64,000 nt of DNA, from assembly GCA_003344405.1 (NCBI GenBank), contig NOWV01000163.1, positions 62,001 to 126,000 on the forward strand. The letters are read 5' to 3'. The translations under genes were made by a program, and so were the position numbers. The notes under the pieces are model-generated. The model did not search any database. It saw only the letters and a program-made list of their open reading frames with translations, and had not been told where the DNA came from. The stretch is from Trichoplax sp. H2. Lineage: Eukaryota. Shown piece by piece: positions 1 through 64,000 of the stretch. Each line of letters starts with the position of its first letter. Within the stretch, counting starts at the first letter, position 1.

Positions 1-3000
1 AGATTTTCTCTATAATTAGTCTTTATAGGGATACAAAATATAAGGCAGAGTAACTACAGTTTTAATAAATACTTCTGTGCATTAAACTTGTAAGAGTTGG
101 TAGATAAGCAATATAGTATTGATTCATATTGAATACTAGGTATTTATATAAGTCGATAATAGTCGATAAGAAGCCGATTAAATTAGCTATTAAATAATCG
201 TTTCGCTTATCCTCGATGTGAAGTACAGCAGTCACTTTAATAAACATCGAATTGCCCAGTTTAGTTAAATTAACCAGACTACTGAATTCTATCAAAACGG
301 TAATAATCATAATTTTCTTCGCTTGTAAGAGTAACATAGTGTGATGACTTTCAATATAGCTGATGCCAAATGCAAATAATTTAGACATTAAGTGATTTAC
401 AGTAAAAATTTTTGACATTTGTTCATTCGTAAAAGTCAATGTGTTCAAACTTTGTGGCTATAAATATTTTAAGAATACTGACGCATACCAATAAGCAAGA
501 TAAAAACAATATTACAAAATCTAAGGTATCATTTTTATTTACCATTAATTTATTGTCGGAATAATTTTTACTCACTTCTATTACTTAACGACTAACTTTA
601 TTGATGCTCATGCTTACATATGCTACCAACTATGACATATTTACTTTGATTAGGCTTGTTCTCTATAGAAATATACTCTAATTATTAAGCTCTGCTTGTT
701 GCCATTGTAAAATTGTGACGACCAACAATAACCAGTTAATCAAAAATTCCTGGAACGATTGCATTATCTGTTAATCTTTGTTCTTTTAGTAGTCGTATAA
801 TAGAAACAATGCTATTGTTACAATTGAAATTGCTTATTTCTTAATGATCGTCATTATCATTTTGATTATATTACATGATTCTATTATAATAGCTAATTCA
901 CCTAGGCAAAGGTCTTTCTATAGTTAGCAATAAAAAAAATTATAATGGATTTTGATATTGTAATTATGATTGGATCTGGTTAAGTTAAAGGAAACTACAT
1001 GAATATCTATATAATAAAATGATAACATTAGTTGCCTCATAGACTGCCTTCCATGCAGTCTATTTCAGTCCAATTTTGATTCTATTAGTCTGATTCTATT
1101 TGTTATGATCACTTTATCGATAGCAGCGCATAATAGGCTTGATTAAGATTTCTACAGTCTAAACTATAAGCAGAAATGATAGAATATGAAACATCTGCCG
1201 GATACTTATTATCTTTATATGTAATTAATTTTTATAAATGTACAGTTTATAACCGTGATAGCGTATCCTTAGTAACACTTTACTCTTAGAAATGTCTAAG
1301 GGTGTCGTGATGCTAGAGTATATCAAACCAGTATGATTGTATTCTATGTCACATGATATCTTAATTAAATATCAGTTGGATGATCAAATTTCTTGATATA
1401 CAGATTACTCTTTCTATGCTGATGTTGAATTAAAGCTAGGAGAAGCTATTTTACTGTTGCTAAATTGTTATTGTTTTAGATTTTAGCTAGATCTTAGCCA
1501 GTATTAATTCCATTTATTTATTATATATTAAAGTGTCAAGTTGCATTTCTTAGAATTCACCATAATTTTACGGTTAGCGAATTGAACTAAGATTTTATTG
1601 ATCAAGAATTTAATTCTTTAGGAATCTAGTATATTTCGATAAGAATCTAGAATCTGTTACAAAACTTATCAGTTAGGTAAGTGGTATTATTAATTAAATA
1701 TTATCACGATCGGAAACTGATTAATTATTTAATTTGATAGTTATAATTTTGATTTTATTTCTGAATGCTATTAATGAAAATTTTATAGCATAATTTTTAT
1801 GGATTTGTGTTATAGTAATGAAAATCTTCCTACTGACTAACTTTAATTGATAAATGATGACGTTTATATGGATAATCGCATGTTGTAACTTTATGAAATT
1901 CTACAGTAGCCTTTTAAACCGAGTAAAAATGAAAAATCAACTTGAGTTTGTCAACTCTAGCTTATCCAATTCTAGTGAACGTGGGGGTACAATGAGTAAA
2001 TCGAAATCTGATTTTGACGTAAAGATACAGCAGACAATTTAAATCTAAGTGTGATAGTTTTCATGATGACAGTTTTTACTGAAAGTATTCGATTTAGTGT
2101 TGATATTCTCAAATTGATTTGGTCGCAAATGCAGCCACTATAGATTTCAAATTGTACTTTATCGAATCCACGGCCAATATGATAAAGCTCTGTAAGGGCA
2201 ATACAGTTTCATCCTTAAATTTATGTACTTATTTCTAAATTATTGCTAAGTATAGTGTAGTATACCGAAACTATTATAAACTCAAATGGAAACTCGTACA
2301 CTTTATAGCCATTTAAAGCCTTAAAATATATTACCTTTATAAAGTGTCAAGCAATGTAGTATACCCTTGAATTCAATTTTAATTTTAACTACCCATCCTT
2401 CTAAAAGCTCACAGTCCCTATCCATAAACCTAATTTTTTGTATTGGTAAAATCGATTACTGGTGTGAAATAAGTATCCTATGCGTGTTATGAATAATATA
2501 TACTTCGCTCGCATTGCAATATTAGATTTACTAGATGAAAAGTAGTCAACATCAAACGTCTAATTAATTTGACAATAGTAATTTCGAATCTAAATCCTCT
2601 ATATAGGACTAGCTATTTTTCTAAAATTGCAATTGCTGGACATTGCTCAGTCTTATTGTACCGTTGCAGATTTCAAGTTTAACTTAAATTTCTACTCAAT
2701 TTATAAGCTAAGTAAAATATCGTCTTAATTGCCGAGCTAGGAAGTCTATGAAAGCATCATAAGCTTTACTCAATTCTTAGATTGTTCTTATCTCGGCTAT
2801 TATTTTAAAGAAATAATATGAATGCAAATTTAACGTAAATAAACACGTACATTAGAATAGAATCTCTATCAAAATGAATAGATCATATTTTGATTAATTA
2901 AAATAATCAGCGTCATAGTGTTTCAAAGGAATGAAAAGCGACTTCGTTAAGGAAAATAAATTAGAAATTGATAAGATACTCAATAAAGGAAATAAAATAT

Positions 3001-4332
3001 AACTATTTAACGATACCATCTTTAGATTTGTCTAGAAGTACAGACCGCCTTTAATAACAGACATTTCCTGTTATAGCTATGACATTATCGAAAATTTAAA
3101 GTGAAATTACTAACTATTCGTTTTATTTTTTACTATGGCTATCTAGCATTATCGAAAATTAAAATCGATAACACTGAATATTCGTTTTATTTCGGGAATT
3201 AAAATTTAAGACCGATATATCATGCATTTTCGGAAATAACTCGTAGGATAATAAATATTTATCATATTAATTAACATCTTATTTCGTAGCTAACGAAGTT
3301 TATAAGAAATTAAAACTGGATTTAATCAATTTTAGCGAATTGAATTAACAAAATCAGTCAACGCTATGTTTTCAATAATCGAACGATATACATTTTTCTC
3401 TGACGACTTCGACAGCTGCTATACCAATCACTGTATGCAAAGTATACTGACAGATATAATATAAATATATCGGTTCTGTCATTTCAAAATAAAATCGAGT
3501 TATGCTTTCAGGTATGTAATATTTGGACTGTATTTCTCGTCTATTAGAGGGTGGATAAACTAATTAGAAAGTTTAAAGCCACAGAAACTTCAACTAATTT
3601 TTAAAAGCTAGATTAATACTCTTATAGAAATATTGCTGAATAAAAGCTCCCTTTACGGCTAGAATTTTACTAATATTTGCGATGTCAGAGATTACGACTT
3701 GTAGATAGGCCGATGAAGTACAGTTAGCTGCAAGGTGCTTCGTTTTCAACTATATTTACATCAATTAATTAAATGGACATGAATGCAAACGTTGTCACAA
3801 AACTAATACATACATAACAATCTGTTTAGCATAGAAAAGACTATTATTGATTATTTACAATTATTAAAAACAAAATTAACTTAATGTTACTCTCCTCAAC
3901 TTTAACTATTATGAGTTAACCATTTTTCTATTATTTCGATTGATCTTCAACAATATCACTATTCGAAAATTGAGATAATATCATTATCAATAATATTAGT
4001 CATTTACAATGAAAAGAATAAGTGTGATTCAATTACCTAAATAGTTTCTAATGATCATTATTTTAGACAGTAGTATATGTTATTAGTTACAATGATATAC
4101 AGTAATTATTTGAAAAAAGAGAAAAATAATTTAATGATCTTCATCTTTTTGCCTTTATATAAATTTAAAAGCATTAAAGACTTGGCTAATGAAGCAATAC
4201 GAATACAAAGATACTTAACTCGATCTCTATTGCTTCCTTCTGTATATCCATAAGCATCATCATAGTTGCTATAATCGTTATAACCGAGAAATAGGCTGAA
4301 AACGATTGCCGCGGATCAGCAAAAGTATCATT

Positions 4333-5730
4333 ATGAGAAATCTTCATGGCCATGATGATGACGATAGCTATGCAGAGGGTGATTATTTTAACTGGACAAC
4401 CAACCATACTTTACCTGAAACTTACGGGCTACAAGAATATTTACAGGCTATAAGCATAGGAATACTCTTTTTTATGTCATTGATAGGCAATTCATTGGTT
4501 TTACGATACATTGTCAAGAAAAGGAAACTTCATACAGCAACATTTATTCTAATAGCAAACAACTGTGCAGTGGACTTGGCAATAACAATTTTCATTATGC
4601 CTATGTGCTTTATGGTTTCCATTTTACGTGGTTGGCCTTTCAATTATGCAGCATGCCAATTTTTCGGATTTATGGATATGACACTTTACACCGGTTCCTT
4701 AATGGCATTATCAGCGATTAGTATTATACGCTATTTTGCAACAGTATGTATTCGAGATAAAAATTACCATCTGAAAACCTCTAATAAAACGGCCTTAACT
4801 ATGATATTTATATGCTGGTTCTATTCACTTGCATGGGGTAGTTTTCCATTATTGGGTTGGAATCATTACGTCTTCTATATTGAGAAATTAATGTGTAACA
4901 TGAATCATCGAGATCAAAATCATTATACGACCGCGAGTACGATATGCACAACATTAGTACCTGGCTTAGTGGTTATCTATTGCTCATTCAGAATTATTCT
5001 AGCCGTACGCCAACATAGCCACCATAATCATTTTCATCAAACGCAGCAGCCTCTACAACGTTCACGTGTTGATCGCAAGGTAACTACGACTTTATTTATT
5101 GTCTTTATAGCTTACTGCTCTTGCACTATACCGCAGGTAGCTGTTGCTGCAATTTATAAATGGGATGAAGATGATACCATGAATCAACGTATATCTTATA
5201 GAAACATCAAAATCATGGCTACTATTCTATATTTAAGTAATTGCACCGTTAATCCAATCATCTATGGCGTATGCAATAAAAATTTAAGGTCAGCCTTTCA
5301 TTTTCGTGGATATTTTGATCGTTTCTTTGATGTTGATGGCGTTTCACAAGGCCCAACAGCCATGGGTCCGACTTCTATTCAAGTCAATGTTAATGAAAGT
5401 CCTACTACGAGATCTAGAAAATCACCCATTTCCCTCTCGAAAGTAAAATGCTTTGAAACTAACTCATCTAAGAATTGGCTAGCTAAAACATTGCAAAATC
5501 AATCTGGACTTAGACCAATGTCACCTAAGTTGGTCAATAAAACATCGCCAATGGTAGCAAGAGCAAGATTATCCGATGTAAGTTTGGTTTCTATTGAATC
5601 GACCCAAACGGCCATAGAGCCAATATCGCCGTTAAAATCGAATCCCAACGTTAGGAATTGGAAGAATAATACGGGCATTGCAGTAACACATCCAAGGATT
5701 AATCATTTAAAAAATCACGATATACACTAA
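4333..5730 (+). CDS. Rhodopsin-class (class A) GPCR, melatonin-receptor/opsin-outgroup-like, with long Ser/Thr/Pro-rich C-tail; 465 aa, single coding exon
   Basis: Seven hydrophobic segments; TM1 GN, TM2 ANNCAVDL, GWPF-C, TM3 SIIRY (DRY variant), PLLGWNHY, ECL2 KLMCNM, TM7 NPIIYG and helix 8 NKNLR. The first ATG is at 4333; the ORF-track start at 4306 is a TTG. Confidence 0.92.
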   Translation: MRNLHGHDDDDSYAEGDYFNWTTNHTLPETYGLQEYLQAISIGILFFMSLIGNSLVLRYIVKKRKLHTATFILIANNCAVDLAITIFIMPMCFMVSILRGWPFNYAACQFFGFMDMTLYTGSLMALSAISIIRYFATVCIRDKNYHLKTSNKTALTMIFICWFYSLAWGSFPLLGWNHYVFYIEKLMCNMNHRDQNHYTTASTICTTLVPGLVVIYCSFRIILAVRQHSHHNHFHQTQQPLQRSRVDRKVTTTLFIVFIAYCSCTIPQVAVAAIYKWDEDDTMNQRISYRNIKIMATILYLSNCTVNPIIYGVCNKNLRSAFHFRGYFDRFFDVDGVSQGPTAMGPTSIQVNVNESPTTRSRKSPISLSKVKCFETNSSKNWLAKTLQNQSGLRPMSPKLVNKTSPMVARARLSDVSLVSIESTQTAIEPISPLKSNPNVRNWKNNTGIAVTHPRINHLKNHDIH

Positions 5731-6981
5731 TATTAAATGGGAGGAGATTATGTGAAATGAATTCAATACGCTATCTTATTATGAAATGTCTTGTGGCTGT
5801 TTTTGCTTCAATAAACTAACTACCGTACTTGCACAAACAATAGATAGTATAAGTATATTTTTATCAGAGCTACTATAGCAGCGGTAGTACATCTGCAATC
5901 TTTTAGACACTTGTGCAGTATTATCGCATTTAGCGAAAAGTGTTATTCAGTTCTGTAACAGTAAATCAACTTGACTAGGCAAATACCAAGGTTTGATTTG
6001 TATTCCTTGCTACATCTAATCGTTATAATAATATTATTTATAATCATTCACGGTTAGCAATGTATTTTGCTAGAGAGAAAATTAGCTTATTAACTTATAT
6101 AGTTGGTAACTTAACTATTTCAGAATATCAATGATAACACATTTATTTTAACTGTACTCACTTAATAAATTTTACTGGTATGTAACGATGTTGACCTCAT
6201 CCTTAAAATTAAGATTAGCTTGATCCAATTTAAGATTAATAAAATTTCTTCTTATTGCACTCATTCAGCTAAGAAGATTTAAATATTCGTTATACTGCAA
6301 TTAATTATAATTATTAATAACTATTATAATGTGTATAAATAGAAGTAGTGGCATCAGGCACGCGCATCATTAGCAGTCCGGAAAATCCTTAACACACAAT
6401 TCAGCTAATGGTTCATGTAGTATTGGTAATTAATTGGCAATACATATAATGTGATGAGATAGAATCATTCTTTGTAGAGGAATTACAATCGTACTTCCAG
6501 TTTTATTTTAGATATATTTACTAAGTCTACAATTACTTAATACGTTTAAATGAGCGGATTTCATGTTTAATCAAGCCTAAAAGCATTTGTGCAAGTAGCT
6601 TATAATGTTGGGATGAAGACATACAGTAACAAAAAAATTTTACAATCATACCCAAATATGAATATCGTTCAAATTGTAGACTAAACCATAGACTAAAATT
6701 ACTTTTCGTATTGCCTGTATTTTATATAGCCATTATGAATACATGGAGCTTTCTTTAGTTTACCGGAAGATTGGCTGCTGTAATATCACAATTAGTGAGT
6801 AACAATAAAAAATTGATTCGATAGCTATGCCAGAAACTTATAATGGCTATTTAAATTCCCGTTTTTAAGGCAGTTCAATGATCGCTTAATCACTGATTTG
6901 TGACTTAATACTCAGAGAGGGAGTAAGGTTAGTTGTACATGACTTTTCAATATTTCATCAGTTATTTTTTAAATATGGCTT

Positions 6982-8167
6982 ATAACTACAGGTATATATT
7001 TTAAAATTATTAATGAATTAACGAATAACAATGGAAATTTAACCAATAAATCAATAGCATCATATCTTTAGAGCGAGATTAGTTAATGCGGCTTAAAGCA
7101 CCTGAAATCCATCAGATAGTAAAGGTTAATTAGTAAATTAAGGTATGCTTGTCGTTATGATTTTTGTAATACGAGTAATATATAAATGGTATTGATAAAG
7201 AAGCAAAAATATTTCCGTTTTAGAGACTGTTTGAGTTATATACATCAGATACATCATAGTATGCCTTGTAAATCTAGAAACACCTCTATTATACTCTAAA
7301 CCCATAATACTTGCGTAAGGTTATATTTTTACTAATCAATGACTTAATTTTAATTATATTGAAATAAGTAATAATTTATAAAAATGTAATAAACTTCGAT
7401 TGCTATAGTAGGTATAACATTTTGAAGACCAGGAAAGTTTGTTTGGCTTGCTTTTAAAAATCTTGATGAGTTTTTGTCAGGGATAATACGTTTCTTGTAT
7501 TTATTACGGTCAGGGCAGATGTCAACTGTTCAGTCTACTATATAATATTCTGTTGAGGTATCAGTAGCGATAATTCTCTATTTAGCTCAATTCTGTTATA
7601 GTTATAATGTAGGCAATAAAGTTTTATTGTACCTATTAATAATTAGAGAAGAGACCCAAACATTATTTCTGTTTCTATGTTTACATCATTACACAGCAGG
7701 TTTTTTTATCACCAGGCAGAAGGTCATTGTACGCTCTTTGTTAGGCCATGATATTTTCGACGTGTGATAATAACTTTTATTCTCTTGATTCATTTTGATA
7801 GAACGTCATGCTTTTACTTGATTCTTGGATTACACGGCATTGTAGAATGTAATGCCTTGAGTTTAGTAATTGAGTAAAATTCTTTAAGTATAGAATTACT
7901 AATATGCACTACCGTAGGCTATAATACTTTCGTAGTTCAATGCGATTAGTTGCTCGTGCTCAGGCAAAATATGGCAATTCAATGCCCGTACTTAACGTGT
8001 GGAAACGTGATAATATTACTACCATTACGAAATAGGTCATGCCCTAGGACTTTTAAGCGTATGCAACGAGTAGATCGAGAGTTCTTCTTATTCATAGTTT
8101 GTTGTAAATACCGTTACGGTTGGTTTTATTGTGATAAAGCTTAATTCGGGTTTTAAATCCAGTTCGA
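6982..8167. repeat. Copy 1 of a ~1.1-1.2 kb near-identical direct duplication abutting an N gap (probable uncollapsed haplotypes or contig overlap)
   Basis: Runs from ATAACTACAGG to TCCAGTTCGA and ends exactly at the gap 8168-8187. Matches 8188-9260 apart from SNPs and ~115 bp extra near 7185-7300. Confidence 0.9.
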
Positions 8168-8187
8168 NNNNNNNNNNNNNNNNNNNN
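8168..8187. other. Assembly gap (20 N)
   Basis: Run of N. Confidence 1.
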
Positions 8188-9260
8188 ATAACTACAGGTA
8201 TATATTTTAAAATTATTAATGAATTAACGAATAACAATGGAAATTTAACCAATAAATCAATAGCATCATATCTTTAGAGTGAGATTAGTTAATGCGGCTT
8301 AAAGCACCTGAAATCCATCAGATAGCAAAGGTTAATTAGTAAATTAAGGTATGCTTGTCGTTATGATTTTTGTAATAATGAGTAATATATGAACTCATAA
8401 TACTTGCGTAAGGTTATATTTTTACTAATCAATGACTTAATTTTAATTATTTTGAAATAAGTAATAATTTATAAAAATGTAATAAACTTCGATTGCTATA
8501 GTAGGTATAACATTTTGAAGACCAGGAAAGTTTGTTTGGCTTGCTTCTAAAAATCTGGATGAATTTTTGTCAGGGATAATACGTTTCTTGTATTTATTAC
8601 GGTCAGGGCAGACGTCAACTGCTCAGTCTACTATATAATATTCTGCTGAGGTATCAGTAGCGATAATTCTCTATTTAGCTCAATTCTTTTATAGTTATAA
8701 TGTAGGCAATAAAGTTTTATTGTACCTATTAATAATTAGAGAAGAGACCCAAACATTATTTCTGTTTCTATGTTTACATCATTACACAGCAGGTTTTTTT
8801 ATCACCAGGCAGAAGGTCATTGTACGCTCTTTGTTAGGCCATGATATTTTCGACGTGTGATAATAACTTTTATTCTCTTGATTCATTTTGATAGAACGTC
8901 ATGCTTTTACTTGATTCTTGGATTACACGGCATTGTAGAATGTAATGCCTTGAGTTTAGTAATTGAGTAAAATTCTTTAAGTATAGAATTACTAATATGC
9001 ACTACCGTAGGCTATAATACTTTCGTAGTTCAATGCGATTAGTTGCTCGTGCTCAGGCAAAATATGGCAATTCAATGCCCGTACGTAACGTGTGGAAACG
9101 TGATAATATTACTACTATTACGAAATAGGTCATGCCCTAGGACTTTTAGGCGTATGCAACGAGTAGATCGAGAGTTCTTCTTATTCATAGTTTGTTGTAA
9201 ATACCGTTACGGTTGGTTTTATTGTGATAAAGCTTAATTCGGGTTTTAAATCCAGTTCGA
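8188..9260. repeat. Copy 2 of the gap-flanking direct duplication
   Basis: Starts immediately after the gap with the same sequence as 6982. The near-identical 64-aa ORFs at 7950 and 9043 reflect this duplication. Confidence 0.9.
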
Positions 9261-9301
9261 CTGATTTATTGTGGACCCTTGAAAATCAACTTACTACAAT
9301 T

Positions 9302-9349
9302 TGGCGCTGCGAGTAGGGTTCGAGCCTAAGCGGGAAAGTCCCATTGGAT
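9302..9349 (-). pseudogene. tRNA-Ser 3'-half fragment with terminal CCA (tRNA pseudogene or PBS-like sequence)
   Basis: Minus strand reads ATCCAATGGGACTTTCCCGCTTAGGCTCGAACCCTACTCGCAGCG-CCA. This resembles the anticodon-stem 3' strand, long variable arm, T arm (GGCTCGA instead of GGTTCGA) and acceptor strand of eukaryotic tRNA-Ser. No 5' half is adjacent. Confidence 0.7.
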
Positions 9350-10293
9350 ATGCTCTGCTAAAGATTGCATCTATTTTAGTGAAAGTTGTACGAAAGATGA
9401 ATAAATTTAAAATCTAGAGGTTTAAATGAATGACAGATTTGTTTCTAGTCGATGAGTTTCCCGCTATTTCCTTTAATAAAAGTCAGCTCCCCCCAATTTG
9501 ATTAACAAAGGAGAATTCGATAATTGATATTTGGCTAAATCAATATTTCTTGGCTATTAAATGATTACCTAGAATTTAATAGTCACATTATGGAAATCTA
9601 AATTGACGGTAAATATTGTGGCTGATATTAGTAATTGTTGTTATAGAGTATTTCTTCATTTGTTGTAAGCTTGCCGACGAAGAAAGTATTTCACAACATT
9701 ATAATAACGATGAATATGAAGATAATTTTTCTTTCTTAATCTTCAGTTCGTATTCAACGATAGTGAAATAGTTTAAACAATAATTAATATAATAGCCAAA
9801 AATATTTATCTAACAGAGACAAATGTCTATAAAGTTTATTATTCCATATGACAAATTAGGTGTTTCAATTGATTGCCTTTGCTATTTCTAGCTAAAATCG
9901 TATGAATACTTATATTGACGTAGATGGAACGTCGAAGGTATTGTAGCTCAATTAATTGATCCGCTTGCTACATCATTAAGTAAATAGACTAAAATTTGAT
10001 TGTTGAGATACAAAGGAGTTTAATTAAAGTAAAATTATTCTTGCTTCTACATCAATTAAAGATTGGTCAATATTAGTCATTTAAATATTACGTAACCTTA
10101 AATAAAAATTTTTTTGTTAACTAAACATTCGCATTGAGATATTACTATAGCACAGTTAACTGGTACTGATAATTTTACAAGAATGATTTACCTAAAAATT
10201 TATTGCGAAGTATAGATTTGGATACAATAATTTGATGAGTTACAAAATATAACGCTTTTAACTATATCTTAACAAAACGTATCATAGTGGTTT

Positions 10294-11316
10294 TCATAGC
10301 ATTAAATGTGAATTAGCACGTTTACTACGAAATCGAACCGACAAAGGAATGACTGTACTTGAATGACGGTCACTTCGACATCTACAACAGATATTTGTCA
10401 ATAATTTTTGTTGAACGATATGTCGTAAGTAGGAATTCATTGCTCCATATATAATGGAATTCCAAGCGCTATTACTGAAATAGAGTATGGTTGCGATTGC
10501 CTGTATTCTGTAGTATAAATGTAAACTTCCAGAATATTCATTAAATCGGACTACAGTTGCCATTAATAAGTTCGGACCTATACATAAGAAATAGACGATA
10601 GCGATTATGCCCATCATAATAGTCACTCGTCGCTCTAATCGGTTGCTTCGGGTTAAATTAATGCTTCGGTTGGTAAAATTTTGCCACATATACACAATTA
10701 TTCTTATCGTGCAATAAAACAAAATGGTTGACGGTAGAAGAGTGCAAAATATTGTCGCTAGTAGCGGATATTGGCCTTCACGGTGATCCATATTGCACAT
10801 AAGTTTACCTAATACAAATGAATATCGATTCCATCCATATAACGGTGGACTTGCCCAAACTAGTGAATAAATCCAAACTATTGCAATCATATATTTAGCT
10901 CTTTTGACAGACATTTTCTTGGCAAAATCTTGATCCAAGGCTCTAACGATGGCATAATACCGGTTAATACTAATCATCGCCAATGATGATAGTGATGCTG
11001 TATAGGATACCATTTCTAAAAAGCCCAAAATCTGACAAGTGATGCTACTAAAGGGCCACATACCAACTTGAACAACAATAAAACATATTGGTATAATAAA
11101 AATTGTGATTAGTAAATCACAAAATGCTAGATTTGCTATTAAGATATTAGTTGATGTATGCAACTTCTTTTCCCAATAAGTCATGAAAACGACAGGAAAA
11201 TTTCCGATTAATGCGATAGTAAAGATAACTATTAATATCACAGAGATGATAATTGCCTCGGTGCCTTGTGGCCATTTATCATTGGATGTAGAGTTGGTCG
11301 ATGCGTTAAGATCCAT
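10294..11316 (-). CDS. Rhodopsin-class GPCR, melatonin-receptor-like (NRY, NSxxY); 340 aa
   Basis: 7TM; N-glycosylation sites NAS/NST, GN, ANLAFCDL, WPF-C, SINRYY, PPLYGWNRY, KLMCNM, NSAWNSIIYG. Clear paralog of its neighbours. Possible 5'UTR intron 11379-11317 (GTAAGT...TTTTTAAG directly before the ATG). Confidence 0.93.
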   Translation of the reverse strand: MDLNASTNSTSNDKWPQGTEAIIISVILIVIFTIALIGNFPVVFMTYWEKKLHTSTNILIANLAFCDLLITIFIIPICFIVVQVGMWPFSSITCQILGFLEMVSYTASLSSLAMISINRYYAIVRALDQDFAKKMSVKRAKYMIAIVWIYSLVWASPPLYGWNRYSFVLGKLMCNMDHREGQYPLLATIFCTLLPSTILFYCTIRIIVYMWQNFTNRSINLTRSNRLERRVTIMMGIIAIVYFLCIGPNLLMATVVRFNEYSGSLHLYYRIQAIATILYFSNSAWNSIIYGAMNSYLRHIVQQKLLTNICCRCRSDRHSSTVIPLSVRFRSKRANSHLML

Positions 11317-13735
11317 CTTAAAAATAAATTAATATTTCTTCTGATAATATAATAAAGCGTTTAAACAGCCTGCACTTACAATCCTTATAAAATTATGATA
11401 ATAGTAAGAATATGATCAAATAGAGCTTTGGGAGAACTTGTAGAACTTCGATTTCTACACAATATGATTATCGATGGAGGTGAAATTGTTAGGATATATT
11501 CTAATTACAGCGTAGAAAATGATAGTGAATGAAGAGACTTCGTAACAGTGATAATAACCATAAAGTGCTGTTTATAGCCACTCTTCAAGATTAGTTAAAG
11601 CTAGATTAGCATACCCTTAATTAGCATTTCAAGGGTAAATAATACCCTAGCTAGTATAAAAGAGATAATAGTTAATGATCAGAAATATGCTCTCTGTCAA
11701 TTGAATTCAAATTTTATTTGGAATGAAGCATTGATTCCTTTTTAATGTGTTATGCTTTATTATTTTAATAATACTTTATTGATGGCGTAGCATCATATAG
11801 GTATCCACTAGCTGAATTCATAAACATAGTAGAGGTCCGTAATAATCGATAAAAACTTTAATTATAAGCTACCCATTATCTATCATAATTTCGCCGGTGT
11901 TTTGATGACATCACATCAGTTAGATTGTTATGAATGAGGTCATTTGCTTTCAGCGTTTTTGAGATACTAGAGTACGAATATCAATACACCTAATTATTGT
12001 TCGACAATTCACTTCTGAGTATTACTGTGACAGCTCAAATAATGCAGCATTAGATCATGAATTAATTATCAGCACCATCTGATTATTCATTAACTATTAA
12101 TTTAAGCCGTAGTTAAGGAATTAATGTAGTTCAAACTAAAAATATATGTGAATGGTATTTGGTGTTATAAATTTTATCAGCTGTTATTACTAGATTAATA
12201 AAAGAGTGCAAAAATTTCGTGGAGAAAATAGAATATACTCAGCTGTACATTGCCAAATTGGTAAATTGATTTTGTACGTTTTCGGATCAAGTGATGACCA
12301 TCCAGTTAGCTAGTATATTAAGCCATCATGTTCTTTAGTTCGATAATTATAATAGCTCTGTAAGTGCAATACGAAATCTGAGTCTTCATAAGTCTCTTGA
12401 TTGAATTTTGATTCTTGGAAAGATTAATCAATAGTTCTTTGTTATCGCTTTTACTATATCTTTATTTAAAATCTGAAATTACGTGATCATAAGAAAAGTT
12501 CAGTTTATCGAGGATAGTACTCTAATCTTGAAGAAAATACAATCTTTTCGCTAGAGAAGCAGATGATAAAATCTTGGATTTACTAGTAAATGATTGCAAT
12601 GAATCTGGTTATAATTGTATATTTCTAGAATTTGACTGTTTGTCCACAATATATTGTTCGTACTTTAAGCCGGTGTTATAATATAAGCTAAAAATTGTTA
12701 CTAGAAGTACCGTTATTTCGCTTAATAATTTATAATTATACCCAAAGTAAAAGTAGGTTTGCCATTGGCTCTATGAACAGCATAGAAAATGATGGGAACG
12801 ATTACAAGGTAAATCTTCCAGCATCAAATTATAAAAGTTATAATGCATTAAAAATTAATATAACCGAACTTTCTTTAAAGTATATTTAAAAGGAATTAGT
12901 GAATACAAAAAAGTAAATCAACAATGAATCATTTTTAATTTACGTCTTCTTATATTGTAATTTTATTTGATTATTCAGTTAATTTTCTAGCGTAGATGCA
13001 CTTAGGGCATTCGATGAATAGGCGGTCTATATGATGTATCCTATTCCAGAAAATTGTGCAAAGTAATTGCAGTACGTCTAACTGTTATAAATTATTAGTA
13101 CAGACTATAGCTACGTTAGGCAGTTGTTTCCTGTAATCTATGACTGTATTTATTCATGCTATTTACATACATCCTTATTACACAGGATACGTACGAAAAT
13201 TAAATCATCGACAATTTAAGGTCAAAATGCTCTATTCTCTTTGAATTGAAGACAAGATTTTATTGTATTTAGTAAGTGAACTCTATTTGAGGGAATAATA
13301 TAGTGATGAAAACAAGTTGTCATATTAGTAGAAGATAGCTTTAAGGATAATTTCAATATTTCATTATATCTAAAATATTGTTGTATGCAAATAATTATTT
13401 ATAGAACATTAAATTGAAGGAAACAGACAGAAGTTTAACTTATGAATATTTCGATCCACAGTATCGTGCTCCAATTTTCATACAGAGCAATAGTTATAAA
13501 ATGTATGAAATTAACAAGGCAGCACTGGATTGAAGCACTATAATTTTTGCTTGCATATTGAAAGAGATTAACATATACATCAATCCAATCTATAATCATA
13601 ATAATATTGTGCGTTGTCGATCAGTTTATATCAGCATCTGCTATCGAGTGGAAGAGTTGAAAAGTTTGTCAATAAAAGGTCTGAATGTGTTGTTTACTGA
13701 TGAAGAATAGTAAGGCAACGGCCACAAATTGGTGT

Positions 13736-14776
13736 TTATTCGCTTGTATTAAAGACATATTGGCTAAAACTTTTTCTCACCTTCTTCGTAGCAGTAATAG
13801 GATTGACTGAGTGATGCCTCCATGCTGCTAGACAACGTGGCCAGTGATATTGTTGTTTAACAGCTCGACGTAAATATGGATTCATTGCGCCGTTGATAAT
13901 AGGATTGACGGCGCTGTTCATAAAATAGACGATAGTAGCGATGGTTTGAAAATCGTTGTATTTAGACAAATCTTCACTATTACTTGAATCGAAAGCATAG
14001 AGTGAACCAGCTACAAAATTGGGAGCAATGCATAATACATAAGCTAATAAAATTAGGCCAATCATGGATGTTACTCGGCGTTCAATTCGTTGTCGATTGG
14101 ATGTTGCTATACTTGAATTTTTAGCATTCTTCCATAGCGTAATGACTACTCTACCTGAGCAATATAAGATAGTAAAGGTTGGAAGAACAGTACAAAATAG
14201 AGTTACTACGGTCACATAGAGACTTGGATCACGCTGCTGCATATTACACATTAACTTGGAAAAGTAAAAGACATAACGATTCCATCCAAATAATGGTGGC
14301 GCAGCCCATATTGCTGAATACATCCAAACACCGACAGCCATGATTTTAGCTCTTTTGATAGACATCTTGGCAACAAAATTAGGATCCATGGCACAGACAA
14401 TGGCATAATAACGATTAATACTTAAAATTGCTAAGGAGCATAGGGCGTTATTGTAAAGTATCATGTCTAAAAATCCACCTATAATACAAAATGTACAACT
14501 AAATGGCCATACCAAAGTTAAAGAAATGGTGAAACATATTGGCATGACAATAATTGTAATAAAGAGATCATTTAAAGCAACATTGGCGATTAAAATATTA
14601 GTTGAGGTATGTAATTTTTTAATGGAAATTGTAAAAAAGATGATGGCTAAATTGCCAGTTAATGCTATAGTAAAAATGATGCCGATAGCAATGCTTGGCC
14701 ATATTCTATACGACGGAGATAGAGGGATTGTAAAATTGTTGAAGCAATGATTAGCATGGATAGCACCAGCGCTCAT
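13736..14776 (-). CDS. Rhodopsin-class GPCR, tandem paralog of the 10.3-11.3 kb receptor; 346 aa
   Basis: 7TM; KKLHTSTNILIAN, SINRYYAIV, KMSIKRAK, PPLFGWNRY, KLMCNM and ERRVT are shared with the neighbour. TM7 reads NPIING. Confidence 0.93.
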   Translation of the reverse strand: MSAGAIHANHCFNNFTIPLSPSYRIWPSIAIGIIFTIALTGNLAIIFFTISIKKLHTSTNILIANVALNDLFITIIVMPICFTISLTLVWPFSCTFCIIGGFLDMILYNNALCSLAILSINRYYAIVCAMDPNFVAKMSIKRAKIMAVGVWMYSAIWAAPPLFGWNRYVFYFSKLMCNMQQRDPSLYVTVVTLFCTVLPTFTILYCSGRVVITLWKNAKNSSIATSNRQRIERRVTSMIGLILLAYVLCIAPNFVAGSLYAFDSSNSEDLSKYNDFQTIATIVYFMNSAVNPIINGAMNPYLRRAVKQQYHWPRCLAAWRHHSVNPITATKKVRKSFSQYVFNTSE

Positions 14777-16204
14777 TGTTGCTCGTTCATTAATTATAAG
14801 CGATATCCTTTAATGGAAAAAAATTGAATTATCCAAATTCGATGATAATGTCTTCAGAAGCATCTCACGATTGTTTACCACTTTTTTTTTTATCGACGTC
14901 GTGAGTATTTCTGATGAAATTGCGTATTTGCCTTAGTCACGCTGATCATTAATCTAGGTATTCTTTTCAATTGTTAGTGCAGTTAATATCACGACAGTTG
15001 CATTGGGAAGCAATTTAGTCTACTCTTGTCTGTTGGTATTTATTTTATTGAAGCAGATGGTATTATTCACTCGTCTGTCTATTTCCTGCCTTGAATTGGA
15101 CATCCTTATTGACCTCTTAATTATGGCATAGCAAGACCATGTGACTCTCTTAACGTTCTGCGAGAGAGACTAGAACAGTGGTGCCAAGTGGTAGCCATTG
15201 CTGTTGACCTTTGCTTCAAACAAATGCAGTTCTTATTCAATAGGAAATGATACTACTTGAAGCATATGGCTCATTTGATTTGTAGACAACGTAAAAAGAG
15301 ACAGTGTATTTTTAATTTATTTGATATAGGACAGTAGATAAAGGTGATATAATTTGATTTTTATTAAAATTGAATGGAGGGAAGGGACAATCTATTGTAC
15401 ACTCAATGTACAGGTAGAAACAGCAGATCCTATTTACTTTGACATCCTGCTGATATTATACAATTGATTGAGCTCCATTACTGCGGTGCTTTTTATGAAG
15501 TATGGGTATAAATAATCCCGTGAAATGTTGCATTGGTCTCGAGTTACTTGGAAGTATTTGCATACTGTCGATTGTCTATCTCATGTAATAAGGGAATGTG
15601 GCCTTGTTGATCATTTTTAGCTTGAATGTATTTGCCTGCAACACACGCCATCTTGGCTAAAACTGATTGTCTATATTATCATGACACGATAAACTAATTC
15701 TGTATGGCAATAGATCCGCTGCTGAGCGATAACGGATGGACAAAAGTTGTCATTGGGTCAATCATGCCTCTCCTTTGTCGAAGCACTAGACTAAAAACAA
15801 GCTTGTATTGAAGATTGTCGTTGTTGTAATATGCGTGAAGGCGACATGGCCAACTACAACTACCTCATTGATTGGATGAATCAAGTCTTCCTTGAGAATT
15901 GATCAACCAAGAACTCTAAAAACTCCCTACGTATTGGGAATGAGGACTCATTTAGCGATAGCTATTTCAATTCATGGAATGACTTCATCCTTCAACTGGG
16001 TCTTCATGGACCATCCATTCCCATGGAGTATTGAAAGAGATCATTTGCCATTGAATGAATCCATGTTGAAGATCTGGCAGGTATTGATGGACGCATCGTC
16101 CATGATTGCGTGGAGATTGTCATACTGAATGCTTAGACAACAGTCGATTTCGACAGGCGTTCTTTCCACCGTTGCTGAGCGATGCTTCAAGTGGTGCAGT
16201 GACG

Positions 16205-16216
16205 TGCGCCTGCGCA
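16205..16216. promoter_or_regulatory. NRF1-like site (TGCGCAGGCGCA on minus) overlapping a TGACGT CRE-like half site
   Basis: Matches the NRF1 consensus YGCGCAnGCGCR; lies in a locally GC/CpG-richer patch at the left edge of the TACAG tract. Confidence 0.4.
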
Positions 16217-16237
16217 TGTTTCGATGCATACGAATGG

Positions 16238-17550
16238 ATACAGTACTGTACAGTGTACAGTGTACAATGTACAGTCAATGATACGGTGACAGTGAGCATA
16301 CTGTAGCGTACAGTACAGTACAGTACAGTACAGTACAGTACAGTACAGTACAGTACTGTAGACCACGAGCGATACAAATACCGTACTCTACTGTACTGTA
16401 CACTGTTGTACTGTACTGTACTGTACACTGTACCATTGTGAAATACTGTACACTGTACCCTTCTGAAATACAGTACTGTACAGTACAGTACAGTACTGTA
16501 CTGTAATGTGTACAGTGTACACTGTACAGTACTGTATGCAATGACAGTACAGTACTAGACAGTATGGAGTCATTGTAGTGTACAGTACTGTACAGTATGT
16601 CATGAAAAGAAAACCGGTTTTCTATGAGTGCTACAGTACAGTATACAGTACTGTACACATTGCACTGTAGCTGCAGCATCGACAGTTATACTGTACTGTA
16701 CTGTACAGTGTACAGTACTGTCTACTAGTGCTGCCTTAGTATACGAAAGTGTTTACAGTATAATACTGTATATGAGTGGCACTTTCATACCAAAACGACG
16801 TTTTTTTAATAGTAAACGAAAGTGTTGACAGTATATAGAGTGGCCCGTTCATACCAAAATGACGTTTTTGACTAGTAAACGAGCTGCTGTACAGTACACT
16901 GAAGTCGCCTTTTTATACGAAAGCGCTTTATACAGTATAACGTAAACGTAAGTATACAGTACAAAGGCAGCAGACGTGTACACTGCGCAGTGACAAGACA
17001 CGGTATAGCGTCCTAATGCAGGGAACAGTACAGTATTACAGTACTGTAACTGTATCAACTACAATGTACAGTACAGTACATTACAATACATAGTACAGTA
17101 CCGTAGTACAGTACTGTACTGTACTGTACACTGAGTGTACAGTATTAGTGTACAGTGTACAGTACTTCAGTGTACTGGACTACTGTAAACTGTACACTGT
17201 ACTGTACTGTACACGGCAGCCTGCAGTGCTCCAAACAATCATGTTGTGTACACAGTAGATTGCATTCAGCATGGGATCAGGGCCAAAGGCACGTGCCCCC
17301 AAAGGTGTAGTACATAGTTCATACTCCGTTGACCCATATGACCCATTGACCATACAGTGTCAGTGAATAGACAAGCGGTTTCGGAGCGTCAAACCAGTCC
17401 TGTACGATCCTAAGGCGTACTGCAATTTGATTGGTTGTGAGCCAACAACCGGTCCAACGCTGACAAACCTTCCGAGTCACCGTTGTCTCTTGGACTACAG
17501 TCGAGTGTATCGTCGTACTGTACTGTACAGTACGACACTGTACTGTACTG
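16238..17550. repeat. TACAG/CTGTA-rich simple-sequence tract (interrupted), including a pure (TACAG)9 array at 16309-16353
   Basis: Dense TACAG, CTGTA, TACAGTACTGTA and TGTACA units in both orientations; produces spurious CTVLY/YSTVQ ORFs. Confidence 0.9.
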
Positions 17551-17712
17551 TCTATGAAGAAGGGTGATGTGTATGAGTGGAGTGAGCAATTGGGTCGCAT
17601 GCCCTTCCAGACATTAACAAGTTAGACTGCACTTGGCCTTTTTTCTCGGTACACTACTTCAATTAAGTTCCCTTGACCGGCACGGCGGTACCATCAACGT
17701 GCGCTTTTACAT

Positions 17713-19420
17713 ATGGCGGCAATGGCGTCGCTAGTAGCTCGCAACGCCGTCAGGCGTGTTCTTGGACAAAAGTTAAGGATGATGCCATCTACTACTGTGA
17801 AAACTGGTCATATTATAGGTATGCTATGGTACACTTGCATCCATGTTGACGATTAAAACGCTTTTCTCTGTTGATTTCCATGAAGAAATTGCAATACGTA
17901 TAGTGTGGGCATCGACGCCTTGAACTTGGAAAAGTGTTTTCAGTTATAATTTTCCTTCAAAGTTGATCCACTCGATAGCACTACGGTAGCCACCAGGTTA
18001 AAACGAACTAGTCTATCCGAGATGATCTAGGATCATCATGTTGATTGTAACAGTTGTACTGTCTGAACTTGCTTTGCTTGCTTCAAAAATAATTGTCGAG
18101 GATATCTGAAAACACTGGGTGCCCTCAACTGTACTGTAGACGATTCAATTTGAAATTGCTATACAGTACTTCAATGCATGCATTGAACAATTTTATACTT
18201 TGACTGCTCCTCACTGCGATATCTGAGGATCATGTTGAAATGAAGTAAGTAACCATAATATCCAGTCATGCACGATGATCGATCGGCAATGCACAGCACA
18301 GTATGTTATTGGAACGGATTTTGCACGTAGCAGTCAATGTAGTATACTGCATTTCGCTTCCTACTTTGTATTTGGGTAGGATAGCAGAGAACCAAATCAA
18401 ATATCACGTACTGATAGTATCATGACTACTGTTGTGCTGACTGTAGATTGACGCTTGATCCATGCTACTTGCTTCAACCAAAGTAGAATTAAAAATCTTA
18501 TAGCGCAACTTTGATTGAAATATCAATGAAATATCTTTATTTTTAGGTTACGCTTGCATATGTCGAATAAGAAACCAACATACTGATGTCGAAAGCGAAG
18601 CTAAGAAAAGTGATTGGGATTTATCCGGTATTAAAAGATGGTTTGGCTTCGAGGACCCGCCGGTGGGTATCAGATCAAATTTACTGAATACAACTTACTA
18701 CGCCATTGTTGATTGATTACTTGAGATCGCTGTAAATTAGATCAATGGCGCCGTCAGTCACTGATGCTACTTTACGTCTACTGTACCTATGAATGCTAAG
18801 GCTTGTGTAATCCATATTTCCACTTTTTTCTCACATATATTGCAGATCCCTACCGAAGAAGAGATGGAAACCAGAATGGAGTTATTAGAAAGAGTAAGTG
18901 CAACGGTGTTACTATAGTACTCTACAAATGTAGAGTACTGCTCAATAGCATGATGGTTTCGTTGGCTTTGACATTCATTTGTCAAAGCTTAAGAATTACC
19001 TAGTATAACATTGGAAATATTGAACAAAGTGTGTCATGACCATTCAATATTGATGTTACATACGAGTGATCGACTAATTTGTTCATTTGAATTAATTTCG
19101 TTATTCACGCAATGATAGGTTAGAGAAATGTATTATGCTCAGCCACCCATATCGCCTGATTATGAATTTTACGCAGAAGCAGTTAGAGCAATGATAAGAT
19201 TTAGAGACAAACGAGCGGTAGAAACCATTTGTGATATGATGAATGAAGTCGATATGGAAATTCAAGATGATTTAAGGCTTGAGGTAATGAATGCCCAAAT
19301 AGAAGAGTTTTAAAGTCTTGATTGATCAAGTCTTTCACAGTTGGTAATACGTCATTAATTTGTTATCCATTGCAGGTTGAACAATTTTTAGAACAGAAAT
19401 ATTTGGAAGACTACTACTAA
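17713..19420 (+). CDS. Small (159 aa) probable mitochondrial protein with one PPR-like/COX5A-like helical motif; 5 exons
   Basis: Exons 17713-17818, 18547-18662, 18846-18893, 19119-19283, 19376-19420; all GT-AG and phase-consistent (480 nt). The N-terminus MAAMASLVARNAVRRVLGQKLR is Arg/Ala-rich and acid-free like a presequence. C-terminal part SPDYEFYAEAVRAMIRFRDKRAVETICDMMNEVD. Confidence 0.8.
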
Positions 19421-21261
19421 TTTGTCAGGGGATAATGATGGTACTTGTTGATGGTATTATTCTTACATCTGCTATCATTCTATTACTGTAACATAATCAT
19501 TTGCGTTGTATCATTAATGTGCATTTTATACGGTTAAGTTATAATCGATGCAAAGTGATAGATTTTACATGCTATATAATTTCAGTATACGTAATCAACT
19601 TACCGTTCAAGTACAGTGATTATTACTTCTAGCTCAGGCATATATTCTAGTTATGCAAACGGTGGTGTTTACACGTTGAACAGTGCTTGATTCAGATATT
19701 ATACGCCACCCAACTTTTATTTTAAAATAGCAATTGATCAAAATGTAAAACTAATAAAATTGTCCAGCGTAGCTGTGCTCGTAAGGCTAATAAACCAATC
19801 ACTTTTCGGATATTGCAGAGTATGTATTATTGTGTGACTACGTTTCCTTTCTGCAATCCAACTCGATTGATTCTCAATCATGTGTTACACTGTTAATCAC
19901 AGGCGGTATTTGTACCTTGGGTCGACAGTAAGATCTCCATTTCTATACTTAATTTATTAGCGATATAATGAATCGATTCATTGCTATTTGGCACTTGTAC
20001 GCTATAGTAACTTCCTTGTATACCGTAAGTATAATTTAAACTGGGAACTTGGTAAACGTATGTAACGTGCAATTTTACATTTTCTTGAGAGATTTTCAAT
20101 GACGTAGTAGCAAGACATGAAGTGTACCTAAGGTCGATGGAATTTGTTCCATGTCTTTGTTCATAGCGATTGCTTATCCTTAAAGTTTAGTGTATCACTT
20201 ACAAGAAGCATTACAACTACTTCAAGCAGATAAGAAAAGCTATGGTTACTTTACTTGCTTACCCCCAAAGACCTGCTCATGCTATGCACTTGAACAACGA
20301 ACGAATCCATTGATCATATTACCCCAAAATCATCGTGGAATTGGAACTCCTAATCAATATTACGATTTACTTTGGTTATCATTGCGTATTAGGAGAGATT
20401 GAAAAGATTACTAGTCGAGAAAATATTGTTTGACCGAATCGACTGTACAATTTGGTGCACTATCATTGACGTTGGATTATAAATAAATATAATCGCAATA
20501 AATCAGCCAAAGACGACACAAGGTTTCATGAAATGGTAGAATAAAATAAGTTTATTTCCGATTCCCATTAACCTTGACTTTTAGTCGTATTTTAGTCGAG
20601 TTGTTGCCATCCACAACAACGTCAGGGTACCCTTGTCTACTAATGAGACAGTATTTTACATCAACATTATACAGTATATGCTTACAAGGTTAAATGACTT
20701 TAATCACTCGTTTCTCCCTTTCTAGTCTATTTCATCTACGTAATATAAACAGTCGACCATGCAGTACGTCAAACACATACTGCATACTGTACATTTAGAA
20801 GCAATGTGCAATTACAGTAAGTAGAGATGGCCAGATCATTTCCTTTTTAGTACAGTTATTTCCTTTGCGTTGTTGAGTAATGCTCTGAAATTGGAATAGA
20901 CTTGGATCAAATTTGCCTTAATCGCCGTCGGAGTGATGATGATTTTTCACTTGTCTTATGAACCTGCAGAAACGTACATCCAATTCTCATACGGTACTCT
21001 ATACGTTGAAGGTAATTTTATTCTAGGGGCATATCGTTAATTTTCCCTTTATTTTTTTACCTCCATGGGCTAACCCACGCCCATGATTTGAAGCTGGACG
21101 CAGTGCATTCCGTTCCAGACTGAACTAGTCCATGACAGTACAGTCATGCGTGCACTGTATCCGTCTAAGTTTTCTACAGAAACGGCAATAACGCAATGAC
21201 CTGTCATGCGTACTTTGATTTAAGGATAGACTTTATACCGGATGAGAAATTAAAACATGTT

Positions 21262-21486
21262 TAGTACTGTACTGTACAGTACTAATACTGTACTATACTA
21301 CAGTAAAATGTCTAGAACTAGAGTACTGTGTACAGTAGCTAAAGGTCTACTGTACAGTACTGTACACTGTAGTGTCGTACTGTACATACTGTAGAACCCG
21401 TAATTTATACTGTAGTTGGGATCTTGGCTTGTGCTTCATGCAATCTTATTGTTGATTGTTTAATAGCGTACTGTACAGTGTACACT
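21262..21486. repeat. TACAG/CTGTA-rich tract upstream of SREBP
   Basis: Repeated TACTGTACTGTACAGTAC and TACTGTACAGTGTACA units. Confidence 0.75.
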
Positions 21487-21533
21487 TTACGCCTTGGCAC
21501 TTTAAATTGGAGAGACTAGAAACTAGGGTCTAC

Positions 21534-21574
21534 TGTATGCATGAAACTTGAAGACTTCAAGTTTCATGCATACA
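21534..21574. repeat. Perfect inverted repeat with 20-bp arms and a 1-nt spacer
   Basis: TGTATGCATGAAACTTGAAG-A-CTTCAAGTTTCATGCATACA. Confidence 0.95.
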
Positions 21575-21670
21575 AGTTGAAGTAACATTACTTTAGTCAG
21601 TATGGCGCTACAGTGTCTCTATCAGACAGTGAGTGACTTGGAGTCAAACTTGACGAATGTGTTTCAGCTG

Positions 21671-21852
21671 AACCACGTGACCGAGTGGTCTGACTTTTCC
21701 TAACTTCTCTGATTGGCTGGATGTTTCTACTGACAGTCGAGTCTCTTACAAGCACTTACAATGGAAAGTTACCGTCACAGTACAAGTTACATCATCGCAC
21801 GATCTGTGTTTATTATGCGCTCTTGACAGGCGATGGATTGCGACTTGATTGG
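21671..21852 (+). promoter_or_regulatory. Putative SREBP proximal promoter: E-box plus two inverted CCAAT boxes
   Basis: CCACGTGAC (CACGTG at 21674-21679); ATTGG at 21712-21716 (CTGATTGGCT) and 21848-21852; 170-350 bp upstream of the ATG. Confidence 0.45.
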
Positions 21853-22023
21853 ATACAGTACATTATACTGTACAAAAAGTTCAACATCTGATCATTTGCA
21901 TTCAGTTTAACAGTAATTGCAATCATTGACAGGATTTACGAATAGTAGTGATATTATTTCAGAATCTCCACCATTGAATAAAGCGATTGGTTTGGTAAGA
22001 GAACGCTACCGAACGTTTCCAAT

Positions 22024-25000
22024 ATGGAGAATAGTTTAATAGAAGATTGGAATATGAGAAGAGAGCTTCCAGATGCGGGATTCCAAATGGAAACCGACAA
22101 CTCTTATATGATTACTCCTGAACAGGATAAGGGTGTATTAGACGACATTGATGGTATGTTGGCATTCTTGATCGTATGATTTTTCTCCTATTTATCATTT
22201 TACGGAACCTTCCTAGCAAAGTAAAATGAAATGTTATTTCTCTTCATCTTTATGGATGAAATACTTTGGAGAAAAGATAGCTTAGTATTGCAAGTCTTTC
22301 GCCTTGATCAGTTTATGGACGCTTTGAATTATTCTAGAATAAAAACTGCATACTTTCCTTGTATTTCTTCAATCCACTCTTACTCACTGCATACTTTACT
22401 TGTACTTCTTCTATCTACTCTGACTTATTTTGGTAGTCTAAAAAAAGTTCTTCCCTACAGTGTACAGTACTGTACTGCCCGTTTGTCCTATTCATTCTAC
22501 TTACAGTACCATATTTTCTACTGAGAGCGTATCCATGTTTCAGTCAGTACACTAACTACAGTACAATATAGCGTAGGCTTGGACCTCTGCTCTGTACAGT
22601 GTACTGTACAGTGTACAGTATACTGTATGGTCCAGTCACAGACTACAGTATCAATTAAATGTCTTCAGCTGAACCTTCTCAGGCGTCCACTTTCAATACC
22701 GTAGATTGTTGTCAACTGGCGATTGTTGATGTGATTGTTTACTTCGTCAGTGATAACCGATGTTGCCGAAATTCAGCAGCTAAAACTTGGACCATGACTA
22801 ATCGCATCAGTTCATCAGTTCTTGCTGTTTTGGCTACACTCTGCAAAGTAAATGAGTAGGAGAGTTAGGTAGAGGATCGTTATTGAGTACAGTGTGTCAA
22901 TACTTGTGGATTACAACGATGCCGACAGTTGTAGTTAGTATAGCAAGCGATAGCGTAATAAGTATTTTGCGCCATTCTACCACTGTATAGAATAGATCAT
23001 GAGGAGTAATACTGTACAGTCTAGTCATTTCTTGATGGGTTATGTGTGCTAGCATACAACACATGGAGTAAAACTGTACAACTGTTCAGTATCATCGGCC
23101 ACCAGAACCAAGACTAGTTGCAGTAGTTAAGAGAAGATCAAAATTCACTACGGCTTTTCAGCAGTAAGTCTCTCGTTACAAGTAACAACCATGCATACAA
23201 TTCCAATGAGTTCAGATAGGATCGATGGAGCCAATGACGAATAGTAGATTGGGCCTCCTCTCGCTCTTACAACTTGACTTAAAATACCATGACAGAAGAA
23301 GGAGAAATTTTTCTGTGATGCAAATACATTCGATTAAATGATGCTGGATAGCAAGCAATATCTTGTCCATTGATACATACATATACGTGTGTATTTCCAG
23401 ATCTATTCAATATGGACTATTCAGGAGAAGTCGGAGAATTCGATATTTCAGACTACCTGCAATCGGATATGCCCGTCAGACAATTTGATGACACTTTAGC
23501 AAAACTTGAATGCGATCCGTATTCATCGTTGATTAGCAATAATTCTGCTAGCATGGATGAAATCAAGCCAGTCAACGATAATAAGAAAGCGGCTATCATA
23601 AGTCAGTTAAGAGAACAGGAACAATTGAAGCAGAAACAACTTGAACAGCAAAGGCAGCTAGACGAATTGAGGCAACAACAGAAATTATTACAAGATCAAC
23701 TTCAAAAAAGTCAAACAGGTGTTGGTACCCTGCCGAGTGTTGTAACACTAAGCATGCAAGCACCAATACTTCCTAATGCGACATCCGCTTATACACATAG
23801 TACGCCGATAGTGGGAACAACTCAACAACCACAGGTTAGAATTAAAAGTAATGGTTATACCTTGATTAATTTCGACCCTTGTTTTTATGTCGTAACTGAT
23901 TCTTAAATTAGATATCTACATCTTAATCTTCTTAGCTTGAGAATAAATTTGTTTTGGTTTGCAAAATAATCGTTATCGCTTACTGTTACAGTTCTATTCA
24001 TATTGTGCATTCGATATCTACGTGTATACTCAAGATAGAAATATTAGGAAGGACTACTATTTTAAATAACGTTACTCCATTCAGTTTTTCTACTGCACTA
24101 GTTGGAAGGCATTTATTTGCTTTCTGTACTCCAACTGAAATTATCAACTACTATTTTTCTAATATCGTGCGTGACACGTCAAAGGTTATACATACTTTTG
24201 ACTAAATATCATGGCCGTCTTCGGTGTAGGTTGTACTATACCACCATAACCAACAGTAGATGTATTTATGAATTTGCTTACCAAAACGTACTGCTTGATG
24301 GTGTATTGATTAAAATTATTATCGATTGATAGATTGTGTTGGCTCCGCAAGTCAAGGCTGAGGTAGCTCCTACCAAGCCTTCGGCTGTCAGCGTTGCATT
24401 CACCTCCGGTTCTGTAAGTTATACCAATCTTGTAAACACAAGTGGCGTACCGACAGTTATCGGAAGATCAAATGGAAATTTGGATAGTGAAAAAGTTCCC
24501 ATCAACAGGATTTTAAATAGCAGTTCTACACCAGTTCAGAACGTCAGCAAAAGTGAGCGAAGATCGGCTCACAACGCTATTGAACGACGCTACCGTACTA
24601 GTATCAATGATCGTATCATAGAACTGAAAGATTTGCTTGTTGGTCCAGACACTAAGGTTTGTTGCAAAGATCATCAGAAATTGGCAGTAATACTGATAGT
24701 AAAATCATGTATTTCTTCTATCTAATTATAGAATTTTTAATTTGTATTAATAAATGGCGTAATTGTCTTGTATGTTTTTACTTTTGAAACCGTTAATAGA
24801 TGAACAAGGCTGGTATTTTACGAAAAGCTATAGAATACATTCGATATATACAAGACGTTAACAAAAGACTTGAAAAAGAAAATATAGCACTTAAAGAAGG
24901 TATAGTCAGTCACACTAATGTATTTTTAGTAGGAGTTTTATAATGTCTCCTCTAGGCTGCTCATGAACGAATATCGGATTATCAATATTTTATGCTTACT

Positions 25001-27981
25001 CTTAACAAATTGACGTTTTTTAGGTAAATCAGAATCGCTTGCAAAATTACCTCAAATGCAAAGTGGAAATAGCAATTCCTACCAACAGCCTACACCACCA
25101 ATTTCGTCTGACGATGAAAGCAATCTTACTCCCAGCCCTACAAGTAGCAGCGCTGATAGCGAAGATTTAAAGATGAAGATTGATATTCCGAGAGGAATCC
25201 ATGACAGCACCCGAGTTGGTTTATGTGTGTTTTTGTTTACTTTTTTATTATTTAACCCTTTCAATATGGCTTCACTTCAACAAAATGGCACTCCGGATGA
25301 TGCTATGTCTCCTCGCGTTGGTGGTCGTATCTTACAAAGTGTAAGATATCCTAAATTTGATTGATAATAAAAAGGCTATATGACACGTTATCGTAAGTAA
25401 ACGGGACCGCTTATTCTTTTTAGGAGGAAAGTATCGAACCTGTTACTGATATGATGAATGCAGCTTTTGGTTGGAGTTTCCGCATCGTCATGGCAATCGC
25501 ATGTATACTCTATATATTTGCTTTCGGCGAACCGGTTTCTAGACCAAATTCTAAATCGGCAGTGCATTATTCTCGTAATTTTCATCAAGCAGATATCGAT
25601 CTTAAGAAGGTGAATAAATCTGCATTCAATTATGTGTTCAAATTGTATGCAATACTAAGCTAGGTGTATTTTCTTTATTAGGGAGATTATACATCAGCTG
25701 TTCGTCATCTACGTATGAGTTTGCGATCTTTAGGACGTTCACAACCCATGTCAACTTTCGACTTGATCTCAAGTTTAATATGGCAAATTGTATTTCAAGT
25801 TCTAAATTTATTCTGGATTGGTCGGTGGTTGTCGCTTTTACCAGGTTTCGGTTTGAATTTTAGGAAAGAAAGTAGGAAAAATGACGATGCGCGCTCTTCA
25901 GCAAAGAATGCTGCTTTAGCTTATCATCGACTAAACCAACTAACACTTACCGGTAAGTGCTGCTATTTAATTAATCGTATTTAATGTTACAGATAACTAC
26001 ACATGTAGTTCAACATATGGTACATGAAATTTATTCGTATATTATTTAAACCATTTTCCATTAGGTCACAATCCTGTATCAAATTTATCAGCTATCAATT
26101 GTGCACTAACGGCAGTAAATCTGAGTGAATTAGCATGTGATAAATTATCCAAGGAAGACAAGGTCGACATTTTGGTATCAACAGCGTTTGCTTTGAAAAG
26201 ACACCTATTTAGACCGTTAGATGTCTCTTCTGTTAGTGATGCTTTATTTAATATCGTTTTATTGATTATATTGGCACTTGTATTTTTAGAAATAAGTACC
26301 TATTGATATTTTATTATAGCGATTATACCTGAGCATTTCTCGCAAAATATGTCAGCTACATCCTGATAGAGCTTTGTCAGGCTATCAGTGGTTGTTTGAT
26401 CCACGTGGACATAAATTTTTCACGTCTGGCAATTGGTCGAGCAAAGAGGAAGACAGCATCTGGTCACTCGTAGAAAATAGCTGTACGTGGTTTTATCAAT
26501 AGAATTTTTGTTGATGTTTTGACATTAGTATTGTTGTGGTATCTAGAATTTAATCAAATCAGTCTAAGGGGCTTATTGACGTTCTGTCTTCGAATTTGTG
26601 ATATTAGATAACCCAAACACTCACTTCAAGAGGTGTTTCAGAGAACACTTACTGCAGCATTCGTTAGAAGCCCTTTTAATTCCTGGCGCAATGGATGATA
26701 AAGACCGCAGGGTTACAATTGCTGATACAATTAATTGCTTACGTTTACTGCGTGAGCAGGCGGAATTATCGGGAAATATTCCCGAAAATGTTACGATAGG
26801 TGACGCTGCAGCTAAAGCTCTTAGTAGCGATGTAGTTGCAAAATGGTGGTCTTCTGTTGGCTTGGTCTGGGCGCATTGGTTGAAAGGTGATAATAATTCT
26901 GCTAACAATTACTTTAAGGAAGTGGAAGAAATGCCTGAACTAATGAAGCAGCTAAAGTAAGCAGTATCTTTGCTGAATTTGATAGAACTGTTAGCATCAT
27001 TGTACTTTGTCCATTGTATATTAATTTGCTCTTGTTTACAGGGATCCTTTGTATGCTACTATTACCATAGCCTATCGTGCACGTCAAATGGTAAATTCTC
27101 CGGAAAATGTACCAGCAGATTGTTTTAATTTATGCAATGACGCTGGGCAACTAATACAAGAGAGTATAACATCAACTAGTCATCATTCGAACAATAAGCT
27201 ACTTAGAGTGAGTTTATTAAAGTATAAATTTTATTATAGCAACTATCGTGAGTCTAAATATAACATACTTTTGTGTTATTCTCCATAATTAGTACGCCCA
27301 ACTTCTGTGTGTCGAATGTTTGGCAACTACACGTGTTGCATTGTGGGAAAGTGATTACAGTAAGCCGAAGCAGTCTTTATCTTGTAGTGAACATCTCAAA
27401 GGATTTCGCCAAGATATTCACACGTTGCAATCCTTTGCTCAGCAATTTACACTTGCTCAACCTCGCGTAAGTGAATAGCCTTCAGCTACATTTTAATTAT
27501 TAATAATATTATTTGTTTATATTGGGATGCTTATGACCCTGTAAATTTCTTTTTTATCACAGTTATTCTTGTATAAGGCCGTCGTAAGAATTATGGCCCG
27601 CGCCAATCCTGCTATAACACAACAGTTGATTGACCGTTGTATGCATTCAAACTTACGCTACCGTGGATCTGGCTTAACTAGTGAACAAGGTAGGTTTATA
27701 CAAATTATACGACCTTAATATTTTTTATTATTGACAATGTATCTCACTGTTTTTATGCTTTAATTTCAGTTGTAAGGGTAAATGACAGAAATTCTGCTGA
27801 CGCGCTCATTTTGGCACATCGATATTTACCGAAAGCGATGTTATCGACACCTGCTATGAACGCTGATGCTATCGGCAATGTAGCTAGAGCATTAGAAAGT
27901 ATTGGAGATATTAGCAAGTTAAAGGAATGTCAACGTTTACTGATGAGTCTAGGCCCTGGAAAGATACAAACTACATTGTAG
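22024..27981 (+). CDS. SREBP: Sterol regulatory element-binding protein (bHLH-zip membrane-bound transcription factor); 14 exons, 1039 aa
   Basis: Exons 22024-22153, 23401-23834, 24333-24656, 24800-24899, 25024-25340, 25424-25609, 25682-25952, 26065-26231, 26320-26482, 26608-26956, 27042-27207, 27293-27466, 27563-27689, 27770-27981; all GT-AG and in frame (3120 nt). Acidic N-terminus (LDDID); b[27 protein letters not shown] with the SREBP-diagnostic Tyr; DSTR-TM1-NP; luminal GRILQS; TM2; C-terminal motifs [31 protein letters not shown]. Confidence 0.96.
22455..22650. repeat. TACAG/CTGTA-rich tract in SREBP intron 1
   Basis: TACAGTGTACAGTACTGTACTG and TGTACAGTGTACTGTACAGTGTACAGTATACTGTA. Confidence 0.7.
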
Positions 27982-28180
27982 AAAGTGCGCTGCAGCTGTT
28001 TTGATTTCATGATGCACCCGTTCCTATTGGTAAGGAATTGAATTATGTAGCTATCTGATTATCCATGTACCGCAAAGTCAAAATAATTAGAGCTAAATTT
28101 ATTCCTTGTAAATTCTGACCCTTTAGCGTTAAAATACTTACGCTGTATTGCGGTAGATAAAGGTTTCCTTGAGATCATAC

Positions 28181-28186
28181 AATAAA
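28181..28186 (+). terminator. Candidate polyadenylation signal of SREBP
   Basis: AATAAA 200 bp after the stop codon; weak evidence in AT-rich DNA. Confidence 0.35.
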
Positions 28187-30602
28187 ATTTGTAAATTACT
28201 TGTGCACAGAATTTATCATTCCGTAATTAGTACATGTATGTGATCTTATTTATATTAATGCATTCCGTGATATTTTTGGAAAAGCTATAGATGATAATGG
28301 TACTATATATGTCATTAAAGTGGATTTATTGTAATTGTGGAATTCGAATGATCTATCCAACACAGCACTATTCGTAATTATATGACTAATGTAAATTACT
28401 AAAGTGGATAAATGTACTTACACGCGCCTCTATTAAAGAGTATGAGCCTTGTGTATAAACAGATACTGGTTTGATACTGGCTGGATAAAGCTAGTGCAAT
28501 TGTCCTACTGATATCTTATTAGAATGGTTAATTGTAGAAACTTTTAAAAGTATAGCATCAATTATTCCTTGATATTGCTCATTAACAATTGGATGGAATG
28601 ATTAATTGATTTTATTCTTATTGTATATTAAGATATGGCAGATATGTTCTACTAATAAGATTTTGTCCAAATTTTAAATGTGGAGTGTAATAAACTCAGA
28701 ATGCTCGTAGGTTATACAGTTTAGTCTTCAATTAATGAGTGCATATGAAGCAAGAATACATTCGATGGTGTTTGAAGTATGTGCAAGTGATGCAGTGAAT
28801 TGCATAGTATACATCTGCCAACTAGAATATTTCTTTTGTTTGCATCTCTAAATGCCAGATCTACTGTAAGCCAAAATTAGTGTATGGCCATGGATTACTA
28901 AATACTTCTGGTCTCGCCACTTTTAAAATTAAAGTGAAATACATTAACAATCAATTTTAAAACCGTAATTTTAGACAGTCTAGTATCAATGAATGAGAGA
29001 ATACGCCACTGTACTTTTACATACTGATATGATATGATATACTGTAATTGTTCTTTTACGCGAAAAGATATGCCAGCAATCAGTGTACCTGTCAGTGCAA
29101 TAATAAAAATAAAATATAACTGTTGAACTTCTACTAGATTGCAGGCTGCAGGATAGTTCTCAAACTAGCTGTAAGTCATAAATAATTAAAAAGGCGTTAG
29201 TATGCGACTACATACTGATTCTAATGCTACAACGTTGATTAGCTCAATTTAATTAATTAGCATCGCAATGCCGGGTCGCTAGTTATGCGTTTCTATAAAC
29301 TGAGTACAGTGCTACTGCCGTAATATTCATATTTTAACATAGGTTATATCTGACTACTCAAGTCAAACCTAATCAATCTATAGTCTTGCCAAAAACTATC
29401 CAAAGATAACAATACTCTTAATATAGATGCTTTATTTTTGTGTTGTAATAATGCAATTAATTTAAAACCGTCTTTAAATCTGAAATTTATTCAAAAAAAG
29501 TCATTTAAAATTACAAACGGCAAGTTATCTGTTACCTGAAGCAGTTATGTTGAACAATTTAACCAGACATTTTTAATGATATTTACAAATTAAAAAGACA
29601 CTGCAATGCATACTTGATTTAGAATACAAATTATCAGGCAATCCGAATAAAATGACTTGTTTTCGGGCAGTATCAATACGCTACCACATTGTTACTCTTT
29701 AACGAGCTATAGGTATACCTTAGCTAATGAAAAGCAATGTTAATATAATCCATTGTACGATTAGTTGTGCAAAATAATGAGTAGTTATTCACTAATGTTT
29801 ACAGATGGTAATCTATTAACTGACAATATTATCAGAGCCCATCTGACCTTTAATCATGGTTCAATGCTACATCGATTTATCAATTTCGTATTTTTATAAT
29901 ATATACGAATTCTAAGATTCATCGAAGCTTTTTTGTGTTCTGATCTATCCCTTATTGCAACATCAACAGTATCCTGAATATCCCAAACTTTAGAGCCATG
30001 TTGTACATAGTCTTCAGTTAGCTGATATTCATTATAATATTCTTACGGTCATAGATGTTAGAAATGTCTAACTATCTCAACTGTGATAATATCGCTTGAA
30101 ACAATTTTATTTCAATGCTGTCTCTCAACAATCAATCGCTGGAATGGATACGTAAAGAAGATGACTCGATATTAAATATTTATTTTACTAAGATTTTAGC
30201 TAATAGGGATGATAAATCAATCTGTACATCGTAATAAAAGCCTTTAGTTTTTGATAACTGGTATTGTCAAATAAAAGAAAGACAGGATCTTTTGTAATAA
30301 ACAGATACATACTATTTTCTCTCTTAAAATCCTAATGATGCAAAAATAATGATCGAACGTGTTAATCAAGTTTACTCAGTTTTGGAAAGTGGCATAAAAT
30401 TGCTCTAAATTTAGCGTAGACAGTTGGTATGTTTAACAACTTCTAAATTTGGATTTGTTGCTACAAAAGTTGATGCTTTAAATTATATAGTAAAAGTTAC
30501 ATTTAAGTATATTTGTTTCAAATTCGATCAGGACGACTTCTTGAATAACTACGGTATCCTTTTAATTGCTATAATAAAAGACTAATAATTAATTTTAGAA
30601 CG

Positions 30603-30631
30603 TGAATATATTCTAGGTTAGAATATATTCA
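30603..30631. repeat. Perfect inverted repeat with 13-bp arms and a 3-nt loop
   Basis: TGAATATATTCTA-GGT-TAGAATATATTCA. Confidence 0.85.
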
Positions 30632-33600
30632 GGAAGTAATATTAACTTTCAAAGTTGTTAAAAATCAATTTGGACAGTTGTAGTTTGAAACAGCTGATAA
30701 ATTTTGAAATCGTAAATTTTTGCTCTATTTCTATCTGTTAATTTGCAATGAAATTATTCATAGATTATCGTGCTGGACCACCTGGTCGTAACCTCATTGA
30801 TTATTGTTTGAATAAGTCGTGAAATCGTCATAAAATAATCATTTAAACTAAGGGTATTCTAGAAGCATTTGTTTTTAATTAATGCTTGTTGTGCCATTAA
30901 AGGTCATCATGGCACTTCATAGAAATTACATTTCATCGCAGACGTAGAAATTGCGCCTTTAGGATTTAAAATTACTTATTATAGTGCTTAGATCAAGAAC
31001 CAAATACATTTGTATACCGAAGCACTCACCTAAGCCAAATGTGTCGCCCAAATTAAAATTTAAATTGTTCAAATAAAATCAAGGTTTCTGATTTTGCATG
31101 TTATTTTTTATGGACATCATATTACTAATTGTTTGTAAATCCTAGTTTGTTGATTTAGGAATAAAATTAAACTTTCAAGTGTGCTCGTTGTTATGATTTA
31201 AATTATATGACATGCTTGTATCGATAGAAAATAAAAAGATTTACATCACTAAAGGACTTAAATAGCGATATCAATTGTATAACAGTAGCGATTGCCATAT
31301 TCTCTAGTATTATTATCTTCAATGGCATATCTTTACAAAGCGATAGACGATTGGCATTGACTTTCAGCAGTTGTAGCAACCTTATAAAAAAATAAAAGAG
31401 AAAAAGATTGAGTGACGAATTATTTTCGATCTTATGTTAACAGAGAGTAGATATTAATTTATAAAAATTAAAATTAATATACTTGTTTAGCTAAATTATA
31501 CGACCATCTGGCGAGTTGTGTATGTAGACAAATGGATTATAATAAGTTGTAATTGAAATAGTAACAATCAAAAATGATGGCGACAATTAGTGATCACTTT
31601 ATCTATCAATTGATTATCAATTGGTTTTTGAAAGGTTTTTAATGATTGATTATAAGCATAATATTATATAAAATGGACTTATCAATAAAAATAATCATGT
31701 TGATTACTTTCATGCAAAAATAACTCAACAGAATCGCTTCAACAATGATTCTTCGAAATAGAATTGAATCTATTTTGACTGCATAATATCAATTAATGTT
31801 AATCTAACTATAATCAGATCATTTTAGATTTGACTTTTGTTTTCGCTATAATGAACTTATTGATACCGATGATTTATAGATATAAGCGTGCATGTATTGA
31901 ATGTAAAGAGTTTATTTTATTTGTTTATTATCGACTAATTGTTGAGACAGGAGTTTAAATATCAAGGTATACGGTATCCTATTAAATTGAATTGTTCCAA
32001 TAAATGATTGCCGTCTATTTACTCTCTTTCATTGTTTGATTAGTCGTTATTTGACTGTTAAGTTTTAATTTAAACCTTATGTGATTAATTAAGTGCAACA
32101 ACACCTTTGATTGTAATCGAAATTGGTCTATACTGTATTGACACTAGATAAATAAGAAATGCTTTATTGCGACGGAATTTATTTCTCTACCGATATTTAT
32201 AAAATTTAATGATAATTGATTTGCTTACTGTAACTTATGATTGATATTGTGTATCATTTTAATCATTGTTAAATCCAATGGACGATCCTTATTGAACCAA
32301 TAAATTACATTAACCTTCGAATACAGAATTGATTAAAATGATTTATATAGTAATATAATGTTACTTTCGTTACCCCACCTTGATCGATCAAATCATAACA
32401 TTATCTAATTATAGCATATGGTATTCACTATCCAGACTTCAAACGGATGTCAATTCTCATATTTGACTTTTATTCTATAATGATTATTTATAGATTCTGA
32501 ACTATAGAATTTCATATTTAGAGGTTATTAATTGACGCTTAATTGCCAGGAGAAATGATCACTTCTAGCCATATGTAAAATCGTTGTTTAAGTAGTAGTT
32601 AGAAGCGACATTGTTTGTAGACATGGCTAGGTTTCTATATTGTGGTGATAATATAATTTAAAGGCTATTATTTTTCTATCTGCTTGAAAATTATGAAAAC
32701 TAATTTATCCTAAGTAAAATCTCTACCTTCATGTTGAGCTTAGTAGATAGGTAACAATGCATTTTTTTGTACGATAGGGATATACACTACATTGTCTATA
32801 GTCTTTAAATGCTGATGATATGAAGTTATGAAATAAAAACTGATCGACTGATTTACATACTTTTTATTTCATATTCGCTTGTAATTCTATGCTAACACCA
32901 TAAGCGAAATAAAAAAATAGTAAGATTGAATTAAGGACTCATATAAGCTATATCATTGCTCATGATGATTTTATATGCTGTACCTACCGTTAAAAGTAGA
33001 TCAATTCAACTTTTACTATCATAATATCATAAACTGATTTAATAAGAAAATCTTGCATAAAAATAATAATATTTTCAAGATCGATATTCATGAGCTTCCA
33101 AAATGAACATTTGAAGTCTTCCATGAAAAAACAAGAGAAGCATAGAGTCCATTACAGACCAGAACTATCCACAATCAGTTTATCAGTTTATGGTAAAATT
33201 GAAGTTTGTGAATAAAGAAAATCGTCTTATGTCAAGATCCCTTGAGTAAAAATGATACAAGGCATTAAAGGTCTAAAATGCATCGTTTACTATCTAGATT
33301 TAATTCTGAAAATAGCCTCAATTAAAGAATTACAAATAGTTGCCATGACTCATTGTCTAAGAATTCGACAGAAAATTGATTTAAAACTAATCTTCGTTAG
33401 TATTGCTTTTTCATTCTGCTATTAGGTTACGAGATTTGCTGATGTTTTGAATAGTTAGGAAAGCCTATCAAGAGTAATCAATCGTTACTAAAATGTTCAT
33501 TTAGTTAGCTGCAATTTTTTTAAAACTTGGAGCAGTATATCTCCTCATGTACTACGGCGTAATTAACGATGTTAAAACGAATGAGCTTAAATTCTGTCAA

Positions 33601-34386
33601 CCTTTTTAATATTTATAATGATTAATCAAGTATTTATGCCTCTGTCATAAAACAGCTTTACAACAAGATAACGTAATATATGGTCAATAAGTCAATTCCT
33701 TGAACAACGTATCAAGGAACGATATCTGCACTATCACAAACACTTTTGCTCTACTAGCAGACTACACAAAGACTTAAACGCCTCGTATTTTACGTTAAGC
33801 ACTAAGTTGGAGAATCCGCTTTATTACACGATATACTGCATTTATATACTCTTCTTCAATAGTTCATGAGTCATAGTTAATACAATTAACATTGGAATCA
33901 TTTACTGAATTAGGTATTAATTTTAGCTACTGCTCCCTTAATGCAGACAACAGTATTTACGAACATAGACATGTAATGACTAATACAGAATAGTTAGATT
34001 ACGATATGTCCTATCACGGAGCATTTCCATGATAATTTACGATCTACCATAAGTAAATTGCAATCATAATGATTCGAACTGTAAGTAGATGATTTGGATT
34101 CCCTATTATATCTATTAATTTCAGTATGTGTATATGTGTCACTGTCATAAGAAGTCAGTGCTATATTAAAACACAGCATATCCAAATTAGAAGTTAACTA
34201 AATAAGGATAGGCTAACAATATTATCCTAACATAGATATTTCTACTGTAATACAGTACATAACACTGTCACAGCCTCAAATGTCCATTCTAAGGCTAATT
34301 AAAGAAGCTCTGTTGACATTTAGAGAAAGGCATATTAGTTATTAGACATAACAATTGTTTCAATACGAAATATTCACGAGAACAAG

Positions 34387-34938
34387 TGTAATGTAACTAG
34401 TATTGTGACTGTAGACTATTAGCCATGTTTAGTATAATGTACGGTAGATATTTATCTTAAGAGATATTTGGTAGCTATAACTATAGACTGTAGTGGTATA
34501 GACTCTACGATAGAGTACAGATGACTATATACAGTAAGGTGTTGAGCTACTAATAAGGCTATAGGTAAAAAATAGAACTGTAAATTATACATTAGGATAT
34601 GGTTAATTCATTGTACTTTGGCTGGTGCGAATAATGTCTACGTAAGTACTGTAGTCGTATCCATATCAGATTAATGATGGTCCGCTGTAAAATAGTGTTA
34701 CTAAGAATAATTTAACTATTTGTAAAATAAGGTAAAAGATTGTCATGCGGATTGTAGCTGGGAATGCTACGATAAATATAAAAGCATGCAACTCTAGATT
34801 ATTCCGTTAGTTCGTTGTAGAAGTCTTTAGTAGTAGTATTTGGCTAGAGTAGAGCTGTGTGTAGTTAATCTTAGTATAAGATTCAATAAAGCTCTTATTT
34901 TTCTAAAATTTGGAATTTCGTGATTGGTATATATCACA
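34387..34938 (+). mobile_element. Solo LTR of an LTR retrotransposon (552 bp) with 5-bp TSD ACAAG
   Basis: Begins TGTAAT and ends ATCACA (TG...CA, imperfect terminal inverted repeat). Flanked by ACAAG at 34382-34386 and 34939-34943. TATAAAA near 34777 and AATAAA at 34885-34890. Near-identical to 41454-42449. Confidence 0.88.
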
Positions 34939-35821
34939 ACAAGTTATCATATATAGGTGTCCCAGGGGTGGCGATGATTGAGCTATGTTCTCTTTTCCAT
35001 CTATGCTTATATAGTAATATAGATATCGGGTTATCTTATTTGAATGATCAACTGTAAAATAATCCAATAGAAGTTAAAGTTGGTTCACCGATAACCTTAG
35101 TTTATTATCTTTTTTGGAATGATAGATTGCAGTAATATACATACAAACATTTTAAGGAGGAAGCTAGTTAAGAATGATCGGTAAATTTATTATTGAATGA
35201 CGTCAATCCGGGACAAAATTAAATGCGACTTTAATTAAAATTTTATTCGTGGTATTTTTCAAGGACTTTACATAATCGTGCATGATAGTCTTGTTTAATT
35301 TACTTTGTTATTGATATAAAATTGCCGAGAATTTATACATCAAGTTATAATTACTACTGTTCCTTTTGAATCGATAATAATTATTCTTAATTTTTAAATA
35401 ATTTACCTTAAAAATTTATAGATTTAAACCATTGAAATCGTTTGCTATTTAGATTATCAATCAATGATGTCTAGTTTATTTTTTTTATTTCACAAATGCA
35501 TGAGCATTGAAGGTATTGTCAGATGCGAAAATTTTTTCGGCTGACATCATCCTTAAGGATTTAAATACTGCATTATTGAGAAACATTTGTATACTAATTG
35601 TACTTATTTCGGTACTTACTCGTATTCTAATTTAATTTATCATCGCTTTAACTTACAATGAAAATTTATTGTAATGTAATTCATTGCGGCTGTAAGAAAT
35701 CGTTTCTGCGAAAAATTTGTTAAATTTGAATATTGGATGATATTATAATTGTATTAGAATAAGTAGATAATCAGCAACTATTATTATGATCGTGTCAATC
35801 ACAAATTTAGGCCTGACTCTA

Positions 35822-36960
35822 TTATCGATTAGATAATTCTTCTTCACTATCAGATAGTGGATATTGATCAGGAGATCCTTTACTTTCGTTTTCATCATGA
35901 TCTTGTCCATCTAACTTATTGTCCTTTTTCCACTTTACGCGACGATTCTGGAACCATATTTTAACTTGCTTCTCCGATAAATTTAACATATTAGCAATCT
36001 CAATCCTCCTCAGTCGCGATAGATATCGGCTACTGTTGAACTCCTTTTCTAATTCTAATAACTGCATACTGGTATAAGCTGTTCGTATACGCTTAGTTCT
36101 GGAAGAATGACTGGTCGATTTCATGCTAGTTTTATCTATGGAAAAGGTTAAATTATCAAGCTTAATATTAGGTTCAAATCAATTCAGAATGATCAAGTTG
36201 ACAATTTTAATTCTACTTTAAATGAACGCGAAGAAAAGGCTTTCAATACCTTGCAAGAATTTACTTACTTTACAATATGTTAAATGGTCTAACAACAGTA
36301 TGGCGAAAGATAGTTACAATTATCGAAAGACTCTAATTTGAGGAAGTATCATATACACACTTCTAATTAAATTAATCTATAGAATAAAATATCAACTGAT
36401 TGGTTTATTAGCATCTAAGTGAAAATAGTCATGATTTTGAATATCGATTGATAACTGAAAATAGAATAAAAACAATTTTTATCTAGTCCTAACTTCGAAC
36501 CACTCTGTGACTTTTCGATATTACAGTAGTGTTTATACTATTAATTTAGTAAATTTCTATTGCATTACGAGATGCATATAGAGGTTATTCTCCTATATTT
36601 TTCTGTTCGCTTATAAAATCTTTTACCTGATGCTAAATCTGGATGTTGTTGAGTGTCGGTATTTTGGATTCCTTGGAAGGCTGGTAATGATTGGTGATGA
36701 TGGTTGTCCAATCGATATTGTTGCTGATGGTATATGGCAGGATCGACTATAGGCGATGGCTTTACTAGAACTGGCCAAGTGACAGTTGATTTGGGTATAC
36801 AGACTTGACATGATGAATAATTGGGGTTGCTATCATGAGGCCAAGAGTGATAATTCGACGGCAGATAAAATGGTGCCATCATGGAAGAACCGTTAATGAT
36901 GGCATTGGTTGGATTACCTGGACCGATTAAACTTTCAATTTTAAAAGATGTATTGGCCAT
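35822..36960 (-). CDS. Trox-2: Gsx-type ParaHox homeobox protein (placozoan Trox-2); 2 exons, 215 aa
   Basis: Exon 1 36960-36627 (donor G|GTAAAA), exon 2 36135-35822 (acceptor TTTCCATAG|), phase 1. N-terminal SFKIESLI (Gsx/eh1-like). Homeodomain [58 protein letters not shown] is typical of Gsx/Cnox-2. Confidence 0.95.
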
Positions 36961-37182
36961 GTTTCACCTGTTAAATATTGTTATAAAATTCTAGCATAAA
37001 CTAATTTATCAATTAATCAATTGTGGCAATAATTGAAAATGATGATTAGTGTTTAAACAGATATGGATAGTAGTTAAAACTTTAAAGTCTAAATTGATGT
37101 TAGCAGTAATTAAGTTTAACTATCAATGTTGTTAACTCAGGCGATGAATGATGGAATGTGATAATTTTTTACTAGCTCAGGG

Positions 37183-37192
37183 CTTTTATATA
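37183..37192 (-). promoter_or_regulatory. Candidate TATA box of Trox-2
   Basis: TATATAAAAG on minus about 225 bp upstream of the ATG, with Inr-like TCACATTC about 30 bp downstream. Confidence 0.4.
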
Positions 37193-40100
37193 CTAGCATG
37201 ATGTTATAGATATATATAATACATTTAATTGATATGGGAAAAAGAGGAGTGGAAAATAACAATTTGCTTCTCTGTATTTATAAATACTTTTTATTTTCGT
37301 CGCTAATTCTAACAATTAATGAATATTTTAATAATTTAATACCAATTGTCACCCAGGCACGTTGTCAATAGTAAATAGACATTTGTTAGTTAAAATTTTT
37401 GCAATTATACGTGTATATCTACTTGATTTACATATATTCAATAGACGATAGAACACGCTTTAATGCCATAGTATTTACTTAATTCTCTTTTCCAATATTT
37501 ATCTATATCAAGACTGTCTATTCCTAAAATAGTGAGAACATGATTTAGACTTGTTTCTGTCGTGCAAAGTCATTTTTATCATCATCATTAACTTAATTGG
37601 CAATGAATGAATCTTTCTAACATTATACGCGTTATTATTCCACCAATTATTAAATAAAAATAATTTTTATAAAAATTAAAAATTGACATGCTGTTGTGAC
37701 AGGCTAAAAAAATCCAGTGATATCATCAATACTATTGGAAACTAGTCATCACGACTAATGAATGTATAAATAGGGTGGAGAATAAGAGTATATAGCAACA
37801 ATTAAGAGGGCATGCAATTCAAGGAAATCCCAAATGGACGGAATATCGATCAAAAAATAGATTGCTATGATAATAATAATAACGATAATACAATAAAATG
37901 ATGGAAGATAATAGTCAATAAGATAAGAATCTACTTTTAAGTTTAATTTCTGATAATAGTTTAAATTCTTTTCATGAGAATACGTTTATAATAGGTATCA
38001 CCTGTGCTTTTTATTAACATAAATCAATAGTTGATTCCTTTGCCAACAGTTCTATTATCATTTTTATTTAATTCATCGATTTATTTATGTATAACGGCAG
38101 GTTAATGATAACAAAGCTAGCGGGTCAGTATCAACAAAAATACTGTTCTATTTGACGATTAATTATCAATACAAATTCATGAAGGTAAAATAGAGTAAGG
38201 ATTGAAGAAAGGCTGTAGGTGTTCAATTTTATATTATATACGATGTTCAACGTAACAATCATCGATTCAAACTAATTAAATTAACAATTGATCTATTTAA
38301 ATCTAGTAGTATGGTTGTTAGCAGTTGTTACAATTTTAAAGATAAATTATAATTATTTTTATCAATAATAACCACTGGCCATTTCGCAGCATTATGGATT
38401 GTAATGTGAGCATGAAATAGCCAAGTAATGATTCGCTGTACAATAGATAGTAGTATATTAAGGTTTAACTTATAGAGCTACTATCTGATTCGAAATGGAC
38501 TAGTTACGTAGACAGAAACTCTATAGACCTAATTCATTGAGAGATAGTTAAATCGAATTTTATAAGGAGCTTTACCTTAGTAGTTAATTAATCTTTTAAC
38601 TTTGATAGTAATAGTGACTGAGACGAAGTAGCTCATTGAGAAAATTACTCATTATCTGAAAATATCGCTGTTACTAATTATGAAATGATAGCTGTGCATA
38701 AACGTGACATTTTTGTATTCTCTAGGCCAAAGATATTCGACGATATTTAATATTATCAACGGGTGGTGTTTCTCACCATCATGATAAAATTAATCGATAT
38801 TTGTATATATCCTTTCTTTAGTGACAGTAACTCAACTTAGTTTAAAAAGGTATAATTAAAGTTTGATGTAAGGTAATGATCGCGCATATTAACTATATAG
38901 CTGTTTTAGCATAATAAAAATTGAACTATTATGGATCGTCAATACTGAAAGACATCGAATTACTTATAACATAAAGCTTACTACATTAACAACATGTAGG
39001 ATTAATATTTTCGCTGTCTTATGAAAGTCAGACAGGCCGTAACACTTTGCATTACTTATAAAGCAAGGGTTAATTGAGCAAATAAAGAAGAATATATGGA
39101 TAACTTAAGGGTAAATATAGCACAGTTATAATAGCAAATGATGCAGGCGTTCAATTGTCTTTATAGAAAATGAATCACTTTACATATTTAAATGTCACAG
39201 TATGGTTGTGTTTCAAAATTATTAAATTCCACTTTAGTAGTAACATTGTAACCCATCATCACTAGATTAGTTGGAGCTGGAAGGAACATTTGTTGGCTTT
39301 TAATAATGGAATAAAAAATGAATATAGTTAATTTTTGTGGATTTAATATTTGATTTGTTGAGCTTAGAAATTAGAACATTCGTCGAGTAGCATATAGATA
39401 ACTGATCATTTGATTAGTATTATTTCTATGTATTCTATTTCCGAAGCATATTAACAATCTTATTTAACTGTACGGATAGGATTCAAAGTTGCCTATTTAC
39501 TATAGTGAAATATCATCAAATTGTAAGAATATTTAGTAACATTTAAAAAAGAGCTATGGTAATTTGTAACTGGATACTGTTGGCAGTTTTGATTGTCTAA
39601 GATGATGTGGATTAAAGTTCTATAATTAGATCTACTTAAAAAATAATACGTTGGTAAAATAATAAGTGTTGCGTGAAGTGGAAGTGGTGCTAAGTTATCG
39701 TTGAGCAGTTTATCACCTACTGAGATGGATTTAAAAATGGTGATTACTAATTCCTGATAAATGCTACAAATAAATAGCTGTATTAAATTAATTGTTCTTT
39801 ATTCCAACTAGGAGAGCGTTTAGCATCATTTTCGTAAAATATATCTTATGCTACCAGACCCAAGTTAAGAGAAAGCAAGACTCTTGAATTGTTCAGGCTA
39901 AGTCCGATTTAGGCAATACGAGTAGGATCTGTTGCTCGTTTACATTTTCGTCTAGCCACTAAAATAAATATTATGATGATCAATTGATTAGACTTTGTTG
40001 CGTTGGTAATAAAGGCAAAAATCAGTACTGTAAATTTAATAAACTGTACTATCAATCAGCATTTTAAATTGAGATTGATTTCATTAATTTGATGGAGTGA

Positions 40101-41453
40101 TGATTTCAGGGTGAAATTGATCTACACACGAACATTCTACGTCGTGCAAGAAGAACTTGATAGAATTCAAGCTAATAGATAAAGGATAGATTGTATTGAA
40201 AAGGAATGACAGCTTGCTAATGCACGCTATAATTACAATATAATATTATCTATAGCTCTAATTGCCTCCATAATCAAGATAAGATTGATAGTAGTTGAGA
40301 TAAGACGTTACGCTTTCTATTGTAATTATCTTTGTCCTAGATAATAAATAACTTTTATAACCAGAAAATAACCTCAATAGCTGATGTTGGCATAGAATGA
40401 GACTTATTTATCAACAATTTAATTGTTATGTTAATATCATTGAGTTCGATATTAAACAATCGGCGCTTTTTTAGAATGATCGCATTCGGTTACTCCGTTG
40501 TTTCGTTATTTTAAGTTTATTTTATTGTTCTCAATTTTGTCTTTCTTATAGGTTTGTTGTATTACATAAGCGAGAAGAAACTTTACGTGCCAACATGATC
40601 CATTTTTCTCTCATGACTTTAATCTGTACTAAATTCTCGCATTGTATTTAAGTGTAGCTGAATGCAAACAAGTTTGCATAAGAAATTCCAATCATACTTT
40701 AAGTAAATCGATTAAATTTAGTCACATTAGACAGAAGTCAGCTTGAATAGTCTAATTTGTTCTTTTCCAATCTTCAAAGGATTTTATAAAATTGGTTGTG
40801 TTACACTAATAAGATGAGTATTGATTACTGTAAGGAGTAAAAGTACATCTATTAATAATCCATAAACAGTCACTATTATTTTTATCTATCAAATGGACAT
40901 ACGTAGAATGAAAGGAATGAGATCATATTGTTCACAAGCATCGGATGATTGCTGGATTTGCTTTATTATGACAGGCCTAGAATAAATTTGACGAACTAAT
41001 TGGACATTGTTTTACATGCTGACGACAATTCTCAATGTATGAACAGAATAACGATAATGCAAGACAGAGGTTTGATTACGGATCTTATCTGTCATTAATA
41101 GACTGTGTAACTGTTATATATATCCTGCGGCAATCATTAAAAACATAATCCGGTGCTTTTATAATATCAAGATAATAGTGCCTAGAGTACTAATGTAAAA
41201 CCAACATAGATCTGACTTTATCTTCAAATAGCTTTAATAAAATAACCTTAATACTTTTAACCGTAAAAACTTTCTCTGATTCATACTTAATGCAATATAA
41301 TGTAGTAGATATGATATACTTTTAAGGGCGGAATTTCTTTATCTATAGGCTGATCATTTACGAGACCTCTGCTTTTATATTTAATACTCTTGTAATTCAC
41401 TTTTGTTCTTTCGTAGTCTGAAGTGTAAATTTAGTTTTAAGAAAGTAGCACTC

Positions 41454-42449
41454 TGTAATGTAACTTAGTATTGTGATTGTAGACTATTAGCCATGTTTAG
41501 TATAATGTACGGTAGATACTTATCTTAAGAGATATTTGGTAGCTATAACTATAGACTGTAGTGGTATAGACTCTACGATAGAGTACAGATGACTATATAC
41601 AGTAAGGTGTAGAGCTACTAATAAGGTTATAGGTAAAAAATAGAACTGTAAATTATATATTAGGATATGGTTAATTCATTGTACTTTGGCTGGTGCGAAT
41701 AATGTCTACGTAAGTACTGTAGTCGTATCCGCGAATAATTGTAGCTGGGAATGCTACGAAAAGTATAAAAGCATGCAACTCTAGATTATTCCGTTAGTTC
41801 GCTGTAGAAGTCCTTAGTAGTAGTATTTGGCTAGAGTAGAGCTGTGTGTAGTTAATCTTAGTATAAGATTCAATAAAGCTCTTATTTTTCTAAANNNNNN
41901 NNNNNNNNNNNNNNTTGTAGACTATTAGCCATGTTTAGTATAATGTACTGTAAATACTTATCCTAAGAGATATTTGGTAGCTATAACTATAGACTGTAGT
42001 GGTATAGACTCTATGCTAGAGTACAGATGACTATATACAGTAAGGTGTTGAGCTACTAATAAGGCTATAGGTAAAAAATAGAACTGTAAATTATATATTA
42101 GGATATGGTTAATTCATTGTACTTTGGCTGGTGCGAATAATGTCTACGTAAGTACTGTAGTCGTATCCATATCAGATTAATGATGGTCCGCTGTAAAATA
42201 GTGTTACTAAGAATAATTTAACTATTTGTAAAATAAGGTAAAAGATTGTCATGCGGATTGTAGCTGCGAATGCTACGAAAAATATAAAAGCATGCAACTC
42301 TAGATTATTCCGTTAGTTCGCTGTAAAAGTCTTTAGTAGTAGTATTCGGCTAGAGTAGAGCTGTATGTAGTTAATCTTAGTATAAGATTCAATAAAGCTC
42401 TTATTTTTCTAAAATTTGGAATTTCGTTATCTGTATACAGTATATCACA
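41454..42449 (+). mobile_element. LTR retrotransposon insertion with 5-bp TSD CACTC: two LTR copies separated by an assembly gap (collapsed full-length element, or two alleles of a solo LTR)
   Basis: CACTC (41449-41453), then TGTAAT...41894, 20 N, 41915...TATATCACA, then CACTC (42450-42454). Both halves match 34387-34938; the left copy lacks ~81 bp. Confidence 0.85.
41895..41914. other. Assembly gap (20 N)
   Basis: Run of N. Confidence 1.
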
Positions 42450-45400
42450 CACTCCAATGACAGCCATCTTTTGCTAATTATTTATCGAAGCTTACAGTAG
42501 GATTGAGATTCTGTATTATTGATGTTTACACTTATCTTTTACAAGTAGTTCAAGGCTTTATTAATAGCTTGGACAATCATTTCACGATTAATATTTAAAT
42601 GATGCAGATAGCTTTCTGTTCTGGTAAATGGTACATAATAGACCACGGTTGTAGACTCAAACATAAAATGTCTACATTTTATGTGTCCCACAGCTTAAAA
42701 ATTAATCAGTACCATTTTATACAACTTTTGTTATCTTTCGATATTATTTCTTGTTTTACAGTTAGATCCTATTATTTCATATTAGTTAAATTTGTATATG
42801 GCTACTAGTTATAATCATTTTTAAATATAACAAAAAATTCAGTCATTAAAGGCTATAAGTAGCATTAATATTTAACTCAATTAAATTATAATGGTTGTTT
42901 ATTCATCTTTTAAGGTGAATTTTTCCCATTGTTGTTAATGTTTCTAATATTAGTAATGTCATAGCTCAATTTTAAATGTTTACTATTAGCTCTCTGACTT
43001 TTCTTTCTGTCAAGTTTTAGATAGAGCATATCAAGTTCTATCATTTAGCTTGCTATCCACTGTACTTCTGTTAAAAATTAAGGATGAGAAATTGATACAG
43101 AGTATGAGGTATCGATAACCAAAATTTGTATGAAACTTACCATGATAGTATAAAGCACAATTTTTTTATGAATATGAATGTTAAGCGGGTAATTCTACTC
43201 GATATTCCTTTACAACTACATTAGCTGGTCGGGCTTTATTATAATAAGTGATAGTGAGAATATAAGACTCTTATCTTGGTCGAAGTAAAAATAAAAGCAC
43301 AGATATGAAGTTTATATCAATATTTATTGATCATTTTATTATTATGAATTAGCGTGCTGATCCAGCAAATTTATTTTAGCTTCCAGGCTGTTTGTAAATT
43401 AGCTTTAACGATATATAACATGCTAATGCGCAAGATAGTAGGCCATAATAGCTTAGGTGAAATATATGCCAAAGTCTTGTTTTCTGTTTAATTAATGTTG
43501 CCAAAATATGTAATATTAACTAAAGCATCTAATGATGACCAGTAGCTGACCATTGCATATACGATTTAGGAATGGCTTAAGAATTAACTGTGAATTACCG
43601 ATTACAAAATTAATTTGTATTGTATAAGATTGTAAAAATTATATAAAGTGAATTTTAAATTTGTTATTGCCGTACTAATATCAGTAAATTGCCTACGTTG
43701 TTCTCTTTAAACATTAGTCATTTTATTCAAGCGTTAAAAACTATATTTTTGGTACAATTCAAAGTAAATGTCATGGCTTAATAAATATTTAAAAATCTAG
43801 AAAATTTATACTAGAATTTAAATGAAGTTGTGATGGAATTTGAACCACTATTATTCTAAAATAGCTTAAATGTTAATTTTAAAAATAAATACCACAAAAT
43901 GATTATATGATTTGACAAAATTTTAATTATCATATTGCCAATTAATTTTTAACTTAAGGTCTTCGCAATAATTGTGGATTGAAAATCTGTTCAAGAGGGC
44001 GCTGTGTCTACATGTTAGGGAAATCTTGCCTTCCATAGATCAAAGGGCTTTTCTATATGAATAGATGTTTAGATGTGAACGTATTTGTAAAGCTTTCAAT
44101 TATTGGCATAAACAAGCATGTATATTATACAACTATTAATTGTTAAGGTGTATTAAATTTATAATTATCCAGTAATAAGAATAGTTTGGAAGTAATTTTA
44201 TATAGGTAAATAACTCAATTTATTTTTATTTTATGAAATAATAATTATCATTCCAGGAAATGTTATCTTTTACTTCAGGAAAATCATACTTTCACTATGG
44301 TTTCTAATTCAATTCATTCCCTTGTATTTTATTTTCACATAGTATTAATATAAATTTACAACAAAATATTTTATGTGCTTAATAAAGTTATTTGGTAGTT
44401 TATTCTTCCTGGTAAATGTAATTACTACGATAGCTGAATTGAAAGTGCTTATTGAATTTGAAAGATTGCATAACGCTGTTTTAAATGTCTTCCTAGAATG
44501 AAAAAAATATTGTCTAATCATAAGGCAATTAATATTTAAAGATACTGCAGGATTATAATCATCATGATGTTCCATACGTTGCAGTTTCTTTTTGTCTATA
44601 AATTGCTTCAATATTAGAAAACAGGTTTATTTATTACTTGCCTTATTTGGTAGTGTTATCTTCTCCACTGCTAGATGGAATTTTAATTATTGATGGCTAT
44701 TTGCGAATATGTTAATGAATAATAGATCAACTGGCGTCTGCAGTGAAAGCCAGGGTGAAATTTATTTCCGTCCAGCTTCATAACAGTTTGATATAAATGT
44801 AGTTTCTAATTTTTGTTCCAATGACCGCATGAGTCACTTTTATATACTAATCTAAGCTATGTAAGGTAATGCAGTAAGAGAGATAATTGAATAGCTACAG
44901 ATTAACTTGATATTATGAGTTCTAGTTGGAAATCAGTCGCAATCGCTTCAGAGGAATAAGACGGTTTTAACTTTTAGACTGGTTGGTAATAACTTTTGAA
45001 TGCATCTACCACGTATTTAAAATCTCATTGGTAAAGATCTGATAGTCATGAAAAGAAAATAAGTTATCTTCATCATCAAATAATTATAATTATTGATGAC
45101 AGTAACTTGAAATATTCTAATGATAATCGGGGCGATTCCAGCAATTTGTAGAAAAACTTAAACATTAGAAAAATACAAGTCAATCGTACTCGATAGATCC
45201 TTCTTGATATAGTAGTACGGTACCAATAAATTACTCTAATGAATTTGTTTGAGTAATTGAATTAGGTAAAACGTTCATAAATGCCTAAAGGTTATCTTAA
45301 CTATATATAATTGTCTTACTTAAGTGATTGACATTCTATTGATACCTTTAGGATAATGGTATTTTAAATTCCAACATAAACGGTTAAAAGACATTTCACT

Positions 45401-48400
45401 AATAAGTGCTAATTCGGTAAACTTTTACGCACATTGCTGCTAGAGGATTAAGGTGAAGGTAGATTTTACTAAACTAGCAGACTATCATTAAATATCTGCT
45501 ATAAATAATTAATGAACAGTTGACTGAATATGTAATTTTGTTAAATGCAGGCGATACAATAATTCCGCTATTATAAAATTTGCCATCAGGATGCCGTTGT
45601 ACTTCCAACAATAATAACGAATGATGGAAAATTATCAATTTTGTCTTTTCTATGTGGCAGATTTTAATCAGCTGCAACTTTAGGGCCTTAAAAGTATGAA
45701 TAAGTTCTATTTAATAATGTGAATGCTATATGTGTCCTTTGGCTTATATCAACCATAAAAAGCAATAAACATTATTGCATATAGAAATATTAGGCGGCTA
45801 TGTTCTAAAGCTTCTTATATAAATTGATATTGCGTAGCATCTTTCGTCTTGAGAATTACAGAATTACTAAGATCAATTAATCTTATGGCTTAAGAGATCG
45901 GTAAATAAGCACTCTTTAAAGTGAATTATGTCTTTAAAAATATTTCTATTTCAATTTTTGATGGGGTTCAGAAGGTATAAACACGTGGATTCATTTAATT
46001 TTATTCACCATTGCCGATAAGAATATTTGAATAAAAGAGATCTTTATGTTTCCTATTGGAAGTAAATTTGTTTGATCGCTTTCCATTCTAATCTCAATGT
46101 ATTTTAAATAGCTTGTATATTGCATTATTTGTAAAGTTAATGTATCATTTGCTACACTTTTTGATTCTAAATTTCATTAATGAATGAAATGAGATGGAAA
46201 AGTCCATATATTATATGTAAATTACGCAAGATTCCAGAGATTCTTCCATTCTTTATTTTTAACAACAAGGAAGTAAAATTCTTATATTTTCTTATATTGG
46301 AACTGTTGACAATCAACTTTATTCAATCTAGTTATAAAGGTGCTGCCAGTAAAGTCTGAAATATCTTAAATCAGGTGTAAAGAACTTGTTGTCATCTTAT
46401 GGTATATAAATTTTTAAACTGGGTGCCTAAGGATCTGGTTTGAAATGTGGAGAAGAGTTCTGAAAACCTGGATTTAAAATTTTTTGATGAGGATTAGCAC
46501 TCAAATATAATGTATAAGTTACGAAAATCTGTGCTTACTGTAATCTGTGTGCTTGTAAGATATCATTAAGCGTAGACCAATATTAAATCGTTGTTAAATT
46601 ATCGATTAGAGGAATCCTTAAAGCTAAATACTTAATTTCCGTTAAAAGAACTTGGCAGTTACAATCATAATAAAAAGACATTTATTTTGAATATGGACAA
46701 TATTTACTATGCATAAATAACTTCAAAATAGATTCCAGAGGCTATTTTCTCACGACTCAATAGAATTTTAATGATTTGGTGATTGATATCGATCAATTCC
46801 GTAATTGATAGCTTTCTATAGGTTTTAATATAATTTAAATGTTAATTAGATTGCGTCATATTTATTAAAAGCAAAGCGGATAAATATTGATAAATTTAGC
46901 TGGAACTTTTTTAATATCGATAGTAGTAAGAAATGCCAGTTAGAAGATGAAGAATTCATACCTTAACCATTGCTACTTTAAATAACAGTTTAAATTCAGT
47001 TTACAACTTAAATTGATTTTATAGTAACGGTGTAAATTGATTAAGTATCAGATATCCAGTCGTTTTAAACATCAATACAAGTGCTGATTCATTTTTAGTA
47101 AATGTCTTTCCTATAGCATAGAACCTTTGTAACGATATAAAATATTTAATAAGCGCATTTGGAAATTTTTACCGAATAATTAAAAAATTGGCATTTGAAT
47201 AATATCCCCCAATTATATTGAATAACTTTATGTAACTGTTATCTTATTTTAACAAATGTGATCTTCGTTATATTTCTAACTTGATTTATAATAAAAATAG
47301 CATAACTGATAATTATATGATGCGATTTCTAATGTCAAGATAAGCTGGTAAAAAATAATTAATTGAGAGAAAGTTAAAATAAGCAATAGGTTACTCTTCG
47401 TTAAATTTATGAATTATAATTAAATTGATGCCGTCTAATTTAGAAATTGAATTAGATTGTAAAAATATCTTCGATCATATTTAATGGAACTTTAGTGAAT
47501 AATCATTAGTGCATTACCGCATGAAAAGATTGCATGCGTTGCAGGCAACGATTAATTCCTAACTATACTAGTCTTTCGTTATTAGGTGTTGCAATGCGCA
47601 CAGTATAAATACCAGCGTAGGTGAAAGTAGGTTGTAGAACTGCATCAAAAAGCCTGAAAAGTTGCGGTAACAAGGTGTCTTGGTACGAACTACCGTGAAG
47701 AAGCAGCTATCTAAATTTGGTTAATATAATATAGTGATAATATATTACAACTAGTTACTTACAATAGAAATTACTCTAATTGTAAATGTGTTACAGCAAA
47801 TTTAATGCTGTGCTGTAATGTGCAATGAAGTGATTCTGTGAATGGATGGACATGTTGTAGTCCGACTGTGGAAAATTAGTTAGTAGATGTCCTCACCTAA
47901 GTATTTGTATAAGATGACTCATGAATGTTAGCTGCTGTAGAAGGGTATATAAGCCTGTCAGATAGTTGAATAAATTAGTTCTCAATTGTCTAGTTAAGTT
48001 TAACGTAGAATCAAAGGCGTCTAAATCCTTGTGAGGTAGTTAAGGGATACTGAATCCCGGAGACTATAGTATTTGTTTTACGTTATTCTTGTCACGAAGC
48101 TGGTTTGTGACACAAGGGTTATTTACTATTTGATAGCAACATTAAGTAGGAGTAACAGATAAAGGCAGCATTAGTAATTTTAGATATTCGTGACTATTTG
48201 AGTAAGAGTAAACGTCAAAGGTAGAATCAACATCTGACGATATTAGTCGCTTGCTTAAATTCAAATGTATATTGGATAGCTTAGAATTTATTTTCCCTAC
48301 CCATTATTGACAGCTATACTGCTAATCTACTATTGCTTTCAAAGTAATGCCAACATCAATGTTATAGATTCTGCTGTATGGTATCTGTACTAAGTTAAAA

Positions 48401-51400
48401 TAGGATTCTGATTATGGATGGACTCTAGACAATGAAGTATTTGTCAATTCAGTAAAATTGTAAAGCTGAATTTACTAGTTTGAGATCTTTCAAGATTAAA
48501 GATATAATCATATTCTTAAGGCATGGAGACAAATTGAACTGTATACATCTTGCGTCGATGAATAACTTTATTAATAAATTAATATTTGGTAAATTTTAAT
48601 TCAGCACAACTAATAGTGTTAAACAGTATATGATAGCAGATAGAGTTATCAAGAAAAGTTTATAATCTAAAAATTAGGCATTTCTTATTACATTCATATC
48701 GATAGCCAGTCATGATTATTATTCCATGAATAAATATCCAATGCGGTAGTGGATATTTATAGAAGGTTGTAGTTTGATACTCGATGAGAATACCTACCTC
48801 CGTATTATTTGAGGTCGATAAAGAATGAATTTCCTTTAGTACCACTATAGTTGCCAAGATACTGAACCCTTGCAGAGTTTTCTAACATTTTAAGTTTTCA
48901 AGTGTAGTATAATAAGAAAGAAACCAGATGCTTTCGAACACAATGTATCAGCCTGTTTTTTACATGATAAAGGCGAGAGTAAAAAAGTTTTTGACAGTGG
49001 CTCAAGAATTGATAAAGTGTGTAACGAAGGTTAACGTATTTTTTATTAATATCTGTTCTTTATTTCATCATACATTTATCACTACTATTAAATCTTCAGT
49101 AAAGGAATAAAAATTTATTTCCTGCCTCATTTTCAGTTTTAAACATGCTAGAAAGTTACATACGTTTAACTTACCATGCATTTGTAATTCATGGTTGGGA
49201 ATAAAACGCTCAAAGGTGAGCAGACTTGCTTTGAAATGATGTTATCAGAAGTTATGCCTATGTTTATAGCCTGTACAGTATATTTCTCTGATGATATATT
49301 TGAAAACAGAAAGAATGTCTTAAATGTGTTGCATACCAATTCGTAATAGCTTCGTAAAATTTAGTCGATTTCGTTAACAAAGCTCTTTGTAAATTAGACT
49401 GTCTATTTAATTTACGCCTTATTATGACTATACAATTGCCTTTCTATAGTGTTTTATGTTTTAAACGAAATTGGCTTAAATATATCGGCCTTATAGTTGT
49501 AGTGCGTTCTTATATTGCCGCTCCCAAAATAGCTTCACACAGTAGATTTTAGGAAGTCGCTAACGATATGCTTTACATAATTGTAAGATTGAGACTGTGT
49601 GAGAGATGTCGATTAAACGAAATCTTAAGAATGTATTGAGAGTGCAGTTGATTAGATAGTCACATTAAATAATGTAGCATTGTTTGGGAATGTCTTATTA
49701 AGATAATTGGACACCAGAGATTATGCCAGTAATTTGATTCTACAGTTTCTTAATCTTGATTTTGTTAGAAGTAGCAGTTAATGTAATCAAGTGAACACAA
49801 TAACTTGCCTAAATTTGATCATTTCTGATTTTGAGGTGCTTTATCGCACTTCTCTACAACTGTAGAGTTTGTACAAAGATTGATTTTCACGGCGTTTGCA
49901 TATAATAGTTTAAAAAGTACCAGAATGGTATCGTACTGAATAAGTTATAAATTAATACCCTACCGTAATTCAATCAAACTTATGCTTCGTTGAAAAATGA
50001 AAGTTATAAACCCTACTTGTAAAGTGATACAGCTGCTAGCCAGTAAGGTTTGTGATAATATCCGTATCTTAGATTAGATTAATCTTTATCAATTAGTTTA
50101 TCTTTTTATTTATTGACGCCATTAAGGTGTGTCTAGAGTTTATTAGTCTACCTAATATGCAGGTCATATCATTGCTATTCTTATTGTTACTGATCAAAAT
50201 TTGTAACAGGAAAAGTTAAAACTCCTACAGAAACTAAGTTTATGATCCTATGGTGAGATTTGTCCTACTCGATATCGACTTACGGTACGACTCAAAATGT
50301 CAACTATCTACTATCGTCAAGAGGAATAGTAACCACTAACAGCCCTTTAGACAAAGGTGAACCCAAAATTGATTGAGAATTCAGTCAATTTGTAGTAAGT
50401 TTACATCACAGTTAATAGAATTATGTATTTCTGGATGTTACACCAGGTTGAAGCATATTAGCTATTAGTGGGTTTCCGCTTAATGATATCAGCAAATTAA
50501 ATTCAGATAAATAGGCAATTTGAAAATGTTCTATAATAAGTTACTTTTGATAAATCAAAGCTAAATATATTTCATATGCCCAGTCTGTAATACGCGAATA
50601 AATCTAAATAATGATTTCAAATGATCACTTTAAATATCTTTTCTTTAAATAGACTATGGTAAACTATGGTGTGATTAACGGACACTTGAATTTGAATTTA
50701 TCTGCGTTTCTTATGTGTTTTATTATATCGCATTAAATTTATTAAATAATCGATTTATAATTGGGTGAAGAAGGAATTTGAAATACTGGAAGGGTGACTA
50801 TAAATCTTAGAAAATGAATTATAGCCAGATAGATATGAGTAAAGTAAACTTTAACTAAAAATATGTATGTGTTTGATTTAATTTAGCCGTTTCAAATGAA
50901 GAAACCTCCAAAGCATTGTAAGCGTATTTTATCACCGCGTTAAATGGCATACAGTCGTGTAGTTTCTAGGACTCCTATCGAAGGAGCTGGTCATGTAGTA
51001 ATTATTATACTGTAGCTACCTGACTTAGACTATTCTGTAGTAATTTGAGTCATTAAGTAAAATATTGAGATATTTAAGAAAAGATGCTACAAAATTAATG
51101 GCAATTCATTATTTAAGGACTCATTTTCAAGAGTAAATCAGTTTTTTGGCTAGATTTTATGTTCTTTTAATTTTTGAATCGTTATTAAGAGCTGCCTAGC
51201 TTTTGAGGTAAAATAAGGCGATCTAGACAAATTTCTACTTTTCTTTCAATATAATAAAGTGTTTTATAGGACTTTACACTTTGAAATTGCAGTGTATTAC
51301 TAATTGTGTCTTAGGTATTAAGTGTTAACTGCTTAATTTTGGTATGATTAATCTTTTTCGACTTCCATGGAAGACAAAAAATATCATGTAAGTATGATTT

Positions 51401-53789
51401 TTGTCTTATAACAGATATCTACGGTACTTGGTCCTTTCTCTAAAGTTGAAAAGTAAAATAATGGTCAAGGTACTGTTTAACTTGTAGTTTATGTAATCTT
51501 AGGAATAAGTGATACAACGTAAAAAATTGTTTTTTTTGGATAACTATAGTAAAACATTTTAGGAAAGATTGTTAAAGTAAGGATTGGTAGTGACAGGCTA
51601 AAGATTTTAAGTCCGCGGTAAATTGAGCTTTTTAAATGCACTTTTAGTGTTTATCTATTTCATTATTTAGTAGCCAATAAGCCGGATGGATCAAATGGAG
51701 TGAGCTGGTAGAAAATGAAGATGAACCTTTAGGATGAATTTTCTTGGAAACTAATTCTCAATCGAAATTGATCACGGCAGTTGCTATTTCACACCGATTA
51801 TATCACTTATTTATATTAAGTGCTGGAATTTTCTTCAGGGATGATAAGATTGAAATGCTTATGTTGTCTCTTCACCATCAACCTACTACCTACCCTATTG
51901 GTAAACTATGTACATCATCCGTAATGTGAACAGATTCTGAAGTTTTTTACCATAATTATGCACGTATTCTCGAACTGAAGAGGGCAATAGTAGCTCTTTA
52001 TTTGTACAATAACTAACTACAATCGTAAAGACAGAATAATGTCAACAACTTCAGAATAGTTCATCTTAAGAAAAGAACCTTTATGGCCTCTTTCTCATCA
52101 CTAACGTTTGCACTACTAAATCGATGTTGATGTCATATTCTGTAATATTACGATTGAATATTATACAGCGTGCTTTTAAGTCAAATTAGCGCTTTCCAAG
52201 TTGATGATATTTAGCCATTTTTCTTAGCTATAGCGTACCAAAATTATTGTATAATAGGCTAACACGTTTCCCACAAACCTAATTGAAAGAACGTCATAAA
52301 TCAATTTTATTTGAATTTACTAGCTGCATTCGATATCAAAAATATCCATCTATCCTATAAATTATAAAATTTTAGCTTCTATTAGTAGTATTACAGTGTA
52401 GTAAATATTATTTACTCACATTGTTCAACGTTAAAATCTATGAATAGGATAAGAGTGCACATTTTATTATATGTTCATACTATTATTACCTGTAGCTCCC
52501 GGAGAAACAAATATTAAGATACTTTCCAACAAAAGACTTAAGTAAATATCAAACTATTGCTAAGGAACAAATTATTTTACTCGCTGCCGAATAGTATTAT
52601 GGATTATCAGTAATACTACTAGCAATTAAATAAGTATCAGGCTTGTAGAGGAAATTACTCAAAGGTTAAGGGTAACATGACAGTATTAATCAGTTTCCTG
52701 ATCTATCTGTGATTTATGGATAGTAATAGTATTCATGGCCATGTATCGATACTTATTAAATTAGAACAAAGTTTGTTAACGCCTTTTATTTCCCATAGAC
52801 AGTTTTTCTAACAAAATGATCAGGAATAAATATTCGTTATCACGATGACTGCAACAATTAAAAGTTAATTCTTTCAAGAGATGTATTTAATACTATTGCT
52901 ACTTTCGTATTTCTTATTGCAGCATTGTTATTTTACGACCTAACTCTTACTTGCTCATAACATGGAAACTAATTAAGGGTTTTTGATTTCCATTCGTTGA
53001 AATTTATTTTCTATTTATCGAAAAATATTAATTATTTATTCACCATGATAGCTAAAAGCCCTCAGGTTGAATAGTAAACCACTAATAATCTTGATTGAAA
53101 TTGTAAATAATCTTGATGATCTATGGTAATTGCATAAGAATAACATCATGTATACGTAAAAATTAACATGCATCGACCGAAACCGGCAAATCTTAATTAT
53201 TGTGTGACCTTCCGGGTCCTTACTTATGTAATAATATATTATTGAACTACCGTTACTCATCACATTAAATGATTGGATTTACTTCGGTTTTTAATTTGCT
53301 TTGCTCAAGTTAGAAAAACTGGTAGGTTGTTAATCAAGAATAAGATATAAAAAGTATGTGTCGACTGCTATTAGAATATTGTCGACATTAACTGGTTATC
53401 ACTAGTACTTAAGGTATTTGTAAACGATTAGCAAAAGAGTGTCAGTTTATCCGTATTACCAACATTTGAACACGATTTTAAAAATTTTGTATAAAGATCA
53501 AGTTGTATCACCGGTGTTTAGTAGCAGTGTAAAAATGGCCGTAAAGTACAGTAGTTTCATAAAATTTACCTAAATTGCAGTCAATCTTTCGAAAAAATCG
53601 TATATAATACGGAAGGACATCAATTTTAGTCTAGCTTTAATCTTAATAATTTAATTTATATTAAATATATTTGGCACAAGTTAGTTCATAGTATTCAATT
53701 AAAATTTGGGTTTGTTTTCTGTTTAGAGACACTATTTGCATAGTTTGATTTTACTTCTTGATCTGCTTTAGATATTTGGTAGAAGCTTG

Positions 53790-54105
53790 TTTTATCTATA
53801 ACTCTTTATATATTCTAGATATGATGTTGTTGCAACATTGCAGTACTGTAGAAATTATATTTGTTTATGTTAAGATAGCTTTGATAGCTTCGCTTTAATC
53901 TGAAACTTGCAGATATATTTTAGATGTGATAATGTCGCAGCATTGCATACTTGCCAAACATAGATTTGCCTACGTTAAGATAATATTTTGATACGTTCGA
54001 TTTCATCTATAAATTCTAACTTATTCTAGATGTGATGTTGTTGTAGTATTGCATCAATGTAGAAAATAAATTAGCCTATATTAAGACAACTTCATTTTAT
54101 CTAGA
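53790..54105. repeat. Degenerate tandem repeat, ~105-bp period, 3 copies
   Basis: TAGATRTGAT...ATTGCA...TTAAGA recurs at 53816, 53921 and 54027. Confidence 0.7.
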
Positions 54106-55029
54106 CAACTTCTAATGTAGAAGTATTAAATATCAAGATTATCTTAAGTTATTGGCTTGGATTAAAATTGAATTTGATAATTACTTATGGTAGCTAAAGT
54201 TATCTCATTTATAGTTCTATCTACAGTGATTGTACCGTAACTACCTTATAGAACTTTGTTTATTACTATGGAAATCTTTTGTAACGCCATTTAAAAATAT
54301 GACTATTCATATCAGCTCTTGAATATTTATATCCGCAGATAATTTTATGTTTAGTTTGATTTTATTCGAAGAATGTTGATGTTAGTTAAAACACAAGCAG
54401 TGACCTTTATAGAAGAGTTCAGTAAATAAGTACATATTATCACATAGCGTGGTAATCTCTTAAATTAGTCGTTAGCTAAAAATACGAGGCGTCAAAGTTT
54501 TTGTATTGTCCACTAGTTGCAAGCATAGGAAATTATTGGGATTTTATATGTGGCTCAAGCGTCCGATATAGAAATAGTAAATGATATTGTCCTGTTGCGA
54601 AGCTGTTTTATTAAAAGTTTATCGTAAATTCGATTTAAGTTTAGGCAGTGCTACTATTCTTGGTTCCAAATGAGAAAGTAAACACTTAATATGGCAGCAT
54701 ATACTATGATCAAATCATAATTTCCGTGTTTGATTTTCAGACTTAATCATTACCATTGTCCAATTAGCACTTTTAGTGATACTGCCGGATTCTAGTGCAT
54801 TATAATTATGTATAAATTTTACGTAACTTTATAAACCTTAACCTAGCCAAATTTCCATCTGAAAGCAGAAACTGCTTGAGTACCATATAATTCAATATTA
54901 GGAATATAGAAAAATAGATTGATAGTAGTTAATATGGCTCAATAATACTTAAAGCAGCTAGTTTTAATTCTTTAAAATTCAATATTCCAATTAATATTAA
55001 AGTTCATGCCGTGCTGTTTCTCATTAGTT

Positions 55030-55640
55030 ACGATCATAGTCTTAAGCAATGCTAGTGTAAATTATAATCCTGCACCGAATTATATCGATACAGCAAGATA
55101 CATTATGCAGTTATTGACAAAGCTTTCATAAATACATAAAATAAACTACATTATTTTTAAAAAGTGGCATATAAATGTAAAATATAATATCTCTAAACAT
55201 TATGATGCCACTTAATTAACAGCATCACTGTATCTTGCTGCTAGCAATTTAATGGCCGTAACAATTTTTCGATCCTGACCGAAAGTAATTTATATAGTAA
55301 TACTAATTGTAATCTCGCAGTATGTTATGTCAACAAACTTAGATGCAGCACATAGTTCTTAAGCAACGCTCGTGTAAAAATTTAATTCAAAGAAATTTAA
55401 AATGTAAAATATGAAATATAAATGTAAAATATAATATCGCAATCATATTGATGCAGTAGAATACAGTACCGTATCTTGATACGAGCAATTTTAGTAGCTT
55501 TAGTAGCTTTGTGATCCAGATAGAAAGCTATTTCTATAATAATGTCATTGTAATTTTGCAATACGTTTTGTCGATGCCATAACATGTAGTATTGTATCTT
55601 GATTTTAAAATTTTTGTGGCTGTAGTAATTTTACTTTCCT
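55030..55640. repeat. Degenerate local duplications upstream of the fourth GPCR
   Basis: CATAGT(T)CTTAAGCAAYGCT near 55035 and 55351; ATATAAATGTAAAATATAATATC near 55170 and 55417; GATGC...GTATCTTG three times. Confidence 0.6.
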
Positions 55641-55787
55641 GAGAAAAATGCAATTTCTTTAATAATACTAATCAAAACTATTGACTTGGATTTACGTTAT
55701 AATCGTGAACTTGCATGACTATTAAATGTGTTTTTTTCCTTTTCGTCTCGGTAGTTTCGAGTTTGAAACTTCAGCTCCGACGCAGCC

Positions 55788-56780
55788 ATGGATAATCTCA
55801 GTAATTTTAGCCAAGCGCTGTATATTGAAGATTTCTATTTTGTGGTAATTTGGGATTTAAGCGTTGGCTACTTAGGGTTCTGCCTAAATTTAATCCTAAT
55901 ATTTCTAATATTTAAAAGTAGATCATTTAATAAAGCTTATGACATTCTCTTAGCGAATCAGGGATTATCCGATTTAGCATGCTCGGCTGTAATTTTTACT
56001 TCATCTGTTTATTCTCTAATTCTGCATTCATCATCAATGACTGAAATGCATAAACAACCCGTTTGTACAATTGCTTATTTTATTATGGTTACTACATTTG
56101 CAGCTTCGGTTATCATATTTACAGCAATTGCTGTTGATCGCTATCTCAGTCATATTCGAAATCGTCATCGTGATCGGCCTGTCCGTTCTTCAAAGGTTGC
56201 TATAGGCATTACCGCTATGTGGATCACTTCTGCTTGTGTAGCTTATCCAGTAATTTATTTTATTGAAGTTCATGGCCCATCTATATACAGCTGCACCGTA
56301 ACTCAGGATATCATGATGGCACATTTTAACAGAATCTTCTTTACAGTCTTATTTTGTATCTTCTATCTCCTTCCATCCGTTATTATTGTTGGATGCTATT
56401 TACTGATATGTATATCCATGTACAATCAATTGCGAAAGTGGCAAGAAACCAATATGAAGAGAAATTGGCGCAATTATGAGAGGGGAAAATCTGTTATCTG
56501 GTTTTCTCTCATGATAACTGCAGCATTCTTGTTACTAAGTACGCCGTTTGTTGCCATTTTAATGAATTCAGCTTATAGTAGTCATTATCTACTAGATCCT
56601 TTACCTAAAATTAGCCTAAGTCGGCGATTTATCGTTGAAATATGCATAATTATTTACAAGAGTCGATGTGTGGTTATATCGTTATTACACCTTAGATTTC
56701 GCAAAAGTTTACGACGCGAAACAGCCGAGCAATGTATGTGCCTTTATAAGGTGCACAGAAATGAAGCTGATGTAAATTGA
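55788..56780 (+). CDS. Divergent rhodopsin-class GPCR; 330 aa, single coding exon
   Basis: 7TM; N-terminal NLS/NFS glycosylation sites, TM2 LANQGLSDL, TM3 Cys and AIAVDRY, TM4 W...P, ECL2 Cys, TM5 YLLP...Y, TM6 P. NPxxY is replaced by ISLLH. Good Kozak context (GCAGCCATGG). Confidence 0.9.
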   Translation: MDNLSNFSQALYIEDFYFVVIWDLSVGYLGFCLNLILIFLIFKSRSFNKAYDILLANQGLSDLACSAVIFTSSVYSLILHSSSMTEMHKQPVCTIAYFIMVTTFAASVIIFTAIAVDRYLSHIRNRHRDRPVRSSKVAIGITAMWITSACVAYPVIYFIEVHGPSIYSCTVTQDIMMAHFNRIFFTVLFCIFYLLPSVIIVGCYLLICISMYNQLRKWQETNMKRNWRNYERGKSVIWFSLMITAAFLLLSTPFVAILMNSAYSSHYLLDPLPKISLSRRFIVEICIIIYKSRCVVISLLHLRFRKSLRRETAEQCMCLYKVHRNEADVN

Positions 56781-59700
56781 ACCCAGGAATAATTTAACTT
56801 TTGGAAGCTTATATGGTGTTCTTACGTACTGCCTTTTACTATAAAATTTTAAAAAGTTTATGCTTGACTAAATGATATTTGCTACGTAAAGATTGCTTGG
56901 CTTTATACCGAACACTTCTGTAGTTATACAACTTTATTTTCCTTCTGAAATGATAGATTTGACATAGATTTTTTTAGCTACTAATATTAATGTAGATTAA
57001 ATTATTATAGCTGAATTTCGAGCTCACTGAAATGTTTATGTTATAAACCAAAATTTTTGACTTTGCTTAGATGATAGAGTAATTTTAAGTATGTTAGTAA
57101 AATTAAGATCAATGTCTTGCATTTTCGTATTGGTAACGATTTCTAGTGGTCAATTTCGCAGAGTATAACGATAGTATTGTAGAATTGAGATGACCTTATT
57201 TTTATTGATTACTTCTATTGTACGTGCAAAATTTATACCTCAATCAATGTCGTAAATTGGGCGAAAATGATAGCATACACCGGCTATAACACTGTGGTAA
57301 CCGATTTAATATTTTATTATTATACTATTTCCTTTATTAAATTGATAAATGTACGCTAACGTTAGTTAATAAAAGTTAAGTTATAAATTTTCCTCTTCTG
57401 GTCATTAAATTCAGTATCGATAGCGGTATTACCGCTCATCCGATTAAATATCTTTCTGAACAAAAGGGATCAATAACTTCTCAATATAGCGTGCATTCGT
57501 AGTTTTTCGTTATTATAGCTAGCATAAAAAGTTCGTAACAAACTACAACCTACCAACGTATGTATTAATAATTAAGTTGCAGTTTATAATTTTCTCATTA
57601 AATAATGAAATAGTAGTAATTATTATTTTATTTAACGGCAAAATTGTATAATTTTATAGTAATTTTTAAATAATTAATAAATAACTTCTAAGTATGGATT
57701 TACTATCGCAATCTCTCTTAATTGTTTCTAACATTAAAGTTCTAGACGAGCTACGACTTACGCGAAAAGAAGTTGCTCTGTATCTATCTCTTATTAAATA
57801 ATAAAATGAGTTCAATTATTTATTTTAGTTACAGGATTGCAAAATTTTACTATTAGTTCTATGTGAAAGTGAGTGAAATATCTGCGAGATTCAGAGTTGG
57901 TGTTTATTTTCTTTTAAATTAGTTGCTTAGTAAAATCGTTCAGATCGCGTTATAATGTAGGTATTTCCTTAATTTTTTCTGGCACCAATGTCGAACTGCA
58001 AGTATAAAGATGGATTTGAATACAATCGAATCGCTCTTCTTTGGTTAAGTAAAAAGATATTTTACCCAAAAATCGATTACATATAAATACAAACGTTGCT
58101 ATTAGGTGTTACAAGAACTGCCTTAAGTTATAGCCATTTCGGCTGATTAGCTTGCGTATTTCAAGATCTTAAATTGAAAAATTCTGTAAGTTCAGTTATT
58201 TCAAAATAAAGTATGAAAAATTATTTTTTTGATGATTTCCAGGCTTTTAGAGTAAAGTGGCAGTCGCAATATGATAGTTTTAATATTAGGAAATTTTTAT
58301 TTGCCAGTATTGTGGTTTTGATCCATGCTGTATACTGCAGTTAGGAAGTCCTACGTGAATAAGTATCTAGAGATTGATGTGGCCATAGAACGATTGAGAG
58401 GTACTATTACTATTTTGTCACAATTATAATATACAAGCAATGCATACTTTAATATTTTCCATTATAGTTACCGTAGGGCCGCTTTTAACCGTGTTTACTT
58501 TACTAAAATTTCGAAATTAGAGCCCTGGGTGGTAAAATGTTTTTAATTCAGGCTATTATTGTATATATATAAAAAGATTTAAGAAAGATCGGTAGATATC
58601 TTGTTAAGAGAAAGAACATTATAGCAATCGTCTCTTATTAAAGTTTAGACATTGATTCCAATGCTTACTTTGTCTTTTATATCGATAGGTTACAGTTAAC
58701 GTTTTTGCGATTGTAGCACGTAGAATTTAGTTTCGGGCCATTACAACAATTTATTCATTATGATGGAACGCTACTGCACATTTAATTCTTTAAAAAATAT
58801 TTTTGTCTGTTATAGAACACCTATAGCAAACTATTTCTGCTATAGACGGTAAGTTGACATGCATTCGTGAGTTATTGAAATTCTTCTTTGTATTTGATGA
58901 ACTCCACTCTTGAGAGATTATAATTACTGAACCAATAATTTCGAAAATAGAGCTTATTGAATAGGGCTTGCTTTAATGACTTCAGGTGTTCGTTTTGACA
59001 TCTGTATTTGTCTACTATTAATATCTTAATTATAGGGATCTTTATCCGTACAGTACTAGATTGTATCAGTAATAAGTTTATGTAGAAAGTTTAGTGGTGT
59101 TTCTTAGGAAGTATAATTAACTTATGTAACATGTAAATTTGCCTTTCTGGAACAATTACTTATTTGAAATTGGTTTAATTTTTCAGTCTTGTCTAAGACA
59201 GCCTTTCGTCTCTTGAAAAGTACTGGCCTAATGATACTGTTATTACAAATGGCTTTGTTTTGCTTAGAAAATTGAATCTGAAAATCTTGTTCGCTTATAT
59301 CGAAAGCATGTTTTGATTTTTTCCCCAGCAATAGTGTTATCCTGTATTAATGTTGCTAACTTGTACGAAAAATCTAAGTAAAGGTTTAGTAATAAATTAA
59401 ATGTAAATAAAAGTACAATTTGAATTTATTAGCTCACGAATATACATTCATCGAATTTACACGTGATGGAAATACATTTTTATGACATGTAACAATTATG
59501 TATTGGTAAAAGATGAATGCAAAATGCTCGTCTAAATAAAATAAACAAACTGTTGAAAAATATTATTTTAATAGTTGTATGATGGATATTGGCTATTCTA
59601 ATTTGCTGTCAATTTTATGTCCATAAATAATTTTCTGCCATCTTGTTTATGTCGAATTCCCCGAGTACCTTAATTATTCGTAGAGGCGGATTACTATAAA

Positions 59701-62700
59701 TATTTGTTTGTCAGTGAGATGGATAAAATTTTATAGCTTTCTTGGCAGATGCTATAACCTAGTATTTTATCGTGCATTTTCATGTAGTCTTCTTTTTAGC
59801 ATTTTTAATTAATATTACCGACCTATTCAAGTATGGTATAACATTATAACATTTGCTATTAATCGGAATTTCCCTTCAATAAATAAATTTCAAGTTTAAT
59901 TCACGTAATAAACATCACTTCACCGTAATATCTCTCAGTCATTTCGTGTTAGTTATATTAAGTTCAAGCTATGAATTAAAATGATGCGGATTACATTTGA
60001 GAGGATTTTAATAAAATCAGAGGCAAGTCTTATTTATATTATTCTACGGGTTGAGTTATATTAGGCAGTGAGCTGTATTAATAGTATAGCAAATATTAAA
60101 TGTCTAATATAGTATGTACACATTTGCTTCAAGTGTACATATTTACTCTAAGTGTATCTAGTAATGATATGATAATACTTACAGATTCTTTCTCCGGTTG
60201 AATGAACAGAATTATATCCTGGATACCTTAATTAAGAAGAGGGAGCGTGATAACTCTACGCAGAATGCTATTCATTTTATTGCTTTAATTTATTCAAATT
60301 TTCTGTCTGAAGAAGAGGTATAGATTTAATTTGTGACTAAAATCATTTGTTTATGTTTATAGATTTAATATATATCTTGTCGGGAAACACCATAGTTGCT
60401 ATATAACTTGAAGATCTATTACAACGCAAATGAATATCATGGATTTTGTTCCTTACAAAATACTAAGAAGATCCTAAAACCATGAACCACTGTTAAAGAT
60501 GTAAATGGAATGCAATTATATAGCGGCACTTACAGTTTTAAATGAGTGAGTTATACTCTTTAATTTCAATTTTATCGTCATTACTAACTAAATTAAAATA
60601 TAAATACAATAGCTCTATGTTCAAGGCGTAACCCAGTTTCTATGGCAATAATAAGAACTGTCGCCCTTAAATGCTGAAAGGATGGACCCCGGCATTTCAA
60701 ATAAGACTTAGAGGTTGATCAATCTAAAATTTATTTATTTATATCGTTGTAGGGTGCCGTCATGTTCATTTCAACCAATGCGAAGCCCAGCATTAGCTGT
60801 TAGGATTAACATCTGTACGGATTAATTTGAAGGTCGAAATTTATCAAGGCAGCATTAAACAAAGAAACGCTTCAAAAAAAAAGATTTAGATTCTTGTTTA
60901 AATTTTTACTATCCAGCAGGAGTAAAATAGTTTTCTTTATTCTCCGTAACTTTTGTTTCCTTTTATACTTTGCTCTCATTATTACGTTTCTTTAGATTAT
61001 GGAAATTACTTCCTGGTTCTAAAAGTCTGAAAACTATTAAAGCCTCGGTAAGCTAATATGATTACTAGCTAGGTTCGGGATGACTGTAATGATCTGGCTA
61101 TCATTTAGTCTGAGATCATGCCTTTGCCCATCAAAGAAGCGGATTAATATAGAGGATATAATTATGTTAGCCTTAATTAGGTTGGATTAACTACCGTAAT
61201 TGTACGAAATTAAGACGTTGAGATGGTGTTATTATTTGTATTGCAATAATCTAGTTTAATCCAGGAATATAATCTATAATTTTAAACAGATGGTATATAA
61301 ATTATACATATACATGTGAAAGTTTAATGCTTCATTGATAACGATAGTGCCCTATTTTAAATTATCCTCCAATCTCAGTCTTTATTTACTTATCCGTTTA
61401 GTATCTTAACAAGCAGGATAGCAACCATTCTATTCTATTTATTTAAGAAAATGATTGGAGTTCATCTGACAGTTGTCTTTGATTACTAGCCTTTTTCATG
61501 AGTATCCTAAAAGGAATTAAATTCACTCTATCGTCGATTTTTCCTTTTGGTGTCATTTGGTATTACTTATATTAACACGGCGCTATACAAAATACTGAGG
61601 ATAGTATCAATTTTAAATTTTAAACCTTAAATTGGTGCTGGTAGCTGGATTGCCAATGATACATTTACTTTTTTTTCATATATTCGAACTTTAATCCATT
61701 AAATACGATTATCTTCTTGCATAATTCTACATTTGGTACGTTGCATAATAGATTAGAATAATAATGTTATTCGATTCAAGTAAATCATACCAGTTGAACG
61801 TCGTCATAAAAGGCATTTCGTTTTAATTCTATGGAAAGCTACTGATTCAAGATACATATACTGACCTATATTGCAAGGATTTCATAACAGATTATCGCAA
61901 CTTAAACACTGAACTTAATGCAAAATTAATAATTTTTAGCTAAGATTGCTACATTAGCAACTATTGTAACGTAATTATATACCTGACTAATGTATATAGC
62001 CCCACACTGATTTGAATGAAAGCATGACGACTAAAATTTGATGTACAGAAAATAAAACTGAACACGAATAATTCAACCTGTCATGCTTGAAAGACCTTCC
62101 GTATTAGCTTTCAACACCTGCTAAGATCCAATCTGAGATCAATAGAAGCGTGAAAAGTAGGCCTGGCGATCAATAGCTTACCGATGTCTACATCATCTAT
62201 AGATTGTGTTGTCACTAGCCGATGTTTACAAGATAATTGTTGTGACTTTATAGCATATTACTTTCCATAGTCCTGATAGACAACCTAGGATTTATTTGCT
62301 AGATTCTTGTTCAAAGTTTCAGAGTAAAAGATTAAGAACCGTGCGATAGTATTGTTTAAGTTACGATGTCGCTGTTCTTATTTGTGTAGTCAACAGTGTC
62401 GTAACCTGTAGTCTATCAATTTCTTCTTGAAGACAATTCGTTGTTGCTGATAGACAATGATCACATTGATTTCATAACAGATTGATCGATTGTCATTCTT
62501 TGAATATGACAAGTAAATTGTTACAGTTATTGTCCAATCTTTACCAATTATTTATTACGTAGAATAGAGCTCTAGTTCATATAGGTAAGTTAGATGCATT
62601 GGCCATTTATTATCGTTACGGATTACTTTCATGGTAGCCATCGAGACTAGATCCTGTGCACTGAATTACTTTGACAAACTTTGCGGCTTAAGAGAAGACA

Positions 62701-64000
62701 TTAGACTTGAGTTTAATTAAAACTTCCCAGTTTGAGGTAAAGCATCTTTAAGAATCGTTCTACTATATTGTAATAACTAGAGATTGACATACAAAGTAAT
62801 AAAGACTAAAACTACGCCAAAAAATTTTTCTGATTTTGTAACATTGACGTATCTATTAGGTTATTTTGATGACGATATACCAGTAGAGAATGTAATGCTT
62901 CTAAAGTAGTATATGGCAAATAAAATTTTATCACCACAATTGTTTCTTCCCGTAGATAGTGGCGACATCTAGTTTTGATTTTATTCTCTTGGCATCATTG
63001 ACTACGACTTTATCTTCTTATCTTCTTATTGAGCACTTCCGCATTACTCATCTACATTAAATTTTATGTGGATTTCGTCTAGACGTCAAAGGAATTAATT
63101 ATTTAATTACTGATTTAAGGCTTTACCGTATTGAAATGTATATTTAAATTCAATTGATAATCTAGTCTGCAATAAAAGTCTCATAGTTTCATTTTTATCA
63201 TTAAAGTATGGAAAGAGATTGGAATGAGTGGTGTAATGCATCCCAGCATTCGTCTTTATTATTTATGGATCGAAACAGAATGATTTTATTCTCTTTACTT
63301 ATAACGTAATATTTTTACTAAGTGCTTTTAAGCCCTAAGGCTTATAGTAATAGAGAACAATTGGCGTTCTGTTTTATAGGTGCTAGTAAGGCCGCAAAAT
63401 TGTCATAAATTTAGATTACAATTGATAAATTAATTGATTTATCAACGCGTATGCGACGATTATTATCGCAACTATAGTAAAACTGATTATCGACTATTCG
63501 AGGTAAGACATCGACCAGTAATTGCTTGAATTAGACCTTTTTCGTGAAAAATATCAAACTATTAGTTATAACTGAATTAGAACGGAATTGTTATCATGGC
63601 TAGTAATTATGAAAGCAATTTATGTTAAAATGATATCCAACTTAAACTACCTCCAATTTAAACTCTAACATAGATAAGCCTTAGGATACTTCATGTTTGC
63701 TTGTTAAATCAGCTCATTGCTTTCTATTTTGTTGCCGGGATATAAAATTCTGTTTTACGTTAGAAATTCTATTAAATTTATGCAAGTATTGAATCTATTA
63801 ATATTAATTAAGTAAAGAAGAAGGCATGACGGTCCTACTGAAATATCAGCTTACGATCGTATCAATCAGTATGTATTGTTTTAGATTAGATTTCATTTTT
63901 AAATTGGTGTTATCCAATTCACCTGCTGAGTCTTTTACTTTAACATAAATATAAAGTATTAAAATCAAGTTCACCTCCTTTTATTAGAATTTCGAATACA

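Follow-up and report, generated by a model that had tools for sequence, protein, structure and literature searches.

The window, the stretch of 64,000 nucleotides of Trichoplax sp. H2 that we analysed, holds between two repeat sites a two-exon gene on the minus strand. Its predicted translation confirms the gene as the homeobox gene Trox-2, with identities of 111/111 and 102/103 residues to the 215-aa 'trox-2 homeobox transcription factor [Trichoplax adhaerens]'. The left repeat, element L, is found on the 3' side of Trox-2, 884 bp from the stop codon, and the right block begins 4,494 bp 5' of the ATG, in agreement with the spacing of ~0.9 kb and ~4.5 kb given in an earlier note on this DNA. 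Both insertions read on the plus strand, antisense to Trox-2 and hence in direct orientation to each other, and they lie ~6.5 kb apart. A second very abundant repeat occupies ~34140-34272 on the 3' side of the gene. Among the papers listed by our literature searches, none describes LTRs at the Trox-2 locus, which is not proof of absence. Coordinates of all features are collected in the table.

Features of the Trox-2 locus and its flanking repeats (positions within the window)
Feature	Position	Strand	Remarks
Target-site duplication ACAAG, 5' copy	34382-34386		
Solo LTR-like element L	34387-34938	+	552 bp; TGTAA...TCACA termini
TATAAA in L	34777-34782	+ only	single; element position 391
AATAAA in L	34885-34890	+ only	single; element position 499
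Target-site duplication ACAAG, 3' copy	34939-34943		
Trox-2 exon 2, homeodomain	36135-35822	-	stop codon 35822-35824; Pfam Homeodomain E 2.2e-23
Trox-2 intron	36626-36136	-	phase-1, GT...AG
Trox-2 exon 1, from ATG	36960-36627	-	translation match to known protein
Target-site duplication CACTC, 5' copy	41449-41453		
R_a, partial LTR copy	41454-41894	+	441 bp; ends at gap
Assembly gap	41895-41914		20 N
R_b, partial LTR copy	41915-42449	+	535 bp; starts at gap
Target-site duplication CACTC, 3' copy	42450-42454		

At the left site, the ~550-bp TG...CA element flanked by ACAAG that the earlier note had reported is present as such and measures 552 bp, with the sequence ends TGTAATG...ATATCACA. Its TATAAA and AATAAA are 108 nt apart; neither hexamer occurs on the minus strand of the element, and both are common in DNA of ~70% A+T. 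The right site is less simple. The CACTC flanks described there are indeed found, but the single ~550-bp unit that was thought to lie between them is not: the block of 996 bp consists of R_a, 20 N and R_b, two partial copies around an assembly gap. R_a covers positions 1-276 and 365-521 of the reference, with 7 bp in place of the 88 bp between them, and R_b extends from reference position ~24 to the end of the element. When merged, R_a and R_b make up exactly one element between both copies of CACTC.

Could the two sites be the ends of one element? The target-site duplications differ, ACAAG on the left and CACTC on the right, each matched on both sides over 5 bp, and a chance 5-mer match has a probability of ~0.0019 per site at the base composition of the window. 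Homology between the sites opens exactly at TG and closes exactly at CA, and the sequences beyond it show no relation to each other. Since the duplication matches within each site but not between them, and the surroundings differ, the sites are not two ends of one element; the proposal that members of one family inserted here separately, in direct orientation, is borne out. The same features rule out one giant element carrying Trox-2; a segmental duplication is ruled out by the exact stop of similarity at TG and CA. Within the repeat, L shares 96.9% identity with R_b over 522 bp; against R_a it reaches 97.8% across a segment of 277 bp and 97.5% across one of 157 bp. R_a and R_b differ from one another by 3.2%, in addition to the 88-bp deletion, and are as far apart as they are from L.

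The locus is present in all four public sequencing runs considered. A junction counts as bridged when 31 letters support it. This applies to the 3' junction of R_b, which is crossed with 0 differences by X1 record 8 (from 42349), X2 record 24 (from 42380) and X4 record 32 (from 42400). At the other three junctions, contigs extend 26-30 letters past the repeat edge and so reach the junction without bridging it; for L this occurs at single-copy depth at both the 5' junction (X2 record 18, X4 record 27) and the 3' junction (X1 record 3, X2 record 20). Run X13 is 2-6x deep and fragmentary, and one of its contigs, starting at 42448 beside the right junction, is compatible with an empty or a filled site. 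No empty-site joint occurs among the 15 joints listed of a total of 31. The Trox-2 interval itself forms one contig at the depth of its flanks (60.2 versus 61.8, and 29.7 versus 29.8), and the window differs from the run contigs at 24 positions in 6,564 bp of unique interval (~0.4%). The runs give no sign of a deletion or duplication of this interval. Ectopic recombination between the two copies is possible in principle, as between any direct repeats; since the interval is contiguous at flank depth, nothing shows that it has occurred, with the proviso that contigs shorter than the repeat do not reveal in-register recombinants. Among the joints listed, those that connect the two copies (such as 34476 to 42077) are out of register, as deletion variants of other family members would be.

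How common is the family? We estimated its abundance from the public k=31 contig sets of runs X1, X2 and X4, which come from three studies. Summed family depth is 300-700x the single-copy depth per bin in all three: LTR bins reach 16.5k-42k versus 60-65 in unique bins in X1, 8.4k-19.9k versus ~30 in X2, and 4.8k-17.4k versus ~24.5 in X4. In each run, dozens of contigs share the repeat up to exactly 34387, 34938/9 or 41453/4 and continue from there in unlike flanks. Unlike sequence directly precedes the first base of the element in 74 contigs of X1 (14 + 20 + 40), and unlike flanks follow its last base in 30 contigs of X1, 28 + 15 of X2 and 24 + 15 of X4. A 26-base stretch of the element had 0 matches in the metagenome scan. 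As summed contig depth is not copy number, the size of the family can be given to an order of magnitude, ~10^3 copies in a genome of ~100 Mb, so that about one copy is expected per 64-kb window. Two nearby copies therefore need no preference for the locus, unless the minor subfamily that L, R_a and R_b share turns out to be very small; the insertion preference put forward earlier finds no support in a family of this depth, with 74 contigs of unlike 5' flanks in X1. Nor does anything point to the recent activity that had been suggested: the copies have diverged by 2-3%, one bears the 88-bp deletion, most family contigs are only 90-99% alike, and the junctions of both insertions recur under two organism codes and in three studies.

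What kind of element is this? The termini fit TGTNR at both sites (TGTAA at the start, TGTGA as the reverse complement of the end), a pattern that PMC2836005 ascribes to gypsy LTRs and Ginger elements alike. As in LTR retrotransposons, the target duplication falls within 4-6 bp and differs per insertion (5 bp; ACAAG, CACTC), and dispersed copies share identical boundaries. Solo LTRs of Ty3/gypsy elements have the same TGTNR TG...CA ends, site-specific 5-bp duplications and length of ~0.5 kb, and likewise occur as numerous dispersed copies that share their boundaries; the single TATAAA and AATAAA on one strand may correspond to their TATA box and poly(A) signal. A difference is that no paired copy with a gag-pol interior, primer-binding site or polypurine tract is seen here. 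No reverse transcriptase, integrase or gag was detected in the 11 ORFs scanned of the 13 in the window of at least 110 aa. LTR identity is read from the ends, the target duplications and the candidate signals, and the family most likely derives from a Ty3/gypsy-like retrotransposon, its superfamily being a guess from gypsy fragments, which PMC2871265 gives as the main class of LTRs in Trichoplax.

We consider it very improbable that a Ginger-type integrase-like transposase mobilised the element, which would then be a short non-autonomous DNA transposon instead of an LTR. Ginger elements account for 936 entries and 270 kb in T. adhaerens (PMC6057997 supplementary file 3), their TGTNR termini and short target duplications resemble those seen here, TDD-4 and TDD-5 produce duplications of 5 bp (PMC2836005), and the internal region of a retrotransposon is unseen in the window. 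However, PMC2836005 describes inverted repeats 40-270 bp long at the termini of Ginger elements and assigns 4-bp duplications to the metazoan members, with 5 bp only in TDD-4/TDD-5 of Dictyostelium, whereas the duplications here are of 5 bp and the termini are not inverted beyond TGT/ACA. Alignment of the element's ends scores 12-14 versus a shuffled mean of 15.0 (SD 2.5), and a search for inverted pairs of at least 40 bp (seed 12) found none. The TATAAA and AATAAA, each present once and on one strand only, may also argue against a DNA transposon.

Does the right block contain one LTR or two? Across the gap, 41915-42168 matches 41477-41730 and 41738-41894 matches 42257-42413, in alignments that reach the contig ends. 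The only other gap in the window is also of 20 N and has the same geometry, 6982-7186 matching 8188-8393 at 97.6% and 7299-8167 matching 8392-9260 at 98.6%, with a 112-bp indel, so that both gaps are flanked by a duplicate aligning exactly to the contig ends. With two gaps out of two alike, the 20 N may mark a minimal or negative gap, and the right block is most likely one solo LTR represented by two unmerged alleles. Such 'duplicated overlapping contigs' are a known class of haplotype mis-assembly (Kelley and Salzberg 2010, PMC2864568). Both gaps share with this class that contigs adjacent in one scaffold align with each other right to their ends, apart from an indel and differences of a few per cent; the class is defined by compressed mate-pair distances, whereas here the assignment is a probable one from contig alignments. 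Unlike in plain duplicated overlapping contigs, the duplicate at the right site is itself a high-copy repeat, which admits other causes. The earlier note had held that an abundant family or a mis-assembly at either site would tell against its interpretation, and a highly abundant family together with a possible mis-assembly at one site is largely what we find.

Alternatively, R_a and R_b might be the two LTRs of a single integration, either a full-length LTR retrotransposon with an interior of several kb in the gap, or a miniature element with a short internal segment between its LTRs, or a tandem LTR-LTR pair, in which tens to hundreds of bases would be missing. We regard this as possible but clearly the less probable reading. 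A single CACTC duplication encloses the 5' part, the gap and the 3' part in order, assemblers typically end contigs within high-copy repeats, and a small real gap would suit the minimal 20 N. A contig at single-copy depth (62.2 in X1, 33.1 in X2) runs from an LTR end (34938) directly into an LTR start (41454), with a side of 28 letters, and more joints lead from another CACA-ended repeat into the LTR start. The end-to-start joint is nevertheless absent from X4, its sides are shorter than 31 letters, and it may sit anywhere in the genome. LTRs are identical at insertion, yet R_a and R_b differ as much from one another as from L; the other gap shows the same duplicate geometry without LTR features; and long repeats as well as reverse transcriptase/integrase ORFs are very few in the literature (PMC6057997). 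Terminal-repeat retrotransposons in miniature (TRIM) would account for a single target duplication around two LTR pieces as well as for a high copy number without coding capacity, and their internal segment, if any, would fall in the right gap. They are known mainly from plants and their LTRs are usually shorter. The gap interior is covered by no contig, since the k=31 contigs break 26-30 letters past the repeat edges. Two observations speak against the allelic reading: R_a and R_b are 3.2% apart versus ~0.4% between window and runs in the unique interval, and a full-length element or tandem pair with an unassembled middle gives equal gap geometry.

It appears unlikely that the pairing around Trox-2 arose by a local process, be it gene conversion between the direct copies, targeted integration into the chromatin of this locus, or selection of the copies as regulatory or boundary elements. 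All three copies have an A at 34873 and a T at 34893, and L and R_b also share a T at 34720 and an A at 34739/42245, letters that are almost absent from the family depth; at 34893 in X1, 96,110.5/96,256.9 of this depth carries another letter. These shared rare letters place L, R_a and R_b in one minor subfamily, and their proximity could then be less coincidental than the total copy number suggests. A transposon-derived motif does mark placozoan loop anchors, but according to PMC12221973 it is a Mutator terminal repeat and not an LTR. The subfamily may be large, since rare variants are lost from contigs; the copies are nonetheless 2-3% apart; the TATA-to-poly(A) direction is antisense to Trox-2; and the abundant repeat next to L suggests that this is simply repeat-accepting intergenic DNA.

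We consider it probable that two old, independent insertions of a high-copy LTR family, the right one present as unmerged solo-LTR alleles, flank Trox-2 by coincidence. Both would have integrated into AT-rich intergenic DNA on either side of the gene, the left one now being a solo LTR and the right one likewise a single solo LTR, whose alleles differ by ~3% and the 88-bp deletion. Because of this difference, the overlapping contig ends would not have been merged, and the assembler may have set the allele ends side by side around a minimal gap of 20 N. In a genome of ~100 Mb with ~10^3 copies, a pair of insertions at a distance of 6.5 kb would be an expected coincidence. The repeats that flank Trox-2 look like ordinary insertions of a common family; they carry no demonstrated Trox-2 function and are presumably neutral, and nothing observed supports the boundary or enhancer role suggested in the earlier note.

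For the biology of Trox-2 the consequences are small, as no regulatory or structural effect is shown. The reference sequence 4.5 kb upstream of the gene, however, probably contains a false duplication at the gap, which matters for promoter constructs and for the reading of chromatin data. All LTR retrotransposons together are reported as 0.04-0.16% of the Trichoplax genome, and T. adhaerens as having fewer than 200 repeat entries of at least 1 kb and 12 reverse transcriptase/integrase/transposase ORFs (PMC2871265 and PMC6057997 for the former, PMC6057997 for the latter). The 'transposon-poor' framing adopted in the earlier note rests on protein-homology counts, and a later survey lists 11,770 'Unknown' interspersed repeat entries in T. 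adhaerens, amounting to 3.55 Mb or 3.78% (PMC6057997 supplementary file 3). Taken together, these counts allow for few full-length elements and for many short unclassified repeats. About 10^3 copies of ~0.5 kb would equal 0.5-1% of the genome, several times the share reported for LTRs. If that holds, solo LTRs probably make up some of the 'Unknown' repeats, and the 'transposon-poor' label would reflect the loss of coding elements more than a lack of past activity. There is a slim chance that the copies flanking Trox-2 are mutual nearest relatives within the family, through local gene conversion or repeated targeting, and that the right block is at the same time a real LTR-LTR or miniature unit; in that case, a non-autonomous LTR element would have grown to ~1% of a genome in which reverse transcriptase genes are nearly absent.

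Do the two elements around Trox-2 represent the ends of one transposon? They begin and end alike, their similarity in the sequence alignment starts and stops exactly at these termini, and their flanks are unrelated. The earlier note's view of two separate integrations is therefore upheld. Chance identity of the 5-mers forming each target-site duplication has p ~0.0019 per site at the window's base composition. Both elements lie on the plus strand, antisense to Trox-2. The left one ends 884 bp past the stop codon, with the right block beginning 4,494 bp upstream of the ATG, in agreement with the spacing first noted.

Features flanking and encoding Trox-2, and receptor genes of the window (reference positions are numbered along the 552-bp left copy)
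Feature	Position	Strand	Description
Left element	34387-34938	+	552 bp; starts TGTAATG, terminates ATATCACA
ACAAG target-site duplication	34382-34386 and 34939-34943		directly abuts left element on both sides
Right feature	41454-42449	+	996 bp; starts TGTAATG as left, terminates ATATCACA
CACTC target-site duplication	41449-41453 and 42450-42454		both edges of right feature
R_a	41454-41894	+	441 bp before gap; reference positions 1-276 and 365-521
Assembly gap	41895-41914		20 N
R_b	41915-42449	+	535 bp after gap; reference position ~24 to end
Trox-2 exon 1	36960-36627	-	111/111 residues identical to database protein
Trox-2 exon 2	36135-35825	-	102/103 residues identical to database protein
Trox-2 stop codon	35822-35824	-
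Rhodopsin-family receptor ORFs (four, intronless)	4300-5730, 10294-11328, 13736-14809, 55767-56780	+, -, -, +	Pfam 7tm_1, E 1e-23 to 6e-43

The gene itself consists of a homeodomain-encoding ORF on the minus strand (Pfam E 2.2e-23), linked via a phase-1 GT...AG intron to an upstream ORF starting MANTSF, and matches the 215-aa 'trox-2 homeobox transcription factor [Trichoplax adhaerens]'. Residue 201 (35825-36133, minus strand) is D in the window and G in the database protein, a change that is either allelic or between strains. About 10 kb past the 3' end of Trox-2, where surrounding G+C is higher (0.36-0.38), an ORF at 24333-24725 (+) carries a helix-loop-helix DNA-binding domain (E 1.1e-08). 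Two of the receptors, those at 10.3-11.3 and 13.7-14.8 kb, are paralogous to each other (68% DNA identity over 456 bp). At 16235-17213, where the G+C of the window peaks (0.43), the sequence matches itself at many overlapping places, in direct and inverted orientation, with 67-79% identity, which hints at a degenerate repeat built of short units; the ORF at 16123-16554 has no Pfam match.

The right feature had been described as a ~550-bp unit; it is 996 bp long and contains a 20-N assembly gap. In R_a, the part before the gap, 88 bp are replaced by 7 bp. R_a and R_b, the part behind it, diverge by ~3.2% (identity 97.2% over 254 bp and 96.2% over 157 bp), as much as the left copy diverges from either (96.9-97.8% identity). 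The other of the window's two gaps, at 8168-8187, is likewise exactly 20 N and flanked by duplicates whose alignments extend exactly to the gap-touching bases. There, 6982-7186 matches 8188-8393 at 97.6% and 7299-8167 matches 8392-9260 at 98.6%, with a 112-bp indel and a repeated stretch of 1.1-1.2 kb. This intergenic region (6982-9260), between two receptor genes, probably represents two unmerged alleles, that is, a false tandem duplication. Duplicated overlapping contigs, set side by side where divergent haplotypes were left unmerged, are described in the available part of PMC2864568, and the same pattern is seen at both gaps of the window.

Because both gaps show this pattern, and because R_a and R_b merge into exactly one element between the CACTC pair, we lean modestly towards one solo LTR in two alleles at the right site. 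Alternatively, the gap could conceal the interior of a full-length element, a small stretch between two LTRs, or the point where two tandem copies meet; even taken together these are less likely. Each would give the same gap geometry. In favour of these alternatives, two of the public sequencing runs, X1 and X2, contain a contig of single-copy depth that passes straight from an LTR end into an LTR start; it was not found in a third, X4. The sides of this joint are only 28 letters long, and it may lie anywhere in the genome. A false duplication in the copy upstream of Trox-2 is probable.

What kind of element is this? Its termini fit the TGTNR pattern, common to gypsy LTRs and Ginger transposons according to the available part of PMC2836005. 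The same text gives Ginger-type elements a required inverted repeat of 40-270 bp and 4-bp duplications in animals, whereas the element here has 5-bp duplications and no terminal inverted repeats were found (end against reverse-complemented end scored 12-14; shuffles 15.0 ± 2.5). The plus strand of the element holds a single TATAAA and, 108 nt away, a single AATAAA, and the minus strand has neither; the arrangement suits a U3-R-U5 layout, weak evidence in DNA of ~70% A+T. From the termini, the lack of inverted repeats and these one-strand motifs we infer an LTR origin, the best-supported reading of an element whose interior is not seen. For gypsy in particular, published work on Trichoplax (PMC2871265) supplies no more than a prior. 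Reverse transcriptase, integrase and gag were absent from the 11 scanned of the window's 13 ORFs of >=110 aa, which included four rhodopsin-type receptors, one HLH and one homeodomain protein; a metagenome scan gave no matches.

Logan contigs (k=31) from four public runs, covering three studies and two coded organism labels, were aligned to 34000-43000. Depth was 60-65 in unique intervals and 16.5k-42k in element-holding bins for X1, ~30 and 8.4k-19.9k for X2, and ~24.5 and 4.8k-17.4k for X4. Element bins thus reach 300-700x unique depth per bin, a summed contig depth that is not a copy number and serves for order of magnitude only; as contigs seem to have been distributed over the three copies, the family total is higher. 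Loose contig ends give independent support: unlike sequence directly precedes the first base of the element in at least 14 + 20 + 40 contigs of X1, and directly follows its last base in at least 30 (X1), 28 + 15 (X2) and 24 + 15 (X4). The family occupies at least many dozens of insertion sites, probably about 10^3. At 1,000 copies per 100 Mb, 0.64 are expected per 64-kb window, two or more occur with a probability of 0.135, and ~130 copies should have a neighbour within 7 kb. The earlier note had proposed a preference for this locus, unless the family were so abundant that chance explains the pairing; with ~10^3 copies, this is essentially the case.

The shared letters of the copies count against coincidence. 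The left copy, R_a and R_b all carry A at 34873 and T at 34893; the left copy and R_b also share T at 34720 and A at 34739/42245. At shared sites nearly all family depth has the other letter (e.g. 96,110.5 of 96,256.9 at 34893 in X1), and because the shared letters are so rare, the copies either belong to one minor subfamily or have exchanged sequence. Contigs drop rare variants, so subfamily size is not readable from their depth. Were it tiny, the proximity of the copies would need a local explanation, which we consider improbable.

A second repeat (~34140-34272), 114 bp upstream of the left LTR, is more abundant still than the LTR family (bin 34000-34300, depth 108,625 vs 60 in X1). It ends in CACA, 37 X1 contigs diverge after 34272, and its minus-strand start weakly resembles the LTR 5' end (score 27). 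At other places in the genome, several contigs of single-copy depth run straight from its end into an LTR start. At 34056-34215, a single-copy-depth contig in X1, X2 and X4 skips 158 bases and carries GTTATA instead, which reflects either an allelic indel or divergence from the reference.

Insertion junctions were found in X1, X2 and X4, and one contig spans 34913-41479 in X1, as in X2. Contigs of 178 bp over 34239-34416 reach full single-copy depth (29.5 vs 29.7 in X2; 23.9 vs 24.5 in X4), which speaks for the left insertion being present on both haplotypes. The right 3' junction is bridged, with 50-101 letters within R_b and no differences in X1 and X2 (two in X4). At the other three, contigs extend 26-30 letters into the repeat, below the 31-letter rule for bridging and the maximum attainable by k=31 contigs at a multi-copy repeat edge. 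Nothing points to a recent burst, and the recent activity first suggested finds no support: copies differ by 2-3%, one has the 88-bp deletion, and most contigs are <99% alike (among 1,925 aligned in X1, 343 at >=99%, 716 at 95-99% and 866 at 90-95%). Depth between the copies equals that of the flank past the right copy (X1, 60.2/61.8; X2, 29.7/29.8; X4, 24.5/24.4); no deletion or duplication of the Trox-2 interval is visible by contig depth in these runs, in which in-register recombinants are undetectable.

How does such a family fit published surveys? In their available text, Wang et al. 2010 (PMC2871265), using protein homology and LTR_FINDER, report that transposable elements make up 0.13% and LTR retrotransposons 0.04%, and that no element is active. 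The part available of Kamm et al. 2018 (PMC6057997) gives 6.7% repeats for T. adhaerens, 0.11-0.16% for all LTR retrotransposons across two Trichoplax genomes, 0.06% for T. adhaerens Gypsy and 0.29% for Ginger. Placozoan loop anchors are tied to Mutator terminal repeats, not LTRs, in the available portion of Kim et al. 2025 (PMC12221973). The observation stands but is unremarkable: the intergenic DNA around Trox-2 holds two fixed insertions of a common LTR-like family. As far as the available part of PMC6057997 goes, the family would fall among its 'Unknown' T. adhaerens repeats (11,770 entries, 3.55 Mb).
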